A stretch of DNA of 64,000 bases, taken from assembly GCA_965219955.1 (NCBI GenBank), contig OZ244799.1:3040001-3104000 (forward strand), in the 5' to 3' direction. The notes below the pieces were generated by a model. The model saw only the letters and a program-made list of their open reading frames with translations. It ran no database searches and was not told the origin of the DNA. The position numbers were made by a program, and so were the translations under genes. This document shows, in pieces, positions 1 through 64,000 of the stretch; the stretch's first letter is position 1; each line of letters opens with the position of its first letter. The DNA is from a bacterium. GTDB taxonomy: Bacteria; UBA8248.

Positions 1-1064
1 CCAATATACCCAATGCCGCCGTCTTCATCGGCGCGAACGGCTCGGGAAAATCCAACTTCATCCGCTTTTTCGAAATGTTGAGTTGGATGCTGGGTCCACG
101 CCGCCTCGCCGAGTTCGTCAAAATACAGGGAGGCGCCGACGACCAACTCTTCGGCGGCAACCGTGTTACCTCATACATAGCAGCCGAAATCAGGATGCGG
201 ACCGAAAAAGGCAGGAACGATTATCGGCTTAAGCTCTCCTATGGGCGAGACGATAGCTTATTTTTCAAAGAGGAGTGCTTTCGATTCAACGGAAACGACC
301 ATAAGGGTGAGGCTCCATGGTACCCCTTGGAAAGTACGCACAAAGAAGCCAATATCGTCGAGGCGTCACAAGCCGTCGAACCTCAGGATTTCAACCCTAC
401 AACCGCACGAGTTATTGTGAATCTGCTCCGAAAGTGTTCCGTCTATCAATTTCATGACACGTCTGACAATTCCAATTTCAACAAAAGTTGGGATGTTACA
501 GACAATAACTATCTACGCTCTCACGGCGGCAACCTGGCGGCCATTCTTCATCGCCTGGAGCGAGAGGACATAAAGAGATTCGAGCGGATCAACAAGCAGA
601 TAAGCCGGATTTTGCCCGTATTCGACCGTTTCGATATCGAGGAAAGCTACGGAAAAGTCATGCTGCGGTGGAAAGCCAAGGGTACGGACAAGACCTTCGG
701 CGCGCACCTCACCTCCGACGGTTCGCTGCGGTTCTTCGCCCTGGCGACGCTGCTCAACCTGCCTTACGGGATGTTGCCCGACGTGCTCTTGTTGGACGAG
801 CCGGAACTGGGCCTTCACCCGGCGGCCGTCTCCCTTGTAGGCGGCATGATAAAGAGCCTAGCCGTGGACAGGCAGATAATCGTGGCGACGCAATCTCCCT
901 TGTTCGTCGATTCATTCGACCTTGAAGAGATTTTCGTTCTGGAACTGCAGGATGGACAGACGAAATTCCGTAAACTCAAGCCGGACGATTACCAATCGTG
1001 GCTGGATGACAGCTTCACTCCGGGCGAACTATGGCAGAAAAACCTGCTCGGAGGACGTCCTTGA
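1..1064 (+). CDS. AAA_21/ABC-type ATPase, 5'-truncated by window edge
   Basis: Frame is open from position 3 with Walker A GANGSGKS upstream of the annotated ATG; signature-like TSDGSLR, Walker B LLLDEPE, H-loop ATQS. Confidence 0.85.
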   Translation, partial: NIPNAAVFIGANGSGKSNFIRFFEMLSWMLGPRRLAEFVKIQGGADDQLFGGNRVTSYIAAEIRMRTEKGRNDYRLKLSYGRDDSLFFKEECFRFNGNDHKGEAPWYPLESTHKEANIVEASQAVEPQDFNPTTARVIVNLLRKCSVYQFHDTSDNSNFNKSWDVTDNNYLRSHGGNLAAILHRLEREDIKRFERINKQISRILPVFDRFDIEESYGKVMLRWKAKGTDKTFGAHLTSDGSLRFFALATLLNLPYGMLPDVLLLDEPELGLHPAAVSLVGGMIKSLAVDRQIIVATQSPLFVDSFDLEEIFVLELQDGQTKFRKLKPDDYQSWLDDSFTPGELWQKNLLGGRP

Positions 1065-1723
1065 TCCGACTCGCCATATCCGTCGAGGGACAGACGGAAG
1101 AAGAATTCGTCAAACAGGTTCTCGCGGGACATCTTCGAACAAAGGGAGTGGAGCCGACACCGATTCTGCTTGGCCGCGCCCGAGGCCGCTTCGGCGGAGG
1201 AAATGTTTCCGTGGATCGGCTCGCACCGGAAATGATTCATTTGCTCCATTCCTTCGATGTCGTAACTTCGCTCGTCGACTTGTATGGATTTCGCGGCAGG
1301 GGATCGATGAATCGTGAAGAATTGGAGCAACACATACATGAAGCAGTCGTCAGGAAAATGAATCTTTCCCGGAATCAATCAGGAATATTTCCGTACGTTC
1401 AACAGTATGAATTCGAGGGACTCCTGTTCTCCGAGGTGGAAACTTTTGAAAAAGCGATTACAACAATTGAAATACCGAAAGAATCCATTGAGAAATTACG
1501 GCGTATACGCGAGCAATTTCCGACTCCTGAGGACATCAACGACAACCCCGAGACGGCTCCGAGCAAACGGATTATGCAACTCATACCCCGCTACATAAAA
1601 AGAGTCCATGGCCCTTTGTTAGCCGAGGAAACCGGATTGGAAACCATCCGCGCCGAATGCCCGCTTTTCGATGGGTGGGTGAAGCGCCTCGAATCTCTTG
1701 GTAATCCGACGGAGTCTGGATAA
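1061..1723 (+). CDS. DUF4276-like TOPRIM-fold partner of the ATPase
   Basis: TTG start overlapping the upstream TGA (TTGA), RBS GGAGGA; motifs VEGQTEEEF, DLYG, YEFEGLLFS, PEDIND..TAPSKR. Confidence 0.75.
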   Translation: MIRLAISVEGQTEEEFVKQVLAGHLRTKGVEPTPILLGRARGRFGGGNVSVDRLAPEMIHLLHSFDVVTSLVDLYGFRGRGSMNREELEQHIHEAVVRKMNLSRNQSGIFPYVQQYEFEGLLFSEVETFEKAITTIEIPKESIEKLRRIREQFPTPEDINDNPETAPSKRIMQLIPRYIKRVHGPLLAEETGLETIRAECPLFDGWVKRLESLGNPTESG

Positions 1724-2198
1724 GCGAACGGGAGAAGTCTCCTCTCTAAATTCTTTACGCTCGCTCGAAACAATTCGTCGTTATCCAAGTTGCGCCGGAC
1801 GCAAATTGATACCCTGCCTGCGTGTGAATCGTTAAGGAATTACCGACAAAGACTCCGGGGACGTAACAGGAATTTGTTTCAAGTCTATCTTCGATTCACA
1901 AACACCCATTACACCTCAACGACGTGAATTTCACCCGATAGTGTTCCCCAAAAAAGCAAAATGCCTTTCCCCTATCGGGTGCATCCCCGCATTTCTCCGC
2001 ATTTGCCGTTATCGCCTCTCATCGCGATGCGTCAGAATCTCATCCGGGAAAGGCGGACTCCGATGGACACGAACTATAAGAAAAAGCGAAAACGGCGCTT
2101 CGTTCCTCACCGGGGAGCACCGGCTCCTTCGCGCCGGCGGGCGACTCCCCTCTCCGGTGGAAAATGACAGCGGAATGAAGGTGCCCTCAAAAGAGCAA

Positions 2199-2223
2199 GG
2201 GCGGCTCGCGAGCCGCCCCTACG
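2199..2223. repeat. REP-like palindrome (GTAG family)
   Basis: GGGCGGCTCGCGAGCCGCCCCTAC hairpin ending in CTAC; same family as copies at 25876-25936 and ~40005-40030. Confidence 0.65.
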
Positions 2224-2323
2224 GAAGAACAAAATCTTGCGAAGGCGCAATCTCTCCTCCCTCTTCGGGAGCGACTAACCTCCGGCAACTACTCGATGGG
2301 CTGGATTATAAGCTACAGGATTA

Positions 2324-2413
2324 AATGCAGATAAATTGCATTCTTATCCGAAAAAATGTTATATTTTTTCAAATTAACCTTTTTCTTGACATATTAAATA
2401 TCAAGAAAAGGAG
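2324..2413 (+). promoter_or_regulatory. Promoter region with three inverted repeats upstream of the second ATPase
   Basis: AATGCA-N7-TGCATT (2324-2342), GAAAAAAT-N5-ATTTTTTC (2350-2370), TTTTCTTGA-N11-TCAAGAAAA (2381-2409); extended -10 TGnTATATT at 2357-2365; RBS AAGGAG. Confidence 0.55.
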
Positions 2414-2422
2414 ATAATTGTC

Positions 2423-3691
2423 ATGTTGCTCCGCTTCGGCGTTTCCAACCATCTCTCGATACGAGATTACCAGGAATTGTCACTTTCGGCGTCTTCGCTG
2501 AAGGAGCGGCAAGAAGAGCTTATTGATTGCGAGGCGGCTCCGAACGGATCGGTTTTGCCGGTGATCGTCATCTACGGCGCAAATGCGTCGGGCAAGAGCA
2601 ACCTCGTCGACGCGATAAGCACCATGCGGGGCATGGTGTTGCTGTCTCAAACCAAGGGGGAGCCGGGCGGCGGCGTGCCCCACCATCCTTTCAGGCTCGA
2701 TGACGACAGCCCTAAGTCGCCGTCTCGTTTCGATATCGATTTTCTCATCGACGGCGTGCGGCACCACTACGGCTTCGAGGTCTCAGACTCTGCGTTCGAA
2801 TCCGAATGGCTGTACGTCTTCCCCAAGTCCCATCGCCAGACGTTGTTCGAGCGCACCGGCGATGAATTCCACTTCGGCCGCGGCTTGAAGGGACAAAACA
2901 GAGTTATCGCCCGCTTGACGAGACCCAACAGCCTCTTCGTTTCCGCGGCGGCCCAGAACGGCCACGAGCAACTTTCACAAGTGTTCTCTTATTTTCGCTC
3001 GATACGCGGGGACCGAAATACCGCCGCCAATGAGGAGGAAGTTTCAGAGCGATTTACCGGCAAAGAACTGGACGGCCGAGTGATCGACTTCCTCGGAAAA
3101 ATTGATACTGGAGTCATTGACTACCGCCTAAGCGAAACCGAACTTTCGGAAAAGCACTTAGGGATTCCGCGGGAATTTTTCACGCAGCTTGCGAAGCAAA
3201 CCGGTGAAGAACCACCCAAGTGGGCCACCATTGAATTAGCCCATCGCGGGCGGGGTGATGCGCCGTTTTATCTCGATATGGAAAGAGAAAGCGCCGGGAC
3301 GCGGCGGCTATTGATCGTGCTTGCTCTCGCATTTCACGCGCTCGATGAAGGCGCGCCTTTGTTCATCGACGAACTCGACGCCAGTCTGCACACGCAGGCC
3401 GCCGAGGCGGTATTAAATCTATTCTGTTCGCGGGAGACGAATCCCAAGGGCGCGCAACTCATCGCAACGACTCACGACACCAATCTGCTGGCCTCGCCCC
3501 TGCTTCGGCGTGATGAAGTCTGGTTCACTCAAAAAGAACCAGACGGCGCGACCCGACTCTATCCCTTGACCGACATCCGAACCCGCAGGGGCGACAACAT
3601 CGAGAAAGGATACCTCCAGGGCCGCTACGGTGGAATTCCCTTCATCGATTCCATCACGGCTACCGGTTCTACTCTTGGCGCGTCGAACTAG
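2423..3691 (+). CDS. AAA_21 ATPase, RloA/AbiLi-like
   Basis: Walker A YGANASGKS, ESAGTRR signature, FIDELDASLH Walker B, ATTHD, C-terminal YLQGRYGGIP. Confidence 0.85.
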   Translation: MLLRFGVSNHLSIRDYQELSLSASSLKERQEELIDCEAAPNGSVLPVIVIYGANASGKSNLVDAISTMRGMVLLSQTKGEPGGGVPHHPFRLDDDSPKSPSRFDIDFLIDGVRHHYGFEVSDSAFESEWLYVFPKSHRQTLFERTGDEFHFGRGLKGQNRVIARLTRPNSLFVSAAAQNGHEQLSQVFSYFRSIRGDRNTAANEEEVSERFTGKELDGRVIDFLGKIDTGVIDYRLSETELSEKHLGIPREFFTQLAKQTGEEPPKWATIELAHRGRGDAPFYLDMERESAGTRRLLIVLALAFHALDEGAPLFIDELDASLHTQAAEAVLNLFCSRETNPKGAQLIATTHDTNLLASPLLRRDEVWFTQKEPDGATRLYPLTDIRTRRGDNIEKGYLQGRYGGIPFIDSITATGSTLGASN

Positions 3692-4352
3692 GGCCGCCAA
3701 ACGCGCCTCGCCGAACCTGAGGCGTCACCGTCATCGGCGGGAGCCGAAGCGGCGGTTCATTCTGTTTTGCGAGGGAGAGAGGACGGAACCCGCCTATCTT
3801 GGCGCGATCAGCCGCGTCTACAGAGGCGCTCTCATCTCCGTCGAAATAGTCCCCGCCGTGGGCGTTCCTTACACCATCGCGGAAAAAGCCGTCGAGCGCG
3901 CCCGAATTCTGGGACTCGACCGGCGCAGTCGGAGAAAAAGGGATTCGTTCGAGGAAAACGACCAGGTCTGGGCTGTGTTCGATAGAGACGAACATCCTAA
4001 TTTCGACGAAGCGATTGTGCTTTGCGAACGAGGCGGCGTCCACGTCGGCCGCTCCAACCCGTGTTTCGAGCTTTGGCTGATCCTGCACGAGAAGGATTAC
4101 GACCGGGCAGAAAGTCGCCATGAGATGCAGAAGATACTCGCAACCCTACGACGAGAATATGACAGAGACTCCGGGAAAACACCCGACTGCGACGAGATGA
4201 TCGACCGAGTAAAAGATGCCGAAGAGCGGAGTGAAAGGCAACTTCAAAACCGTGAACAGGGGGGTAATCCATACGGGAATCCTTCGACAACCGTGGGCCG
4301 TCTGACCCGCGCGATTCGCGAAGCCGCAAAGCTCGCGGGGGGGTTGACGTGA
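3675..4352 (+). CDS. RloB-family TOPRIM-like protein
   Basis: Motifs FCEGERTEPAY, VWAVFDRD, SNPCFELWLILH, NPSTTV; start codon uncertain (TTG 3675 chosen). Confidence 0.8.
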   Translation: MARRTRAAKRASPNLRRHRHRREPKRRFILFCEGERTEPAYLGAISRVYRGALISVEIVPAVGVPYTIAEKAVERARILGLDRRSRRKRDSFEENDQVWAVFDRDEHPNFDEAIVLCERGGVHVGRSNPCFELWLILHEKDYDRAESRHEMQKILATLRREYDRDSGKTPDCDEMIDRVKDAEERSERQLQNREQGGNPYGNPSTTVGRLTRAIREAAKLAGGLT

Positions 4353-4519
4353 CGATGTCTACTATTTTCACCACCAAAGATAAATCGGCGGAGGCGGACT
4401 CGAAATCATTTTTCTGCGTTTTTTGATTTACCCTTCACTCATTCCAACTCAACAACATCAATTTCTCTCGAAAGCATTCTAAAAGTCGGGTTATGGATTT
4501 TTCTCCAACCAAGCCCTCA

Positions 4520-4885
4520 GCCCGCATTTCCCCGCAATTGCCGTACTCTCTGAAACAACGGATTCCGGTATCGTGCGCGCGGCGAAGGAAAGCAGTAATC
4601 GCCGCCCACGCGCCGTCATCAAAAAGGGGCGGGAATCTCTTCGAGGAGAGAAATCATGCTCATGGATGCAAGGATAACAGCGATAATGAAAATAATCATA
4701 TTTCCCGTAAATATGTATAAATTCACGGGGTTTTTCGATAAATTCCTGAAAATTATTATCCGTTTAACCGATTTTAATACAATGAGTTATCATCTAAATC
4801 TAAGCGTCTTACACTTAGATTCGGCGGCAAAAAAAGTTATTCGCCTCCCGCGCATTTGCCCGCAACTGCCCGCATTTGGGTGCGG
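4520..4885. repeat. Dispersed non-coding element, copy A (homologous to 49750-50168)
   Basis: Shares core ATAAATTCACGRGGTTTTTCGATAAATTYCTGAAAAT, GGCAAAAAAAGTT and flanking CCCGCATTT motifs with copy B. Confidence 0.65.
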
Positions 4886-4901
4886 CGCCATCCCTCCCTC
4901 C

Positions 4902-5804
4902 TCAGTCGGGATTGTCAATCCTCGACGGCAGGCCCCCCATCTCGCGCAGCACCTCGTAGAAGGCGACGGTGTCCTCTTCCGCGTAGCCCCGCTCGTAGGC
5001 CATCTGCAGGACCTGCGACCAGATGTTCGTGAACAGCATGGGCGAGCCGTGGAGCTGACCCTGCTCCAGCATGAGGCGCGAATCCTTGAGGGAGGTCTTC
5101 ACCTGGCCCTGTTTCGAGTAATCCGCGTGAATCATCTTGGGGCCCTTGTCTACCATCGTCTTGGAGGAACACGCGCCGTCTTTCAGCACCTCCAGCAGGG
5201 TGTCCATCTCGAGGCCCACCTTCGTGCCGAGCATCAGCCCCTCCGCCAGGGCGAGCCGGTTGCCCGCCAGGATCATGTTGATGACGAGCTTCGTCCGCGC
5301 GCCCGAGCCCACCGGCCCCATGTGGTAGGCCGCCCGGCTGAAGCCCGCGAAAACGGCGCGGCAGGCGTCGAAATCCTCCGTCTCGCCGCCCGCGATGACC
5401 ACCAGATCCTTCGCCACCGCCATCGTGCTCGTCCCGCTCACGGCGGAATCGAGAAAGCGGACCCCCCGCCCGGCCAAGTCCCCGGCGAGGCGAACCGAGT
5501 CCTCGGGACGCGAGGTCGTCGTGTCGAGCAGGTAGAGGCCCTCTTTCGCGCCCTCGGCGATGCCCGCCGCGCCGAAAACGGCCTCCCGCGCGACGTCGCT
5601 GGTGGGCAGGGAGGTGATCACGAAGTTCACGCCGGCGGCGGCTGCCGCGGGCGTCTCGACGGGATGGCCGCCTTGTTCGCTTAAGTCGTCCATGCGCGCG
5701 GGGTCCACGTCGAAGCCCTGCACCTCGAAACCCGTCTCCCGCATGTTCTTGATGAAAGCCTGGCCCATCAGCCCCATGCCCACGATACCCACGCGTTGCG
5801 ACAT
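4902..5804 (-). CDS. NAD(P)-dependent oxidoreductase, beta-hydroxyacid dehydrogenase (HIBADH) family
   Basis: GMGLMG Rossmann motif, DSAVSG, GSGARTKLVIN with catalytic Lys, KD motif. Confidence 0.9.
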   Translation of the reverse strand: MSQRVGIVGMGLMGQAFIKNMRETGFEVQGFDVDPARMDDLSEQGGHPVETPAAAAAGVNFVITSLPTSDVAREAVFGAAGIAEGAKEGLYLLDTTTSRPEDSVRLAGDLAGRGVRFLDSAVSGTSTMAVAKDLVVIAGGETEDFDACRAVFAGFSRAAYHMGPVGSGARTKLVINMILAGNRLALAEGLMLGTKVGLEMDTLLEVLKDGACSSKTMVDKGPKMIHADYSKQGQVKTSLKDSRLMLEQGQLHGSPMLFTNIWSQVLQMAYERGYAEEDTVAFYEVLREMGGLPSRIDNPD

Positions 5805-5958
5805 CTTTCTCTCTCCTATGATGGCGATGAATTTCGCTCCCTTTTAGGGCTTTCTCATCCCAAGGACAAGCGCCCCGGCGAGCGGTTCGGATCTTGCGGC
5901 GCGCCTTACCCGTTGACGGCGCTTTCAGAACCATCCCAAGCCGTTGTATTCTCTCGTT

Positions 5959-6055
5959 GGGAGCGCATCGGTGCTGGTGTGCCGCCTGGACTTCAAATCC
6001 AGTGGACGGGGCTAATCACTTCGTCGGTGGGTTCGACTCCCACGCGTTCCCGCCA
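5959..6055 (+). tRNA. selC: tRNA-Sec (anticodon UCA)
   Basis: 8-bp acceptor stem GGGAGCGC/GCGTTCCC, anticodon arm CTGGA-CTTCAAA-TCCAG (TCA at 5993-5995), long variable arm, T-loop GTTCGACTC, G discriminator + CCA, 97 nt. Confidence 0.95.
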
Positions 6056-6071
6056 TTTCGCACCCGAAACA

Positions 6072-6815
6072 TCACACGATGGTCAAACCGCCGTCGAGCA
6101 CCAGAACCTGGCCTGTCATGTAGGACGAACGCGGCGTCACCAGATACTCCATCGCGTCGAGCACCTCATCCACCCGGCCAAACCTGCCCATGGGGGATTT
6201 CCGGTAGCGCTCCGCCAAATTGTCGGGGTCGCCGTCTCCCTGGGACTCCCTGAGCTTCGTGAGCACCGGACCCGCCGCGATAGCGTTCACGCGGATGTTC
6301 CAATCCGCCAGTTCGACTGCCAGCGCGCGCGTGAGGCCCTCGACGCCTCCTTTTACGGCGACGTAGACCACGCGCTCCCTGGCCGGCGTGCGCGCGTAAA
6401 AACTCGACATGTTGACGATGGCGCCGCCGCCGCGTTTTTTCATCTCGGCCGCCGCGCGCTTCGCGCACAGGATGTTGCCCTTGAGGCCCACGGCGAGCGC
6501 CAAGTCGACCGTGGCTTCCTCGACCTCCGCCAGAGGGCCGTTCCCCCGGATGACAGCGCAGTTGATCAGAACGTCCACGCCGCCGAATCTCGCCACTACC
6601 GCGTCGAAGGCATCCTCGACACCCTTCTCATTCGAGATGTCCGCCCGCACCCCGAGGATGGCGCCGGCCGCTTCGGTTTCGAGCCTGCGCAGACCGTCTT
6701 CTTCCACGTCCAGGGCCGCCACTTTCGCTCCCATGCCCGAAAACCTGCGCGCCGCGTCCGCCCCGATACCACGGGCCGCACCCGTGATGACGAAAATTTT
6801 TCCACTCAAGTCCAC
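6072..6815 (-). CDS. SDR family oxidoreductase
   Basis: TGAARGIG, YxxxK (YVAVK), IRVNAIAAG, GQVLVLDGG; GTG start at 6815. Confidence 0.9.
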   Translation of the reverse strand: MDLSGKIFVITGAARGIGADAARRFSGMGAKVAALDVEEDGLRRLETEAAGAILGVRADISNEKGVEDAFDAVVARFGGVDVLINCAVIRGNGPLAEVEEATVDLALAVGLKGNILCAKRAAAEMKKRGGGAIVNMSSFYARTPARERVVYVAVKGGVEGLTRALAVELADWNIRVNAIAAGPVLTKLRESQGDGDPDNLAERYRKSPMGRFGRVDEVLDAMEYLVTPRSSYMTGQVLVLDGGLTIV

Positions 6816-6861
6816 GGTGTTCTTCCCGCACTTCGGCCAAATGGAGGGACATGCCGAGTAT

Positions 6862-7872
6862 TCAAAACGAGACGACCCCCTCGCCCCGGAGGATCTCAAT
6901 CTGCGTCCCCAGCTTCCCGGAGAGCGATTCAAGAGTGCCCAGTATTTCAGCCGATTTCGGCTCCTCCCCGCCGAGAATCCGGGGGCTGCCGTCCGCTTCG
7001 ATCAAAACGGGCGATATCGCCGCCCGGCTGAGCGCCCCGCCTCTCAAGGTCAGCTTCAGGCAAATCGACTCGCGCGCCGTGGGCAGGAACATCGGGTGGT
7101 CGTGATCCAGAACGAAGTTGCCGAGCGCGTAGAAAACGGGCCGACCGCGATACACCTCGACCCCCTGCACGATGTGGGGATGGTGGCCGACGACGACGTC
7201 CACCCCCGCCTCGACAGCCGCGTGCGCCGCCGCCTGCTGGGAAAGGGTGAGCGTGCGGCTCTGGCTCGCGCCCCAGTGGAACGAGGCCAGAAGGAAATCG
7301 ACCCGCGGCCGCGTGCGTTCGACGTCGGCGATCATCGCCTCCAAGTCTTCTTCGTTGACATACGGGGGGCCGTAGAGCGCATCCTGCCGGATGGGCGCGA
7401 CGCCGGGCTTTGCCGGACCTGCGCCCCAGCCCAGGGGGAGTTCCAGCACGTAGGATAAAAAACCGTACCGCACGCCGCCTCGCTCGATGACGGCGGGCGT
7501 CCGCGCTTCCTGGATGTTCCGGCCCGCGCCCGAATATATGATTCCGTTTCGCTCGAGCAGCTCCATCGTCTCGACGAACGGCTCGACCCCGTAGTCCATG
7601 CAATGGTTGCTGGCGAACGCCAGGACTTCGAAGCCGCCTTCGAGATAGCCCTGAATCATCACCGGGTCATGGCGCATCACGATCTTCCCGCTCGCGGGCG
7701 CGCCCAGCCGGGACATCGACGCTTCCAGGCCGCCGAAGCGCAGATCGGCCGCTTTCAGATACGAGGCGACCTCCGAGAACGTATTCCGGGGTTCTGCGCG
7801 GTCGATCTCCATATCACCCACGACGACGAGCGTGGATTCCTTATCCGCTGAATCTTGCGCTTCACCCGGCAA
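6862..7872 (-). CDS. CapA (PGA_cap) family metallophosphoesterase-fold protein
   Basis: VGD, ASNHCMDYG, HWG, GHHPH, YALGNF motifs; no signal peptide visible. Confidence 0.85.
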   Translation of the reverse strand: MPGEAQDSADKESTLVVVGDMEIDRAEPRNTFSEVASYLKAADLRFGGLEASMSRLGAPASGKIVMRHDPVMIQGYLEGGFEVLAFASNHCMDYGVEPFVETMELLERNGIIYSGAGRNIQEARTPAVIERGGVRYGFLSYVLELPLGWGAGPAKPGVAPIRQDALYGPPYVNEEDLEAMIADVERTRPRVDFLLASFHWGASQSRTLTLSQQAAAHAAVEAGVDVVVGHHPHIVQGVEVYRGRPVFYALGNFVLDHDHPMFLPTARESICLKLTLRGGALSRAAISPVLIEADGSPRILGGEEPKSAEILGTLESLSGKLGTQIEILRGEGVVSF

Positions 7873-7941
7873 CGTCCACCTCCATTGTTGAAATTGCGCG
7901 CATTCCTTTCCTCATCCATTCCAAAGGACGCAAGAGGCGTC

Positions 7942-8853
7942 CTATTTCTTGTTTTCCCGCTCCAGGTAGGAGAGATACACGGCCGCACTGTCCAGTTCTC
8001 CATTGCCTGCGCGCGCGCCTTCCCTGTACAGCGGCGCGCATGCGTTGCCTACGGGCGTCACGGCGCCGTTTCTCCTGGCCAGTCTGAGACCAAGCCCGAT
8101 GTCCTTCCGGATGACGTTCAGGGTGCTCCGGGGACGGCGATACCGGCCCCGCACCATGATGCCGCCGTGGCCATGGAACCCGCTCGAGTCGCCCGCGCGG
8201 CTTCTCTTGAGCGTGTCGAACAAGAAATCTTTCCCGAATCCGCTGCGCATCCCCAGCCTCAAGCCCTCGGCGATGACGCAGCGCCCCATCGAGGTCATGT
8301 AGTTCACGACCACTTTCATCTTGGCCCCGGAGCCCGACGGCCCGCAGTAAACCTGGTCGGACAGCATCGTCTCCAGAAGCGGCGCCACCTTGTCGTAGGC
8401 TTTCCTGTTCCCGCCCACGAGAAACAAGCCCTCCCGATTCGTCACGTGGTCGCTGTTGCCGCTCACGCTGGCGTCCAGATAGGGAATTCCCCTCTCCCGG
8501 CACAGTCCTGCGTGTTTTTTCGAATCCTCAGGATCCGAAGTCGTCGTGTCGAGCACGACATCGGGCGCGGATTCGGGCGCGCAGGCCAGATAACCGTCTT
8601 TCCCTCGTGCGGTCTGAAGGGATATCTTCGAGTTGGGAACAGAGATGAATACCACTTCAGCGGCTTCGGCCACGGCGCGGGGCGAGTCCAGGACCTCTCC
8701 TCCCAGGCTCCTGAACTTCCGCCTCGCTCCCGCCAGCACGTCGGTTCCCACGAGGCGTTGGCCGTCTGCGATGAGGTTTTTGGAAAACGCCTGTCCCATG
8801 AGGCCCAGGCCGATGAAACCGATGGTTCTTATCGTGTTCTTCTTCTTGGGCAT
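7942..8853 (-). CDS. NAD(P)-dependent oxidoreductase, HIBADH family
   Basis: GLGLMG, DASVSG, GSGAKMKVVVN, KD motifs. Confidence 0.9.
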   Translation of the reverse strand: MPKKKNTIRTIGFIGLGLMGQAFSKNLIADGQRLVGTDVLAGARRKFRSLGGEVLDSPRAVAEAAEVVFISVPNSKISLQTARGKDGYLACAPESAPDVVLDTTTSDPEDSKKHAGLCRERGIPYLDASVSGNSDHVTNREGLFLVGGNRKAYDKVAPLLETMLSDQVYCGPSGSGAKMKVVVNYMTSMGRCVIAEGLRLGMRSGFGKDFLFDTLKRSRAGDSSGFHGHGGIMVRGRYRRPRSTLNVIRKDIGLGLRLARRNGAVTPVGNACAPLYREGARAGNGELDSAAVYLSYLERENKK

Positions 8854-8910
8854 CTTGCCCCTCCCATCAAGAGATAATCTGGAAAAACGCGAAGCAGGAG
8901 ACGCGAGGGA

Positions 8911-9672
8911 CTACTCGCTTACGAGTTCCACTCTGTATCGGTGCTGGTCTCCGCGATAATAGATTTGAGAGAATTCGACGGGCTCCCCGCTCTTGCTGTA
9001 GACGAAGGTTTCCACATACAAAACCGGCGCCAGGACGCCGATGGAAAGATGGTCGGCAACGTCACTCTCGGCGATGCGCGCCTCGAACGTCTGCTGAATC
9101 TTGCCCAGCGGGATGTTCAGCCGACTCTTCAGGATGTGGAGCATGCTGCGGGTGCGGATATCTTCTTGCGGGATGTCCTTCCCGAGCTTTCCGGGCAGAT
9201 AGTTCATCACGTAGCAAAGGGGCGTTTTCTCCGCCATCCTCAGGCGCTGGACCCTGGTCAACTTCTCCCCGTCGCCCAAGCCGAAGAATTTCTGAAGCCG
9301 GGCCGAAGCGTCCACCTCCTCTGTCGATATGACCCGCAGATCCTCCCCGCCCGCGCCCTCCTCCCAGACGACGCCGGTGAGTTGAATCATCTTCGATTTC
9401 ACGCCCCCGTGGTTCACGAACGTGCCCTTGCGGCGCTCGCGCGTCAGGAGCCCCTCTTTCTCCAGTATGGCGAGGGCTTGCCGCAGGGTGACCCGGCTGA
9501 CGCCGAAATGTTTGGAAAGGTCCAATTCCTTGGGGAGCTTCATGCCCGCGAACAGTTCTCCGCTTTCGATTTTGCCGCGCAAGAGATTCGCGATCTGGTA
9601 GTAGTAAGGGATGAATTCGTTCGAAAACGGTTTTTCCGCAATCAGTTCCCGCATCCTCTCCTCACTTTCCAC
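8911..9672 (-). CDS. GntR family regulator, HutC subfamily with UTRA domain
   Basis: N-terminal wHTH (LPKELDL..FGVSRVTLRQAL..KGTFV); C-terminal PVEFSQIYYRGD. Confidence 0.92.
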   Translation of the reverse strand: MESEERMRELIAEKPFSNEFIPYYYQIANLLRGKIESGELFAGMKLPKELDLSKHFGVSRVTLRQALAILEKEGLLTRERRKGTFVNHGGVKSKMIQLTGVVWEEGAGGEDLRVISTEEVDASARLQKFFGLGDGEKLTRVQRLRMAEKTPLCYVMNYLPGKLGKDIPQEDIRTRSMLHILKSRLNIPLGKIQQTFEARIAESDVADHLSIGVLAPVLYVETFVYSKSGEPVEFSQIYYRGDQHRYRVELVSE

Positions 9673-9767
9673 ATCCTCGTAAACCGACGGGCTTCAAGTA
9701 TCAAGCAAGGCGCAAGTTTCACATATCACAACTTCGTTGAAAATGGACATCTTCGCGAAAATAACAC

Positions 9768-9803
9768 TTGCGATCTTTAATGGTATTAAATATAATACCA
9801 TTA
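9768..9803 (+). promoter_or_regulatory. Sigma70 promoter overlapped by a perfect palindromic operator
   Basis: -35 TTGCGA (9768-9773), 17 nt spacer, -10 TATAAT (9791-9796); TAATGGTATTA-AATA-TAATACCATTA (9778-9803); divergent from the GntR gene. Confidence 0.8.
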
Positions 9804-9907
9804 TTCAAGATTTAATTCACATTTTTCGTTAAGGCTTTGAGGCGAGAATTGCTTTCGCTGGTTGCACTAATTGATGTTTTTTCGTTCACCCTTTGGATGA
9901 GTGCCGC

Positions 9908-10660
9908 ATGAAACTCGAAGGACGCGCTGCGCTCGTTACCGGCGCAACGCGCGGTATTGGCAAAGCCATCGCCCACGCATTGGCGCGCGAAGGCGCTACC
10001 GTCGCCGTGCACTACCACGCAGGTGAGGCGGCGGCGCAGGAAACCGCGAAAGCGATTCAAGAAGGAGGCGGCAGCGCCTTCTGCGTCCAGGCCGACGTGA
10101 GCCGGCATGACGAGGTGGAGCGCATGTTCGGGGAATGCGAAAAACGAATGGGCGGCGTCGAAATTCTCGTCAACAACGCGCGCAGGCTCGTGAAGGGCAG
10201 AGCCTTCATGGAGATGAACTGGGAGGAGGACTACGAGCCCCAGGTTCAGGTGATGCTCAAAGGCGCTTTCCATTGCTGCCAGGCGGCGCTGCCGGGTATG
10301 CAGGAGCGGGGCCGGGGCCGCATCGTCAACGTCCTCTCCACCGTCCTGGGTGAGAAGCGCGCCCGCACGAATTCCTACGGGGCCGTCAAATCCGCCCTGC
10401 TCTATTTCTCGCAAAACCTGGCCGTGGAAATGGGCCCCTACGGCGTCACGGTCAACATGGTCTCACCGGGCCTCACCGAAACGGAGCGGCCCATCCTCCA
10501 TGCGGAGGATTATCAAAGAGAATACATCGACGCCATCCCGATGAAGCGCCTGGGGCGCTCCGAGGACGTCGCCGGCGCCGTGGTGTTTTTCTGCAGCGAT
10601 GAGGCCGCTTACGTGACGGGCGTGAACATGGCCGTCTCGGGCGGTAAAGTGATCTTTTAA
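9908..10660 (+). CDS. SDR family oxidoreductase (FabG-like)
   Basis: TGATRGIG, NNA, YGAVK, VNMVSPG. Confidence 0.9.
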   Translation: MKLEGRAALVTGATRGIGKAIAHALAREGATVAVHYHAGEAAAQETAKAIQEGGGSAFCVQADVSRHDEVERMFGECEKRMGGVEILVNNARRLVKGRAFMEMNWEEDYEPQVQVMLKGAFHCCQAALPGMQERGRGRIVNVLSTVLGEKRARTNSYGAVKSALLYFSQNLAVEMGPYGVTVNMVSPGLTETERPILHAEDYQREYIDAIPMKRLGRSEDVAGAVVFFCSDEAAYVTGVNMAVSGGKVIF

Positions 10661-10687
10661 CGGTACGCAATACGAAGGAGAGGAAAG

Positions 10688-11830
10688 TTGGGGTTATCGA
10701 CCAAAGAGCGTGATCGCCGCCACGCGAATCTAAGAGCGGCAATGGAGCGCGAGGATCTGGACGTTCTCGTCGTCTACGGCAACAGCGGCCGCCAGGGGCC
10801 GCGCACGGGGAACCTGGCCTACGTCAGCAATTTCATCTCGTTCTCCGGCCAGCAGGTTCTGGTCTTCCCGCGCGAGGGGGAACCCGTCCTGTTCGTGGGG
10901 GTGGAGAACCAGCGAATCGAATCCCTGCGAAACGGCTGGATTTCCGACACCCGCTGCGAGGCCATGACGCCCGTTCCGAAGCAGGCGTGCAATTATCTGA
11001 ACGAGATAACCTCCTCAAGCTCCAGAATCGGAATCTCCTCTCTCGCCATCATCCCCGTGGCCTGGCACCAGCAGCTTGTGGATCAGGTGAGCGCGAAAGA
11101 ATGGGTGGAAGCGGGAGATCTCGTCTGGAAGCTGCGCCTCGTCCAAAGCGATGAGGAAGTCGAAGTGTCGCGCCACGCGGCCCGGCTGGGTGACAAGGTG
11201 TGGGATCACCTCTGCGGTTTCATAAGTGAAGGAGTAACGGAGCTCGACATGCGCGCCGAGATGGACCGGGTGATCATCCCTGAAGGGGGAGTTGAGAACT
11301 TCAACATGATGGGCCTGGCGAGCATGGCGAACGGCGGCGAAGCGCCCTGGGGCTACGTGATTCCCCAGACGGATCGGCCCATCAAGCAGGGCGACGCCGT
11401 CCTGCTGGAAATCTCCCCGCGCGTTAAGGGATACTGGAACCAGATCGTGCGGGTTCTGGCGCTGGGCGAGGCGGAGAAGTGGCTGGTCGACGCCCACCAA
11501 GTGGTGCGCGAGGCGCGCGACGCCTCGCTGGAGCATCTCGGGCCGGGGAAGCCGATGGTCGGCATGGTCACGGCGATGAACGACGTTTTCGAGAAACACG
11601 GCTACGAGGTGTGGCCCTACGGTCTGGTGCACCTCACGGGCCTGGACCTCACGGATTACATGATCACGCCGGTATCCGAGGGAGACCTTGAACCCGGAAT
11701 GGTGGTGACGACGCATCCCATGTTCAACCTGGGACCCAACCGCCAGATTTTCTGGGGTGAAACCTATCTGGTCACGGATGGTGGTTATGAACCGCTGAAC
11801 ACGAGTACGGATGAATTGGTTTGTCTCTGA
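10688..11830 (+). CDS. M24 (pita-bread fold) hydrolase with atypical metal ligands
   Basis: Creatinase-like N-terminus plus M24 C-terminal domain (GYW, PGMVVT); TTG start after AGGAGAGG. Confidence 0.75.
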   Translation: MGLSTKERDRRHANLRAAMEREDLDVLVVYGNSGRQGPRTGNLAYVSNFISFSGQQVLVFPREGEPVLFVGVENQRIESLRNGWISDTRCEAMTPVPKQACNYLNEITSSSSRIGISSLAIIPVAWHQQLVDQVSAKEWVEAGDLVWKLRLVQSDEEVEVSRHAARLGDKVWDHLCGFISEGVTELDMRAEMDRVIIPEGGVENFNMMGLASMANGGEAPWGYVIPQTDRPIKQGDAVLLEISPRVKGYWNQIVRVLALGEAEKWLVDAHQVVREARDASLEHLGPGKPMVGMVTAMNDVFEKHGYEVWPYGLVHLTGLDLTDYMITPVSEGDLEPGMVVTTHPMFNLGPNRQIFWGETYLVTDGGYEPLNTSTDELVCL

Positions 11831-11868
11831 CGGCTTGTTTGATTCTTACCTAAGAGGAGGAACAAGAG

Positions 11869-13383
11869 ATGAAAAGGCTTTGGCTCTGGATGGTTGTTCT
11901 GTCGCTGCTTTTGCTCCCCGTGGGAGTGAAGGCGGCGCCCAAGGGGAAGGTGGTGCTGGGCATGGCCGGCGCGCTTACGACGTTCGATCCGCACACCTTC
12001 AGTTCCCTGCCGATTTCGATGCATCACCCGAACGTTTTCGAGACGCTGCTCGCGCGCGCTCCCGACGGCTCCATGACGAACCAGCTCGCCGAGAGCTACG
12101 AGATGGTGAGCCCCAAGGTGTGGGAGTTCAAGCTCAGGAAGGGCGTGAAGTTCAGCAACGGCGACCCCGTGAACGCGGCGGCCGTCAAGTTCAGTTTCGA
12201 GCGGATCCTCGACCCCAAGATGAAATCGAGGCAGTACCGCTACTTCAAGAGCATGTCGAAACTCGAAGTGGTCGACGAGCACACGGTCCGGATTCACACG
12301 AAAAAACCCGACCCCATGCTCCCGCCGTTCCTGGCGATCTACGGCTTCATCGTGCCTCCCGACTACTACAAGAAACACGACAAGAAGCACCTCTCCCGCA
12401 ACCCGGTGGGCAGCGGTCCCTTCGTGATGAAGAAATGGCGCAAGGGCCAGGAAGTCGTCTACGAGGCGAACCCCAACGCCTGGAGAAAACCCAGGGTGAA
12501 GACGGCGGTCGTGAAGTTCATCCCCGAGTCCACCACGCGCGTCTCCGCGCTCATCTCGGGCGACGTGGACGTCATCGACAACCTGCCTCCGGCCCTGAGC
12601 GAGCGCGTCCGGGCGGGCGGCAAAACGGACGTCATCGCCAAGCAGTCGCCGCGCACCAACTACATCCTGATGGTCATTAAGGAAGGCGCGCCCTGGATGG
12701 ACGTGCGGGTCCGCAGGGCCATGAACCTGGCGATCAACCGCGAGGCCATCACCAAGAACGTGATGATGGGCTTCGCCAAATCGGTGGCGATCATTCAGGG
12801 TCCCGCGAGCTTCGGCTTCAACCCCGAACTCAAGCCCTATCCCTACGATCCCGAAAAGGCGAAGAAGCTGCTCGCCGAAGCCGGGTTCGCGAAGGGATTC
12901 TCCTTCGACGTGTACATCCCCCGCGGACGCTTCATGATGGGCAAGGAAGCGCTCGAGGGCATCGCGGGCCAGTGGGGGAAAGTCGGCATCAAGGCGAACG
13001 TCCGCGTGATGGAATGGGGCGCGATGAAGAAGATCATCTTCAGCAAGTACAAGAAGAACGTGAAGCCGTTCCTGTACTACCTCGCGCGGATGAACACGGC
13101 CTTCAGCGCGGAGCACATGTTCGCCGGCGCGATCAGCAGCCGCTCGGCCTACGGCGGATTCCGCGACAAGGCCGTGGACGCGATGATCAACGACGCGCGC
13201 TCGACGCTGGACAACAAGGCGCGGGAGAAGAAATACCAGGAAATCGCCCGCGTATTGCGCCATGAGAAGGTGCCGATCGTTCCGCTGTATCAGACCTTCC
13301 GCATCTTCGGCGCTAACAAGAAGATAGACTGGAAACCGCGCGCCGACGGAAAGCTGATAGCCGCCGAGGTCGGCCTCAAGTAG
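11869..13383 (+). CDS. ABC transporter substrate-binding protein, family 5 (peptide/nickel type)
   Basis: Signal peptide, LRKGVKFSNG..AAAVKFSFER, PVGSGPF, RVRRAMNLAINR. Confidence 0.92.
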   Translation: MKRLWLWMVVLSLLLLPVGVKAAPKGKVVLGMAGALTTFDPHTFSSLPISMHHPNVFETLLARAPDGSMTNQLAESYEMVSPKVWEFKLRKGVKFSNGDPVNAAAVKFSFERILDPKMKSRQYRYFKSMSKLEVVDEHTVRIHTKKPDPMLPPFLAIYGFIVPPDYYKKHDKKHLSRNPVGSGPFVMKKWRKGQEVVYEANPNAWRKPRVKTAVVKFIPESTTRVSALISGDVDVIDNLPPALSERVRAGGKTDVIAKQSPRTNYILMVIKEGAPWMDVRVRRAMNLAINREAITKNVMMGFAKSVAIIQGPASFGFNPELKPYPYDPEKAKKLLAEAGFAKGFSFDVYIPRGRFMMGKEALEGIAGQWGKVGIKANVRVMEWGAMKKIIFSKYKKNVKPFLYYLARMNTAFSAEHMFAGAISSRSAYGGFRDKAVDAMINDARSTLDNKAREKKYQEIARVLRHEKVPIVPLYQTFRIFGANKKIDWKPRADGKLIAAEVGLK

Positions 13384-13411
13384 GAACGATTTTATCATTC
13401 GAAGCGAAACT

Positions 13412-13446
13412 CCGGCCGGGGCGTGAATCAACCACGCCCTGGCCGG
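13412..13446 (+). terminator. Stem-loop after the binding-protein gene (mRNA stabiliser or partial terminator)
   Basis: CCGGCCGGGGCGTG-7 nt loop-CACGCCCTGGCCGG followed by a T-rich tract. Confidence 0.6.
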
Positions 13447-13481
13447 TGATTTTGATTTAACGTCTGCCGCTGGGTGGCTCA

Positions 13482-14399
13482 ATGGCCGGATATGTCGTAA
13501 AGCGCTTGATTCAGGCAATCGTCCTCCTCAAGTGCGTCATGATCATCGTGTTTCTCCTGCTTCACATGACGGGCGACCCCGTCCTGGTGATGCTCGATAC
13601 CGATGCGACCCACGAAGACATCGAGCACCTGAGAAAACTCATGGGGTTCGACCAGCCGCTCCACGTGCAGTACGGGCGTTTTTTCAAAAACGCCTTGCAG
13701 GGGAACTTCGGAGAATCCACCGAACACGGCGAATCGGCCATGGGCCTCGTTCTGGAACATTTTCCGGCGACGATTGAGATGGCGGTCGGGGCCTTCGTTT
13801 TCGCCGTCATCATCGGGATTCCCTTCGGCTGCCTGGCGGCCTTCCGGGAAGGCTCGGCTTACGACAAAAGCTGCGTGGGCATCACGGTGCTGATGCAGGC
13901 GGTTCCGGATTTCTGGCTGGCGATCATGTTCATCATGTTCTTCTCCGTGACGCTGGGGCTTCTGCCTTCCTTCGGCCGAGGCGGGTGGGAGCATTTCATC
14001 ATGCCGGCTTTCGCCGCCTCCACGTATCACCTCGCCCGGCTCGCGAGGCTCATGCGCTCCCAGATGCTGGAGGTGCTGCGCCAGGACTACATCACCACGG
14101 CGCGGGCGAAGGGGCTGAGCGAGAAAATCGTGCTCATGGTCCACGCCTTGAAGAATTCCTCGATCCCCATCGTCACCGTCATGGGGCTGGATTTGGGCAT
14201 TCTTCTCGGCGGAACGGTAATCATCGAGGTGGTTTTCGCCTGGCCGGGGGTCGGGCGGCTGGTGGTCGATTCGATCGCGAACCGCGATTTCCCGATCGTC
14301 CAGGCCGCCGTGTTTCTTCTGGCGTCGGGGTTCGTGATCATCAATCTGACGGTGGACTTGGTCTACGCCTATCTCGACCCGCGGATCAGTTACGAATGA
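13482..14399 (+). CDS. ABC permease, OppB/DppB-like
   Basis: YITTARAKGL, VIIEVVFAWPGVG, YAYLDPRI. Confidence 0.92.
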   Translation: MAGYVVKRLIQAIVLLKCVMIIVFLLLHMTGDPVLVMLDTDATHEDIEHLRKLMGFDQPLHVQYGRFFKNALQGNFGESTEHGESAMGLVLEHFPATIEMAVGAFVFAVIIGIPFGCLAAFREGSAYDKSCVGITVLMQAVPDFWLAIMFIMFFSVTLGLLPSFGRGGWEHFIMPAFAASTYHLARLARLMRSQMLEVLRQDYITTARAKGLSEKIVLMVHALKNSSIPIVTVMGLDLGILLGGTVIIEVVFAWPGVGRLVVDSIANRDFPIVQAAVFLLASGFVIINLTVDLVYAYLDPRISYE

Positions 14400-15301
14400 G
14401 AGAACAAGCGCTCGCGATTCAGGAAACCATGGAGCTCGAAGCGCTCCCCGAGCGCCCGAGGGTATGGGCGTCCTTGTGGAAGGATAAGTCCGCGCTGCTG
14501 GGCTGCATCATCCTCATAACCGTGGTGGTGATGGCCGTCTTCGCGCCATTGCTCGCGCCCATGGACCCCCAGGCCCAACTCCTGGACAGAAACCTGAAGC
14601 CGCCCATGTGGTCGGACGGCCAACAAATCTATCTGCTCGGCACGGACCACCTGGGGCGGGATTTTCTGAGCAGGCTCATCTACGGCGCGCGCATTTCGCT
14701 GCTGGTGGGCTTTTTCGCCGTTCTGCTCACGGGATGTTTCGGTCTCTGCGTGGGGCTGGTGGCGGGCTATTTCGGCGGAAAAGTGGATTTTCTGCTCATG
14801 CGGCTCGTGGACCTTGTGCTCTCCTTTCCGTTCATCCTGCTGGCGCTGGCGACCATCGCCATCGTGGGGCCGAGCCTCGTCGTGCTCATACTCGTGATGT
14901 CGATGCGCATCTGGGTCATCTACGCCCGCGTCGTGCGCGGCGAGGTGCTCACGCTGCGTGAACAGGAGTTCGTCCAGGCGGCGCGGAGCATCGGCGGGAG
15001 TCATTTCCGCATCATCGTCCGCCACATTCTCCCGAACGTGCTGGCCCCCGTCATCATCATCGCCTCCCTGTATCTCGGAAGGATGATCATCATCGAGGCG
15101 GGCCTGAGCTTTCTGGGTCTCGGCGTTCCGCCGCCCACGCCCACCTGGGGCGGTCTGCTCAGCGACGGCAAGGTGCACCTCTACACCTCCTGGTGGGTCG
15201 TCACCCTGCCCGGTCTGGCGATCACGGTGACGGTCCTGGGGGCGAACCTCGTGGGCGACTGGCTGAGAAACGTGCTGGACCCGCGTTTGAAATCGTTGTG
15301 A
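14396..15301 (+). CDS. ABC permease, OppC/DppC-like
   Basis: ATGA overlap; LGTDHLGRD, FVQAARSIG, EAGLSFLGLG. Confidence 0.92.
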   Translation: MREQALAIQETMELEALPERPRVWASLWKDKSALLGCIILITVVVMAVFAPLLAPMDPQAQLLDRNLKPPMWSDGQQIYLLGTDHLGRDFLSRLIYGARISLLVGFFAVLLTGCFGLCVGLVAGYFGGKVDFLLMRLVDLVLSFPFILLALATIAIVGPSLVVLILVMSMRIWVIYARVVRGEVLTLREQEFVQAARSIGGSHFRIIVRHILPNVLAPVIIIASLYLGRMIIIEAGLSFLGLGVPPPTPTWGGLLSDGKVHLYTSWWVVTLPGLAITVTVLGANLVGDWLRNVLDPRLKSL

Positions 15302-15330
15302 GTTCGTTACGGAATGAGGAGAGAAACAAG

Positions 15331-16362
15331 ATGAGCGATCCATTGAGGGTGGCCGTGGTCGGGCTGGGCCGCTGGGGCAACACACTGGCGTCCTACATCG
15401 AGAGAACGCCCGGGATGAAGATCACCACGTGCTTCACCAGAACGCCCGAAAAACGAAAGGCGTTCAGCGAAAAATTCTCATGCGGCGAGGAGGCGAGCTA
15501 CGAGGCCGTGGTCCGGCATCCAGAGGTGGACGCCGTGGTCATCGCGGCGCCCAACAACAAGCACGCCGAACTCGCGATGGCGGCGGCCGAGCAAGGAAAG
15601 CACGTGCTCGTCGACAAGCCGATCGCCGCCTCCATCCCGGATGCCAAGAAGATGATCCGCGCCTGTGAGGACGCGGGCGTTACCCTGGGCGTAGGCGCGA
15701 GTTCGAGATGGCTCAAGGGCCATCGCCTCTTCAAGCAACTGCTCGATGAGGGAACCATCGGCACCCTGGCGATGGCCGAGACCAACTACTCGAACGACCG
15801 GGGGCTTCACTACACGCCGGACAACTGGCAATGGTACGCGGAAGGCTCCCCCGGCGGCCCGCTCCTCCAGGTGGCCATCCACCAGGTGGACAACCTCCTG
15901 TATCTCTACGGGCCGATAAAGCGCGCGTCGGCGGCGTTCAGCAAAATAAAGACAAAATCGGAAATTCCCGACGTGAGCGTCGTGTGGTTCGAGTTCGAAT
16001 CCGGCCTGCTCGGCACGCTGGGGACGAGCTTCATCAGCCCACGTACGCCGAACGGGCGCTACACCTATTTCATGAACGCCTACGGGGATGAGGCGAACCT
16101 CTACCACGACAGGTGGGAGGGCATCAAAATCCTGCGACCGGACGGGGAGAAGCGCGAAGAGATCCCGTATGAGGAATACCCGAGACAAGACTACCTGATA
16201 GAAGAATTCAAGGATTTCGCAGGCGCCGTCCGGGATAAACGCCCGCCCGAGGTGGGCGGACCCGAAGGACTCCACGTCCTGGGCGCCGTGTGGGCGGCCA
16301 TGCGCTCATGGGAGCGCGGCGAGCCCGTGGAAGTGGCGGAGGTGCTCGAAGAGGACGAATAG
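15331..16362 (+). CDS. Gfo/Idh/MocA family oxidoreductase
   Basis: VGLGRWG, GKHVLVDKP, GGPLLQVAIHQVD. Confidence 0.9.
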   Translation: MSDPLRVAVVGLGRWGNTLASYIERTPGMKITTCFTRTPEKRKAFSEKFSCGEEASYEAVVRHPEVDAVVIAAPNNKHAELAMAAAEQGKHVLVDKPIAASIPDAKKMIRACEDAGVTLGVGASSRWLKGHRLFKQLLDEGTIGTLAMAETNYSNDRGLHYTPDNWQWYAEGSPGGPLLQVAIHQVDNLLYLYGPIKRASAAFSKIKTKSEIPDVSVVWFEFESGLLGTLGTSFISPRTPNGRYTYFMNAYGDEANLYHDRWEGIKILRPDGEKREEIPYEEYPRQDYLIEEFKDFAGAVRDKRPPEVGGPEGLHVLGAVWAAMRSWERGEPVEVAEVLEEDE

Positions 16363-16416
16363 ACGCGAATGGCTCCGGCGGGGTAGACCCGCCCATCACT
16401 GGAAGGAAGGAGACCC

Positions 16417-17694
16417 ATGTACGACTACCGAATGACCGACGAACAAAAAGAGTATCAAAGGATCGCGCATGAATTCGCGCGGGACGAAATCCGGCCCATC
16501 AGCCTGGAACTGGATCACAAAGACGACCCGCTCGATTGCGCCTACATGCCCCATCTTCTCGAAAAACTCGACAAGACGGGCCTCCGAACGATGAGCATCC
16601 CCAAGGAATACGGCGGCGGCGGCGTGGACGACCTGCTCACGCACTGCATCGTGGGTGAAGAGATTTCCTGGGGCGACAGGGGCGCCACGGGGTTCATGCT
16701 CTCCTCCACGAAGATCGCCCACATCCTCGCGAGCGAGCTGCTGGGAGACCCGGAACTGGCGGACTACTGGATGCGCGAGTACGTGAGCGACCCCACGTTC
16801 CTCATCGGAACGGCGACGACAGAGCCACAATCGGGTTCGGAGAACCAGCTCCCCTACAACGGGGCGGACGGCGGGTACCAGACCACCGCCGTGCTCGACG
16901 GGGACAACTACATCGTGAACGGGAAGAAGCACTTCATCTCCAACGTGGGCTGGGCGCGCCTCATGTTCACGTTCGTGCGCACGAACGCAGACGTGGGCGT
17001 CGAGCAGGGGGCTTCCCTCCTCATGGTGCCCACGGACGCGCCCGGCGTGAAGATGGGCAAGGTGCACAACAAGATGGGCTACCGCCTGAACCAGAACGCG
17101 GAGATCATCTTCGAGGACGCGGTCGTCCCCGCCAAGTACCGCCTGGGACCAGAGAACTGCGGCGTCTCCTACATCCGGCGCCACCTGCGCGGCGACGCCC
17201 TCATCAACGCGGCGGGCCAGATCGGCGTGGCGCGCGCGGCGTATGAGAAATCGCTCGAATTCGCGCAAAACCGCAAACAGAGCGGACGACCCATCGCGCA
17301 CCACCAGTCGGTCGGCATCAAGCTCGTCGACATGTACACGAAAATCCAGGCGGCGCGCGCCTACGTGCACTACGCGGCATGGCGTCAGGACATGCGCCAC
17401 GAGATTCCCATCGACCCGCCCATGACGCTCACCGCCAGCGCCTTCGCGCACGAGATATCCTGTGACGTCACGAAGATGGCGATGGAGATTCACGCGGGCG
17501 TGGGCGTTCAGCGCGAGAATTTCCTGGAAAAATGGTTCCGCGACACGCACAACATGCTCTTTTCGAGCGACGGCGGGAACAACATGAAGAAGGTGCGCGC
17601 GATGTACGCCATCACAGGCGAGTGGGGCGCGCGGAGCGAGGAGGAAAACCCCGTACCGGGCGGCGCCTACGTCGCCGTAGGAGACGGTCTCTAG
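16417..17694 (+). CDS. Acyl-CoA dehydrogenase family protein
   Basis: TEPQSGS, NGKKHFISN, KMG, RKQSGRPI, HAGVG, WFRD. Confidence 0.9.
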   Translation: MYDYRMTDEQKEYQRIAHEFARDEIRPISLELDHKDDPLDCAYMPHLLEKLDKTGLRTMSIPKEYGGGGVDDLLTHCIVGEEISWGDRGATGFMLSSTKIAHILASELLGDPELADYWMREYVSDPTFLIGTATTEPQSGSENQLPYNGADGGYQTTAVLDGDNYIVNGKKHFISNVGWARLMFTFVRTNADVGVEQGASLLMVPTDAPGVKMGKVHNKMGYRLNQNAEIIFEDAVVPAKYRLGPENCGVSYIRRHLRGDALINAAGQIGVARAAYEKSLEFAQNRKQSGRPIAHHQSVGIKLVDMYTKIQAARAYVHYAAWRQDMRHEIPIDPPMTLTASAFAHEISCDVTKMAMEIHAGVGVQRENFLEKWFRDTHNMLFSSDGGNNMKKVRAMYAITGEWGARSEEENPVPGGAYVAVGDGL

Positions 17695-17722
17695 GACCAT
17701 CACGAACAAGGGAGGAAAAAGG

Positions 17723-18103
17723 GTGGCATCACGAACCCATCACGTGCACCACGTCGCCAAGGACCCGCAGGCGGCGGCGGATTTCTACATCAACCACTTC
17801 GGCGGCGAGTTGTTCACGCCGGAGATCGAATACCGCGGATCCCCCTACATCAGCGTCATGCTGGGCGAGGTGGAGATACGCATTCGCGGCTTGAGGTCCG
17901 ATGAGGACGATTCGATAGCGAAGGTGGGCCGCGGCCTCCACCATTTCGGAATCCAGGTGGAAGGCATCGACGAAGTGGCCGAACGCCTGGAGAAAGCCGG
18001 CGTCGTCTTCACGAAAAAACCGGGAGACGGCGTTCTGGGTTCGCGGACGGCCTTCATCATCGCGCCCGACAACGTCGTGATCGAACTGGTGGAAGAGCCT
18101 TAA
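17723..18103 (+). CDS. VOC/glyoxalase family protein
   Basis: HHVH..ADFY, GLHHFGIQV, APDNVVIELVE. Confidence 0.85.
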   Translation: MASRTHHVHHVAKDPQAAADFYINHFGGELFTPEIEYRGSPYISVMLGEVEIRIRGLRSDEDDSIAKVGRGLHHFGIQVEGIDEVAERLEKAGVVFTKKPGDGVLGSRTAFIIAPDNVVIELVEEP

Positions 18104-18196
18104 GAACGATTCGTTACCTCACAAAAAACTTTCGGGTCGCTGAGCGCGGTGTGCCATTCTCGCCGCGCGGGCGTCCCGCCAGAGGAGAAGAAATAC

Positions 18197-19417
18197 ATGC
18201 CGGGATTCGCGCGGGGCCAATTCAACGTCGACTATGAGGAACGCGTCGACATGGGCGCACTCCGCCGAAAGCGCGTGGAGAAGGCCCAAAAGGCGATGGC
18301 CGAGCAGGATATCGACGCCCTTTTCCTCTGGAAGGTGGAGAACGTGCGCTACCTCACGAGCATGCGCTCTTCATTCCTGGCGCATCGGGAAGGTACGAGA
18401 AACGCCGTCATCCTCCCCCGGGAGGGAAGAGCGCACGTCATGACCAACGGCGGGGAGATTCCCCGCGTCTCGCGCGACATGCCCTGGATAGAGAAATTCC
18501 ATCACCTGGCGAAGATGGAGGAGCAGCCCCTCGTGGACAAGATGATCCGCGAGACGCTGCGCCCCCTCTTCGAGGAGATGGGCCTCATCGGCAAGCGGGT
18601 GGGCCTGGATCTGATGACGTTCATCCAGTTCAGCGCCTACCAGAAGCATCTGGGCGACGTGGAGTTCGTGAACGGCGATTCGTTCATGCACAAGGTTCGC
18701 CGGCACAAGATGCCCGAGGAGGTCTACATGATCCGCGAGGCCTGCGCGATCGCCGACGCCGTCAATGAGGAGGCCATGGACAGCGTGCGGGCGGGAAAGC
18801 GCGAGTGCGACGTGGCGGCGGACGCGATGAAGGTGCTTCACCACTACGGGGGCGAAATGGCGCATCTGGTCTCCCCTTTCGTCGCCTCGGGCGAACACAT
18901 GTCGCCGCCCTACCGCTTCGCGAGCGACAAGATCATCCGCAGCGGCGACCTGGTGTTCATCGACATCGGCGCGCAGTGGAACGGATATTTCGGCGACGTG
19001 GCCCGGACGATGATCTGCGGAAAGCCCTCGAAACGGCAAAAGGAAATCTACACGGCCGTGCATGAATCCCTGGAGTTGGGACTCGAGCGCACCCGCCCCG
19101 GATTCACGAACAAGCAGGTGGCCGAGCGCATCTGGGAGACGGGCGAGAAATACGGCTTGAGGAAGAACTGGTTCTCACTCAGCATCGGCCACGCGGTGGG
19201 CACATCTCCCAACGAACCTCCCTACATCGGCGAGCCCGACCCGGACTCGGAAGAAGTGGACCTCGAGCCGGGCATGGTGTTCGCCATCGAGCCGCTCATC
19301 TGGGTGCCCGACGTGCCCGGAGGCGGCGGCGTGCGCATCGAGGAGACGGTGCTCATCACCGAAGAGGGGCACGAGGTGCTTACGCGCTCGCGCATGGACG
19401 ACCGCCTGCTTCTTTGA
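18197..19417 (+). CDS. M24 family (Xaa-Pro peptidase-like) hydrolase
   Basis: Metal ligands D-D-H-E-E present (IDIG, GDVAR, GHAVG, AIEP, RIEE). Confidence 0.88.
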   Translation: MPGFARGQFNVDYEERVDMGALRRKRVEKAQKAMAEQDIDALFLWKVENVRYLTSMRSSFLAHREGTRNAVILPREGRAHVMTNGGEIPRVSRDMPWIEKFHHLAKMEEQPLVDKMIRETLRPLFEEMGLIGKRVGLDLMTFIQFSAYQKHLGDVEFVNGDSFMHKVRRHKMPEEVYMIREACAIADAVNEEAMDSVRAGKRECDVAADAMKVLHHYGGEMAHLVSPFVASGEHMSPPYRFASDKIIRSGDLVFIDIGAQWNGYFGDVARTMICGKPSKRQKEIYTAVHESLELGLERTRPGFTNKQVAERIWETGEKYGLRKNWFSLSIGHAVGTSPNEPPYIGEPDPDSEEVDLEPGMVFAIEPLIWVPDVPGGGGVRIEETVLITEEGHEVLTRSRMDDRLLL

Positions 19418-19572
19418 GGCGCGTCGCCTCGCCCGAACCAATCACCTAAAAACTCCCGAACATTCAAAGCGGCGACTTGCCTGCAGCGACTCGCGATCCC
19501 GATTGAAGGCGAGTCGCACGGGGCGTAGAATGCCGCGCGTTGTTCTTATCCAAGTCATCGAGGAGGCTCGCG

Positions 19573-20673
19573 TTGACGCTTTTCGACAGGAACGAACTCG
19601 GTGTCGCCGTCGTGGGCGCCGGGCGCATCGGAACACACCGCTCGCGCCTCGCGGCGCAGCACCCTGCCGTGCGCTTTCTGGCCATCTCGGACGCCGAGCC
19701 CGAACGCGCCAAAGCGCTCGGCGAACGCGTGGGCGCGCAGGTGGCGTCCGACAGCAACGAGGAGGTCATCTCTCATCCCGACGTCGGCGCCGTCATCGTC
19801 TCGACTTCCGAGTTCGCCCACGTGGAGCCGGTGCTCCAGGCCTTGGAGCTCGGCAAGCCCGTGCTGGTGGAAAAGCCCATCGCCATGACGCTCGAGGACG
19901 CCGACCGCCTGCTCACCACGGCGGAGAAATACGATACCGACCTCCGCGTGGGCTACATCATGCGCTACAAGCGGCGCTATTTCCTGGGGAAAGAACAAAT
20001 CAAGGAGGGCCGACTCGGGAGGCTCATCGGTGCTACGGGCCGCGTATTCAACACCAGGGCGCAGGCGTTCGAGATACTCAAGCGCTCGGCGGACGCCACG
20101 CCCGTACTCGACGTTCTCACCTACTGGGTCGACATGATGTGCTGGTTCATGGAGGGCAACCCGCCCGTCGAAGTGATCTGCCGGGGAGGCGGCTTCGTCT
20201 TCAAGGAGGCGGGCTACCCGAAGGTGGACGACGTGAGCTGGACGATCATGACCTTCGCCGACGGCGCGACCGTGAACCTGGGGATATGCTACGCCCTGCC
20301 CGCGAAGTACCCCACCGCCGGGCAGAGCATCCGTCTGGAAGTCATCGGCACGGACGGCGTGATGCTCTTCGACGAAGACCACAAGGAGAACATCCTCTAC
20401 ACCGAGAAGGGTTATCCGCACGCCTACGTTCCCGACCACAACCTGCCGATGGTCTTTCTCGGCAGCACGTCTTCGGGCGACTGGGCGCTCGATACCATGT
20501 ACGGCCCCATCGGCGATGAGACCAGAAGCTGGCTGGATCACCTCTCCACGGGGCGGCCCTGCCATCTCGCCACGGCGGAGGACGCGCGCCAGACCCTGGA
20601 AGTGACCATCGCCATGGAGGAATCGGCGCGCACCGGTGACGCCGTGAAGCTCCCCCTGGGTGAGGGACACTAG
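19573..20673 (+). CDS. Gfo/Idh/MocA family oxidoreductase
   Basis: VGAGRIG, VLVEKP; TTG start after GAGGAGG. Confidence 0.88.
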   Translation: MTLFDRNELGVAVVGAGRIGTHRSRLAAQHPAVRFLAISDAEPERAKALGERVGAQVASDSNEEVISHPDVGAVIVSTSEFAHVEPVLQALELGKPVLVEKPIAMTLEDADRLLTTAEKYDTDLRVGYIMRYKRRYFLGKEQIKEGRLGRLIGATGRVFNTRAQAFEILKRSADATPVLDVLTYWVDMMCWFMEGNPPVEVICRGGGFVFKEAGYPKVDDVSWTIMTFADGATVNLGICYALPAKYPTAGQSIRLEVIGTDGVMLFDEDHKENILYTEKGYPHAYVPDHNLPMVFLGSTSSGDWALDTMYGPIGDETRSWLDHLSTGRPCHLATAEDARQTLEVTIAMEESARTGDAVKLPLGEGH

Positions 20674-20802
20674 GGAATTATGCTTTTATTCTTGAATAAA
20701 CGGCGCGCGCCGTGTCATATCTGTATGCAGGCGGCGAGACCGGCGCCCCCTGGACGAGGTGAAGCGAAGGCGCAAAATTTTCTCCGGTGAACGGGCCTTG
20801 GA

Positions 20803-22329
20803 ATGAACCAGGAAAATCCTTTTCACGCAAGAACAAGCGGCGTCCTGCTGCACCCCACCTCGCTGCCGGGCGATGCCGCCTTCGGTGATCTGGGCGGCAA
20901 AGCGTTCGAGTTCGTCGATCAGCTCGCGTCCTCCGGCCAGAGCTGGTGGCAGATGCTGCCCGTATGCCCCACCGACGAGACGGGCTCCCCTTATGTCTCC
21001 TCATCCACGTTCGCGGGAAACCCCCTGCTGATATCGCTCGAAAGACTCGCCGGAGAAGGCCTCCTCTCTCCGGAAGATTTGGAGAACCATCGCCTGCCCG
21101 ACGATGGAGATATCGAGCCTGCCCAGGCGCTCGAAGTACACGAATCACTGCTCGCAAAAGCGTTCGAGACCTTCTCGAACGACGGCGGGGCGCGCGACGC
21201 GGCGTTTACGGCGTTTTGCGAGGCGCAAGCCGGCTGGCTGGCCGACTACGCGAGGTTCCGGGCGCTAAAACGCGCTTTCGGCGGTGCTCCCTGGTGGGAG
21301 TGGCCCGAGGATGCGAGGCATAAAAACCCCGATGACACCGACTTTGATAAAAACATACGCTATGCGCATTTCGAGCAATTCCTCTTCGACCGCCAGTGGC
21401 GCGCGCTCAAGGACTACGCCGCAGGCATTGGGGTCGGCTTCATCGGCGACGTCCCCATCTACGTCGCCCACGATTCGGCGGACGTATGGGCGAGGACGCA
21501 CCTGTTCGAACTCGACGAATCGCGCCGGCCGAGCGCCTATGCGGGCGCGCCGCCCGATTACTTCAACGAGGATGGCCAGCACTGGGGGAATCCCCTCTAC
21601 GACTGGGCCGCGCACTTTGATGAGAATTTCGCCTGGTGGAAGATGCGCATGGCCGTGAACGTCGCCCGCTTCGACGCCTTGCGCCTCGATCATTTCATCG
21701 GCTTCGCGCGCTTCTGGGCGATCCCGGCAGGTGCTGAATCTCCCAAAGACGGCGCCTGGCGCGAGGGGCCGGGAGAAGCCTTTTTCAGCGCCATGGAGGA
21801 GGAATTGGGCGCGCTGCCGCTCATCGCGGAGGACCTGGGTTCGGTGGGAGACGACGTCCACGCCCTGCGGGATCGCTTCGGCCTGCCCGGCATGCGCGTG
21901 TTGCAGTTCGCCTTCGACGGCAGCCCGGACAACCCCCATCTCCCCCACAACATTCCCGAGAACACGGTCGTTTACACCGGCACGCACGACAACGATACGG
22001 CTCTCGGCTGGTTCCACGGCGCGGACCCGATTCTCCGCAACGAAACGCCCGCCGGTTTCGCCATCTCGCGCGCCACGGCGCTCAGGACCTTCGGGGGAGA
22101 GCCCGAGGACATCAACTGGTCGATGATCCGCGCGGCGATGAAATCACGGGCCGCGCTCGCCGTCATCCCCGCCCAGGACGTGCTCGGTCTCGGCAACGAG
22201 GGCCGAATGAACCGCCCCGGCGTCCCGCAGGGCAACTGGGTCTGGCGGATGCAGGCGGGCGCATGGAACGGGGAAATCCAGGAAAGACTTCTGGGTCTCA
22301 CGCAGCGCAGCGGCCGGGCGCCGGAGTGA
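20803..22329 (+). CDS. malQ: 4-alpha-glucanotransferase (amylomaltase, GH77)
   Basis: GVLLHPTSLPG, GQHWGNPLY, RLDHF, IAEDLG, YTGTHDNDT. Confidence 0.95.
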   Translation: MNQENPFHARTSGVLLHPTSLPGDAAFGDLGGKAFEFVDQLASSGQSWWQMLPVCPTDETGSPYVSSSTFAGNPLLISLERLAGEGLLSPEDLENHRLPDDGDIEPAQALEVHESLLAKAFETFSNDGGARDAAFTAFCEAQAGWLADYARFRALKRAFGGAPWWEWPEDARHKNPDDTDFDKNIRYAHFEQFLFDRQWRALKDYAAGIGVGFIGDVPIYVAHDSADVWARTHLFELDESRRPSAYAGAPPDYFNEDGQHWGNPLYDWAAHFDENFAWWKMRMAVNVARFDALRLDHFIGFARFWAIPAGAESPKDGAWREGPGEAFFSAMEEELGALPLIAEDLGSVGDDVHALRDRFGLPGMRVLQFAFDGSPDNPHLPHNIPENTVVYTGTHDNDTALGWFHGADPILRNETPAGFAISRATALRTFGGEPEDINWSMIRAAMKSRAALAVIPAQDVLGLGNEGRMNRPGVPQGNWVWRMQAGAWNGEIQERLLGLTQRSGRAPE

Positions 22330-22407
22330 GGACGATCCGGCGCGCTATTTGATTCGAATGGCTGAGAGAAGAAAGTTTTGCGTGGCGCAAAAACGAGCGC
22401 GCATCAT

Positions 22408-22947
22408 TCACGACTCCGACAATGCGCTTCTTAACCGAGCAACGAACGCAACGGCCTCCTGTGCCTCGTCAAAGCTGATATGCGGTTTTCGCTCGACGAT
22501 TTCAGCCGCCATCGCATTGGGGGTTATCTCCTTTTTCTCTTTCGAGACATAATACGCCGTGGCGTATCTCTCCAAGGCTGCTACGCCCATGTCAGCGAAT
22601 TTGTCCGCGCTCGCCTGCACTTCTTTTGCGTATTTTTGTATTGGTTCGGGATAGGCTTTTTTCAAGACTTCCGCGTTTTCGGCGGGCACCAGTTTCGGCC
22701 CATAGGGACGCCGTTGCGGCTGCAATTTGAGAACATCATTCGCCCGCATCCAGGATATCTCGTCGCTCAAATCAAAGGAAAAGGGTCCATGTTTGTAAAG
22801 AATAAAATCGAGATCCAGCGGGACGCCCCATAAATCCTGCAAGAAATAGGTGCTTTTTTGAACGTGCGTCTCCCCGCACCAACTGTGGCCGTCCCGTAGC
22901 TTCTCGATCAAGGACAACAAGACGGCGGCCCTCTCGAATCGCTCCAT
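22408..22947 (-). CDS. YwgA/SocA(DUF4065)-like protein partnered with the HD hydrolase
   Basis: QKSTYFL...YKHGPFSFDL motif; starts 5 nt after the HD gene; lower GC than flanks. Confidence 0.6.
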   Translation of the reverse strand: MERFERAAVLLSLIEKLRDGHSWCGETHVQKSTYFLQDLWGVPLDLDFILYKHGPFSFDLSDEISWMRANDVLKLQPQRRPYGPKLVPAENAEVLKKAYPEPIQKYAKEVQASADKFADMGVAALERYATAYYVSKEKKEITPNAMAAEIVERKPHISFDEAQEAVAFVARLRSALSES

Positions 22948-22952
22948 GTCTC

Positions 22953-24278
22953 CTATCCCCCCTCGGCGGATGAAAGGATTTCCTCTCTATTTTTTCTGAG
23001 CCAGTCACTGGCTCGATTCCTAATTTCGGATGAAACGAAAACATGATCGCAAGAAGCCGGGGGAACCCTCGAAAACGTTTCTTTCTCGCTTGCTGCTTCC
23101 GCGATTCTCCTTCCCTGAACGAGAACCGGAAAATTATTCTCGTCATTCTCCTGATTTGCTTGAACATGCTTTACATGTTTCTCGCCAAATTCCCTAGATG
23201 CAGCTTCATATATTTTCCTGCCCGGTTTCAAGACCGAAAGTTTTCTGTCTTCGGCAGTCGGCCTATAGATACTTTTGAAATGCCGTCGATGAACTATGCG
23301 GTCAGCATGCAAATGGGCGGGATGCGACTCGTCTCCGGCGATAGATAACATGGCGGATATTACTTCATTGTCCGTATGTTTCAAATGCCCGGCGCAATCC
23401 GTTGGGAACATCCCCCCATCCAACCACGATTTCAAGAAATCCGACAAATGCTCATCATAAATGAGGCGTACTGGGTGAAAATATATTTGCGAGAACATGA
23501 AATATCGCGCAAGCAGCAATGCCTCGGCGGATTCCAGGCCGCCTTCTTCGACACCCAGAACCGGTTCCTGAGAACCACCCGTTTCTTGTTTCGGCAAAAT
23601 TCTCATTGTGTCAATCAGGCGGTAATGATCAAATTTCCCGTAAGCAACGCCCGCGTGATACGAATCACGCAGCAGATAATCCATCCTGTCGGCCCCGAAA
23701 ACATCCCCCGTGATAATTTCCGATAAAATGCTCTCCCATTCATCGAGATCAACATTCATATAATCTTTCGATTTTTGGGGTCCAATCGCTAATTTGGCGA
23801 CATTCTGCGGCTGCACATCTATTTCTTTCCAAACATTCTCCATCCCCTCGCTCAAAATCATTTCCATCGTTATGCGCTCATGATCCCAACCCTGCGGCAA
23901 CAATTCTTCCGACGCATGGGAAAACGGCAGATGGCCCAGGTCATGGCATAGCGCTGCGAGCCTCAATGTTCTTCGCCATTTCAGATGATCGAGGTCCCTA
24001 TACTTTGGAATAATATTTCTGACGGAAGCGGATTCCTGATAAACATTTTCCGGCTCCGTCACGACATCATATATTTTGCTCGCGAGTTCCATCACGCCGA
24101 GTGAATGCTCGAACCTCTTGTGAGTTGCGCCCGGGTAGACGAGATAGCTTAAAGCCAGTTGGTGGATATGGCGCAATCGCTGAAAGGGAGGAGAATCAAG
24201 AACTTTCCGCTCATCAGAATCCAGTCTGATAAATACATGGATGGGATCTCGTATTTCGTGTGTTCTTTTTCTCACCAT
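22953..24278 (-). CDS. HD-domain phosphohydrolase, SAMHD1/dNTP triphosphohydrolase-like
   Basis: RDPIH, FQRLRHIHQL, YPGATHKRFEHSLG, HDLGHLPFSH, ADRMDYLLRD. Confidence 0.9.
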   Translation of the reverse strand: MVRKRTHEIRDPIHVFIRLDSDERKVLDSPPFQRLRHIHQLALSYLVYPGATHKRFEHSLGVMELASKIYDVVTEPENVYQESASVRNIIPKYRDLDHLKWRRTLRLAALCHDLGHLPFSHASEELLPQGWDHERITMEMILSEGMENVWKEIDVQPQNVAKLAIGPQKSKDYMNVDLDEWESILSEIITGDVFGADRMDYLLRDSYHAGVAYGKFDHYRLIDTMRILPKQETGGSQEPVLGVEEGGLESAEALLLARYFMFSQIYFHPVRLIYDEHLSDFLKSWLDGGMFPTDCAGHLKHTDNEVISAMLSIAGDESHPAHLHADRIVHRRHFKSIYRPTAEDRKLSVLKPGRKIYEAASREFGEKHVKHVQANQENDENNFPVLVQGRRIAEAASEKETFSRVPPASCDHVFVSSEIRNRASDWLRKNREEILSSAEGG

Positions 24279-24424
24279 AGAAGAAGTATATCATATTTTC
24301 GTATAATTATCGCCATAAAAATTACGAATATTGAATTTGGTCAGTCGATAAAATGAATACACAAACGACATAGCGCGGGTAGAGCCAGCATAAAATATAT
24401 TCTTGACGGAAAATAAACTCCCCC

Positions 24425-24952
24425 TCACGTAACGGGCGGAATCTCGAAAGCGTTGAGCGTCAGGGAGATGGCCGAGTAAAAGCCCACGAGGGCGGTCAAG
24501 TCGACCACGCCCTTCTCGCCGAGCAGGGAAAACGCCTCCTGATAGGCGGCGTCCGACGCCTTTTTGGTTTCGAGCAATTCGGTGCAGTACCTGTGAACGC
24601 ATAGTTCGAGGTCTGTGCCTTCGGTAGGCGCCTCCCCCGCCATGACGGCGGCCACGAGGGCGGGCGTAAGACCGCTGTCCAGGGCCTGCGCCTCGTGCGC
24701 GGAATAGGCGTAGGTCGCCCCCCAGTGGCGCGTGGTGATGATGATGGCGAGCTCGCGGATGTCCTCGGTGATGACGCTTTCCTCGTAATAAAACTTCATG
24801 AGATTGCGCAGGGCGATGACGAGGCCGGGGCTGCGCACCCAGACGCCGAATGGCCCGCGCACGCCGCCGCGCTGGTTGGCGATGAGTTCCTCATAGGCAT
24901 CACGTTGACGGGGCGGCATGTTCTCGGGTTCAAGCGGTGCGAGTCGGCTCAT
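24425..24952 (-). CDS. Carboxymuconolactone decarboxylase (CMD/AhpD-like) family protein
   Basis: GPFGVWVRSP, RELAII, YSAH, VVDLTALVGFY; no CxxC. Confidence 0.8.
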   Translation of the reverse strand: MSRLAPLEPENMPPRQRDAYEELIANQRGGVRGPFGVWVRSPGLVIALRNLMKFYYEESVITEDIRELAIIITTRHWGATYAYSAHEAQALDSGLTPALVAAVMAGEAPTEGTDLELCVHRYCTELLETKKASDAAYQEAFSLLGEKGVVDLTALVGFYSAISLTLNAFEIPPVT

Positions 24953-25038
24953 CGGCGGTTCTCCTCTCGGGGTCGTTCATCCGGAAATTTGCTACAATGG
25001 CGAAAACATTCTCTTCTCTCATCCTAGCGAGGTATCGC

Positions 25039-25464
25039 ATGAACTTCGAAGATGCAAGGCCGTTTATGGAGAAAAACCACAAGGGGATGGTCACGAGCTT
25101 GAGGCCGGACGGCACGGCGCAATCGAGCATCATCGTCTGCGGGGCGTATGAGGATTGCGCCGCTTTCGTCATCGTGCGCGGCTGGTCGGTGAAACTCAGG
25201 AACCTGCGCAAGAACCCGCAGTGCACGGTGCTCTACGTCACCCCCGACTGGCGCACCTGGGTGAGCGTGGAGGGGGTGGCCAGGCTCTTCGACTACGAGA
25301 ACACCGAAAAAGAGGAAATGCGCGTGATGTTCCGCGAGGTGTTCCGCGCCTGCGGGGATTCGGACCACCCCGACTGGGAGGAATACGACCAGGCGATGGT
25401 GGACCAGGGCGCGGTCGCCGTGCTGGTTAAGCCCGAGCGCGTCTACGGCCGCCTGCCGGCTTAA
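25039..25464 (+). CDS. PPOX-class (pyridoxamine 5'-phosphate oxidase-like, putatively F420-binding) oxidoreductase
   Basis: SLRPDGTAQSS, KLRNLRKNP, VEGVA, HPDWEEYDQAMV motifs. Confidence 0.8.
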   Translation: MNFEDARPFMEKNHKGMVTSLRPDGTAQSSIIVCGAYEDCAAFVIVRGWSVKLRNLRKNPQCTVLYVTPDWRTWVSVEGVARLFDYENTEKEEMRVMFREVFRACGDSDHPDWEEYDQAMVDQGAVAVLVKPERVYGRLPA

Positions 25465-25727
25465 GTTTCGAGCGATTCCACAAAGGCGGCGATTCCCTCC
25501 TCGAGCGCGAAGCTGTGCCGCCAGCCTGTTTCTCGCTTAAACGCTCTCGCGTCGAGTTCGGGTTCGGCCAGGCTGTACGTCACGATCGACTGGGCCGCCA
25601 GATGGTGGATGACGTCGGGGCGCGCCTCTTCCACCAGGCGGACTACCTCGAAGACACGGTGGCCTTCGAGGCCGCAGGCCCCATCCGCCTGGATAATTTC
25701 GCGGGCTACCTCCACGAGGATACGCAT
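25461..25727 (-). pseudogene. Internally deleted NAD-dependent epimerase/dehydratase remnant
   Basis: 88 aa containing MRILV, RPDVIHHLAAQS and ETGW..ALEEGI but no GxxGxxG or YxxxK. Confidence 0.55.
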
Positions 25728-25789
25728 TTCATCGACCAGCGGTATCTGGCGGAGGACATGGAGCGAGAGCAGGCCGGGTAGGGGGTTCC

Positions 25790-26242
25790 GTAGGGAGAGG
25801 CCCCTGTGCCTGTCCGGGGTCGCGACCTGTCCCTACAGCTGAACCCCGGAATGACGATCAAACGTCGCACCCACCGTAGGGGCGGTTCGCGAACCGCCCT
25901 TGGTGGAGGAACGGGCGCTTCACGAAGCGCCCCTACACTCCCTTTGTCAAGGGAATACCCCCCCTACCCCCCTTTGTCAGGGGGGGTAAAAACCCTCGCT
26001 TCGCATGGGATTGACCTTCGCCTTTGTTCGCCATTCCGGCAATCAATGCCGACCGAGGAGGGAGGGATTGCCCGGAATCCAGGGGCTTTGTTTTTGAATT
26101 TGCCTTTTCGCTTTATCGTTTTTCTTGCTCTTCCTGCGATTCGGTATCCCTGTCTGCTCTGGATTCCGGCATGCGCCGGAATGACGGTAGACAATCTCGA
26201 TTGGGGTCAGGAGCCCCTTAGGGGACTTTTTCAACAACCCCC
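25790..26242. repeat. Composite repeat patch (REP doublets, GC hairpin, TGGATTCCGG..CCGGAATGAC palindrome, IS-end-like motif)
   Basis: GTAG..CTAC units at 25790-25836 and 25876-25936; CCCCCTTTGTCAGGGGGG at ~25967-25986; palindrome at 26160-26185; GACTTTTTCAACAACCCC at ~26224-26241. Confidence 0.75.
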
Positions 26243-26419
26243 TGGGAGTGAATTTGACCAATCCTGCGAGAGAGGAATCATTTCAAGCGGAAGAATGCTC
26301 GACGGAATACGAGCGTGAAACTCCAAGTCGCCCCGCTCGTTTTGCCGGAACCGCCCGCTCCTGATAGCCTTGGGCGCAAGTTCCAGGGCAAACGAGTTCG
26401 TTGTAAGGAGAAATCCGGT

Positions 26420-27412
26420 TTGGGCAGATACCTCGTCACGGGCGCTGCGGGCTTCATCGGCTCCAGGGTGTGCGAATTCCTGTTGGATGAGAAGCACGCC
26501 GTCGTGGGGGTCGACGACATGAACGACGCCTACGACACGCGGCTGAAAGACTACCGGCTCGCGCGTCTCAAGGCGCGGCCCGGTTTCGTCTTTCATGAAG
26601 CCGACATCACTCGCGCCGACCCCTTGCGCGCGCTGTTCGCGGAAAACGCCGGAGGCGGCGCGCCGCCTTTCGACGCCGCCCTGAACCTGGCCGCGCGCGC
26701 GGGCATAAGGCAGTCCATCGAAGACCCCGGGGCGTATTTCGAGACCAACGTTACCGGCGCGCTGAACCTCCTGGAGCTCTGCAAGGATTTCGGCGTCATG
26801 AAATTCGTACTCGCCTCCACCTCGAGCGCCTACGGGGCGGATGCGCCCGCTCCATTCCGGGAAGACGCCCCGAGCGACAGGCCGCTATCGCCCTACGCGG
26901 CTTCCAAGAAAGCGGCCGAGGCGCTCTGTTACACCTACCACCATCTATACGGGATCGACGTGAGCGTGCTGCGCTATTTCACCGTCTACGGTCCGGCGGG
27001 ACGGCCCGACATGAGCCTTTTCCGCTTCACGCAGTGGATAGCGGAGGGAAAGCCCGTGCTCGTGTATGGAGACGGAACGCAGTCGCGCGATTTCACCTAC
27101 GTGGACGACATCGCCCGCGGCACGATCGCAGCCATCAAGCCGCTCTCTTATGAGATCATCAACCTGGGCTCGGACGAACCCGTCGTCTTAAGCGACGCCA
27201 TCGCCCGCATCGAAGCCCTCACGGAGAAGAAGGCCCGGATACGCCATGAGGAGAGCAACCCCGCCGACGTAAAAGCCACGTGGGCGAACATCGGCAAGGC
27301 GGAGAGACTCCTGGGCTGGCGGCCGCAGGTGAGGCTCGCAGAGGGCCTCGCGCATCTGGTCGAGTGGTACAACGCCAACCGCGATTGGGCGAAAGATATT
27401 CGAACCGACTAG
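26420..27412 (+). CDS. NAD-dependent epimerase/dehydratase (UDP-glucuronate 4-epimerase-like)
   Basis: VTGAAGFIG, YAASK, LRYFTVYGP.GRPDM, RDFTYVDD; TTG start after AAGGAG. Confidence 0.88.
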   Translation: MGRYLVTGAAGFIGSRVCEFLLDEKHAVVGVDDMNDAYDTRLKDYRLARLKARPGFVFHEADITRADPLRALFAENAGGGAPPFDAALNLAARAGIRQSIEDPGAYFETNVTGALNLLELCKDFGVMKFVLASTSSAYGADAPAPFREDAPSDRPLSPYAASKKAAEALCYTYHHLYGIDVSVLRYFTVYGPAGRPDMSLFRFTQWIAEGKPVLVYGDGTQSRDFTYVDDIARGTIAAIKPLSYEIINLGSDEPVVLSDAIARIEALTEKKARIRHEESNPADVKATWANIGKAERLLGWRPQVRLAEGLAHLVEWYNANRDWAKDIRTD

Positions 27413-27520
27413 CAAAGCCCGTGCGCTGCGACGATTTCCCCTCCCTGTGCGTTCCCCCACAAGGGCGCGATATACTAAACTGGCCGGAAAACTTTTACTC
27501 CATTTGCGGCGGGAGAAGAC

Positions 27521-28561
27521 ATGAAGGCAATGGTATTGGCGGAACCGGGCGCGCCCTTCGTCCTGGAGGAACGGCCCATCCCCGAAGCGGGGCCGGGCGA
27601 GGCCGTGGCGCGCGTGCTGGCCTGCGGCTCGGGGCTTACGATCGAACACACGCGCGCGGGGCGCATGGGCGGGAATTTCCCGCTCGTGATAGGCCACGAA
27701 ATCACCGCAGAGATCACGCAGGTGGGCGCGGGCGTGGAGGAGCTGCGGGAAGGCGCGCCCGTGACGGCGTATTACTATTTCACCTGCGGACACTGCCGCT
27801 GGTGCCGCATCAACCGCGAGACGCTGTGCGAGAATCTCGCAGGCCAGGTCGGCCGCCAGATGGACGGCGGCTACGCCGAGTACATCAAGCTGCCCGCCCG
27901 GAACTTCATCCCCCTGCCCGAGGAGCTGGACTACAAGGCGCACCCCGCCGAGGTGAGCGTCATCTGCGACGCCCTGGCCACGCCGTACAAGGTGATCGGC
28001 CACGCGGGAATCCGCCCGATGGAGAACGTGGCCGTGGTGGGCGCGGGCGGCGGCGTGGGAATCCACATGGTGATGATGGCCCGCTGGGCGGGCGCGCGCG
28101 TCATCGCCGTCGACATCGCGGCCGACAAGCTGGGCAAATGCCGCGACATGGGCGCGCACGATACGGTGGATGCGTCCCGGGAAAACCTGGGCGAAGCGTT
28201 CCGGGATTTGACCGGTGGCGCGGGCGCCGATGTCGTCGTCGATTTCGTCTGCACCGCCGAGGGGGTCGAGGGCGGACTGCGCGGACTGGGCAAGGGGGGC
28301 CGCTTCCTCGCCATGGGGGCGAACCGGATAGAGCGGTTCCCCTTCTCTCCGCGCGAGTTGCTCCGCGAGGAGCAGCAGATCATGGGCAGCCGCTACGCCA
28401 CCAAGCAGGACGTGGTCGACTCGCTCGAACTCGCGGCGCGCGGCGAGGTCTGGCCATTGGTGAGCGAAACCTACCCGCTCGAAGAAGCCAATCTCGTGCA
28501 TGAGCGCTTGAAAGAAGGCCTGGTTACCGGGCGCGCCGCCCTGGTGATGTCCCAGGAATAG
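27521..28561 (+). CDS. Zinc-dependent alcohol dehydrogenase (MDR family)
   Basis: GHE, CGHCRWC..C structural Zn motif, GAGGGVG. Confidence 0.88.
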   Translation: MKAMVLAEPGAPFVLEERPIPEAGPGEAVARVLACGSGLTIEHTRAGRMGGNFPLVIGHEITAEITQVGAGVEELREGAPVTAYYYFTCGHCRWCRINRETLCENLAGQVGRQMDGGYAEYIKLPARNFIPLPEELDYKAHPAEVSVICDALATPYKVIGHAGIRPMENVAVVGAGGGVGIHMVMMARWAGARVIAVDIAADKLGKCRDMGAHDTVDASRENLGEAFRDLTGGAGADVVVDFVCTAEGVEGGLRGLGKGGRFLAMGANRIERFPFSPRELLREEQQIMGSRYATKQDVVDSLELAARGEVWPLVSETYPLEEANLVHERLKEGLVTGRAALVMSQE

Positions 28562-28581
28562 AAGACGCTTTCAGGTCCTTC

Positions 28582-28841
28582 GGGGGTTGTTGAAAAACCC
28601 TGTTTCGGGGTCGGCGGCATGGAAGTTCACGCGGCGCAGGCGCGATGGTTTTGCAGCAGGACAGGCACGGGGAGGCCACGGACAGGCGCAGGAGCCTGTC
28701 CGCTACGGGCGAATGCGGTTTTGATCGTCATTCTGCTTGAAAATGGATTCCGGCTTTCGCCGGAATGACGGCTGTGGTCAATTCCGACCGAGGATGCCTT
28801 TTCAATAAGCCTTTGTCAGGCGGGGTTATTCAACAAGCCCC
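28582..28841. mobile_element. MITE-like composite repeat
   Basis: Ends GGGGTTGTTGAAAAACC ... GGTTATTCAACAAGCCCC form an imperfect inverted repeat; first ~75 bp match 39798-39870; contains a REP remnant and TGGATTCCGGCTTTCGCCGGAATGAC. Confidence 0.55.
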
Positions 28842-28857
28842 TTCGGCGCGGGGCCGT

Positions 28858-30318
28858 TCAATCTGGATTCAGCGCCTCCCCCCCAAAGCGCTCAATCGTC
28901 TCGAGCGTCTCGCGCACGTCGTCCCAGGTCGTGTTGTGGTTGATGATGCAGAACCTGAGCGCGAACTTCCCCTTGAGAAGCGTCGAGGACACGAACGCCT
29001 TGTCGTCCCAGAAGATGCGGGCGAGAATCGTCCTGTTGATCTCCCCCAGGGCTTCCTCGTCGAGGTCCGCCTCCGCCGGATTCACCCGGAAGCACACGAC
29101 CCCCAGCGAGACGGGCGTCAGCATCTCCAGAACCGGACTCTCGCGAACGTACGCCTCGGCACGCTCGGCCAGCTCCATGCCCCTGGAAACAGCCCGCCTG
29201 AACGCGTCCATCCCGAAGGTCTGGACCGACATCCAGACCTTGAGCGCCCGGAACGAGCGGCTCAACTGCAGGCCGCGGTCAGAGAAGTTGGGGTGGTTCG
29301 CGCCCCATATCGTGTCCTGGAGAATATCGTGCCGAACCGCAAACGCCTTTTCGAGCGTGCTCACATCCTTCACGAGCAGCGCGCCCGCCTCGTAGGGCTG
29401 GAAGAACCATTTGTGCGCGTCCATCCCGATCGAATCGGCGCGCTCCATGCCCTTCAAGAGTTCCTTGCCCCGCTCGGTGACGGCCGCGAAGCCGCCGTAG
29501 GCGGCGTCAACGTGCAGCCAGATGCCTTCCGCCTCACAGAAATCCGCCATCTCCACGAGCGGGTCGATGGCCCCCGTGCTGACTGCTCCTGCGTTGGCGC
29601 ACACCGCGACGGGGTGGAGCCCCGCCGCGCGATCTTCCGCCACGGCGCGCTCGAGTTCTCCTGTTTCCAGGCGAAAGCGCGCGTCACTCGGGAGCAGCCT
29701 GATGCGCTCGGGCCGAATACCGATGATACCCGCCGCACGGACGTGCGCGCTGTGGCTCTGATCGCTCATATAGACAGTGGCGCGATCGGGATGACCCGCT
29801 GCTTCACGCGCCGCGACGAAGGCGTCCAGGCTCGCCGCCGAACCTCCGCTCGTGAACAGACCGCCCGCGCCTTCGGGATAGCCGACCCAGCGCCTGAACC
29901 AGTCGATGACGACCAGTTCAAGCTGGCTCGGGCCGCTCGCGACCAGCCAGGTGCATTGGTTGATGGTGTAGCCTGCGGCCATGAAGTCGGCCAGCACCCC
30001 GGGCCAGGTGGGCGAGGCTGAAACAAACGCGAGGGAACGGGGATGGTCCAGACGCAACGAAAACGGGAGAATATCGCGCGCGGCGCGCTCCAGAACCTCC
30101 GCTGCAGGGCGGCCGGTCTCGGGCGGCGCCTCCATCAGTCGTTTTTCGAGCTCCTGCTGAAAATCCCCGTCCCAGGCGCCCTCACCGGGAAGGGTTTCGA
30201 TTCGCTCCACAAGGAGTTCCGCCGCCTTGTGCGCCAGATCGAGCATCTCTTCGGGCGCCATCCGGAGTCCATCGCCCTCCGCAGCCTGCCCTTCTCTTCT
30301 TCCCTCCGGTTTTTCCAT
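28858..30318 (-). CDS. Group II PLP-dependent decarboxylase (aromatic amino acid decarboxylase-like), copy 1
   Basis: TSGGS, LHVDAAYGG, DAHKW (PLP Lys), SRSFRALK. Confidence 0.9.
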   Translation of the reverse strand: MEKPEGRREGQAAEGDGLRMAPEEMLDLAHKAAELLVERIETLPGEGAWDGDFQQELEKRLMEAPPETGRPAAEVLERAARDILPFSLRLDHPRSLAFVSASPTWPGVLADFMAAGYTINQCTWLVASGPSQLELVVIDWFRRWVGYPEGAGGLFTSGGSAASLDAFVAAREAAGHPDRATVYMSDQSHSAHVRAAGIIGIRPERIRLLPSDARFRLETGELERAVAEDRAAGLHPVAVCANAGAVSTGAIDPLVEMADFCEAEGIWLHVDAAYGGFAAVTERGKELLKGMERADSIGMDAHKWFFQPYEAGALLVKDVSTLEKAFAVRHDILQDTIWGANHPNFSDRGLQLSRSFRALKVWMSVQTFGMDAFRRAVSRGMELAERAEAYVRESPVLEMLTPVSLGVVCFRVNPAEADLDEEALGEINRTILARIFWDDKAFVSSTLLKGKFALRFCIINHNTTWDDVRETLETIERFGGEALNPD

Positions 30319-30433
30319 TACGCATCTCCACCGCCTTGCGGCTTCAGAATAGATTATAGAGTAACCCCGAGTAGACTCACGCAGGTCATTCTCCAAACGC
30401 TACAGGAGTCGGGAAACGCAGGGAAGCGACTTC

Positions 30434-31897
30434 CTAACCATTTTCCTTTACCAAAGCCTCCCCCCCAAAGCGCTCAATCGTCTCGAGCGTCTCGCGCACG
30501 TCGTCCCAGGTCGTGTTGTGACTGGTGATGCAGAACCGGAGCGCGAACTTCCCCTTGAGAAGGGTGGAGGACACGAACGCCTTGTCGTCCCAGAAGATGC
30601 GGGCGAGAACCGTCCTGTTGATCTCCTCGATCGCATCCTCGTCGAGGTCCGCCTCCGCCGGATTGACCCGGAAGCACACGACCCCCAGCGATACGGGCGT
30701 CAGCATCTCCAGATGCGGGCTCTCGCGAACGTACGCCTCGGCACGCTCGGCCAGCTCCATGCCCCTGGAAACAGCTTGCCTGAACGCGTCCATCCCGAAG
30801 GTCTGCACCGACATCCAGACCTTGAGCGCCCGGAACGAGCGGCTCAGCTGCAGGCCGCGATCCGAGAAGTTCGGGTGGTTCGCGCCCCATATCGTGTCCT
30901 GGAGGATATCGTGCCGAACCGCAAACGCGCGTTCGAGCGTACTCACGTCTTTCACGAGCAGCGCGCCCGCCTCGTAGGGCTGGAAGAACCATTTGTGCGC
31001 GTCCATCCCGATGGAATCGGCGCGCTCCATGCCGCGCAGGAGCTCCTTGCCCCGCTCGGTGACGACCGCGAATCCGCCGTAGGCGGCGTCGACGTGCAGC
31101 CATACGTCTTCCGCCTCGCAGAAATCCGCCATCTCCCCGAGCGGGTCGATGGCTCCCGTGCTGGACGCGCCGGCGTTGGCGCACACCGCGATGGGGTGGA
31201 GCCCCGCCGCGCGGTCCTCGGCTACGGCGCGCTCGAGCGCCTCCATGTCCAGGCGGAAGCGTTCATCACACGGGAGCAGCCTGATGCGCTCGGGCCGAAT
31301 ACCGATGATCCGCGCCGCGCGGACGTGCGCGCTGTGGCTCTGATCGGCCATGTAGACGCTCGCGCGGTCGGGATCACCCGCCGCTTCGCGCGCCGCGACG
31401 AAGGCGTCCAGGCTCGCCGCCGAACCTCCGCTCTTGAACAGGCCACCTGCGCCCTCGGGATAGCCGATCCATCGCCGGAACCAGTCGATGACGACGAGTT
31501 CGATCTGGCTCGGGCCGCTCGCGACCAGCCAGGTGCATTGGTTGACGTGGAAGCCTGCGGCCATGAAGTCCGCCAGCACCCCGGGCCAGGTGGGCGTGGA
31601 GGGTATGAAGCCGAAGAAGCGGGGATGATCGTTGCGCCCCGTGAGGGGGAGTATCTCGCGCGCGGCGCGCTCCAGAACCTCCACCGCAGGGCTGCCTTCC
31701 TCGGGCGGATCCGCCATCAGTTGCTTTTCGAGCTCCTGCTGGAAATCCCCGTCCCAGGCGCCCTCCCCGGGAAGATTCTCGATTCGCTCCACAAGGAGCT
31801 CCGCCGCCCTGTGCGCCAGATCCAGCATCGCCTCGGGCGTCATACGCAGGCTGTTGATCTCCGAGCCCGACGCCTCTTTTCTCTCGGAACTCGCCAT
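30434..31897 (-). CDS. Group II PLP-dependent decarboxylase, copy 2 (tandem paralogue)
   Basis: Same motifs; near-identical to copy 1 over most of its length. Confidence 0.9.
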   Translation of the reverse strand: MASSERKEASGSEINSLRMTPEAMLDLAHRAAELLVERIENLPGEGAWDGDFQQELEKQLMADPPEEGSPAVEVLERAAREILPLTGRNDHPRFFGFIPSTPTWPGVLADFMAAGFHVNQCTWLVASGPSQIELVVIDWFRRWIGYPEGAGGLFKSGGSAASLDAFVAAREAAGDPDRASVYMADQSHSAHVRAARIIGIRPERIRLLPCDERFRLDMEALERAVAEDRAAGLHPIAVCANAGASSTGAIDPLGEMADFCEAEDVWLHVDAAYGGFAVVTERGKELLRGMERADSIGMDAHKWFFQPYEAGALLVKDVSTLERAFAVRHDILQDTIWGANHPNFSDRGLQLSRSFRALKVWMSVQTFGMDAFRQAVSRGMELAERAEAYVRESPHLEMLTPVSLGVVCFRVNPAEADLDEDAIEEINRTVLARIFWDDKAFVSSTLLKGKFALRFCITSHNTTWDDVRETLETIERFGGEALVKENG

Positions 31898-32136
31898 CTT
31901 GCCTCCCCTGTCGTCCAGAACGACTAAAATACGCCGTGAATCCAAGACGCCGGCGCAAGGCTCCGCCTCGCTCAACTCCCTTCACCAGAAGCCCTGGGTT
32001 AAAGCGGAGATGCCGGGATTTTCCGATTTTATGTCTATCCAATATGGCCGACCGGCACCATTCAGTCAAGAAAAATTCCAGGACTTCCATTTCCGCCGGA
32101 GCACAGGTAGCATGCGTCCAGGACGCCGAAAAGGGA

Positions 32137-32158
32137 ATTGTGACAGAAATGTAACAAT
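32137..32158. promoter_or_regulatory. Putative regulator binding site in the divergent decarboxylase/STAS intergenic region
   Basis: ATTGTGACA-GAAA-TGTAACAAT: 8/9 inverted repeat, also GTnAC-N6-GTnAC direct repeat. Confidence 0.45.
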
Positions 32159-32379
32159 GAGTTGCCAAACGCGAAGAAATTCTATATGGTGTGGACCGCT
32201 TTTCTCAGAGAAGTAGTCCCGTATGACTGCGCTGTTTGTCCGGGAATCAGGGGATGCGCTTGCGTTCATACGAAATGAGGCATTACGCTGGACATATTAT
32301 TTTTGCTGCCTAAGCATACACTCTCGGGATATCGGGTCTATAACGAAAAATCTCACGCTGTTGGGAGGCAGAGCCAAGC

Positions 32380-32718
32380 ATGGAAATCAAGACTGAACAG
32401 GAAAACGGAACCTTGGTTGTGCAGGTTGATGGCCGAATCGACGGCGCTACCGCCCCTGAATTCGAGAGCACGATAAAGAACGTAATCAGCGATGGCGACC
32501 GCGCCGTCATTGTAAATTTCGAGGGTGTCTCATATATCAGCAGCGCCGGCCTCCGCGCCGTCCTGCTGGTCGCCAAGCAGCTAAGCCAAAGCAATACGAA
32601 GTTCGCCCTGTTCGCGCTCGGGGAGCTGACGCGCGAAGTTTTCGAGATATCCGGTTTCGACCGCATCATACAGATCCACGAGTCGAAAGCGGACGCGCTC
32701 GCCGCAACCACAAGCTGA
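32380..32718 (+). CDS. STAS-domain anti-sigma factor antagonist (RsbV/SpoIIAA-like)
   Basis: GRID, YISSAGLR with phosphoacceptor Ser, VFEISGF. Confidence 0.92.
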   Translation: MEIKTEQENGTLVVQVDGRIDGATAPEFESTIKNVISDGDRAVIVNFEGVSYISSAGLRAVLLVAKQLSQSNTKFALFALGELTREVFEISGFDRIIQIHESKADALAATTS

Positions 32719-32719
32719 G

Positions 32720-32756
32720 GGCCGGAAAGCAAAAGGGGTAAAACGCTTTCCTGGCC
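32720..32756. terminator. Hairpin between convergent STAS and kinase genes
   Basis: GGCCGGAAAGC...GCTTTCCTGGCC. Confidence 0.35.
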
Positions 32757-32862
32757 GCCTCGCCTTCCGGCTCCGCGCGTCCCGGTTCTCTGCGCGGCCG
32801 CAACAATCCTTCAACTTTCTCGATATTTTCTCAAATCTTCCGGTGCGGGGAGTCGGCGCGGA

Positions 32863-35055
32863 TCACCGCGGCAACTCGATGATCATCTCCGTGAATTCGT
32901 CCGGCTCGGTTTCGACCCGTATGTTTCCCCCATGCTGACGAATAATGTCGCTGGAAAGGGAAAGGCCGAGACCGGTGCCCTTGTCCGTCGGCTTGGTCGT
33001 GAAGAAGGGGTTGAATATCTTCTCGGCGACGTCGGGAGGCATCCCGCTCCCGTTGTCCCGAATGCGGACTTCAATGCCGTCCGGCCTGCACCTGGTGACG
33101 ACCTTCAGGGTGGGATCGTAGCGCGGCGCATCTTCGGCGGCTGAGGCGGCGAGACTTTTTCGTCTCTCGTCGGTGGCGTAGCAGGCGTTGCTCACCATGT
33201 TCAGGAAGACGCGGCCCAAATCCTGCGGGATGACATCGCATTCCACCATATCCGGATCCAGGTCCCAATCGAGCGTGAGGTTGAAGTTCGGGTCGGCCGC
33301 CCGGGCGCTGTGATAGGCAAGACGCGCGTGTTCCTCGATCAGGGTATTGATGTTGGTCGGCTGCGCTTCGCCCGAACCCCTGCCCATCTGGAGCATGCTC
33401 TCCACGATGTTGTTGGCCCGCTCCCCATGCTCGCGGATGCGCTGGAGGTTCCCGGTGAGGTCTTCGCCGATTTCGTTGATAATCTCGGCAGGATCCTCCT
33501 CGTCCTGTTTTTTCTCCTCCTCCTTCGCTTCCTGTCCGTTTTCCTGTCCGTTGCCGCTATGATCGAATACTTTCTCCAGCTCTTCCTTCAATTCCTCCAT
33601 CAACTCTTCGGAGACTTCCGAGAAGTTCTTGATGAAGTTCAGCGGATTCCTGATCTCGTGGGCGACGCCCGCCGTCAGTTCACCGAGCGCCGCCAGTTTC
33701 TCGCGCATGACGATCTGATCCTGCGCTTTCTCCAGATCGCCCAGCGCGCTTTCGAGTTCGTCGTTCTTGGCCTTGATCTCTTCGGCCAGTTTCTCCACCA
33801 GGTTCAGGCGCTGCACCTCCAGAGCGTGGCGGCGAAAGATCTCGAGCGCCGCGGCCATTTCCGCGACTTCGTCCTGCCCGCCGATATCGACTTTCTCCTC
33901 CAGGTCGCCGTCGGCCATGCGGCGCATGCGGTCCGAGAGACGCCCGAGCCGACGCGACAGCACACGGCCGATGAACAGCCACCCGATCAGCACGGCGCCG
34001 ATGAAGCTGATGGCGCTCAGCGCCAGCAGGATGTTGCTGCCGGTGCTGACGGCCTGGGCGGAATCCTGGGTGGCCTGGCGCGCGCTCTTGCGGGCCGTGC
34101 TCACCAGCGTTTCGGTAGCGGCAAGGATTTTCGCTTCCAGAGATTCGTGGAACGCGAGCAACTCGCCCTGTTTCCTCTCGAGCGCCAGTTCGCGGGCGCG
34201 CAGGTTGAAGCCCCCCTCCTCCCCGATGCTCAACTCGAGCATCTGTTCGAAGAGCGGCTCGAGAGCGTCGCGCACCGGAACCTTTCCGAGCGCGACCAAG
34301 CGCCGCCTGATGCCGCGCATCGTGGCCTCGAACCGCTCGCGCAGCGGCTCGAGCAGGGCGGCGTCCGATACGCTGAAGGCGGTGGCGAGAAGCTGCGCAG
34401 CGATGGTGGCGTCCGACCGCAAACCGGCGATGTAGCGGTAGAGGTTAATCCCCTCCTCCGAGAAGTGTTTCTCTCTGGAGACGGGCACCTTGTCGATTGT
34501 CCGGTAGCCCGTCATCGCGAAGAACAACTGATCGTCGATGGCGGGAACCATGACGCCGGTCAGTTCCTTGCGCACCCACGTGAGCTGGAGTTGCAGGGTA
34601 TCGCGCAGATCGGTGAGGTCGAAGCGCTGCAGCACCAGTCGTTTGATGGCGTTGAGGTTCTCGATCAGCACATTGCCGAGCTTTTTGATGCGCAAGGAGA
34701 TTTCCTCGTTGCCCCCCTGGCGTATCAGCGACGCCAGGGCCGTCTCGAACGCCTCCTGATCCTTTGCGACCTCGGTGGCTATCTGGTCCAGGTTGTCGGG
34801 ATTCACGACGGCGGCCAGGCGCGGCGCGGCAGCGACCAGGCCACTGCTTTTCTGTGCGGTCTCGAAGGCGCTCGCCAGGAACGGAACGGTGCCCTCGTTC
34901 ACGCGGTTCTGCACCTGCGCCACGAAACCGAACGAAACCCATGCGACCACGCTCGCGATGACGGTGAGAGAAGCGGCGGCGCCGATGCTGAGGTAGAGCT
35001 GCGTCGATATCTTGTAGCGTTTGTCCAGGAGGTTTTTGAGCGCGACTTTCATCAC
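32863..35055 (-). CDS. Membrane sensor histidine kinase (large helical periplasmic domain, HAMP, HisKA, HATPase)
   Basis: Two TM segments, HAMP (DEVAEMA), H-box [10 protein letters not shown]1/F/G2 boxes (NMVSNA, DNGSG, FFTTK, GTGLGL). Confidence 0.92.
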
Positions 35056-36236
35056 TTCTCCGGCCGCCGCATTTTTTCGGTCGGAATGTAGCGGCCGCCT
35101 TCTCCGACGACGGTCATGAAAACGGCGTCCGAACCCTGGTTGTCGCCTTTACCGTAGCGGAGCATGAATCCGCCGAGATCGATGGCGGCCACGCGGCGCA
35201 GTTCCTCGAGAAGGCAGGCGCGATCGGGATTGCGCCCGCACAGTTCGAGGGCGCGGATGGTCAGCCTGCCGGCCATATAGCCTTCGAAGGAGACGAAGCT
35301 GGGAACCGTGCCGGGTTTGTGAACCTCCAGATCCCGCCGGTAGTCCGCCGCGATCTTGAGATTTTCCGTCGTCGGGAAAGGAACCACCTGGGTGACATAG
35401 ATGCCGATGCCGGCGGGGCCGAGTTCACGCACGAGCGCATTGCTGCCCACGAACGAGATCGTCACGAAAATCGGATTGAAACCCGTATGGCGCGCCCAGG
35501 CGATGAAGGAAGCGACCGGCTTGTAGGCTCCCACGAGAACCACCGCTCCGGGGTTCACGCGCCTGATGTCGAGCAGGGCCGTCTTGACCGCCGTCGTATT
35601 CCGTGGATAGACGCCGGTGACCGCCGGTTTGAGTTTGCGCCGCTCAAGCGCGCGGCGAACGCCCCGGTAGCCCGCCAGGCCGAAAGAATCGTCCTGATAG
35701 AGCACGGCGATCTTCTTGATCCCTAAGTCGTTGATCAGCCGGTTCACCATCTCCTCGGTCTCCTGAAAGTAGGAAGCGCGCAGGTTGATCACGTTCTTCC
35801 ATTTCGGATCGCGCAAGAAGGCGGCGCCGGTGAAGGGCGCGATGTAGGGGACGCCCGCTTTTGCGGCGACCGGGGTGGCCGAGCGCGAGGTGGGCGTGCC
35901 GACGGCACCGATGAGCGCGAAGACCTTGCTCTGCTCTATCAACCGGCGCGTGTTCAGGATGGCGGCTTCGGGTTCATAGGCATCGTCGAGGGAGGTGAGT
36001 TCGAGCCGGCGCCCGTGAACGCCGCCGCGCACGTTCGCCGCACGGAAAGCGGCTTCGATGCCAAGGCGCATCTCCTCGCCCAGAGCCCTCGCGGGCCCGG
36101 TGAAGGCTGCAGATTGTCCGAAAAGGATCCGCTGGGGGGAAACGCCGGGCACGGCCGCCTGCGCTCCCGACGCCGCGCAGATGAGCACTCCGGCGAGGAG
36201 GGTGAACGCCAGGCGGATTCGTCGCGGAAGCCTCAT
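35052..36236 (-). CDS. Periplasmic ligand-binding protein, type 1 (LivJ-like fold)
   Basis: Signal peptide, GQSAAFTGP, GGVHGRRLEL..DDAYEP, YQDDSFG; no permease nearby. Confidence 0.88.
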   Translation of the reverse strand: MRLPRRIRLAFTLLAGVLICAASGAQAAVPGVSPQRILFGQSAAFTGPARALGEEMRLGIEAAFRAANVRGGVHGRRLELTSLDDAYEPEAAILNTRRLIEQSKVFALIGAVGTPTSRSATPVAAKAGVPYIAPFTGAAFLRDPKWKNVINLRASYFQETEEMVNRLINDLGIKKIAVLYQDDSFGLAGYRGVRRALERRKLKPAVTGVYPRNTTAVKTALLDIRRVNPGAVVLVGAYKPVASFIAWARHTGFNPIFVTISFVGSNALVRELGPAGIGIYVTQVVPFPTTENLKIAADYRRDLEVHKPGTVPSFVSFEGYMAGRLTIRALELCGRNPDRACLLEELRRVAAIDLGGFMLRYGKGDNQGSDAVFMTVVGEGGRYIPTEKMRRPEK

Positions 36237-36652
36237 TCACTCCTCCGCTTGACAAGGCGCATGTGGTTCTTGTTCTCCTCCCGTCGATAGGTCACATCGT
36301 CCATCATCGTCCGCACCAGGTGGATGCCGAGTCCTCCCACGGCGCGGTCTTCAATGCCCGATTCCGTGTCCGGCTCGGGCGCGTCGGTCAGGGGATCGAA
36401 CGGCCGGCCGTCGTCGATGATATCGATGATCACCGCCTCGGGGTCCGAGACGAGTTCGATGTTGATTTCACCTTCTCCGCCGCGGCTTCCGTGGTTCACG
36501 ACGTTGAGCACCAATTCTTCGAGCACGAGGTCGACCTGGAATTCGATGTCCGGCGGCCAATCCTGCTCCCGGCTGAATTCCCCGATCGCGGATTGAATGC
36601 GTGGGAGGTCGGCAGCTTCGAACCCCATTGTCAAAGATAGTTTCGCGCTCAT
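36233..36652 (-). CDS. RsbW/SpoIIAB-like anti-sigma Ser kinase (HATPase_c_2)
   Basis: EELVLNVVNHG, DDGRPFDP, GGLGIHLV. Confidence 0.9.
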   Translation of the reverse strand: MSAKLSLTMGFEAADLPRIQSAIGEFSREQDWPPDIEFQVDLVLEELVLNVVNHGSRGGEGEINIELVSDPEAVIIDIIDDGRPFDPLTDAPEPDTESGIEDRAVGGLGIHLVRTMMDDVTYRREENKNHMRLVKRRSE

Positions 36653-37866
36653 TCACTCTCTCCGCGGCGATAAAGGGTCAGGCAGGTAATGTCATCGAAT
36701 TGAGGAGCCTTGCCCGCGAAAGCATTCACCTCCTCGAAAACCTTCGTGTTGATTTCCCGGGCCGAGGCAGGCGACGAACCGCCGAGGATATCCCGAAGGC
36801 GCTCGAGACCGAACTGTTCTGCCTTCTCGTTCTCCGCCTCCGTCACCCCGTCGGTGTAGAGAATGAGGGCGTCGCCGGGAGCGAGAGTCGCGTTGTACAT
36901 ATCGTAGCTGAAATCAGGCGCGATCCCCAGAGCGACGCCCGGATCCTGGGAAAGCAAACTCGAGGAGCCGTCGGCGTGAAGGACGAGCGGGGGATTGTGG
37001 CCGCCGTTGGAGTAAACGAGTTCCCCGGTATTGGAATCGTAAATCGCGAAGAAGACGGTGACGAACATCGCGGCGTCGTTGTTCTCCTGGAGCAGGCGGT
37101 TCACCTCGCTCAGCACTTCGCCGGGGCGAAGCAGGCGGTTCACCTCGCCGAGCACATCGCCCGGATTGGCGCGCGCGACGGCGACGCTGTTGAGCAGCGT
37201 GCGGCTCGACATCATGAAAAGCGCGGCGGGCACCCCCTTGCCGGAAACGTCGGCGACCGTGATGCCGAGGCGGCCGTCGGAGAGGTCTATCACGTCGAAG
37301 AAATCGCCCCCCACGTCGCGGGCGGGCTCCATGCCCCCGAATATCTCGTAGTGGGGGCTTTCGGGAAACCGGGTCGGCAGGATCGACTGCTGCATCTTGC
37401 TGGCCAGGTCGAGGTCGCTTCTCAGCGCGACCAGCTTGTCGCGCGCCTCGAGTGCTTCGCGCAGCATGGTGAGATGCTCCAGGGTCCGCTCTATGGTGAT
37501 CCGCAAATCCTCGAAGTCGATCGGCTTGGTGACGAAGTCGAACGCGCCCCTGTTCATCGCCGTTCGAATGTTCTTCATGTCCCCGTAAGCCGAGACGACC
37601 ACGGAGCGCACGTTGGGGTCGACCGAGGGGATTTGCTTGAGCAGCGTGAGGCCGTCCATCTCCGGCATGTTGATGTCGGTGAGCACCATGTCGATAGAAT
37701 CGGCGCCGTCGTTTTCGTTCAGGCGTTCGAGCGCTTCGACTCCGTTGCGGGCGAAGACGAACGAATAGCGGCCTCTTCGAATCTCGCGCCGCATGCGCTG
37801 CAGTACGAGCTGCTCGAGATCGGGCTCGTCGTCGACCACGAGTATCCTGTGCGGCTCTTCCATCAT
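36649..37866 (-). CDS. Response regulator-PP2C (SpoIIE/RsbU-like) phosphatase
   Basis: REC (VVDDE, TDINMP, KP) plus GGDFFD, ADVSGKG, YTDGVTE, DDIT. Confidence 0.92.
   Translation of the reverse strand: MMEEPHRILVVDDEPDLEQLVLQRMRREIRRGRYSFVFARNGVEALERLNENDGADSIDMVLTDINMPEMDGLTLLKQIPSVDPNVRSVVVSAYGDMKNIRTAMNRGAFDFVTKPIDFEDLRITIERTLEHLTMLREALEARDKLVALRSDLDLASKMQQSILPTRFPESPHYEIFGGMEPARDVGGDFFDVIDLSDGRLGITVADVSGKGVPAALFMMSSRTLLNSVAVARANPGDVLGEVNRLLRPGEVLSEVNRLLQENNDAAMFVTVFFAIYDSNTGELVYSNGGHNPPLVLHADGSSSLLSQDPGVALGIAPDFSYDMYNATLAPGDALILYTDGVTEAENEKAEQFGLERLRDILGGSSPASAREINTKVFEEVNAFAGKAPQFDDITCLTLYRRGESE
37091..37168. repeat. In-frame 39-bp tandem duplication inside the PP2C domain
   Basis: Encodes PGDVLGEVNRLLR PGEVLSEVNRLL. 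Confidence 0.85.
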
Positions 37867-38303
37867 GGCCTCCCTTCCGCCAGCATCTTGTCGCGCGCCT
37901 CGAAGGCTTCCCGCACCGACTTGAGATGCTCCAGAGACCTCTCGATGGTCAGCCGCAGGTCCTCGAAATCGAGCGGCTTGTTGAGGAAATCGAACGCGCC
38001 CCTGTTCATCGCCGTGCGGATGTTCTTCATGTCCCCGTACGCAGAAACGATCACGCAGCGCAGCTTGGGGTCGAACGCCGGAATCTGCTCGAGCAGCGTG
38101 AGGCCGTCCATCTCCGGCATGTTGATGTCCGTGATGACGATGTCGATTCCATCGTCCTCGTTCAGGCGCTCGAGCGCCTCGACCCCGTTGCGGGCGAAGA
38201 CGAACGAATAGCGGCCGCTGCGAATTTCGCGCCGCATGCGCTGCAGCACCAGGCCTTCCAGGTCGGGTTCATCGTCGACCACGAGTATCTTGTACGAATC
38301 CAT
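37863..38303 (-). CDS. Stand-alone receiver protein, paralogue of the REC domain of the downstream phosphatase
   Basis: VVDDE, TDINMP, SAYGD, KP; highly similar to the first ~145 aa of 36649..37866. Confidence 0.88.
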   Translation of the reverse strand: MDSYKILVVDDEPDLEGLVLQRMRREIRSGRYSFVFARNGVEALERLNEDDGIDIVITDINMPEMDGLTLLEQIPAFDPKLRCVIVSAYGDMKNIRTAMNRGAFDFLNKPLDFEDLRLTIERSLEHLKSVREAFEARDKMLAEGRP

Positions 38304-38695
38304 CGTCCGGGCCTCTCCATCCCTTAGAGTTCATCCGACCAACGATCGAGGACTTTCGAATTCCAGCTAAATGTATAGAAGACTCACGCGGCGCGCAACT
38401 CATTTCTCACTCCGCCTCGCGCCCGGACGAACCCGCGCGGCGGCCTGCAACCCCCTGAAACCATGGCTTGAGCGGCGCCCGTGCCCGGCACGAAACCGCT
38501 CGGCCGCCGGATTCGCCCATACCGGCTTCTCTTCCCGCAGGCATCCGGACCTCCCGAGCCCGTGAGGCGATTCCGCGCCGAATGTGGATAAAGCGGCGAA
38601 AATTTCATCCGCCGCCCGGTTGTCCCGGCCCTCGCATTCGCGTATCTTGGTGTACGAAGCGCCGCCATGCGCGAACCACCAGAGGAATCCCCGCT

Positions 38696-39283
38696 TTGAC
38701 CCGCAAACCCAAGAGTAAAAAGAAAGGCGCAAGAGCCGCCGGCAGAAGCGCTCCGCGCCCGGCGAGAACTGCAGGCTCGAAGAACAAAAGCACCGCCCTG
38801 TTCGTCTGGGCGCTCGCCGTCGCCGCGGTCGTCTTCGGCGTCTATTACCTGACGGCCGCATCCGCGCACAAGGCGCGCGACGTGCCTTCCCTCGGCAACC
38901 GCCACATCCGCGTCGGCACGAGCGGCGCAGTTTCCTACAACACGAATCCCCCCACCTCGGGGCCCCACTATCCGACCATCGTCTCCTGGGGCGTGCACTG
39001 GAAGCCGATCGACAAGGGCTTTCAGGTGCATAACCTCGAAGACGGCGGCGTGCTGGTGCAGTATGGCTGCACCGATTGCCCCGAACTCGTGAAAAAGCTC
39101 GAAAACCTGGTGCGCGGCTACCCGAAGTACGTCATCCTCGCCCCGTATCCCTCCATGAAGCACAGAATCGCGCTCACCGCCTGGGGCAAGATAGACACGC
39201 TGGAAGCCTTCGACGAGAAGCGCATCACCGCCTTCATCGACGCCTTTCGCGGCCTCGACCATCACCCGCGAGGGAGGAGATAG
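38696..39283 (+). CDS. DUF3105-like membrane-anchored protein
   Basis: YNTNPPTSGPHY, VHNLEDGGV.VQY, CxxC, IALTAWG; basic N-terminus plus one TM; TTG start inferred. Confidence 0.75.
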   Translation: MTRKPKSKKKGARAAGRSAPRPARTAGSKNKSTALFVWALAVAAVVFGVYYLTAASAHKARDVPSLGNRHIRVGTSGAVSYNTNPPTSGPHYPTIVSWGVHWKPIDKGFQVHNLEDGGVLVQYGCTDCPELVKKLENLVRGYPKYVILAPYPSMKHRIALTAWGKIDTLEAFDEKRITAFIDAFRGLDHHPRGRR

Positions 39284-39349
39284 GGTTTCCGGAGGGAACG
39301 ACACTCTTCGGTTGACGACTTCTTTTCGCCGATCGATTCGGAGCAATGC

Positions 39350-40030
39350 GGGGGTGTGGAAAAAGCCTTCTCGGTTGGAATTGACGATGCATTTCGTGCG
39401 CGCCTGGATTCGGGCGTCGTTACAGAGACGGCTGATGCGGTTCACCACGAAGCCGTCATTCCGGCGAAAGCCGGAATCCATTTTGACTTTTCACATGGCT
39501 GGGCGGCCACAAACTTGTTGTTGCGCGGCGTTCAGATGCGGAATCCAGAGGATTCGCCTTTCGTTTTTGTTTTCGATTCTGATCCTCCCCAAAGGGAGGC
39601 GAAAAGGCAAAGGCAAAATGGATTCCGGCTTTCGCCGGAATGACGGCCAAAACCCCAAGCCGAGAAATCGCTTCCTCCTCGCCGACTCTCCCTCGACTCG
39701 AAACCCACCCCCCCTACCCCCCTTGTCAGGGGGGCAAGAAAAAGCAAAACCCCTCAGCCCGGCGAGAGCGCATCGCCTTTTTATACCCCCCTGACTAGGG
39801 ATTGTTGAAAAAGCCTGTTTCGGGATCGGCGGCAAGGAGGTTCACGCGGCGCAGACGTGATGGTTTTGTAGGGACAGGCCTCCGTGCCTGTCCTGCTCTT
39901 CGTGGTTGTCCTTCGTCAGGACAGGCACGGAGGCCTGTCCCTACGGCGAACAATCTCAAAGGTCGGACAGGATTTTTGGGAAGCCCCGCATGGCCGATCT
40001 CTCGGGCGGCCACGGGGGGCCGCCCCTACG
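39350..40030. repeat. Large composite repeat patch
   Basis: Perfect 34-bp inverted pair at 39452-39485 and 39614-39647; CCCCTTGTCAGGGGG hairpin; 39798-39870 matches 28582-28655; REP doublet GTAGGGACAGGC...GCCTGTCCCTAC at ~39868-39944. Confidence 0.8.
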
Positions 40031-40110
40031 GCCTCCTTTCGAGGGGACGCGCAGGCGATTCGGAGGCGGCCGCCTCGCAAGACGCGTTGGGGATGACTCC
40101 CGCGCGCGCC

Positions 40111-41883
40111 TCAACCCCCTCCGCCGCGCACCGCTCCCGAAACTTCCACGCGAACCGTCACGATGTCCGTGTCGTGGTATTGCTGGTGGCGAACCGAAGA
40201 CGCGAGGTGGCGCAGCAGTCTGAGCGAGACTTCGCGCTCAATCGGCGCGCCGGCGGTCTGCTCGCCGAGCAGCGCGATTTTATCCTGGAGGTTCTCCTCG
40301 CCGCCCGCGGCGACGAACTCCATCACCGCGCCGCCGTCTTCCTTGTGCGCCACCACGAGGAGGCGCCTCCGCTCGCGGCTCTCGTCGGCTTCATCCGGGC
40401 GCAGGAGCGTCAGCAGCGTCTCCTCGCCCGCGGCGTCCAGGCGATGCGCCATCGCCTCATCCCATCCGCTGGCCGAGGCGAACTCGCCGAGAAACTCCCT
40501 GATCTTCGGCAAAGCGGAGATGTCGAACGCCGCCTCCATCCGGCTGCGGCGCGGTTCGGTGAATTCGACGAACAGGGTCATGATCATGGCGACGAGGCCG
40601 CCGGCCGTCATTCCGTTGTTCAGCAGGCCGCCCGCGAAGGTGGAGAAGTATTCGGGATAGATGACGCCGTTCTGGAAGCCCACGCCCGCCCAGAAGGCGA
40701 TGCCCGCCACCAGGCCCTTTCGGTAGTCGATGCCGTCCTGAATGACCATCCGCATGCCGACAATGAAGAGCATCGCCAGCAATACGGTCATGTAGGCCGC
40801 GGCGACCGGACCCGGTATCGCCAGCACCACGGCGACGAACTTGGGCAGAAACGCCAGGGAGAGGAACACCAGCCCGGCGGCGACTCCGACGCTGCGCGCG
40901 CCGACGCCGGTGAGTTCGGTGACGGAAACGCTCGTCGAATAGGTCGTGTTCGGCACCGTCGCCAAAAGGCCGGAGAGCAGGTTGCCCACCCCGTCGGCGG
41001 CCACGGCGCCCTGCACCGCCTTGAAATCCACCGCCCGGGGCCGCCGCCAGGATACGCGCTGGATGGCGGCGCCGTCGCCCACGGTCTCGATGGCGCCGAT
41101 CAGGGTCACGAAAATGAATCCCGGCAGAAGCGTCCAGAACACCGGCCCGAAGCTCAAGTCCAGGCCGGGCCACGCGCCCTGGGGAAGGCCGACCCAGGCG
41201 GCCTCCGCGACGCGGGCCGTGTCGTAGATGCCGAACCACCCGCCGACGATCGATCCGGCGACCACGCCGATCACCGGCGCCCAGAGGCGCAGCGCCCCCG
41301 CCGCCTTCAGCGCGATGCCGAGGATGACGGCTACGGTCGCCAGCGCGCTCAGCGGAGCGGCGAGCGGCGGGCTGCCCTTCGGCACGTCATCGAGCATGCC
41401 GAAGATGATGGGCATCACCGTCACCGCTATCAGCATGATGACGGTTCCCGCCACGGTCGGCGTCAGCACCCGCCGGAACAGGGAGAGCCGCTCGGAAAGC
41501 ACGAACTGAAACAGCGAGGAGGCGAGAACCAGCGTGGCGAGCATCCCCGGCCCTCCCTTGGCGAGCGCCGCGATGCAGACGGCGATGAAGGCGCCCGAGG
41601 TGCCCATGATGAGCACGTAGCCCGCGCCGAAGCGGCCGATCCGGCGAGCCTGGAGCATCGTGGTCGCGCCGCAGATCGCCAACGCGGCGAACACCGCCCA
41701 CGAGAGATAGTCCGCGGTTCCGCCGGCGGCGCGCACCACGATCGCGGGCGCGAACACGATGCCGCCCGCACACAGGGCGGCGAGCTGCAAGCCCAGGCCG
41801 AACGCGAGCAGGGGCGGCGGCTTCTCGTCGGCTTCGTAGCGTACGTCGGTGTTCGTGTGCTGGTCGGAATTCTCGGCGTTCAA
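40111..41883 (-). CDS. NCS2/NAT (xanthine-uracil permease family) transporter fused to a degenerate RsbW-like C-terminal domain
   Basis: Multi-TM permease (ETVGD, ADGVGN, LTGV.AR, IPGPV); last ~142 aa (40111-40539) align by eye with the RsbW at 36233; TTG start with RBS GGAAGGA. Confidence 0.8.
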   Translation of the reverse strand: MNAENSDQHTNTDVRYEADEKPPPLLAFGLGLQLAALCAGGIVFAPAIVVRAAGGTADYLSWAVFAALAICGATTMLQARRIGRFGAGYVLIMGTSGAFIAVCIAALAKGGPGMLATLVLASSLFQFVLSERLSLFRRVLTPTVAGTVIMLIAVTVMPIIFGMLDDVPKGSPPLAAPLSALATVAVILGIALKAAGALRLWAPVIGVVAGSIVGGWFGIYDTARVAEAAWVGLPQGAWPGLDLSFGPVFWTLLPGFIFVTLIGAIETVGDGAAIQRVSWRRPRAVDFKAVQGAVAADGVGNLLSGLLATVPNTTYSTSVSVTELTGVGARSVGVAAGLVFLSLAFLPKFVAVVLAIPGPVAAAYMTVLLAMLFIVGMRMVIQDGIDYRKGLVAGIAFWAGVGFQNGVIYPEYFSTFAGGLLNNGMTAGGLVAMIMTLFVEFTEPRRSRMEAAFDISALPKIREFLGEFASASGWDEAMAHRLDAAGEETLLTLLRPDEADESRERRRLLVVAHKEDGGAVMEFVAAGGEENLQDKIALLGEQTAGAPIEREVSLRLLRHLASSVRHQQYHDTDIVTVRVEVSGAVRGGGG

Positions 41884-42107
41884 TATCGCATCCTTCCCGG
41901 CTGGAAAACGGGTCTGTGGTGGGGCGGAAACCTGCGTCCGGTGCCCTCGCAACGGAGCGGTAAGTTTCTCACACCTCTTCCGGCCCCTCAAGAAAAAAGC
42001 CCGGCGCAAACCGTGGACGGGCGAAAATCGGCGATAGGGTGAGATGCCGGGGAGTTTCGGAAGAGGATCACTTTTTGTATTTTTTCCGGCGAAAAGTTGC
42101 ATTTTTG

Positions 42108-42135
42108 TTGACGAAGCGGCTTCGGTACATATATT
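42108..42135 (+). promoter_or_regulatory. Possible sigma70 promoter for the NHLP precursor
   Basis: TTGACG-16 nt-TATATT, with palindrome CGAAGC-G-GCTTCG in the spacer. Confidence 0.4.
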
Positions 42136-42284
42136 TTGGGAAGTTGTTTCTTTTGCCTGAACGGAAAATCGGCAACGCAGCCACGCTCACCCCGACGCCG
42201 GGGCATGGAGCCACGGCCAGGGAAAGAACGGAACACTGCCTGCTTCCGGGCGGGCCCGGCTCATCACCTGGAGAACTCGAAGCA

Positions 42285-42572
42285 GTGAAAACCGTAGAGG
42301 AAATACGCGAAGATATTATCAGAAAAGCAAGCGAGAACGAGGCATTCCGCGCCGAATTGCTGGCCGACCCCAAGGACGCCATCGAAAAGGAACTGGGGGT
42401 CACCATTCCCGAGGGGTTCAAGATCGGCGTTCACGAAGACAACATCATGAGCATCAACCTGGTGTTGCCTCCGGCCGAGTTGAGCGAGGCGGACCTGAGC
42501 GCCGTCGTGGCCGGCTCGCAGTCGTGGCAAGACTTCGCCAACGCCTGGAACAGCTTGAACCAGAACTCCTGA
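42285..42572 (+). CDS. NHLP-leader (proteusin-type) RiPP precursor, 95 aa
   Basis: Leader IIRKA.ENEAFRAELLADPK.AIE.ELG..IP...VHE......LVLP..ELSEADL.AVVAG; predicted core SQSWQDFANAWNSLNQNS from 42516. Confidence 0.88.
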   Translation: MKTVEEIREDIIRKASENEAFRAELLADPKDAIEKELGVTIPEGFKIGVHEDNIMSINLVLPPAELSEADLSAVVAGSQSWQDFANAWNSLNQNS

Positions 42573-42769
42573 TGCGGTATACTGAAAAAGTTCCATAATC
42601 TACTTGACAGGTTTGCCGAAACGCCCCGGGGAGAGGGTTGGTTAAGGATGCCGTATTGTGGGTTCGATCGGCTCTGTGGCCCGCTTCGCTGAAGAGAGGC
42701 CGGGGAGCCGGACCCGGTCATCACCGCCTTCCCCCCCAATGTCTGTATCCCGTTCAGGAACAGGGTTCG

Positions 42770-43867
42770 ATGATGTCTGAGAATTTCCGGGACGTCTTTC
42801 CAAGGTTGCGCCGCTTCGTTCCACCGGCCCTGCTCGATGGCCCGTGGTGGGAGCGCCTGGTGGATCGCGTCGGGGAGCTCCCGAGCTGGCTGACCCTGAA
42901 TTACGCGGCCTTCGAGTTCCGGCTGGGAGACGCTGCGCCCGCCGCCGACTATTTCGTATCGGTTACGCCTGATCGCCCGTCCATGGAGTATTACGTTCGC
43001 CTGGGCGAGGATGCAAAGCCCGACTCCCCGGAGGCGGCCCTCGGCCGGGTCTACTCCCTCATGAACGGGGCGGGTCCCCCTTCCGAACCCTCTCTCGCCG
43101 GCTGGTTCAGGGCGTCGATGCTCGAGTACGACATCGCGGAGGTCCCCTCGAACCTGAACCCGGCTCCGGGCGTGTTCCTGGCGCTCAAGCCTCAATCCGA
43201 ACTGAATGAAGAGGTCGCGGGCTCAAGAACGCCCCGCCGCCTGGCCGCCACCATCGCGAGCGCCGCGGGGTGGGAGGAAGACGAGGAGGAGCGCCTCGCC
43301 GTGGAGCGGACCTTCGCCGCCCTGCCCCGCACCGGCGTGGTGGACCAGATCGGCGCCGTGCCCGAGCGCGGGCCGCGATCCATCCGCCTGATCGTGGACG
43401 GGTTGAAACTGCGCAACGTGCCCGCGTTCCTGAAGCGGCTGAAATGGGACGGCTCCACCCGGAAAGTGATGGACACGCTGGAGGAGATGCGCGACATGAC
43501 GCCCGTCTTCCGGCTGGCGCTGGACGTCGCGGCGAACGGCGTGGGGCCGCGCCTGGGTCTGGAGATGTACAGGCCGAGGAAACCCTCGAACCTCGACTAC
43601 TGGCTGACGTCGGGGCGCAACGCCTGGCGTCCCGTCGTGGACTACCTCGAGCAGATGGAATGGTGCCTGCCGGAGAAAGGAGACGGCCTCCGCGCCTTCC
43701 CGGGAATCGAGCGGCTCTTCGAGGAAAAGGGCATGTCCATCCTCTACAAGGGAATCAACCACTTCAAGCTGTCCATCGAGGGCGACGCCGTGGAAGCCAA
43801 GGCCTACGCCGCCCTCGCCTACTTCCGTCTCTACGCCGATTCCGAGGGGGAGGCGGGGGCTCTTTAA
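42770..43867 (+). CDS. Uncharacterised protein, putative RiPP maturase (possibly ABBA-type prenyltransferase fold)
   Basis: 365 aa, host-like codon usage; motifs FEFRLG..ADY, LEYD, PRLGLE, INHFKL..EAKAY; directly follows the precursor; fold is inference. Confidence 0.5.
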   Translation: MMSENFRDVFPRLRRFVPPALLDGPWWERLVDRVGELPSWLTLNYAAFEFRLGDAAPAADYFVSVTPDRPSMEYYVRLGEDAKPDSPEAALGRVYSLMNGAGPPSEPSLAGWFRASMLEYDIAEVPSNLNPAPGVFLALKPQSELNEEVAGSRTPRRLAATIASAAGWEEDEEERLAVERTFAALPRTGVVDQIGAVPERGPRSIRLIVDGLKLRNVPAFLKRLKWDGSTRKVMDTLEEMRDMTPVFRLALDVAANGVGPRLGLEMYRPRKPSNLDYWLTSGRNAWRPVVDYLEQMEWCLPEKGDGLRAFPGIERLFEEKGMSILYKGINHFKLSIEGDAVEAKAYAALAYFRLYADSEGEAGAL

Positions 43868-44081
43868 GCTGAACCGGACAGAAAAAGAAACCGACCGAAA
43901 TCGACAAGACCTGGCACGGGTGCTAACGTAGCGCGAATTTTTTGAAATATCACGAGGTTTGAGGACCCAACACCCGTGGATTATCTGCGCCCTGTTTTTG
44001 CGTCTCTGTACGCCCTTTTTCAACCCGTTGTTTCTCCTACGAGCGATCCCGAACGACTCACGCAAGTTTTTTGCGGGCTAA

Positions 44082-45696
44082 CAGCCTGTCGGGCTTTGGC
44101 CTGCCAAGGAGTTCGAAGCACCAATCGTGGGAGTGATTTTCGGGGTTCTTCTCGGTAATCGATTCTTGTTGGCCGGCGATTCGGTGTCAGGAGCCATGAT
44201 CGGCCCTCACAGGCCCGGTGGGAGTCATAGCGGCCGGCAACAGGCCACGGGACGAGGGCGTTTATCCTCCGATCACGCCGACTTCAGGTTGTGCAGACGC
44301 TTGCAGTTATAAGCCAGCATCACCAGGACCCACTCGCCCTGCACCTTCTCGAGACCGCGCAAGAGGAACTGCCGGAAGCCCATCGCCTGCTTGACGATGC
44401 CGAACACCGGCTCCACCGTCTGCCGCCGCAGGCGATAACGGGCGCGCTCTTCCGGCTTCGCCATCTTCGCGCGCATCGCCGCAATCCACTCCGCTCGAAC
44501 TTCCGGACCTGGCCGGGAAGCCACCGGTGGCCGGAAGTCGTGCCGACGGCGCCCCCCTTCGGCTTGCGTGGCCACCAGAACCTCGACGCCCCGTCTCTCG
44601 AGTTCTTCCACTTCGCTGCCCGTCGCGTAGCCGCTGTCCGCCAACACACGCGCCGGCGCGGCAACCGAAGGCGGAATCGCCTCCACGTCCGCCACCAGTT
44701 CCCCGCGGTCGCTCGCGTTGTTGCTCACACGCGCTCCCAGCACCAACTGGCTGCCTTCGGCATCCACCACCGCCTGCGCGTTGTACGCCTGGCGATACTC
44801 GTGACGCTTGCTCTTGCGCATCAAGGCGCTGTCCCCATCCGTCAGGTTGATCTGCCGCCCCTCTTCGGGCTTCTCCCGAGGGGGCTTGATGCGCGGACCC
44901 TTCCTCCGACCTGAACGGCGCTCCCGAGACGCCGCCTTGCGTTCATATTCCGCCCGACCCGCCTCGGCCGACCTCTTCGCGCGGCGCTCCAGTTCCGCGC
45001 ACGCCGCATCCAGCTTCGACTTCAACTCCTCGCGACGCGCCAACTCCTCCGGCAGCGCCTGCGGATCCCCTACCTCCTGCGCATCTTCGCTCTCCGCACG
45101 CTCCAGCAACTCCTCGACCTCTCCGCGCAATTGAGAGCCCAACGCCTGCGCACGGTCATACCGGACGTTGTTGTGCTTGCTCGCGTTCGCGTCCACCTTC
45201 GTCCCGTCCACGCTCACCGTCCCGACCCGCAACAACTTCAACTCCTTCGCCAGCAGCAAAACCTGCTCGAACGTCTCCGCTATCGCCTCGAAGTTATCGC
45301 GACGGAACGCGCAGATCGTGTCGTGGTCCGGGTGTGTGTTCGACGCCACGTATCGAACCCCGATATCCCGGTACGTCGCGCGCTCGATCCGGCGCGAACC
45401 GAATATCCCGTTCGCGTAGCAGTAAATCAGCAGCGCCAGCATCATCCGGGGATGGTACTGCGCTGAACCCGTGCCGCGCTCGTTCACGCGGAATGACCCC
45501 AGAGGCACCCGTTCCACCGCCTCCACTACGAAGTGCGCCAGATCGTCCTCCGGCAACCACTCCCGCATGTCCACAGGAAGAAGATACAACTGCGACTGAT
45601 TACAATCTACAAACTTCGCCACCCCAATCCCCTCCCTTAAAAATACCTCGCGAGAACGACATATTATAAAAGGTAGGGCCTAAGTCCGACAGGCTG
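44082..45696 (-). mobile_element. IS1182-family insertion sequence, complete
   Basis: Terminal IRs CAGCCTGTCGGGCTTTGGCC / CAGCCTGTCGGACTTAGGCC (18/20); 4-bp direct repeat CTAA at 44078-44081 and 45697-45700. Confidence 0.9.
44273..45622 (-). CDS. IS1182-family DDE transposase
   Basis: YHPRMML, SRRIE, PDHDTI, VDGTK, NLTD.DS, ADSGY, YRLR..TVEPVFG..K. Confidence 0.93.
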   Translation of the reverse strand: MAKFVDCNQSQLYLLPVDMREWLPEDDLAHFVVEAVERVPLGSFRVNERGTGSAQYHPRMMLALLIYCYANGIFGSRRIERATYRDIGVRYVASNTHPDHDTICAFRRDNFEAIAETFEQVLLLAKELKLLRVGTVSVDGTKVDANASKHNNVRYDRAQALGSQLRGEVEELLERAESEDAQEVGDPQALPEELARREELKSKLDAACAELERRAKRSAEAGRAEYERKAASRERRSGRRKGPRIKPPREKPEEGRQINLTDGDSALMRKSKRHEYRQAYNAQAVVDAEGSQLVLGARVSNNASDRGELVADVEAIPPSVAAPARVLADSGYATGSEVEELERRGVEVLVATQAEGGRRRHDFRPPVASRPGPEVRAEWIAAMRAKMAKPEERARYRLRRQTVEPVFGIVKQAMGFRQFLLRGLEKVQGEWVLVMLAYNCKRLHNLKSA

Positions 45697-45893
45697 CTAA
45701 TATTCTCAAGTTTTGTAATCTGCCTCGTCTTCTACTTCTGGAAAAGAAACTTTCCCAGATTTTCACAATCCACAACTCCTGCTCTCGGAAACCTCGGAAC
45801 ATTCATCGGGATCGCTCTCGGCCTGAAAACGGCGTTTCTGACTTCTGGCGCAGGCATAACCAATCCCTTGACGCCGGGAAAGAACCCCGGCCC

Positions 45894-48788
45894 GTGAATG
45901 CCTCAGAAACTGAAGTCCGCATCAGAGTCGAACGAAGCGGGCTGGCGTCGTTCCTGTTCGCAGTCTTGCGTCCACGAGACGCCAGGGTTGCTTTCGTGAG
46001 CGCGAATTCCCTGAGACTAATGCACGGGTCCCGATACACGGAAATCCCTATTGGGGACATCGTGTCGGCCAAAGTCGAAACCGGGCTACGCTGGTCCGGG
46101 ATACGCTTTCATCATGCTAAAGGGTGCGCAACCGTGTCGGGGCTATCGCGGGACGACGCTTGGGCGTTCGCCGAAGTGTTGGAAACCAACAGGGTCTACT
46201 GGTGGCGCCGAGTGCTCGCGGCAGAGATCGCAGCTCTCCATTCGTTAGATGAGCGTCTGCTGCAACTTGTAAGTCCGCCAGAGTACATAGCGCGCAGCGT
46301 CTTCCGTAAACTGAGGGGCGATGCAAAGAAGGCGGTGGAACAGTTCTTGGAGCGCTGGCCGAAGGCACTGTCTAATACTCCAGAAATTCGACTGTTGAAA
46401 AGGGTACAGGATTTTCTGGAAGACCCAGAGCGTATACGGGAGAAAGCGAACAGGGCTTTCGTCGAAAATGAAATGTTCCGGTTGCGGGAGTTTTTCGACC
46501 GGATTGAAGCCAGACCGCTTACCGAGGAACAACGCCGGGCGGTCGTCATAGATGATGACCGGAACCTGGTGATCGCCGCTGCCGGCAGCGGCAAGACCTC
46601 GGTGATCGTCGCCAAGACCGGCTTGCTTCTCTATAGAGGCGACCGCCGCCCGTCGGAACTGCTGCTCCTGGCATTTGCGAAAGACGCCCAGAACGAGATG
46701 GAAGAACGGGTCCGCAAGCGTATCGGCAACGAAGCGGCGGACGGCATGACCGTCAGGACGTTCCACAGCTTGGGCATGGCGATTATCGGCGAAGCCGAAG
46801 GCAGGCGTCCGGGACTGGCCAAGACGGCTGAAGACCCAAAGGCGCTGCTCGACCTGCTCAAGAGCATCATCACCGAGCTGGCTGAAGAGCGAAAGTTCTT
46901 GGGAGCTTTGCTGAAGTGGTTTCAGTCTCAGTTCGCGCCTTACAGGAGTGAGCACGAATTCCAGAGTTATGGTGACTACTGGGACTATATCCGGCAACAT
47001 GATATCCGCTCGCTAAAAGGCGAGAAAGTACGGAGTTACGAGGAATGTGAGATTGCCAACTTCCTCTATCTGAACGGCGTTCCCTACGAGTACGAACGTG
47101 ACTATGAGCACGAAACGGCTACGCCGGAAAAGGGGCCATACAGGCCGGATTTCTATCTGACCGAAGCCGGTATCTATATTGAGCATTTCGGGCTCGACAT
47201 TGAGGGAAAGACCGCTCCGTTCGTTCCGCAGAAAGAATATCTCGAGTCGATGGCGTGGAAGCGCGGACTCCACTCCCAATGCGGCACCACCCTGATCGAG
47301 ACTTTCAGCTACGAGCGCGCCGCCGGAAGGTTGACCGAGAACCTAGCCGGGAGACTGCGTGCTTACGGCGTATCCCTATCTCCCATTCCCAATGATGAGG
47401 TCTTCGCCATATTGAATCGGCAGGGACAGGTTGACCCGTTTATTAGCCTTCTGGCGACCTTTCTCAAACACTTCAAGGGAACGCGGCTGAGTTTCCGTGA
47501 GGTTGCCCGGCGGGCCGCCAACCATCGGGACCGCCTGCGGGCCGAAGCCTTCCTCACCCTGTTCCGGCCAGTCTTCGAGCGCTACGAGGAAAAGCTCTCC
47601 CAATCGGGAGAGATCGATTTCCACGACATGATCGACAGGGCGACGGGCCATGTCGAGGCCGGACGCTACCGCAGCCCCTTCGGCTATATCCTGGTCGATG
47701 AGTTCCAGGACATTTCACCGGACAGGGCAAGGTTGTTGAAAGCGCTGCTGGAGAAGTCGCCAAGCGCGCGGCTGTTCGCCGTCGGGGACGACTGGCAGGC
47801 GATATACCGTTTCGCAGGATCGGACATCGGCATCATGCGGGAGTTTACGGAGCATTTCGGCGGCTACGATCGCATCCCTCTGGAGACGACCTTCCGCTGC
47901 GCGGACCGCATTGCCTCTGTCGCTACCCAATTCGTCCTGCGCAACCCTGCGCAGATATCGAAGAGGGTTGGTTCAGTACACCGGGCGGACAGGCCGCGCG
48001 TCCATGTTGGTCTCCCCGGCGAGCAAGAACTCCCTCTGTTGAATGAGGCGCTAGACAAGATCACAGAGGATGCCGCAAAGTTTGAGGGGAGATCGAGCGT
48101 GCTATTATTGGGCCGGTACAGGCACACGCGGCCGCAGAACATGTCCGCTCTGGCAAGGAATTATCCCGGGCTCGGGATATCCTACAAGACCGTGCACAGA
48201 TCCAAGGGGCTCGAAGCGGATTATGTCGTGGTTCTCGACCTGTGTTCCGGAAAATATGGTTTTCCCACCGAAATCGACGACGACCCGCTGCTCGACCTAG
48301 TCCTCTCTGTGCCCGAAGAGTACCCGAACGCAGAGGAGCGGCGCCTGTTTTACGTCGCCATCACCCGTGCCAGACGCCGCGTCTTCCTGCTTGCCGAGAG
48401 CGGTCCTCCTTCTCCCTTTGACATAGAACTGTTCGACGGGGAATACGACATCACCGTCTTTGGCTGGTTGCCGGATGGCGACGTCCCCTGCCCGGTATGC
48501 GTTAAGGGACACCTCAGGCAACGCGAAAACAAGCGGAACGGCGGCATCTTCTACGGCTGCTCGAACTACCCCTATTGTGAGCATACACAGCGGCCCTGCC
48601 CGGTTTGCAGGAAGGGATTGCCGGTCAAGGAGGAAGAAGCCTTCCGCTGCCGAGAGTGCGGCGAGTTGATCGAGACCTGCCCCAAATGCGGCGGCTGGCT
48701 GCAGGAAAGAGTCAGTAAATACGGCCCTTTTCTGGGATGCTCGAATTATCCCAAGTGCAAATACACTCGCGACGATACGAAAGAATAA
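45894..48788 (+). CDS. UvrD-family DNA helicase IV-like protein with C-terminal topoisomerase-type Zn ribbons
   Basis: AAAGSGKT, LVDEFQD, VGDDWQAIY, TVHRSKGLE, EERRLFYVAITRA; C-terminal CxxC..GCSNYP.C repeats. Confidence 0.88.
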   Translation: MNASETEVRIRVERSGLASFLFAVLRPRDARVAFVSANSLRLMHGSRYTEIPIGDIVSAKVETGLRWSGIRFHHAKGCATVSGLSRDDAWAFAEVLETNRVYWWRRVLAAEIAALHSLDERLLQLVSPPEYIARSVFRKLRGDAKKAVEQFLERWPKALSNTPEIRLLKRVQDFLEDPERIREKANRAFVENEMFRLREFFDRIEARPLTEEQRRAVVIDDDRNLVIAAAGSGKTSVIVAKTGLLLYRGDRRPSELLLLAFAKDAQNEMEERVRKRIGNEAADGMTVRTFHSLGMAIIGEAEGRRPGLAKTAEDPKALLDLLKSIITELAEERKFLGALLKWFQSQFAPYRSEHEFQSYGDYWDYIRQHDIRSLKGEKVRSYEECEIANFLYLNGVPYEYERDYEHETATPEKGPYRPDFYLTEAGIYIEHFGLDIEGKTAPFVPQKEYLESMAWKRGLHSQCGTTLIETFSYERAAGRLTENLAGRLRAYGVSLSPIPNDEVFAILNRQGQVDPFISLLATFLKHFKGTRLSFREVARRAANHRDRLRAEAFLTLFRPVFERYEEKLSQSGEIDFHDMIDRATGHVEAGRYRSPFGYILVDEFQDISPDRARLLKALLEKSPSARLFAVGDDWQAIYRFAGSDIGIMREFTEHFGGYDRIPLETTFRCADRIASVATQFVLRNPAQISKRVGSVHRADRPRVHVGLPGEQELPLLNEALDKITEDAAKFEGRSSVLLLGRYRHTRPQNMSALARNYPGLGISYKTVHRSKGLEADYVVVLDLCSGKYGFPTEIDDDPLLDLVLSVPEEYPNAEERRLFYVAITRARRRVFLLAESGPPSPFDIELFDGEYDITVFGWLPDGDVPCPVCVKGHLRQRENKRNGGIFYGCSNYPYCEHTQRPCPVCRKGLPVKEEEAFRCRECGELIETCPKCGGWLQERVSKYGPFLGCSNYPKCKYTRDDTKE

Positions 48789-49019
48789 TCGCACAACAAG
48801 ATGTCGGCTTGGGCAACCGACTCGTCGACGGCTTCACCGGCAAATATGCGCAGAGAGTTTGGAAACTGGAAAAGGAGACACGGTTCAGACTAATTCCATC
48901 CTCATTTCGTGCATTAACTCACCCCAAGCCTCCTTTACCGTCACCCTCCCCGCTGAAGCTCATAAAGGCCACACAGGCTTCCGAAACGGGAGAAGAAACC
49001 ATCCGGCACAGAAGAGTGT

Positions 49020-49048
49020 TTGACAAGTGTCGATTGACGCATTACATT
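49020..49048 (+). promoter_or_regulatory. Sigma70 promoter of higBA
   Basis: TTGACA-17 nt-TACATT ending 6 nt before the toxin ATG. Confidence 0.65.
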
Positions 49049-49054
49049 GCGCGA

Positions 49055-49333
49055 ATGATAATGAGTTTTCGGCACCGTGGCCTCAGACGCTTATATCAAC
49101 GCGGCGACCCCAGCCGCATCCATCCCGACTTGCAGGAGCGGGTGGAGGTGATTCTGGCTCAACTCGATGTCGCCACGTCGCCGGAGGCGATGCGCATGCC
49201 CCACTACAGGCTCCACCGACTCAAAGGCGAATTGCGAGGCTATTGGTCGGTCACAGTGAACTCCAACTGGCGCATCATCTTCCGCTTCGAGGGTGAGGAT
49301 GCGTATGACGTCGAACTCACCGACTATCACTGA
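49055..49333 (+). CDS. higB: HigB (RelE/ParE superfamily) toxin
   Basis: [30 protein letters not shown] terminus; toxin-first order. Confidence 0.9.
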
Positions 49334-49350
49334 ATGAGGGAGGACCCATC

Positions 49351-49644
49351 ATGCCCATGAAGAATCCGCCGCATCCCGGCAAGGTCGTGCGCGTCTCGTG
49401 TCTGGAGCCGTTGGGCCTGAGCGTGACCGAAGGCGCCAAGGCGCTGGGCGTCAGCCGACAGGCGCTCTCGAACCTGGTGAACGGGCGCGCGCGGGTGTCG
49501 AGCGAGATGGCGATACGCCTCGCCAAGGCCTTCGGCTCGACGACGGAGACCTGGATACGCCTCCAGACGGCTTACGACATCGCGCGGGCGCTCGAGCAAG
49601 AGGACGAAATCGAGGTGGAGCGCTACGAGCCGCAACCGGCGTGA
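49351..49644 (+). CDS. higA: HigA antitoxin (HTH_XRE)
   Basis: [31 protein letters not shown]. Confidence 0.92.
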
Positions 49645-49749
49645 AGGGAACCGATTCCTAGTAAGCCGCGCGGGGTCTTATCCGCATGCGTTGTTCCGAG
49701 TAGGACTACTCATCATTCCAAACAGCATGGATTCGTGAATGAACATCGC

Positions 49750-50168
49750 CGCGCATTTCCCCGCATTTGCGGGCATCGCGCACAGCGCGGGATTCGCTAC
49801 CCTGTCGCGTCAAGGCTCGCCGCCCGGGCCGGTTTCGGCGCGCGGGGGCGGGAGAGGTTCGGGTAAGTTTCAGGAAGCGTTTCCCGGGAGGAGGGCGCAC
49901 GATGGCTGCGGAAATTCAGAGGACGCGCTTCCCGGGAAGAACGCATGAGGAGCACGAGAATCCATGGTAATTCAAAAAATCATATTTTCTGTAAAATTCG
50001 ATAAATTCACGAGGTTTTTCGATAAATTTCTGAAAATAAATATCTTCGCAAATGATTGTAATATAAAGGGTTTACCGCAACACCCGGGCGCCGGGCACTC
50101 AAACTTGGGGCAAAAAAAGTTTTTCGGCTCCCCCGCATTTCCCCGCAGCAGCCCGCATTTCCGCGCGG
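49750..50168. repeat. Dispersed non-coding element, copy B (homologous to 4520-4885)
   Basis: TTCGATAAATT repeated at 21-bp spacing (49997, 50018), GGCAAAAAAAGTT, CCCGCATTT motifs at both ends. Confidence 0.65.
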
Positions 50169-50178
50169 CGTAAAAACC

Positions 50179-51396
50179 CTACAGCGCGCCCGCGAAGGCC
50201 TCGCCCGCCAGGAGCCTGCCGAGCTTCAGGCGCGTCGTGTCGTTCAGCCCGTCGATGTGGTAGCACATCATCGCGTCGCGCAGGTGCCGCTCCGCCGGGT
50301 GGGTGTCCATGTAGCCGTTGCCGCCGAAGATGTTCATCCCCTTGATGCAGACCTGGGGCGCCATCTCCGAGGCGAACAGGGCTGCGCGCATGCCCTGTTT
50401 GTGGTCGTATTCATCGTCCGCAGCCGTGTCCGCGTGCCAGGCGGCGTGCCAGACGGTGTCCCGCGCGACGGTGATGCTCACGTACATGTCGGCGAGAATC
50501 TCGCGAATCCGCGCGTGCTCGATGATGGGCTTGCCGCCCTGCACGCGCTCCCTCGCGTAGGTCATGGCGTCCTCATAGGCGGCGCGCGCGATGCCGACGC
50601 CGAAGGTGGCCGTGGTGGGCGAGTGGCGCGAGAAGACGCGGGCCATATAGGGCAGGCCGCCGCCCACCTCGCTGAGCCGCCACTTTTCGGGCACTTCGGC
50701 GTCCTCGAAGATGAGTTCCCCGTTCATCAGAAGACGCGCGCCGAGCTTGCCGTGGGTGATCCCGCGCCGGAAGCCGGGTATCTCGTCCGTCATGATGAAC
50801 ATGGTGGCCCCCTCGTTCACGGGAACGTCCGGGTTGGTTCTCGCCACGATGAAATTGATGTTGCTCATCGACGCGCAGGCGATGAAGTGCTTCTTCCCGT
50901 TCAGTATCCAGTTGTCGCCCTGCCTGACGGCCGAGAGCTGCGCTCCGCCGTCGACGTTCGTGGCGGGCATGATGTTGTCCGTGCCCGCCTGGGGCTCCGT
51001 CATGCCGATGGCCATGGTGGAGGTGTCCACGTCCATGTAGCGGGGCAGGAACTCCGCGCGCTGCTCCCCGGTGGTGAAGTGGCAGAGCATCTTGGCGAGC
51101 TTCCAGTTCTGGTGGATGACGGAGGCGAAACCCGCCTCGCCCTGGAACAGCTCCTCCAGCAGGACCACGTGCGCGAAAATGCCCAACCCCTCCCCGCCCA
51201 TCTCCTTTGGCGTCGTGAGCGTCCGGATGCCCGCCGCCGAGGCTTTTTTGAGCGCATCCATGGGAAACGAACTCGTCGGGTCGATCCCGTTCTGCCGATC
51301 CCACTCGGCCGCATAGGGCCTCAACTCGTTCTTCGAGAATTCGGCGATCTTGCCCTGCCAGGCTTTCAGTTCGTCGTCCAGAATGTAATCCACCAT
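50179..51396 (-). CDS. Acyl-CoA dehydrogenase family protein
   Basis: MTEPQAGTD, NGKKHFI, RVQGGKPI, FGGNGY, HLRD. Confidence 0.9.
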   Translation of the reverse strand: MVDYILDDELKAWQGKIAEFSKNELRPYAAEWDRQNGIDPTSSFPMDALKKASAAGIRTLTTPKEMGGEGLGIFAHVVLLEELFQGEAGFASVIHQNWKLAKMLCHFTTGEQRAEFLPRYMDVDTSTMAIGMTEPQAGTDNIMPATNVDGGAQLSAVRQGDNWILNGKKHFIACASMSNINFIVARTNPDVPVNEGATMFIMTDEIPGFRRGITHGKLGARLLMNGELIFEDAEVPEKWRLSEVGGGLPYMARVFSRHSPTTATFGVGIARAAYEDAMTYARERVQGGKPIIEHARIREILADMYVSITVARDTVWHAAWHADTAADDEYDHKQGMRAALFASEMAPQVCIKGMNIFGGNGYMDTHPAERHLRDAMMCYHIDGLNDTTRLKLGRLLAGEAFAGAL

Positions 51397-51426
51397 GTCG
51401 GCTCCCCCGCATGAAGATTCACGAAC

Positions 51427-52392
51427 CTAGTTTTGCTCCGTATTCTTCTCCAACTCCTTGTTTTCCCGGTACAACCGAATCAACGCCTCGTCCCGCACAC
51501 GCGCCGCTTCGCGGGCCGATTCCGGCGTCCACCTGTAAAACCCCTCGCCGCTCTTGATGCCGAGCAGGTTCTTCTCCACCATCTCGTCCATCAGGGGACC
51601 GGGTTCCGCCCGGTGATCGAGCGTGGGCTGGATATTGCGGTGCACGTCGCGCAGCACGTCCATTCCCGAGAAATCGTTGAGCTTGCACAGCCCAAGCGCC
51701 GGAAAGAGCGGGGCGATAGAGCGCCACACGGCGTCGACGTCCTCGGGGCGCGCGTAGCCTCGTTCCACGATGTGGAAGGCCTCGCGCCTGAGCGCCGTCG
51801 TGAGCCTCACCCCGATGTGTCCGGGCACCTCCCGGCAGACGATAGGTTCTTTTCCTGCTTTTTCGAGCAACTCGCACGTGATCCGCGTCGCATCCGGATT
51901 CGTCCGGCGGCCGGCCGCCACCTCCACGACGGGTATGAGATGAGGCGGGGTGTAATTGTGCGTGACGACGCAGCGCCCGGGATGCTTCGTTCGCGCGGAA
52001 ATATCCGTCATGCCCAGCCCTGAGGTCTCGCTCGCCAGTATCACGTCGGGCGGGGCTATCGCGTCCATCTTCTCGAAAACGTCTTGCTTGAGCGATAAAA
52101 TTTCACTCACCGCCTCGACCACGAAATCACCGCCGCCCACGGCTTCTCGGAAGTCCTGCGTCTGGGCGATACGCCCTGAAACAGCGCGTGCTTCCTCCCT
52201 GCCCATCGCATCCGCATCAACAAGTATATCAAGGCTTTTCTCGATTTCAGCACGCGAGCGATCGGCGCTTTCGGCGCTTCGGTTGAACATCAGGACGCGA
52301 AAGTCCGCGAGGGCGAACTGCAGCGCCACGCCCCGGCCCACGTATCCACCACCGATGACGGCGACGTTTCGGATATCGCTCGTCTCGCGCAT
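51427..52392 (-). CDS. 3-hydroxyacyl-CoA dehydrogenase family protein
   Basis: IGGGYVG, VEAVSE...K, H...PPHL.PVVEV, GIKSGEGFY. Confidence 0.88.
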   Translation of the reverse strand: MRETSDIRNVAVIGGGYVGRGVALQFALADFRVLMFNRSAESADRSRAEIEKSLDILVDADAMGREEARAVSGRIAQTQDFREAVGGGDFVVEAVSEILSLKQDVFEKMDAIAPPDVILASETSGLGMTDISARTKHPGRCVVTHNYTPPHLIPVVEVAAGRRTNPDATRITCELLEKAGKEPIVCREVPGHIGVRLTTALRREAFHIVERGYARPEDVDAVWRSIAPLFPALGLCKLNDFSGMDVLRDVHRNIQPTLDHRAEPGPLMDEMVEKNLLGIKSGEGFYRWTPESAREAARVRDEALIRLYRENKELEKNTEQN

Positions 52393-52513
52393 AATGGCTC
52401 CCGGTATGGAATGGACTCGAGGTATGAGTGAAAATGTATCACAGGCGGGTTTTCGAGGCCATGAGGTCTTCAGAATGCCTTTTGTCTCATAGCTAAAGCC
52501 TCAGGGAGTATTG

Positions 52514-53614
52514 ATGGGGAAGCGAACGATTCTATGTTTTTTGCTCGGCTTCGCCTTGGCCGCCTGCAGCGGCGAGGGGGATTTCTCCCCGGCGGGGAAC
52601 ATGAACGCCCCCCGGCACGGGCATACGGCCACAAAACTCGAATCCGGCGAAATACTCATCGCCGCGGGCCTCACGAAAACCTCTCCACTTGGTGATTTCG
52701 AGATATACGACCCGGCACAGGGGACATTCAAGCCCTACAAGATTCAAGGCCTGCGGGCGCGAGGCTGGCACAAGGCGATCCTCCTGAAAGACGCGGTGCT
52801 GGTTACCGGGGGCTGGACAACTGGAGGAAAAGCGCTCAGAGACTCTTTCCTCATACAACCCGGCGGGGGAGTCCGCGCACGCGCCATGATGAAGTATGGC
52901 CGCTATGATCACACCATCACGCAACTGCCCGCCGGAGACGTACTCATCGCGGGCGGCAACGACGGGAAGCGCGCTATCCGCCATCTGGAAATTTTCGCGC
53001 CCGGCAAAAAGCGCTTCCTCCCGGCGCGGAGACCCATGCTCATGGCGCGCCAGCAGCACAGCGCCACCGCGTTGCCTGGAGGCGACGTCCTCATCATCGG
53101 CGGCGCGGAAGGAACGGGGGCGCGCTACGCGGAGCTTTACCTGCCCTCCCAGGGAAGAACACGGCTGGTTCGAAGCCTGGCGACGCAGAGGAGCCGCCAC
53201 ACCGCCACGCGGCTCAAGGACGGGAGGGTGCTCATCGCAGGCGGTCTGGGCAAGGAAAAAACGCTCGCCGGCGCTGAAATCTACGACCCGGCGACGGAAA
53301 AATTCACTCCCCTGAAAAGCAAGCTGCACGTCAATCGCCAGCAGCACACCGCCACATTGATGCCTGACGGCCGAGTCATCCTGATCGGCGGCTGGGGCGG
53401 CGAGGGGCGGACTTTGGCCAGCGCGGAAGTGTTCGAACCCGATAAGGGATGCTTCTGGCTTGTTGGAGTCGAAATGAAGTTTCCCAGACGCCTCCATACG
53501 GCCACTTCGCTGGGAGGAGGGCGGGTTCTCATCGCAGGGGGCGCAACCGACAACGAGGTGCTGAAATCGGCGGAAATTCTCACCATCACGCATGAAGGAA
53601 AAAGCGGATGCTGA
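52514..53614 (+). CDS. Kelch-repeat lipoprotein
   Basis: Lipobox LAAC; about 7 repeats of R..HTAT.L.DG.VLI.GG......AE.YDP. Confidence 0.88.
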   Translation: MGKRTILCFLLGFALAACSGEGDFSPAGNMNAPRHGHTATKLESGEILIAAGLTKTSPLGDFEIYDPAQGTFKPYKIQGLRARGWHKAILLKDAVLVTGGWTTGGKALRDSFLIQPGGGVRARAMMKYGRYDHTITQLPAGDVLIAGGNDGKRAIRHLEIFAPGKKRFLPARRPMLMARQQHSATALPGGDVLIIGGAEGTGARYAELYLPSQGRTRLVRSLATQRSRHTATRLKDGRVLIAGGLGKEKTLAGAEIYDPATEKFTPLKSKLHVNRQQHTATLMPDGRVILIGGWGGEGRTLASAEVFEPDKGCFWLVGVEMKFPRRLHTATSLGGGRVLIAGGATDNEVLKSAEILTITHEGKSGC

Positions 53615-53676
53615 GCATTCAGGATATCCCGTCAAAAATAGACAATCATAAAAACTAAACAAGTGAGGGTACTCCC

Positions 53677-54882
53677 ATGCCTTTGAAACACGTTCGCCGC
53701 CGTGACAACCAGCAATGGATTCTGGATTACATCGCCAAAACGGCCGGAATGGTTCAGAACTTCGAAGACGACAAGTTTGAGCTTCCCAAGGGCGTCAAGA
53801 ACTACAAGATGATCAGCAAGCTCCAGGGCGAGGATGCGGAGCACAAGGAAGAAATCGCCCGGGCGGCGGAGGAGGCCGGGATGCGGGAAACGGCGCTCGA
53901 ACTCTACGTCCAGGCGTCGGAATCATACCGCAAGGGACAACACGTGATCTTCGAGGACGACCACCCGCAGAAGATCAAACTCCACGCCGGGTTGATTCGC
54001 TGCTACGACCGCGCGATGGCTCTGGCCGATTACCCGGTGGAGCGCGTCGAAGTTCCCTTCGAGGGCCGGGAGATTCAAATCATTCTCCACCTCCTGCCGG
54101 AGGGGAGAAAAGCCCCTTGCATCATCTACATTCCCGGCATGGACCAGACGAAAGAGTTTTATCCCTACATCCTGCAGAACGACATGATCCGGCGGGGCAT
54201 GCACGCCTGCGCCATCGACGGCCCCGGACAGGGCATCTCCAACATGCGCAAGATTCGCGTGACCGAGAACAATTACGAGCGCGCCGTTTCGGCGGTCGTC
54301 GATTATCTGGTGACCCGCGAAGAAATCGACCCGGATAAAATCGGCGTCTTCGGCATCAGCATGGGTTCCTACTGGGCGCCGCTCGCCGCAGCGATGGACG
54401 AGAGGATCAAGGCCTGCGCGGGCGGCAGCGCCACCTTTTCGGACAAGCACGTCATCTTCGGCGAAGCGTCGCCGCGCTTCAAGCAAATCTTCATGTACAT
54501 GGCCGGATACGCCGACGAAGACGCCTTCGACGAGATGGCCGCAAAGATGACGCTCAAAGGCTGCGGGGCGAAAATCTCCTGCCCGATGCTGCTGGCCACG
54601 GGAGAATTCGACCCGCTGAGCCACCTGGAAGATGCTTTGCGCTTTTTCGGGGAGATCACGGCGCCCAAGGAGTTGTGGGTGCTGGAAAACGAGTTCCACA
54701 GGGTGTGGGGGATGCAGGGGCTCGGTAACCTGGACCTGAACCCTTGGGCCGTGGATTGGCTGAAAAAAGCGCTACATGGAGAAATCCCGGACGATCACGA
54801 CAAGACCGTCTACATCAGACAAAAGTCGGGCCGCGGCGCCTTGAGCGGCCCTATCCCTGATGATCATCCCAAGCGGTGGTGA
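53677..54882 (+). CDS. Alpha/beta hydrolase (FrsA / dihydroxypseudooxynicotine hydrolase-like)
   Basis: PGMD.TKE, DGPGQG, GISMG nucleophile elbow, GEFD, H. Confidence 0.8.
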   Translation: MPLKHVRRRDNQQWILDYIAKTAGMVQNFEDDKFELPKGVKNYKMISKLQGEDAEHKEEIARAAEEAGMRETALELYVQASESYRKGQHVIFEDDHPQKIKLHAGLIRCYDRAMALADYPVERVEVPFEGREIQIILHLLPEGRKAPCIIYIPGMDQTKEFYPYILQNDMIRRGMHACAIDGPGQGISNMRKIRVTENNYERAVSAVVDYLVTREEIDPDKIGVFGISMGSYWAPLAAAMDERIKACAGGSATFSDKHVIFGEASPRFKQIFMYMAGYADEDAFDEMAAKMTLKGCGAKISCPMLLATGEFDPLSHLEDALRFFGEITAPKELWVLENEFHRVWGMQGLGNLDLNPWAVDWLKKALHGEIPDDHDKTVYIRQKSGRGALSGPIPDDHPKRW

Positions 54883-55111
54883 ACGGAATCATGGCGCATA
54901 AAAGCACCACGCCGCATACGTTCTCTCTGTACACCCACTCGTTGAGCGCATGGCTGCACGTTCGGAATGCTTCGAACTCTTTGCGCATTCATTGTGAATC
55001 GACGATGGTGTAGTATTCACGACAAAAAGCGCCGGGCGCGTCCTTGAAAGCGGGCCTTCCCGTTCGAGGCTTCGGGGAAATTCGGCGCGCATTCAACACG
55101 CAGGAGTAGAC

Positions 55112-56203
55112 TTGGCCGTTCAATTTCACTGGGCTTTGTGCTCGTTCAACGCGGGCGACGGCCACCAAATCAACCCCGCCGTGCCCGAGCGTCCCGCCAC
55201 ACTGGATTACCTGGCCCGGGTCACGCAAGCAGCCGAAGACGCCGGGTGCGTCAACATTCTGGTGCCGACGGGCACGCACTGCGTCGATGCCTGGCAGACG
55301 GCGTCCGCCCTGGCGACCCGGACGAAGAAAATCAAGTTTCTGGTCGCCTTCCGCCCCGGCCTGGTGGGCCCGGTCTACGCCGCCCAGCAGGCGAACACGC
55401 TGGATTACTTCACGAAAGGCCGCCTGTCACTCAACGTCGTCTCGGGCGCGAACTCAGCGGACTTAAGGCGCTACGGCTACCACGCGGCTCATGATGAAAG
55501 ATACGAGGTAACCGAGGAATTTCTCGAGGTCGTGCACCGCCTCTGGCGGGAAGAGGGCCCCGTGAATTTCAAGGGCCGCTTTTTTCACGTGGAAGACGCC
55601 CATGTGTGGCCCAAGCGTTATTCCGACCCCCACCCGACCATCTTTCTGGCGGGCAGTTCCTCTGGCGGAAAGCGCGTCGCCGCGCGCTTCGGCGACGTTC
55701 ACGTCTATTTCGCCTATGAACCGGAAACCGTGGCAAGGGAAATTCAGGAAGTCATGAAGATGGAAGAGCAATTCGAGCGCGAGGCTCCCCTCGAATTCGG
55801 TGTGCGCCACTGCGTTTGCGTGCGGGAGACGAAACGAGAAGCGAGGCGCACCGTGGAGGGCTGGCTGAACGACAGCGACATCGGCAATACAGCGACATGG
55901 GCGGATTCGGTTCGCCTGAGCGAATCCACGAGCCAGTCGCGCATCAACGAGATGGCGTCGAGGGAATCCCTCTGGCTCACCGACACCATCTGGATGGGCG
56001 TGAACAAGGTGCGCGCAGGCGGGGCCACGACGTTCGTGGGCACGCCGGAGATGGTGGCGAATCAGTTCCGTGAATACATCGACGCCGGCGTGACGCACTT
56101 CATCATGCACGGCTGGCCGTATCTGGAAGAAGCGCAGATTTTCGGACGCGAGGTTCTGCCGCTGCTCGAAGACGTGGCGCCGGTGATCTTGCCCGACCCC
56201 TGA
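55112..56203 (+). CDS. LLM-class flavin-dependent monooxygenase (SsuD-like)
   Basis: AAEDAG..NIL.PTG..C.DAW, FLVAFRPG, GRL.LNVVSG, VGTPE.VA, GWPYLEEA. Confidence 0.88.
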   Translation: MAVQFHWALCSFNAGDGHQINPAVPERPATLDYLARVTQAAEDAGCVNILVPTGTHCVDAWQTASALATRTKKIKFLVAFRPGLVGPVYAAQQANTLDYFTKGRLSLNVVSGANSADLRRYGYHAAHDERYEVTEEFLEVVHRLWREEGPVNFKGRFFHVEDAHVWPKRYSDPHPTIFLAGSSSGGKRVAARFGDVHVYFAYEPETVAREIQEVMKMEEQFEREAPLEFGVRHCVCVRETKREARRTVEGWLNDSDIGNTATWADSVRLSESTSQSRINEMASRESLWLTDTIWMGVNKVRAGGATTFVGTPEMVANQFREYIDAGVTHFIMHGWPYLEEAQIFGREVLPLLEDVAPVILPDP

Positions 56204-56323
56204 GAGACAGAATAAAACAAACATCGGCATGTCTTTCGAGAATGCGTAAAGCCGAGAGTGAATTGAAGTTCTCTTTTTTCCAACCCTGCAACAAGTGATG
56301 ATAATCCATACAAGGAGGTTGTA

Positions 56324-57586
56324 ATGCCCGGCTATCCCGTGAACAGCAATTTGGAGCCCACCACCGAGAACTGGCGGATTTCGCAGCATTGTTTCTCCGA
56401 GGAAATCCGCTCGCAGATGACGCTGCCCGAGAAATTCCAGCTCTGCGACATCACCTTGAGGGAAGGAAGGCAGCTGCCCGGCGTGTCCCTGAGGCGCGAT
56501 GAGGTCATCCGCATCGCCGATGCGCTCGTCGACGCAGGCGTGAGCATGGTGCAGATGCACCACGACGACCCGCTGGAGATGGAGGAAGTCAAAAAACGCC
56601 ATCCCGACCTCATCGTGGAAGCCTTGGTGCATCCCACCGCGGTTCTCAACCCAGAGCTCGCCAAGGTGGAAGTGGATCTGAACGTGGAGCACGGCGCGGA
56701 CTATACGACCCTTTGCTTTTCCTTCTCGCCGAACCAGATGTGCCTGTTCGAATCGATGGCCGGAGACCCGGACATCACCATCGAACAGGCCATCGAGCGC
56801 GCCTGCGGCTCGGTGGCCTACGCCCGGGAGAAATCGGGCCCCGAGAGGAAGGTGGGCTGCCTGATCCAGGACTGCACGCGCATACCCATCGAGCGTCTCG
56901 CCGAGGTGTGCGGCAAACTCGTGGACGCAGGGGCCGACATGATCAAGCTCGACGACATCAACGGCATGGCGATCACGCCGGTCTACACCTACGTCGTCCG
57001 CGAGATGAAGCGCCTGCTGCCCGGCACGCAGATCGGCCTGCACACCCACAACGACATCGGTCTGGCGTGCGCCGCCCTGTACGCCGGTCTTGAAGGGGGA
57101 GCCGACCTCATCGACGCCTGCGTGAACGGGCTGGGCGAGCGCGCGCACATCGCGCCCCTGGCGGAAGTCGCCGCCGTGATCCAGCTCTACTACGGCATCG
57201 ACTGCGGGATTAAGCTCGAGAAAATGTATGAACTCTCGAGACTCGTCTCCGACATCATGAAGTGGCCCATGACGGACACCATGCCCTTCGTCGGCAAGAC
57301 GGCGTTCTCACACCTTGTCGAGGTGCACTATTGCGTGCCCGACACGGAAGAAGGTTTTTGGGCGTATTCGTGCATGAAGCCCGGGATGTTCGGAAACGGC
57401 ATGCACAACCTGCTTGGCCATTACTCGGGCGAGTGGGCCATCCGCACCAAGGCGCGGGAATTGGGCCTCGACCTCCCGCAGGAGAAGGAAAAAGACGTGG
57501 TCGAGCGCGTGCGGGCGGAGATCCGCTGGCGCAAGCGGCAGCTGGGGAACGAGGAGTTCGAGGCCATCGTCCGGGAAGTCTGCTGA
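56324..57586 (+). CDS. DRE-TIM metallolyase (LeuA/homocitrate synthase family), divergent
   Basis: DITLREGRQ, HTHND.G, NGLGER, VG.TAF.H. Confidence 0.8.
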   Translation: MPGYPVNSNLEPTTENWRISQHCFSEEIRSQMTLPEKFQLCDITLREGRQLPGVSLRRDEVIRIADALVDAGVSMVQMHHDDPLEMEEVKKRHPDLIVEALVHPTAVLNPELAKVEVDLNVEHGADYTTLCFSFSPNQMCLFESMAGDPDITIEQAIERACGSVAYAREKSGPERKVGCLIQDCTRIPIERLAEVCGKLVDAGADMIKLDDINGMAITPVYTYVVREMKRLLPGTQIGLHTHNDIGLACAALYAGLEGGADLIDACVNGLGERAHIAPLAEVAAVIQLYYGIDCGIKLEKMYELSRLVSDIMKWPMTDTMPFVGKTAFSHLVEVHYCVPDTEEGFWAYSCMKPGMFGNGMHNLLGHYSGEWAIRTKARELGLDLPQEKEKDVVERVRAEIRWRKRQLGNEEFEAIVREVC

Positions 57587-57653
57587 GAGAAAGCACTTTT
57601 TCGATCAATCACGCTTGAAATCCGGGAAATGACTACCCTGATAAGGAGAAACC

Positions 57654-58430
57654 ATGAAACTCGAAGGCAAGGTCGCATTCATCACGGGCGCATCCGGCGG
57701 CATCGGCGGCGCCATCGCGCGCACCTACGCGAGCGAGGGAGCGAACCTCGCCCTGGCCGCCCGCTCCGTGGACAAGCTCGAAGCGCTCGCAAAAGAGATA
57801 GAGGCCATGGGGCGAAAGGCGCTCGTCTGCCCGTGCGACGTCATGAGGGATGAGGACATTCTCGATTCGCTGCGCAAGACGGTCGACGAACTCGGCCCCA
57901 TCGACATTCTCGTCAACAACGCAGGCATCGTGAGCTTTGAAGCCGTGCACGAGCTTCCCGACGAGGTTTGGGAACGCACCATGCAGATCAACGCGAAGGC
58001 GCCGTTCACGGCGATCCGCGAGGTTCTGCCCTCGATGCTTGAGCGCAAATCGGGAAAGATCATCAACGTGGCGTCTGTTTCGGGGAAAATCGGCCTGGCC
58101 TACAGGAGCGCCTACGCGGCGTCGAAACACGCCGTCCTGGGCCTCACCAAGGCGCTCTCGGCGGAAGTCGCCCCGTTCGGCATCACGGCGAACTGCATCT
58201 GCCCCACATTCGTCTCCACCGGCATGTTCGAGGAAAGCATCCAGAAATGGGCCGACGAGACGGGCAAGACTTTTGAGGAACAATCAGAAGAGCTCAGGAA
58301 CCGGGTGCCGATGAAGCGCTTCATCGATTCGGAAGAATGCGCGCCGCTCGCGCTTCTCCTGGCGTGTGAGGACTCCGGCGGGATCACCGGCCAGGCCATC
58401 AACGTGGACGGCGGCTTCGTCCAGTTCTAA
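57654..58430 (+). CDS. SDR family oxidoreductase (3-hydroxybutyrate dehydrogenase-like)
   Basis: TGASGGIG, NNAG, YAASKH, GQAINVDGG. Confidence 0.9.
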   Translation: MKLEGKVAFITGASGGIGGAIARTYASEGANLALAARSVDKLEALAKEIEAMGRKALVCPCDVMRDEDILDSLRKTVDELGPIDILVNNAGIVSFEAVHELPDEVWERTMQINAKAPFTAIREVLPSMLERKSGKIINVASVSGKIGLAYRSAYAASKHAVLGLTKALSAEVAPFGITANCICPTFVSTGMFEESIQKWADETGKTFEEQSEELRNRVPMKRFIDSEECAPLALLLACEDSGGITGQAINVDGGFVQF

Positions 58431-58443
58431 ACGGGAGACCGAA

Positions 58444-59193
58444 ATGCGGCTGAAGGAGAAGGCAGCCATCATCACGGGAGCCGGAAGCGGCCTGGGCGAG
58501 GCCATCGCCAGGCGTTTCGCGGCGGAGGGCGCGTCCCTGCTCGTCTGCGATCGAAACGCGCAAGCCGTGGAAGCCCTCTCGAATGAACTCGCTGCACATT
58601 CATCAGGCGTTCGGGCGTGTGAGGCCGACGTTTCGGATTCCGCATCCGTTCAAGAGATGGCCGAATCCTGCCTGGAAGCGTTCGGGCGAATCGACATCCT
58701 CATCAACAACGCAGGGATTTCCCCCAAAAAAGGTTATCTCGAATACACAGAAAAAGACTGGGACGCCGTGATCGACGTGAACCTGAAAGGCGAGTACCTC
58801 TGCGCCCGCGCCGTCTCCGAACACATGATGGCGAGGCGCTACGGCCGCATCGTGAACCTCTCCTCCTCCGCATGGCGCTCGGGCGGCTTCGCGGGCGGGA
58901 TTCCCTACACTTCGGCCAAGGCGGGCGTCATCGGCCTCACGCGCTCGCTCGCCAAGACGCTGGGGCCCTACGGCGTCACCGTGAACGCCATCGCGCCCGG
59001 CCCCACGACGACGCCCCTCACGGACGGGTGGCTCCCCGCCCGCCGGGAAGAGATAGTCAAGCAGATCCCGCTCGGCCGCGTGGGCAGGCCGCTGGACGTG
59101 GCCAACGCCGCGCTCTTCCTCGCCTCGGACGAGGCGGAATACGTCACGGGCGTCTGCCTGGACGTGAACGGCGGCATCGCCATGGGGGGTTGA
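58444..59193 (+). CDS. SDR family oxidoreductase (FabG-like)
   Basis: TGAGSGLG, NNAG, YTSAK, VNAIAPG. Confidence 0.9.
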   Translation: MRLKEKAAIITGAGSGLGEAIARRFAAEGASLLVCDRNAQAVEALSNELAAHSSGVRACEADVSDSASVQEMAESCLEAFGRIDILINNAGISPKKGYLEYTEKDWDAVIDVNLKGEYLCARAVSEHMMARRYGRIVNLSSSAWRSGGFAGGIPYTSAKAGVIGLTRSLAKTLGPYGVTVNAIAPGPTTTPLTDGWLPARREEIVKQIPLGRVGRPLDVANAALFLASDEAEYVTGVCLDVNGGIAMGG

Positions 59194-59249
59194 TTTATAG
59201 AGGATGAGGCGGCAACAAGATTTTGAAAAGTATCCCGAGTAATTTGACT

Positions 59250-59687
59250 CTAAGGGGTTTCCCCCGTTGAATTCTTAGGTTCCTGCTCCTGCTCTGGTGG
59301 AGGAGATGCCTGACGCCCCCCAAAATAAAAACCGATAACGGAACCGGCAAGAGTGCCGAAAGCGGTGATGACCTGCTCGAAATGATCCGGAAACACCTCG
59401 GCGCCAAACACCAAGATGTTTACGAACGAACCGACGATCAACAAAGCCAGCATCGCCCGAACGGAACCTCTGGGAAGGTTCAAGCCTCGAAGAGATTTGG
59501 AAGATTCATCAGATCTTCGGGCCCAATACGCATAGAAGGGACCCCCCAACACAACCAGCAATAGCAACAACAATTCGAACCAAAGAAGTGGTTCTGAAAA
59601 CCATATGATGCCGGCAGCCTCAGATGCGGATTTAGCTTGTTCGGCGGCGTGCGCAATATTCGTAAACATGAGAAATCTCCTTCTCAT
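59250..59687 (-). CDS. Small 3-TM membrane protein of unknown function
   Basis: Three hydrophobic segments; motifs LPRGSVRA.LAL and VIGFYFG; lower GC; opposite strand to neighbours. Confidence 0.65.
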   Translation of the reverse strand: MRRRFLMFTNIAHAAEQAKSASEAAGIIWFSEPLLWFELLLLLLVVLGGPFYAYWARRSDESSKSLRGLNLPRGSVRAMLALLIVGSFVNILVFGAEVFPDHFEQVITAFGTLAGSVIGFYFGGRQASPPPEQEQEPKNSTGETP

Positions 59688-60012
59688 TCGTTCTATTCAA
59701 TCGAGCAGTATTGTCGATGATGTGTTGCGCCAATTCAAGGACGCGATTCTCCTGCTCTTGAGGTAGACCAGTCCGGGTTTTTCTCTCATTTGCGGAAAGA
59801 CCGGGAATCAAGTGCGTTCAATACGCTCCGCTTGCATTTTTGCGCCCTGCATGACACCCTTTTTTCGGTTCATGAATCATTGTTCGAGCGATGGTCGAGA
59901 CAGCGCATTCTCCGTTGCCTGATGGGTTTCCCGAAAGACGAGTTTCCGCTTGTTCTCGGCATAAATAATGAAAACCGAATCCGGGATGTCACATATTCGA
60001 GAGGAAACCGCC

Positions 60013-61170
60013 ATGAACCTGCCCTTTGATGACAACAAGCTCAGCAGCCTGATGGAAGATCAGGGAGCGGACGTCGTTCTCGCCACGTCGAAGGAAAACG
60101 TCCGGTACCTGCTCGGCGGCTATCAATTCTTCTTTTTCGCCCACAAGGACGCCATCGGCGTCAGCCGCTACCAGCCGATAGTGGGCCTCCCGAAGGGCGC
60201 GCCCGACAAGGCGTTCTACATCGGGAACATCATGGAAGGCTGGCAGCAGGAAGTCGAACCCCTGTGGGTGCCCGAGAAGCGGAACAACCAGTGGCACACC
60301 GACCAGGCCGGCAAGGACGCGGCCGATTTCATCCGCAAACTCGGCCACGAGAAAGGCACAGTGGCGGTGGAGAAATGCTTCCTGCCGGCGGATTCTTACG
60401 AGGCGCTTCAGGAGGAGTTGCCGGACGCCAAGTTCATCGACGCCGTCTATCTGCTCGAAGAACTCCGGGCCGTGAAACAGCCCCACGAACTGACTCTCCT
60501 GAAAGAGGCTTCTGAAACTATCGTCGAGTGCATGCTCGACGTCATGAAGAGCACGCCTCCGGGCACCACCATGTACGAGGTCGCCGACGAGATGAAGAAA
60601 CTCGAGACCCAAAGGGGGCTCGACTTCGAGTACTGCCTCACCTGCACGGGGCCGAGCTTCAACCGCGCCCCCTCGAACGCCACCTGGGATGAGGGGAACA
60701 TCCTCTCGCTCGATTCGGGCGGGAACAAGCAGGGATACCTGGGCGATCTCTGCCGCATGGCCGTCATGGGCGAGCCCACGCAACTCATGGAGGATTTGCT
60801 CGGCGAAATCCAGGCGGTGCAGACGGCCGCGCGCGCCGTGGTGCGTCCGGGCGTCACGGGCCAGGAAATCTATGAGGCCGCCCTCAACGAGCAGGCCAAG
60901 TGCGAGCACGACGACCAGATGGTCTTCCTCGCGCACGGCATGGGCATCATCCAGCACGAAGCGCCGCACCTCACCTCCTCGGGCGTCGTGCCATACCCCG
61001 CCACCTATGAGACCAAGGGCCTCGAACCCGGGATGGTGGTGTCCATCGAAACCGACATGAAAAACCCCGAGGTCGGCTTCGTGAAACTCGAGGACACCGT
61101 GGTCGTCACCGAAGACGGATCGGTTGGCTACGGCGACGAAGGACGGGGCTGGAACATCGGCGGCGCGTAG
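60013..61170 (+). CDS. M24 family hydrolase
   Basis: D-D-H-E-E ligands (LDSG, GDLCR, AHGMG, SIET, KLED). Confidence 0.88.
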   Translation: MNLPFDDNKLSSLMEDQGADVVLATSKENVRYLLGGYQFFFFAHKDAIGVSRYQPIVGLPKGAPDKAFYIGNIMEGWQQEVEPLWVPEKRNNQWHTDQAGKDAADFIRKLGHEKGTVAVEKCFLPADSYEALQEELPDAKFIDAVYLLEELRAVKQPHELTLLKEASETIVECMLDVMKSTPPGTTMYEVADEMKKLETQRGLDFEYCLTCTGPSFNRAPSNATWDEGNILSLDSGGNKQGYLGDLCRMAVMGEPTQLMEDLLGEIQAVQTAARAVVRPGVTGQEIYEAALNEQAKCEHDDQMVFLAHGMGIIQHEAPHLTSSGVVPYPATYETKGLEPGMVVSIETDMKNPEVGFVKLEDTVVVTEDGSVGYGDEGRGWNIGGA

Positions 61171-61202
61171 ATTCCATTTCGTGAACGGTAAGGAAGAAGC
61201 AG

Positions 61203-62378
61203 GTGGATTTTCGCATCAACCCTGAAAATGAAGATTTGCTCGACCGCGCGAAAATCTACGCGAAGGAAATCCTGGCCCCGAGAGCCGAGAAAATCGACCA
61301 GGAAGGGATTTTTCCCCGCGAGAATTTCAACGATCTGGCGAAAGAAGGCTTCACCTCCCTGACGCTTCCGAAGGACCAGGGAGGCAGGGACCTCTACGAG
61401 GACACCGCCACCTACTCGATGGTCCTCTACGAACTCTCCAAGGGCTGCACGAACACGGCCATGCTCTTCCACATGCACAGCTCCATCTCCCACGTCATCA
61501 CCTATCTGGGAACGGACGAGCAAAAGCGCAGGTACGGCGAAATCATAAGAAGCGGAAAGATCATCGCGAGCTACGCGAGCGAGAACACGTCGAGCCTTCA
61601 CGGCGTGTGGCGCATGGAGACGAAGGCGATTCGGGACGGCGATGTCTACCGGATCAACGGGAAAAAATACTTCTGCTCCATGGCCGGCGAGGCGGATTAC
61701 TACGTGCTCTGGGTGCAGCTCGAAGACGAGGAAGACCTCACGAAAAGCCTGGGGCTGCTCATCGCGCCCTCGGACAACCCCGGCTTCAAGATAGACCAGG
61801 AGTGGAACTCCTTCGCCATGCGCGGAACGGTGAGCCACTCGATGATATACGACGACGTGAAGATACCGGTGGAGGACCTCGTGGGCCGGGGCGGCGACCC
61901 GATACGCCCCGACGTTCTGCCCAAGTTCGGCTTCGGCTACTCCGCCGTCTACCTGGGCGCGGGCGGAGGCGCCTTCGACTGGGTGGTCAACTACGCGCAA
62001 ACCCGAAAGCTCATGCCCGACAACGTGCCCATCGCCACCTATCCCGCCATACAGCGCCAGATCGGGGAGATGAAGATCGCTCTCGAGGGCGCGATACTCA
62101 TGCTCCAGAGGGCGGGCTGGATGATCAACGCCCACGGCGCGGACAAGGCCTACGGCGCCATCAACGAGGCGAAATACGTTTGCGCGGAAGCGTCTGCCTT
62201 CATCACGGAAAAAGCGATTAAGGTGGCCGGCGGCCCGGGGCTGTTCCGGCACAACCCGCTCCAGCGCTTCCACCGCGAGGCGAGGGCCGGCCTCATCATG
62301 CCGCCCAACACGGAAAAGTGCCTGGAGCTCACCGCAAAGACCGTGCTCGAGGGCAGCGCGAACGTGCTGGGCTCATAA
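61203..62378 (+). CDS. Acyl-CoA dehydrogenase-fold flavoprotein lacking the C-terminal catalytic Glu
   Basis: NGKKYFCS, W...AMRGTVSH, AGG, ends in REARAGLIMPP. Confidence 0.82.
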   Translation: MDFRINPENEDLLDRAKIYAKEILAPRAEKIDQEGIFPRENFNDLAKEGFTSLTLPKDQGGRDLYEDTATYSMVLYELSKGCTNTAMLFHMHSSISHVITYLGTDEQKRRYGEIIRSGKIIASYASENTSSLHGVWRMETKAIRDGDVYRINGKKYFCSMAGEADYYVLWVQLEDEEDLTKSLGLLIAPSDNPGFKIDQEWNSFAMRGTVSHSMIYDDVKIPVEDLVGRGGDPIRPDVLPKFGFGYSAVYLGAGGGAFDWVVNYAQTRKLMPDNVPIATYPAIQRQIGEMKIALEGAILMLQRAGWMINAHGADKAYGAINEAKYVCAEASAFITEKAIKVAGGPGLFRHNPLQRFHREARAGLIMPPNTEKCLELTAKTVLEGSANVLGS

Positions 62379-62398
62379 GGGATGGAGGAACAACGCCG

Positions 62399-63970
62399 AT
62401 GAGTGAAAGCGCCAACCTCCCTCCCTATTTCCGCCCCCCGCTCGAATATCCCGATTACGCGTTTCACGGACTGCTCAAGACGGCGTGCTCACGCCGCCCC
62501 GACGCCGTCGCCTTAGTAGACGATGATATCCACATGAGTTTCCGGGAACTCGACGTACTCTCGAACGCCTGCGCCCGCGCCATGCTCTCCGAGGGTGTGG
62601 GGATCGGGGATCGCGTCGGCCTGTTTCTCCCCAATTCGGCCGAATTCGAAATCGCCGCTTTCGGCGCATCGAAGACAGGCGCCGTCTTCACGCCGATGAA
62701 CCCCGCCTACAAGGAAGCAGAAGCCGCGCATCAACTGGGCGATTCGGGCGCGAAGATTCTGATCACGACGGCCGAGGGCGCCGCCGTGGTTCGGGAAGTG
62801 CAGAAAGAACTCCCGATGCTCGAAGCCATCATCGTCACGGATGACGACGAAGGAGACGCCCGCTTTGCGGACTGGATAAGCCCGCATTCGCCGGAGAACC
62901 TGCCCGAACCGCAGATCAACACCGCGGAGGACTTAATCGCCCTGCCCTATTCGAGCGGCACGACGGGCCTGCCCAAGGGCGTGATGCTCACCCACAGGAA
63001 TCTGGTGTCGAACTACCACCAGTGCGTGGCGAACCATCATATTACGGATCAAGATTCGGGCCTCCTGTTCCTGCCGCTCTATCACATCTACGGCGCGCTG
63101 ATCATGGGCGCGCTGATCCTCGCGGGCGCCACCCACGTGCTGATGAAGCGCTTCACCGTGGATGACGCCCTGCGTCTCGTTCAGGAACACGAGCTCACGC
63201 TCTTCTATGGCGTGCCGCCCGCGCTCCTGGCCATCGCCCACCATGAGAACCTGGGCGACTACGATCTCTCTTCCTTGAGATACATCATGAGCGGCGCAGC
63301 ACCCCTGCCGCCAGAGGTGAGGCGCGTCGTGCAGGAGAGAACGGGCGTGCTCACCTTCATGGGCTACGGCCTCACCGAAGCCTCCCCGCTCACGCACATG
63401 AACCCGCCCGTGGAGGCCTACATCCGGGAGGAATCCGTGGGGCCTCCCGTCTCCGATCAGGAGCAGAAAATCGTGGACGTCGAGACGGGAACGAAAGAGT
63501 TGCCCGTGGGAGAGGCGGGCGAGTTGATCATCAAGGGGCCCCACATCATGAAGGGCTACTGGAACGCGCCCGAGGCCACCGCCGAGGCGCTGCGCGCCGG
63601 CTGGCTCCATACGGGCGACATCGGGCGGGTGGACGAGCAGGGCTACGTCTATCTGATGGACAGGAAAAAGGAGATGATCAAGTACAAGGGCTTCGCCGTC
63701 GCGCCCGCCGAACTCGAAGCGTGCCTGCACCTGCACCCCGACGTTGCGGACGCGGCCGTCGTCCCCCGCGAGGATCCCGAGGCGGGCGAGATTCCCGTGG
63801 CCTTCGTGGTGCCCAAAGAAGGCGTCCAGATCAATGAGGTGGCCCTGATGGAATTCGTGAACGAAAAAGTCGCGGGCTACAAGCACATTCGCGCGGTGGC
63901 CTTCATCGACGCCATCCCGAAGTCGGGCAGCGGGAAAATACTGCGCCGTTTGCTGAAAGAAAAAACGTAA
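62399..63970 (+). CDS. Acyl/aryl-CoA ligase (AMP-binding family)
   Basis: YSSGTTGLPKG, GYGLTE, TGD, DRKKEMIK, PKSGSGKILRR. Confidence 0.92.
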   Translation: MSESANLPPYFRPPLEYPDYAFHGLLKTACSRRPDAVALVDDDIHMSFRELDVLSNACARAMLSEGVGIGDRVGLFLPNSAEFEIAAFGASKTGAVFTPMNPAYKEAEAAHQLGDSGAKILITTAEGAAVVREVQKELPMLEAIIVTDDDEGDARFADWISPHSPENLPEPQINTAEDLIALPYSSGTTGLPKGVMLTHRNLVSNYHQCVANHHITDQDSGLLFLPLYHIYGALIMGALILAGATHVLMKRFTVDDALRLVQEHELTLFYGVPPALLAIAHHENLGDYDLSSLRYIMSGAAPLPPEVRRVVQERTGVLTFMGYGLTEASPLTHMNPPVEAYIREESVGPPVSDQEQKIVDVETGTKELPVGEAGELIIKGPHIMKGYWNAPEATAEALRAGWLHTGDIGRVDEQGYVYLMDRKKEMIKYKGFAVAPAELEACLHLHPDVADAAVVPREDPEAGEIPVAFVVPKEGVQINEVALMEFVNEKVAGYKHIRAVAFIDAIPKSGSGKILRRLLKEKT

Positions 63971-64000
63971 AATTCGTTTTCATTTTCGAACTCTTTAACG

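Follow-up and report, generated by a model that had tools for sequence, protein, structure and literature searches.

A widespread subfamily of NCS2/NAT-fold carriers with a C-terminal domain of predicted RsbW-type fold

Carriers of the NCS2/NAT family such as UapA, UraA, XanQ and SVCT1 (PF00860) have a common 14-TM fold, and the NAT signature of TM10 has the form [Q/E/P]-N-x-G-x4-T-[R/K/G]. The SLC26/SulP carriers are built on a related 7+7 elevator fold, and their membrane domain is followed by a cytoplasmic STAS domain from the partner-switching toolkit. The RsbW, SpoIIAB and UsfX proteins (PF13581) represent the kinase-type fold of this toolkit and are free-standing. Kinase-negative RsbW homologues are known from M. 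smegmatis, in which RsbW1 and RsbW3 act by protein binding alone and RsbW3 acts through its interaction with RsbW1, as reported in PMC7693655. The SLC5/STAC histidine kinases CbrA and CrbS (PMC9100948) are examples of a covalent fusion between a solute carrier and a signalling module that contains a GHKL domain. A fusion of the NCS2/NAT-fold carrier described here to an RsbW-like domain was not found in the literature searched, which covered the smaller part of the subscription journals. Such a fusion is encoded in the window, that is the 64,000-nucleotide stretch of contig OZ244799.1 (positions 3,040,001 to 3,104,000) that was analyzed as a whole and to which all coordinates refer.

The permease gene is located at positions 40111..41883 of the minus strand and, according to the list of open reading frames and its translation, specifies an NCS2/NAT-fold carrier with an RsbW-like pseudokinase domain, comprising 590 amino acids plus the stop codon. 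The longest open reading frame of the locus covers positions 40111-42102 of the same strand. Direct inspection of the sequence placed the start region at 41881..41897 (minus strand), where the motif GGAAGGA (41891-41897) is separated by a 7-nt spacer from a TTG start codon (41881-41883). The TTG start at position 41883 yields a protein of the same length as the closest homologues P0004 and P0005 (590 aa each; 92-93% identity in the searched part), is in line with the homologue length of 580-590 aa and fits the N-termini of the homologues in the multiple alignment. An AF2 model of the full-length permease was obtained with a pLDDT of 83.1 and a pTM of 0.76.

Residues 1-441 (40561..41883, minus strand) represent a short N-terminal tail and a 14-TM NCS2/NAT transmembrane domain, as deduced from Pfam, Foldseek and a profile search of the PDB, with residues ~20-440 as the carrier part. 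Pfam assigned Xan_ur_permease (PF00860) with 147.3 bits (gathering threshold 27, E 6.6e-43, model positions 6-382 of 389), and the carrier profile detected UapA among the PDB sequences at 1.5e-35. The Foldseek search with the full-length model listed UapA first (5i6c; E 4.4e-17, TMt 0.79), followed by UraA (TMt 0.83), SVCT1 and then SLC26, in agreement with the 14-TM fold of UraA and UapA. The HMM alignment to UapA revealed that the Q-H pair of TM1 is represented by Q33-L34 in the window protein (41782..41787, minus strand); across 30 family members, Q was found at this pair of positions in 26 and H in 1. The TM8 residues E266...D270 (IETVGD; 41074..41088, minus strand) are kept in the window protein as in NCS2, and this site varies in the family, with E in 11, K in 8, R in 4 and Q in 3 of 30 members at the first position and D in 17/30 at the second. 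In TM10, the residues T317-S-V-S320 (40924..40935, minus strand) replace the Q-N-x-G of the NAT signature, which reads QNNG in UapA. The complete segment T-S-V-S-V-T-E-L-T-G has lost the first four signature positions and has kept the final T-G, such that the window permease does not carry the NAT signature; the 30 family members showed Q in none, N in two and G in none at the three signature positions. Moreover, the window permease scored below the cut-offs of the NCBIfam models TIGR00801 (ncs2; 172.4 vs 291.8) and TIGR03173 (xanthine permease; 189.7 vs 414.15), and reached 39.4 with NF037981 (NCS2_1), the cut-off of which is 40. Judged by its residues, the substrate of the window permease would be other than a canonical nucleobase.

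The transmembrane domain is followed, after TM14 and the conserved basic linker PRRxR, by a C-terminal domain of residues 447-580 (40144..40545, minus strand) that is predicted by AF2, Foldseek and VIA to adopt an RsbW/SpoIIAB/UsfX-like GHKL fold of the small anti-sigma type. The AF2 model of this domain (pLDDT 83.2, pTM 0.79) yielded UsfX, RsbW and SpoIIAB as the top Foldseek matches (8ih8_C, E 7e-7). The corresponding VIA Z scores were 15.6 for UsfX (8ih8_C, rmsd 2.5, 114 aa), 15.5 for RsbW (6m37_C) and 14.0-14.2 for SpoIIAB, with a range of 15.6-13.7 for the anti-sigma class compared with values of at most 7.7 for the ATP domains of histidine kinases. Sequence similarity to RsbW is detectable in strand 1 and helices 1-2. 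A single BLASTP comparison of the last 149 aa with the stand-alone RsbW protein encoded in the window resulted in 12/47 identities (E 4e-6), and the alignment of a 36-sequence domain profile with the same protein by hhalign gave a probability of 75% over 50 columns. When all 46,215 six-frame open reading frames of the genome were searched with the domain profile, the two permease copies were retrieved, then RsbW (E 7e-4) and nothing else. The RsbW similarity of the C-terminal domain therefore exceeds chance. Pfam HATPase_c_2 (PF13581) gave no match on the window permease at E<=1; sub-threshold matches were present in 8/36 family members (best E 0.0066), and the C-terminus of one family member reached 27.3 bits at a cut-off of 27.4. 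A search of the PDB sequences with the domain profile returned nothing meaningful (best E 0.75), and the sole matches of the C-terminal region in a whole-protein search of the PDB sequences were designed repeat proteins, which were taken as compositional. The Pfam hit DUF5691 (19.1 bits vs 27) was sub-threshold and was dismissed. A search of the ESM Atlas with the domain led to unnamed clusters, one of which (score 0.92) has HATPase_c_2 on 15% of its members and was regarded as a lead only.

The combination of this carrier with a pseudo-RsbW domain characterizes a large and widespread subfamily that is uncharacterised so far. Among candidates of similar length, 3694 proteins matched the family at E<=1e-3. 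The family is represented by 592 clusters at 50% identity, is spread over many phyla and was located on at least 583 genomic stretches, 76 of which were sampled for the analysis of gene neighbourhoods. Among the matches listed, 119 of 120 family proteins carry PF00860 only, and a tblastn search of 72,556 plasmids with the C-terminal domain gave no match. The mean pairwise identity in 30 members amounts to 0.455 for the C-terminal domain versus 0.448 for the membrane part. Since the RsbW-like domain of this family matches the membrane part in conservation and occurs almost only on this carrier, it can be regarded as a constitutive part of the transporter. Members that are named in the source data are called 'purine/pyrimidine permease' or 'hypothetical protein'; as the subfamily is devoid of the nucleobase signature and contains an unannotated domain of anti-sigma fold, the existing annotation is probably wrong about the substrate.

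The alignments further indicated which ATP-binding motifs of RsbW are replaced in the C-terminal domain. The N-box equivalent E487-E488-T-L-L-T492 (40408..40425, minus strand) has kept both glutamate residues, which are present in 257 and 258 of 260 family sequences, and contains threonine in place of the Mg-ATP asparagine; among 261 family sequences this position is occupied by T in 179, S in 50, A in 12 and N in a single case. The G1-box equivalent A525-A-G527 (40303..40311, minus strand) corresponds to D-D-G in RsbW, and at the position of the G1 aspartate the family has A in 206, V in 24, S in 19 and D in none of 265 sequences. The G2-box equivalent R550-E-V-S553 (40225..40236, minus strand), aligned with G-G-L-G of RsbW, opens the most conserved motif of the domain, SLRLLRHxASSVRHQQYH, with S553 in 247/254 family sequences and glycine rare or absent at the four G2 positions. 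As the N-box asparagine, the G1 aspartate and the glycines of G2 have given way to other residues across the family, the domain is predicted to be unable to bind Mg-ATP in the GHKL manner. It displays a conserved polar set of its own, consisting of W474, R481, E487, E488, E522, N531, D534, S553, R555, H566, QQYH 567-570 and D573. The counterpart of the ATP lid is of variable length due to indels and was modelled with low confidence (pLDDT 52-68).

The earlier note on this DNA had described an NCS2 permease fused to an RsbW-like domain, and Pfam PF00860, AF2, Foldseek and VIA agree on this architecture, with RsbW, UsfX and SpoIIAB ranking first when the GHKL/HATPase fold was checked by Foldseek (E 7e-7). 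The resemblance of the C-terminus to the stand-alone RsbW about 3.5 kb away was recovered by BLASTP, hhalign and the genome-wide profile search, and all quoted sequence strings are present in the translations. The listed losses of ATP residues (N>T, DDG>AAG, GGLG>REVS) are as stated and extend to the whole family, and the profile alignment to UapA reproduced the changes of TM1 (QH>QL) and TM10 (QNNG>TSVS) as well as the kept E..D of TM8.

The reading that we favour, and to which we assign about an even chance, is that the C-terminal domain serves as a cytoplasmic module for regulation or dimerisation of an NCS2/NAT-fold carrier, works without a nucleotide and is placed like the STAS domain in SLC26/SulP; the kinase-negative RsbW homologues of PMC7693655 were counted for it. 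According to this proposal, TM14 of a UraA/UapA-type elevator carrier would be connected by the short basic linker to a ~135-aa domain with the RsbW/SpoIIAB/UsfX fold, which would hang from the gate/scaffold domain beside the dimer axis, at the STAS position of SLC26/SulP. The module would dimerise in the manner of RsbW-type proteins, touch the moving core domain, or do both. It might thereby keep the dimer stable and control the movement of the elevator, possibly under the influence of a ligand or partner that all members share. The pairing, the gating and the existence of a ligand are what we infer here, and one common ligand is not assured, since the substrate-site positions vary within the family.

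The conserved polar set might alternatively reflect a small-molecule sensor, in which the former ATP pocket would have been rebuilt from E487/E488, N531, D534, S553, R555 and H566 for a metabolite other than ATP, for instance the transported compound or its product, to provide allosteric feedback. By alignment, these residues would lie on the pocket-lining elements of the GHKL fold, namely the N-box helix, the G1 region, the start of the G2 helix and strand 4, and the variable, poorly modelled lid segment is consistent with such a conversion. The substrate-site residues of the carrier, however, vary across the family and the motifs of the domain do not, which argues against a domain that senses the own substrate of each member; this explanation is regarded as unlikely.

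The same polar residues could equally form the binding site of an external partner. A family-wide membrane-tethered receptor can be envisaged, whose kinase-negative domain would resemble an anti-sigma factor or anti-adaptor and would sequester a soluble partner encoded elsewhere in each host, for example a STAS-only protein or the STAS domain of a SulP carrier, until it is released by the transport state. The top structural matches (8ih8, 6m37, 1th8 and 8jzt) are anti-sigma factors whose structures contain a bound STAS or sigma partner, conservation is high among the polar residues that form the surface, and STAS, RsbW-type and PP2C genes are present somewhere in 32/32 distant host genomes. 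These gene families are common in large genomes anyway, however, as control genomes contained STAS in 10/14 and HATPase_c_2 in 12/14 cases, and a sigma factor of the SigB/F/G type was not detected above the cut-off in the window genome (best 138.5 bits vs 234.35). Moreover, the distant members lack gene linkage. Pfam detected HATPase_c_2, STAS or SpoIIE within 10 kb of the permease in 0/32 distant chromosome-level genomes, the nearest such genes being located ~12-13 kb away in G011 and G014, and phmmer searches with the STAS, RsbW and PP2C proteins of the window gave no match at 62/62 distant loci. A conserved neighbour was not apparent, as the largest neighbour cluster covers 10/62 distant loci in a clustering based on six-frame open reading frames that included shadow frames. 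A receptor of this kind is accordingly rated as rather unlikely.

In the window itself, the permease gene is found near a partner-switching cluster (32380..38303, genes of both strands) that was annotated by Pfam. The cluster consists of genes for a STAS protein (32380-32718, plus strand), a HAMP-HisKA-HATPase kinase (32863-35055, minus strand), a Peripla_BP_6 protein (35052-36236, minus strand), the stand-alone RsbW (36233-36652, minus strand), a REC-PP2C protein (36649-37866, minus strand) and a REC protein (37863-38303, minus strand). The RsbW protein is bona fide by its HATPase_c_2 match (1.5e-26), and its gene is 3.46 kb away from the permease stop codon. The interval contains a DUF3105 gene on the opposite strand (38468..39283, plus strand; Pfam 2.2e-26) and, downstream of the permease stop and before the following gene, a REP-like element with a perfect 28-nt inverted repeat (39868..39944), the arm of which has 68 exact copies in the genome and its complement 70. 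Two further open reading frames of the minus strand were not accepted as genes: a frame of 365 aa (38384-39481) without family match was read as antisense shadow of the DUF3105 gene, and a frame of 114 aa (39491-39835) with piecemeal matches at 55 places of the genome was read as translated repeat DNA.

This arrangement underlies the transceptor reading, in which the pseudo-RsbW domain would dock the neighbouring STAS protein (32380) or heterodimerise with RsbW (36233), and the transport state would feed into the REC-PP2C/RsbW/STAS switch; restricted to the lineage of the window, it is considered improbable. Synteny of the cluster and the permease extends to 10 related loci and to G055 and G066. 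According to simple ORF calls, the permease of the two latter genomes is situated immediately upstream on the same strand, ending 2 nt before the REC-PP2C frame in G066 and separated by a gap of 96 nt in G055, which fits co-transcription and a functional link in these two genomes. Additionally, the window genome encodes one true RsbW and no more than two single-domain STAS proteins, and RsbW homologues can bind each other without kinase activity, as reported for RsbW3 with RsbW1 in PMC7693655. All operon-linked permeases, however, belong to one genus-level clade (15 rows, SH-aLRT 92), which amounts to one evolutionary event. Within this clade the linkage persists although RsbW itself is only 59-62% identical; L017, which falls inside it, has full flanks and no operon, and the congeners G057, G061 and G065 have kept the operon without the permease. 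The intervening DUF3105 gene and REP-like element in the window also count against this reading, as do the conserved residues of the domain, which are common to members in 32/32 distant genomes without such a neighbour. A complex prediction for the C-terminal domain and the neighbouring STAS protein, run without controls, gave scores of 0.11 and 0.08 at a mark of 0.32 and counts neither for nor against the docking. The permease paralogue of the same genome is unlinked to the operon and adjoins PKS and hydantoinase genes.

The association of homologues with STAS, RsbW and PP2C genes that the earlier note had raised thus holds in one clade and fails in the distant members, and its proposal that transport is coupled to partner switching found no support in the distant chromosomes and loci or in the unlinked paralogue, leaving the transceptor reading of the permease weakly supported. 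The operon proximity has been passed on within a single genus-level clade and does not characterize the family; the linkage in this clade is old, looks operonic in two congeners and may reflect a lineage-specific functional link. In a broader scenario, which we likewise regard as a long shot, each of two sister families with the 7+7 elevator fold would have captured one half of the partner-switching pair, SLC26/SulP the STAS domain and this NCS2 subfamily the RsbW fold. The pseudo-RsbW domain would still recognise STAS, free or on SulP, without phosphorylating it, such that the permeases would represent membrane-anchored, transport-gated nodes of partner switching, one of which would feed the adjacent REC-PP2C/RsbW/STAS operon in the genus of the window. 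That an unusual site still lets the domain act as an ATP-dependent serine kinase or ATPase can scarcely be maintained, as the nearly invariant N-box glutamate pair is opposed by the near-complete loss of the Mg-binding asparagine (1/261), the lack of the adenine-binding aspartate (0/265) and of the G2 glycines, and the missing HATPase_c_2 match.

The subfamily represents a second, independent case, after STAS in SLC26, of a 7+7 elevator carrier that has acquired a partner-switching fold at its C-terminus, and it belongs to a textbook family of which no matched solved member (UapA, UraA, SVCT1) can be aligned with the globular C-terminal domain. How such domains serve their carriers is an old question that thereby becomes testable in a bacterial system, and a membrane-anchored member is added to the kinase-negative RsbW-like proteins.

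Compared with the known systems, the window permease shares with the NCS2/NAT carriers the common 14-TM fold, clear sequence homology and the E..D of TM8, but it is devoid of the TM1 histidine and of the first four TM10 signature positions, remains below the ncs2/pbuX cut-offs and has an extra globular domain that is not covered by any matched solved structure. With RsbW, SpoIIAB and UsfX the domain has the fold and the sequence similarity at strand 1 and helices 1-2 in common, whereas it is fused to a carrier instead of being free-standing, has lost the ATP motifs family-wide and has no Pfam match. The kinase-negative homologues RsbW1 and RsbW3 of M. smegmatis and UsfX of M. tuberculosis, the latter being the top structural match, likewise share the RsbW fold, but they are soluble and belong to the SigF switch, whereas the window genome has no SigB/F/G-type sigma factor above the cut-off. 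The histidine kinases CbrA and CrbS contain HisKA together with a functional HATPase_c and pass their signal to response regulators, whereas the window protein has no phospho-acceptor domain and a dead GHKL site. The comparison with the SLC26/SulP-STAS carriers drawn in the earlier note is apt, and the same genome also encodes a 587-aa Sulfate_transp+STAS protein. Both types are based on related 7+7 elevator folds (Foldseek E about 1e-8) and display the same order of a membrane domain and a cytoplasmic domain of ~100-140 aa from the partner-switching toolkit. The likeness is one of layout only: Pfam finds Xan_ur_permease alone in the window protein, the membrane domain of which is NCS2 and not Sulfate_transp, and the appended domain is of the kinase type, with the predicted GHKL fold of RsbW in place of STAS.

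The longest ORF listed for the permease spans positions 40111-42102 on the minus strand. The gene model adopted starts at position 41883, as the earlier note had proposed, with a TTG codon preceded by GGAAGGA (spacer of 7 nt), and yields a product of 590 aa that agrees with the nearest homologs in both length and N-terminus; the codon of residue n lies at 41883-3(n-1). The C-terminal part of this protein had been related to the stand-alone RsbW encoded at 36233-36652 (minus strand), a regular HATPase_c_2 protein (Pfam, 1.5e-26), and both translations contain the sequence strings quoted in support. This kinship was recovered by several approaches. A single BLASTP comparison of the last 149 aa with RsbW yielded 12 identities in 47 positions (E 4e-6), confined to the region from strand 1 to helix 2, and an alignment of 36 C-terminal domains matched RsbW with an hhalign probability of 75% over 50 columns. 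When the corresponding profile was run over the complete genomic set of 46,215 six-frame ORFs, it detected the two permease copies, that of the window (1.8e-70) and a second one (3e-58), and beyond these RsbW alone (7e-4). The reverse search with RsbW as query recovered the permease ORF at each of three remote loci (approximately 1e-4). When the 36 domain sequences were compared with Pfam, HATPase_c_2 was the sole recurrent family, matching 8 of them below threshold. In a separate comparison, its match to the C-terminus of the permease of locus L073 in genome G029 reached 27.3 bits at a cut-off of 27.4; in the window permease itself, no HATPase family was found by Pfam.

The AlphaFold2 model of the domain (pLDDT 83.2, pTM 0.79) consists of a strand, two long helices, a short helix, two strands, a helix, a low-confidence loop, a helix and two strands. 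In the Foldseek comparison with the PDB, which had been suggested as a check, the top matches were UsfX (8ih8, E 7e-7), the SigF/anti-sigma complex 8jzt, SpoIIAB (1th8, 1l0o), RsbW (6m37) and the RsbW domain of Rv1364c. VIA-align gave Z values of 15.6 for UsfX (rmsd 2.5 over 114 aa), 15.5 for RsbW, 14.7 for Rv1364c, 14.0-14.2 for SpoIIAB, 11.3 for SiaB, 10.9 for LvrC and at most 7.7 for the ATP domains of histidine kinases. By this ranking, the modelled domain groups with the small GHKL proteins of anti-sigma-factor type, which is more specific than an ATPase fold in general.

The loss of ATP-binding residues described in the earlier note extends throughout the family of proteins combining both parts. 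Motif counts were taken from 273 domain matches in 270 sequences, comprising the window protein and the proteins of both family searches. The Asn position of the N-box is occupied by T in 179, S in 50, A in 12 and N in one of 261 cases, and the Asp position of the G1 motif by A (206), V (24) or S (19) and never by D (n = 265), while the G2 motif is replaced by R/Q-E-V/I-S over its four positions, where Gly is rare or absent. The segment equivalent to the ATP lid differs in length among members and was modelled with low confidence. Judged from these replacements, the ATP site is predicted to be dead family-wide. Near-invariant residues of the domain (W474, R481, E487, E488, E522, F523, N531, D534, S553, R555, H566, a Q-Q-Y-H motif and D573) may, judging from the alignment, line the former nucleotide pocket.

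The membrane part belongs to Xan_ur_permease (Pfam, 6.6e-43), and the full-length AlphaFold2 model (pLDDT 83.1) matches UapA (E 4.4e-17, TMt 0.79), UraA and SVCT1, followed by SLC26 carriers at approximately 1e-8. In a profile alignment to UapA, the substitutions noted previously in TM1 (LGLQH to GLGLQL) and in the QNxG signature of TM10 (FAQNNG to YSTSVS) were recovered. The E..D pair of TM8, described as kept, is indeed present in the window permease (ECIGD to ETVGD), but its acidic position is variable among 30 diverse family members (E 11, K 8, R 4, Q 3). Among the same members, the TM1 His occurs only once, and the three TM10 signature positions contain Q in none, N in two and G in none. 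Together with NCBIfam scores below the ncs2 and pbuX cut-offs, these altered sites mark the family as a divergent NCS2 branch, for which a standard nucleobase substrate seems unlikely.

A word-indexed search with residues 440-590, covering candidates of 324-1033 aa, yielded 3694 proteins at E<=1e-3, and PF00860 was the only family present on 119 of the 120 matches listed. The remaining one, a predicted protein of 423 aa (P0021), has integrase N-terminal domains (Arm-DNA-bind_3, SAM-like) in front of the last permease helices and the C-terminal domain; insertion of a mobile element or a chimeric gene call is the probable cause. An exhaustive search of 50%-identity representatives resulted in 592 clusters; the domain is always located at about 440-580 in full-length members of about 580-595 aa, and many shorter matches are probably fragments. 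The scan of the genome collection, which was built on query peptides and is biased to close relatives, detected at least 583 stretches with the family, of which 76 loci were kept. The domain had no match among 72,556 plasmids. According to the record names, permeases of 55-78% identity occur in Nitrospinota, Nitrospirota, Alpha- and Gammaproteobacteria, Binatia, Latescibacterota, Verrucomicrobiota, Acidobacteriota, Chloroflexota, Actinomycetota and Tectimicrobiota, and genomes labelled as very different phyla encode permeases that are 70-78% identical. Within the phylum of the window, the distribution is patchy (21 of 51 genomes, including that of the window): the permease is present in 19 of 22 further genomes of the same genus, whereas it was detected in 0 of 19 genomes from other genera of the same taxonomic family and in one of seven from a second taxonomic family. 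The high identity across phyla and this distribution suggest that the family spread horizontally. With respect to mean pairwise identity (0.455 for the domain vs 0.448 for the membrane part), the domain is under the same constraint as the carrier.

In the window, a perfect inverted repeat with arms of 28 nt and 21 nt between them (39868-39944) lies between the permease gene and an oppositely oriented DUF3105 gene (38468-39283, plus strand; Pfam, 2.2e-26). The 28-nt arm occurs in 68 exact copies and its complement in 70 across the 4.28-Mb genome, and the structure therefore represents a REP-like dispersed palindromic element. A 114-aa ORF (39491-39835, minus strand) with piecemeal matches at 55 genome places looks like translated repeat DNA. 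The Arg/Gly-rich 365-aa ORF at 38384-39481 (minus strand), without a family match, was rejected as a gene; the plus-strand DUF3105 gene appears to be real. Beyond the latter, toward lower coordinates, the minus strand encodes REC, REC-PP2C, RsbW, Peripla_BP_6 and HAMP histidine kinase proteins, with a divergent STAS gene (32380-32718, plus strand; Pfam, 7.8e-21). With the inverted repeat and the opposite-strand DUF3105 gene in between, the permease is thus located outside this operon. The partner-switching cluster (32380-38303) has an unusual input composed of Peripla_BP_6 and HAMP histidine kinase proteins and includes an extra stand-alone REC gene that is missing from the comparison genomes G055 and G066. 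Upstream of the permease, a 110-aa ORF (42264-42596, minus strand) and a 409-aa ORF (42638-43867, plus strand; one paralog in the genome), both without Pfam or NCBIfam match, are kept in 7-8 close-relative loci. They are followed by an IS-type DDE transposase (DDE_Tnp_1, DUF772; 44273-45622, minus strand), 2.4 kb upstream of the permease, and a UvrD-type helicase of 964 aa (45894-48788, plus strand) whose N-terminal domain is of the helicase IV type and which ends in topoisomerase-type C4 zinc ribbons.

The earlier note had made its reading depend on an association of homologs with STAS, RsbW or PP2C genes, and no such association was found across the family. A phmmer survey of the window neighbors against all ORFs of the 76 loci detected the STAS, kinase, binding protein, RsbW and REC-PP2C genes jointly in 10 loci (L001, L002, L007, L010, L011, L012, L043, L044, L047 and L049) and part of the set on the short contigs of L004 and L037. 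No neighbor was found by phmmer in L003 (short flank) and L017 (full flanks), with permeases of 92% and 88% identity, or in any of 62 distant loci. Because single-sequence searches are weak, the test was repeated with Pfam models: among the matches listed, beyond which 45 weak HATPase_c_2 matches exist, none of 32 chromosome-level distant genomes carried HATPase_c_2, STAS or SpoIIE within 10 kb of the permease. The nearest cases were an RsbW and PP2C pair about 12-13 kb away (G011) and STAS genes at about 12 kb (G014) and 21 kb (G005). When all flanking ORFs were clustered, every neighbor was confined to 10 or fewer of the 62 distant loci. The second permease copy of the window's genome (G000:C1:4004236-4006074; L086:8236-10074), 64% identical and with the same C-terminal domain, is flanked by a large PKS (KS-AT-KR-ER-MT-ACP), a PPTase, a hydrolase, a Rieske oxygenase and hydantoinase A/B.

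A functional tie between permease and operon restricted to the window's lineage is compatible with the data. In G066 and G055, two more divergent genomes of the same genus whose RsbW proteins are 61% identical to that of the window, the permease gene is located directly upstream of REC-PP2C on the same strand, with gaps of 2 nt and 96 nt, respectively, in simple ORF calls that take the first start after a stop. DUF3105 is found on the other side of the permease in these genomes, and the locus is therefore rearranged among congeners. The G066 permease ORF (L092:6992-8650; 552 aa) begins within the first membrane helices and lacks the first ~40 residues; a truncation of the gene, a frameshift or the use of a different start codon could explain this. 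In a quick IQ-TREE phylogeny of 74 permeases, with rows below 480 aa left out (L049 among them), however, all 12 operon-linked rows fell into one clade of 15 rows (SH-aLRT 92) together with L003, L004 and L017, and three genomes of the same genus (G057, G061 and G065; completeness 94-99%) kept the whole operon without a permease match. Accordingly, the linkage arose once, persisted across the greater part of one genus-level clade and was lost in both directions, and it cannot account for a domain conserved in hundreds of unlinked genes. In the tree, the paralog of the window permease stands apart from it, on a long branch close to Latescibacterota rows; this placement suggests that it was acquired separately. 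The genome of the window encodes one true RsbW and two single-domain STAS proteins; three further STAS matches (G000:C1:4170390-4174145) are located in tandem ORFs of 559-638 aa, and the one checked is a 587-aa Sulfate_transp and STAS carrier. As no SigB/F/G-type sigma factor above cut-off was found in this genome, the output of the neighboring partner switch is probably non-sigma.

The observation of the earlier note was thus confirmed, and the structural part of its interpretation, namely the RsbW fold, the dead ATP site and the divergent carrier, was supported, but its signalling part is unsupported for the family as a whole and may apply in one lineage only. According to a report on M. smegmatis (PMC7693655), kinase-negative RsbW homologs of that species work by binding alone, which keeps alive rival explanations based on partner binding. 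Full-text literature searches, with most subscription journals lying outside their reach, provided no description of an RsbW-like or GHKL domain attached to an NCS2 carrier, and the fusion is provisionally regarded as undescribed. The permease belongs to an orphan NCS2 subfamily whose members end in a pseudo-RsbW tail. We propose that this tail may be an intrinsic cytoplasmic module that would pair across the carrier dimer and/or touch the mobile core and might tune assembly or gating, perhaps in response to a ligand or partner that all members share. NCS2 and SLC26 carriers are dimers held by their gate domains, and RsbW and SpoIIAB are homodimers. In SLC26 carriers the STAS domain comes after TM14, and in the elevator-type permease TM14 of the gate domain is likewise followed, via a conserved PRRxR linker, by the kinase-dead RsbW-fold domain.

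Follow-up and report, generated by a model that had tools for sequence, protein, structure and literature searches.

The window, a stretch of 64,000 nucleotides of a bacterial genome, contains a minimal two-gene RiPP module in which a precursor gene of the NHLP (proteusin) type is followed on the same strand by the gene of a 365-amino-acid protein with a predicted ABBA/PT-barrel fold. This protein is probably (at a rough probability of 0.55) a leader-guided peptide Trp prenyltransferase of an ABBA family that is an orphan on the sequence level, with cleavage and export of the product taking place in trans, although its chemistry is something we infer. In the proposed pathway, the 95-amino-acid precursor would be made on the ribosome and bound through its leader by the soluble ABBA enzyme, which would prenylate an atom of the indole ring of Trp88 (Trp11 of the core), with a prenyl diphosphate as the presumed donor. 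Cleavage behind Ala76-Gly77 would remove the leader, and export of the peptide would fall to the NHLP-type C39 peptidase/ABC transporter encoded in a distant srp cluster of the same genome.

Both genes were found at the positions given in the earlier note (Table 1). The enzyme is indeed the only co-oriented neighbor of the precursor, with the genes of a permease (40114-42102) and a transposase (44276-45622) on either side both being located on the minus strand. That the precursor carries an NHLP leader is confirmed by its match to the model TIGR03793, which extends over model positions 2-77 of 77 and has a score of 65.8 bits (cut-off 50.9) with an E-value of 2.3e-18. Rescored within a search of the whole genome (65.5 bits), the precursor was one of exactly two TIGR03793 matches above the cut-off. 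The leader ends in LSEADLSAVVAG77 and thus combines an L(X)4L motif with the Ala-Gly site that had been noted before. In the precursor alignment A3, which comprises 36 of the 82 precursors collected from related loci, G77 is invariant, and L66 and L71 are at least 90% conserved. The L(X)4L motif acts in the recognition of NHLP leaders by SrpI, MprC, and C39 domains according to sections of three reports (PMC10858898, PMC12455567, PMC12715784). The GTG start codon of the precursor gene is preceded at a distance of 10 nt by the sequence GGAGAA and is retained in 13 of the 15 Nitrospinota-type loci (L003-L017).

Table 1. Coordinates of features of the two-gene module and of related genes elsewhere in the genome.
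Feature	Position	Strand	Remarks
Sigma-70-like promoter match TTGACG-16-TATATT	42108..42135	+	Upstream of precursor gene; 10/12 hexamer matches
NHLP/proteusin precursor gene, 95 aa	42285..42572	+	GTG start, stop 42570-42572 included; TIGR03793
Leader, residues 1-77, end AVVAG	42285..42515	+	TIGR03793 positions 2-77; Ala-Gly cleavage-type site
L(X)4L motif LSEADL (L66...L71), C-terminal part of leader	42480..42497	+	Alignment A3
18-aa core SQSWQDFANAWNSLNQNS	42516..42569	+	Conserved pattern in loci L003-L016
Codon of Trp88 (core Trp11), proposed acceptor	42546..42548	+	Invariant in A3
365-aa protein of predicted ABBA/PT-barrel fold, putative peptide Trp prenyltransferase	42770..43867	+	ATG start, stop 43865-43867
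Terminator-like hairpin and T run	43920..43944	+	53 nt past enzyme gene; not above chance
srp cluster with enzyme paralog	G000:C1:3812-3828 kb		LCCCW core, YcaO, and Trp halogenase all present
NHLP-type C39 exporter, the only one of the genome	G000:C1:3814912-3817044		Near-cut-off match (846.3 bits vs 853.3); in srp cluster

The same gene pair recurs in many other genomes. Among 36 related loci from a search that used 16 closer sequences of the enzyme family, 31 contain a co-oriented NHLP precursor gene that ends 0-214 nt upstream of the enzyme gene, and in one of the loci (L018) the stop codon of the precursor overlaps the start of the enzyme. A 32nd locus (L023) also has an NHLP precursor, which is cut by the end of the contig, and no such precursor was found in the other four loci within the locus DNA searched. 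Taxonomically, the loci carry at least seven different labels on the level of phylum or class. Relatives of the gene pair are common among sponge-associated bacteria. Some loci contain precursor arrays, with 11 members in L026 and 14 in L027, and 60 of the 64 distinct cores found among the 82 precursors contain Trp, so that the expected linkage of enzyme homologs to Trp-containing NHLP cores is borne out. Families of YcaO, halogenase, radical-SAM, and LanM proteins were absent at E ≤ 1e-5 from a Pfam scan of 103 ORFs from 13 loci. They belong to a set of 148 greedily picked ORFs, from which enzyme homologs, ORFs overlapping precursor arrays or antisense to them, and some short ORFs had been set aside. 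Across all 36 loci, tblastn detected a halogenase in a single locus (L011), a YcaO in one other (L036), and a C39 exporter in 15; in L018-L023 the module adjoins a dedicated peptide exporter. Like the window, the Nitrospinota-type loci have a permease gene upstream (13 of 15) and in part an acyl-CoA dehydrogenase gene downstream (6 of 15), and this exporter-less two-gene layout holds a conserved chromosomal place across related genomes.

On the sequence level the enzyme is inconspicuous. It has no Pfam or NCBIfam match at E ≤ 1, and since it contains a single Cys (C299), the CxxxCxxC motif of radical-SAM enzymes is impossible, in line with the earlier note. None of 47 family members matches the Pfam models Trp_DMAT (PF11991), PTase_Orf2 (PF11468), or DUF5838 (PF19156) at E ≤ 1, a profile of these 47 sequences found nothing among the sequences in the PDB at E ≤ 10, and the leads from a language-model look-alike search to the same three families all remained below 0.9. 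The eight longest homologs (392-498 aa) contain no additional Pfam domain at E ≤ 0.01. The family is large, with 1030 clusters at 50% identity (E ≤ 1e-3).

The AlphaFold2 model (pLDDT 91.5, pTM 0.90) consists of five alpha-alpha-beta-beta repeats and was identified by both Foldseek and VIA-align as an ABBA/PT barrel, as had been suspected from the succession of helices and strands and from the terminal motif INHFKL...AKAY, which is present at residues 329-346. Foldseek retrieved 76 matches from the PDB at E ≤ 1e-3, of which the best 50 are all aromatic prenyltransferases; AmbP1 (1.2e-6), TleC, NphB/Orf2, and IptA are among the matches. In a VIA-align comparison with 48,161 representative PDB chains, a Z of 8 or more was reached by 19 chains, which are without exception ABBA prenyltransferases, and the next chain had a Z of only 5.4. 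The highest score was obtained for MpnD (Z 16.2, 301 aligned residues, rmsd 4.5), followed among others by FgaPT2 (15.7), DMATS1 (15.6), CymD (15.0), PatF (12.1), and PagF (11.4). The all-helical isoprenoid synthase fold of ComQ and PalQ was absent among the best 50 matches of either structure search.

In the family alignment (47 sequences, down to 29% identity), 14 columns are invariant and 24 more are at least 90% conserved. The polar residues among them, E49/R51, E119/D121, R206, D252, R261/E265, H331/K333, and K344/Y346, are predicted to lie on barrel strands with i/i+2 spacing, and R200 also belongs to the conserved strand residues. Such an arrangement would resemble a lumen lined by Lys, Arg, and Tyr for the binding of a diphosphate. 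Binding of the precursor is weakly supported by prediction of the complex, which gave an ipSAE of 0.45 (0.50, 0.44, and 0.45 in single runs, which agree in at least 35% of contacts with a partner pLDDT of at least 70), compared to 0.01 for the best of three controls. Of 157 solved complexes, 116 reach the applied mark, as do two of 215 mismatched pairs, but at 0.60 or under these are only 18 of the 157 and both of the mismatches, and scores in this band are more often wrong than right unless the interaction is likely beforehand.

The core has the composition described in the earlier note, with no Cys, Trp at core positions 4 and 11, and Phe at position 7. The suggestion that the two Trp residues act together on one helical face is weakened, however, because the second one (W88) alone is conserved: it is the sole invariant core column in A3, and the first varies as W, M, P, or Y among close Nitrospinota-type homologs, as is also seen in the pattern xQx[WMPY]xx[FL]xNAWN[SN]LNQN[SI] common to L003-L016. 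Overall, Trp accounts for 89 of 1050 core residues versus 7 of 6486 leader residues, and only four of the 64 distinct cores lack it. It lies within the last four residues of 41 distinct cores and is the last residue in 29. The conserved Trp is seven residues away from the C-terminus in the clade of the window and one to three residues in the SAR202 clade, which leaves Trp as the only feature common to all clades. Its conservation could also serve other ends, such as bromination, receptor binding, or recognition by the exporter.

The same fold and linkage evidence would also fit an active ABBA transferase that acts on the precursor but uses another acceptor than the Trp indole (the C-terminal carboxylate, the new N-terminus, or Asn, Gln, or Ser) or a donor that is not a simple prenyl diphosphate, with Trp serving as recognition element. 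Prenylation of termini, Tyr, Ser/Thr, Arg, and His by cyanobactin-type ABBA enzymes is described in parts of one report (PMC10853753), and since Trp is the very last residue in the 29 cores mentioned above, the position of the free carboxylate is just as conserved in these cores. We regard this scenario as unlikely, because the distance between Trp and the C-terminus varies between clades that have only this residue in common, and because the closest structures are those of indole prenyltransferases (Z 15-16), with the cyanobactin F family scoring lower (Z 11-12).

Fold alone is no proof of activity, as is illustrated by the match to PatF of the patellamide pathway, an inactive member of the ABBA fold. 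The protein might thus be catalytically dead and act as leader-binding partner, chaperone, or immunity factor, in which case the peptide would be exported unmodified or be modified from elsewhere. Besides the PatF match (Z 12.1), the missing prenyltransferase signature in the Pfam and PDB profile searches and the replacement of R51, R261, and E265 in a paralog from the srp cluster point in this direction. This appears quite improbable, though, given that the conserved charged and aromatic residues concentrate on the barrel strands, a distribution typical of an active site that has been maintained, and that the protein is the only tailoring candidate in the Pfam-scanned loci, where it stands beside up to 14 precursors. 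That the protein is an ordinary prenyltransferase of small indoles or free tryptophan and adjoins the precursor by chance would be consistent with the known substrates of the best-matching structures (MpnD, FgaPT2, DMATS1, CymD, and IptA) and with the length of 365 aa, which is usual for bacterial members, but is very improbable in view of the close spacing to the precursor (≤214 nt) in 31 of 36 loci from so many lineages, the stop/start overlap in L018, the one-to-one pairing of two precursors with two enzymes in one genome, and the dedicated peptide exporter beside the module in L018-L023.

A prenyltransferase acting on the precursor Trp, as preferred here, would depend on functions encoded elsewhere. 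The enzyme family has two members in this genome, each of them next to one of the two NHLP precursors. The second member is 31% identical to the window enzyme and is located directly after the YcaO gene in a cluster of the srp type, in which a C39 exporter and a Trp halogenase are also encoded, along with an LCCCW precursor (gene of 252 bp). All three srp marks (LCCCW core, YcaO cyclodehydratase, Trp halogenase) are absent from the window locus. It also lacks a C39 exporter, as the earlier note had stated: the NHLP-type C39 model has no match inside the window, and the nearest one is 732 kb away from the enzyme gene. Since the srp cluster is the only place in the genome where an NHLP-type C39 ABC exporter is encoded, this exporter would have to serve the window module in trans, which agrees with the prediction that processing occurs in trans or that the cluster is split. 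A recent split of the window module from the srp cluster was considered but is not supported, as the Nitrospinota-type loci keep the neighbors seen in the window. In one 9978-bp contig (L011), the module is located 1.3 kb upstream of halogenase, C39-exporter, and ABC genes, but the junction (3137-3213) consists of a repeat that occurs at least 10 times in the genome of the window, so that a mis-join is possible.

The srp cluster additionally encodes an NHLP-fused protein resembling class II terpene cyclases. Proteins with such a cyclase-like C-terminal domain occur in the paralog cluster and in six of the 36 related loci. VIA-align placed the domain closest to drimenol synthase (Z 24.2, 280 aligned residues, rmsd 3.3) and MstE (Z 21.8), above the alpha/alpha-toroid glycosidases (Z about 15-17), and the Pfam model SQHop_cyclase_C matched with 25.3 bits, compared to a cut-off of 26.1.

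Three types of enzymes are known to prenylate Trp in ribosomal peptides (ComQ/PalQ, the cyanobactin F family, and MppC), and the window enzyme is unrelated to all of them in sequence. A system with a similar genetic layout is PalQ/PalX of Paenibacillus alvei, a minimal cluster in which a single adjoining prenyltransferase modifies the conserved C-terminal Trp of an NHLP-type precursor with conserved leader, and in which the reaction is enhanced by the leader (parts of PMC10853753). PalQ, however, belongs to the isoprene-synthase superfamily and is ComQ-like and all-helical, in contrast to the predicted alpha/beta ABBA barrel of the window enzyme. Moreover, the Trp of PalX is C-terminal, the conserved Trp in the window clade is internal (position 11 of 18), and the window module is not paired with a histidine kinase gene. 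A mechanistic precedent is the leader-dependent Trp prenylation of MppE by MppC in Moorena producens (PMC12715784). The ABBA prenyltransferase MppC is soluble, depends on a long, structured leader and on the L(X)4L motif within it, and modifies one specific Trp out of two in the core (PMC12715784), but the leader of MppE is of the Nif11 type and its core is first cyclized by LanM (PMC12715784), whereas the window locus lacks a lanthionine synthetase. MppC has also been placed in the cyanobactin prenyltransferase family (PMC12715784), the models of which are not matched by the window family.

In structure, the enzymes of the DMATS type (MpnD, CymD, IptA, FgaPT2, DMATS1) are most similar, with Z of 15-16.2 over about 300 of the 365 residues, a similar length, and an indole acceptor, but identity in the structural alignments is as low as 7-13%, the Trp_DMAT model does not match the window enzyme, and they act on free Trp or small indoles instead of ribosomal precursors. 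The cyanobactin F family includes PagF, PatF, and DciF as well as KgpF and AcyF, which act on Trp. It shares the ABBA fold (Z 11.2-12.1) and RiPP substrates with the window enzyme but is structurally less similar than the DMATS type, its NCBIfam (E ≤ 1) and Pfam models are not matched, and its members act leader-free on processed and mostly cyclic peptides (PMC12715784). ComX of Bacillus comprises short, strain-variable peptides with a Trp near the C-terminus that is prenylated by the dedicated ComQ (parts of PMC10853753). Variable peptides that keep one Trp resemble the hypervariable, Trp-terminated cores of related loci, but the fold of ComQ is that of isoprenyl diphosphate synthases, and ComX does not carry an NHLP leader.

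The srp system (SrpE/SrpC/SrpI) is linked to the window module by the cluster with the paralog in the same genome and by shared habitat labels of sponge metagenomes, and it differs by the YcaO and halogenase absent from the window locus and by the Cys absent from the window core, in which seven residues follow the Trp. SrpI left a Trp with three added residues unbrominated, as stated in part of one study (PMC10286304). Such clusters are widespread and highly transcribed in sponge microbiomes according to sections of a preprint (bioRxiv 10.1101/2023.06.09.544420), and the portions of the srp literature consulted, the founding JACS 2021 paper aside, contain no mention of a prenyltransferase-like gene in them.

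If the window enzyme is a peptide Trp prenyltransferase, it would represent a fourth and, by its 1030 clusters, very large lineage of such enzymes, which has stayed unannotated because no sequence model sees it. The position of family members as sole tailoring enzymes in many clusters, beside as many as 14 hypervariable precursors, suggests a naturally promiscuous, leader-guided catalyst of Trp lipidation. The role of an uncharacterized gene of srp clusters would be explained as well, and together with the cyclase-like neighbor this would imply terpenoid chemistry there, which likewise goes unmentioned in the available parts of the srp literature. A wider but speculative and rather doubtful extension is that the ABBA family provides the missing lipidating enzyme of a large, multi-phylum class of proteusins from sponge symbionts. 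It would then attach a long prenyl chain to the conserved Trp of hypervariable cores, and the NHLP-fused cyclase-like protein of srp clusters would cyclize this chain, which would lead to ribosomal peptide-meroterpenoid hybrids, a product type that was not found in the papers searched. The window module would instead yield a linear prenylated 18-mer, released through the srp exporter and possibly used as a ComX-like signal in the sponge microbiome.

Inverted repeats of 10 nt or more were not found between 41900 and 44300. Two terminator-like sites were seen in the region compared to 3.4 expected from shuffled sequences, so that the hairpin downstream of the enzyme gene is not above chance. Promoter-like sites were more numerous than in the shuffles (4 found, 0.4 expected), and contigs from RNA libraries that start at 42163, 42173, and 42194 in three runs give a weak hint at a promoter. 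Contigs from four RNA libraries (three studies) extend over the precursor gene and over parts of the enzyme gene, and a single contig (X18, 42617-42811) spans the start of the latter, with the reservation that DNA may be present in such libraries.

The two-gene module comprises a gene for a precursor with a nitrile hydratase-like leader (NHLP) and, separated from it by 197 nt, the gene of an enzyme without any Pfam or NCBIfam match at E ≤ 1. The precursor was recognized by the NHLP leader model TIGR03793 with 65.8 bits (E = 2.3e-18, model positions 2-77; curated cut-off 50.9 bits), and Pfam yielded nothing beyond a sub-threshold nitrile-hydratase-alpha match. Its leader ends in LSEADLSAVVAG and the core reads SQSWQDFANAWNSLNQNS. 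On this basis the earlier note's account of the locus, core included, was right in all details checked.

Coordinates of the module, its surroundings, the srp-type cluster of the same genome (contig G000:C1) and two precursor arrays of other genomes
Feature	Location	Strand	Remarks
Xanthine/uracil-permease-family gene	40114-42102	-	Flanks module
NHLP precursor gene	42285-42572	+	GTG start, GGAGAA ahead, 95 residues
ABBA-fold enzyme gene	42770-43867	+	365 residues, single Cys
DDE transposase gene	44276-45622	-	Flanks module; in extra block
UvrD-type helicase gene	45894-48785	+	964 aa, two topoisomerase-type zinc ribbons; in extra block
HigB-like ORF	48737-49330	+	In extra block
srp-type cluster, complete	G000:C1:3812755-3827689 (L047)		Gene order as in following rows
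srp gene 1			Trp halogenase
srp gene 2			C39-peptidase ABC exporter; TIGR03796 846.3 bits, cut-off 853.3
srp gene 3			980-aa ABC protein
srp gene 4	G000:C1:3820003-3821370 (L047:9004-10371)	+	456-aa cyclase-like ORF
srp gene 5			798-aa fatty-acid-desaturase/GlnE-like fusion
srp gene 6			772-aa YcaO
srp gene 7	C1:3826280-3827305		ABBA-fold paralog
srp gene 8			252-bp NHLP precursor ending AVSAG-LCCCW; convergent
NHLP precursor array	L026:5269-10777		11 genes around one ABBA-fold gene
NHLP precursor array	L027:949-11039		14 genes around one ABBA-fold gene

Of the 7999 candidates scored in a word-indexed search with the window enzyme, 88 were relatives at E ≤ 1e-3; precomputed Pfam domains are lacking for all of them, and only four have a source name, in each case "hypothetical protein". 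Exhaustive HMMER searching of 1.84 billion cluster representatives returned 1030 sequences at E ≤ 1e-3, of which 356 reach E ≤ 1e-10 and 97 reach E ≤ 1e-30. In an alignment of 47 sequences (identity down to 29%), 14 columns were invariant and 24 nearly so, and the AlphaFold2 model based on it (pLDDT 91.5, pTM 0.90) shows five alpha-alpha-beta-beta repeats. Foldseek found 76 matches in the PDB at E ≤ 1e-3, the best 50 of which are all aromatic prenyltransferases, and VIA-align of the top 1000 Foldseek chains gave 129 with Z ≥ 8, the best 50 entries again all being prenyltransferases. The cleanest evidence for the predicted fold is the independent all-against-representatives VIA search of 48,161 chains, in which Z ≥ 8 was reached by 19 chains, every one an ABBA prenyltransferase, and rank 20 was a designed barrel (Z 5.4). 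The top structural match was MpnD (Z 16.2, 301 aligned, rmsd 4.5), followed in descending order by FgaPT2, DMATS1, CymD, NphB, CloQ and then PatF (12.1), PagF (11.4) and DciF (11.2). At the sequence level none of the 47 family members matched a prenyltransferase Pfam family at E ≤ 1, the family profile had no match among PDB sequences at E ≤ 10, and an ESM Atlas look-alike search ranked twenty unnamed clusters first, with the leads to Trp_DMAT, PTase_Orf2 and DUF5838 all below 0.9. The window enzyme thus has the ABBA fold, as the earlier note had suspected and as model, Foldseek and VIA-align confirm, but belongs to a lineage that present sequence libraries miss.

Related loci were collected by a pattern scan with one genome per species; 57 stretches matched, 39 were confirmed as relatives, and these represent 36 distinct loci, all from metagenome-assembled genomes labelled as Nitrospinota, SAR202/Dehalococcoidia, Alpha- and Gammaproteobacteria, Binatia, Spirochaetia or Acidobacteria. 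The 82 precursors have 64 distinct cores, of which 60 contain Trp, as the final residue in 29 and within the last four in 41. Trp accounts for 89 of 1050 core residues versus 7 of 6486 leader residues, and outside the Nitrospinota clade the cores are hypervariable apart from it. When 36 of the 82 precursors, hand-picked for diversity and not at random, were aligned, the second core Trp of the window precursor (Trp88) was the sole invariant core column; the position of the first varies among close relatives (W, M, P or Y). We favour the reading that the window enzyme is a leader-guided prenyltransferase acting on Trp88 (probability roughly 0.55). Trp prenylation had been proposed beforehand from the sequence, and the comparative evidence strengthens it as a proposal. 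Four distinct cores lack Trp. An acceptor other than Trp88, or a different donor, is considered unlikely.

There are two precedents for such a reaction. PalQ, encoded in a three-gene cluster, acts on the NHLP precursor PalX and prenylates its conserved Trp at the C-terminus, but has an isoprene-synthase fold, whereas the window family has the ABBA fold (PMC10853753). MppC, an ABBA enzyme, geranylates a single Trp in a lanthipeptide and depends on the complete Nif11-type leader to do so (PMC12715784). The window family thus pairs PalX-like substrates with an MppC-like fold, and is unrelated in sequence to both enzymes. The literature searched (subscription papers and supplements lie outside it) describes no ABBA enzyme that modifies NHLP precursors, and in a term look-up of a 2026 peptide-prenylation review the words NHLP, proteusin, sponge and nitrile hydratase did not occur.

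Complex prediction for enzyme and window precursor, from alignments made for this analysis, gave an ipSAE of 0.45 (runs 0.50, 0.44 and 0.45; best control 0.01). For comparison, 116 of 157 solved complexes pass the ipSAE mark, as do 2 of 215 mismatches, and passing values of 0.60 or under include just 18 of the 157 solved complexes and both passing mismatches. With contact agreement of at least 35% and partner pLDDT of at least 70, the runs weakly suggest that the enzyme may bind the precursor. Conserved polar residues with i/i+2 spacing on the predicted strands (E49/R51, E119/D121, R206, D252, R261/E265, H331/K333 and K344/Y346) are read as a putative conserved lining of the barrel. Pfam scans of 103 of 148 picked ORFs from 13 loci (53 from L018, L021, L024, L026, L027 and L028; 50 from L030 and L033-L038) detected C39-peptidase ABC transporters, a second large ABC transporter and HlyD-type proteins at E ≤ 1e-5, and no YcaO, halogenase, radical-SAM or lanthionine-synthetase family at that threshold. 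A tblastn search with the own-genome srp proteins, covering the window as well as the 36 loci, located the C39 exporter together with the ABC protein that partners it in 15 of the 36 loci, a halogenase in one (L011) and a YcaO in one (L036). In most clusters the ABBA-fold protein is thus the sole tailoring candidate. A non-catalytic role for it is quite improbable.

To find precursors, the window precursor served as the first query against all ORFs of the 36 loci, and a profile made from its matches as the second. NHLP precursors were present in 32 loci and were not found by this search among the ORFs of L033, L036, L037 and L038; in 31 of the 36 a co-oriented precursor gene ends 0-214 nt upstream of the enzyme gene. 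That the enzyme is one for small molecules is highly improbable. At L018:7999-8006 the ABBA-fold gene begins (GTG/ATG) within the TGA stop codon of the precursor gene or overlapping it, likewise in L019 and L020, which suggests translational coupling in these SAR202-type loci. The cores of the L026 and L027 arrays are hypervariable and mostly have DW or NW at the end. Several cores are common to both arrays despite their different labels (Alphaproteobacteria and Binatia).

The genome, a single contig of 4.28 Mb, encodes two members of the enzyme family, the window copy and a paralog with 31% identity to it (E = 6e-42) in an srp-type proteusin cluster. Exactly two NHLP precursors above the cut-off occur genome-wide, one beside each copy, and the srp C39 exporter is by far the top TIGR03796 match among 81 in the genome. 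Sponge-derived srp clusters are defined by LCCCW, the YcaO protein SrpC and the brominase SrpI (PMC10858898, PMC10286304, bioRxiv 10.1101/2023.06.09.544420), and a prenyltransferase-like gene is unmentioned in the srp literature searched (the founding paper lies outside it). At G000:C1:3181450-3181845 (-), within an open frame of 267 aa, the NHLP model has two weak matches that stay under the cut-off (35.2 and 28.7 bits); the frame may encode either a genuine nitrile-hydratase-like protein or a protein with leader-like segments in tandem.

The earlier note had concluded that processing must occur in trans or that the cluster is split. Its premise stands, as no C39 exporter is encoded within the 64-kb window, but a recent split is disfavoured. 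The two-gene layout is stable across the Nitrospinota-type loci: a permease gene lies upstream of the module in 13 of 15 and an acyl-CoA dehydrogenase gene downstream in 6 of 15. Window positions 43868-49523 are extra DNA relative to L011, absent there between matching flanks; in L013 and L015, too, the UvrD-type helicase gene comes after the module. One contig, L011, joins the module to srp halogenase and exporter genes, and its joint (3137-3213) is a repeat of about 77 nt with at least 10 copies in the genome studied here, which may reflect a real rearrangement or an assembly mis-join. Because of the stable layout and this multicopy repeat, we favour use of the srp exporter in trans as the likelier of the two arrangements.

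In the 456-aa ORF found within the srp cluster, an NHLP-like N-terminal domain (Pfam NHase_alpha, residues 41-98, E = 1.7e-5; TIGR03793 43.9 bits, below the cut-off) is fused to a C-terminal domain scoring 25.3 bits against Pfam SQHop_cyclase_C (cut-off 26.1). In a model of moderate quality (pLDDT 66.7, pTM 0.65), residues about 135-455 resemble class II terpene cyclases, with drimenol synthase (6.5e-9) and MstE (8.6e-8) as Foldseek matches and VIA-align Z scores of 24.2 for the drimenol synthase AsDMS (280 aligned, rmsd 3.3), 21.8 for MstE, 19.3 for squalene-hopene cyclase and about 15-17 for alpha/alpha-toroid glycosidases. The acid motif of class II cyclases is DxD(D/T), which the putative counterpart D232-L-D234-S235, invariant in the alignment and located in a low-confidence part of the model, resembles. 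Homologues, typically of about 433 aa, occur in 6 of the 36 ABBA-fold loci; more than 1066 relatives exist, and the 120 listed share 75-90% identity and span several phyla. A cyclase in srp clusters is not described in the literature searched (subscription papers and supplements outside). A polyprene cyclase would be expected in the same clusters if a prenyl chain is installed by the ABBA protein, and this candidate is indirect support; the argument does not extend to the window locus, which lacks such a gene.

Apart from the likely source study, four studies have DNA runs that contain at least half of the words of the stretch; three are labelled sponge metagenome and one marine metagenome. 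Among RNA libraries, four from three studies yielded contigs that cover the precursor gene and portions of the enzyme gene, coverage that alone is no proof of transcription. Dense overlapping short ORFs on both strands occupy window positions 39300-39850 and L002:3030-3480, the latter beside the srp precursor; both have peptide strings in common, for example VIPAKAGIHF and GFRLSPE, and would seem to be copies of one short repeat dispersed in the genome.
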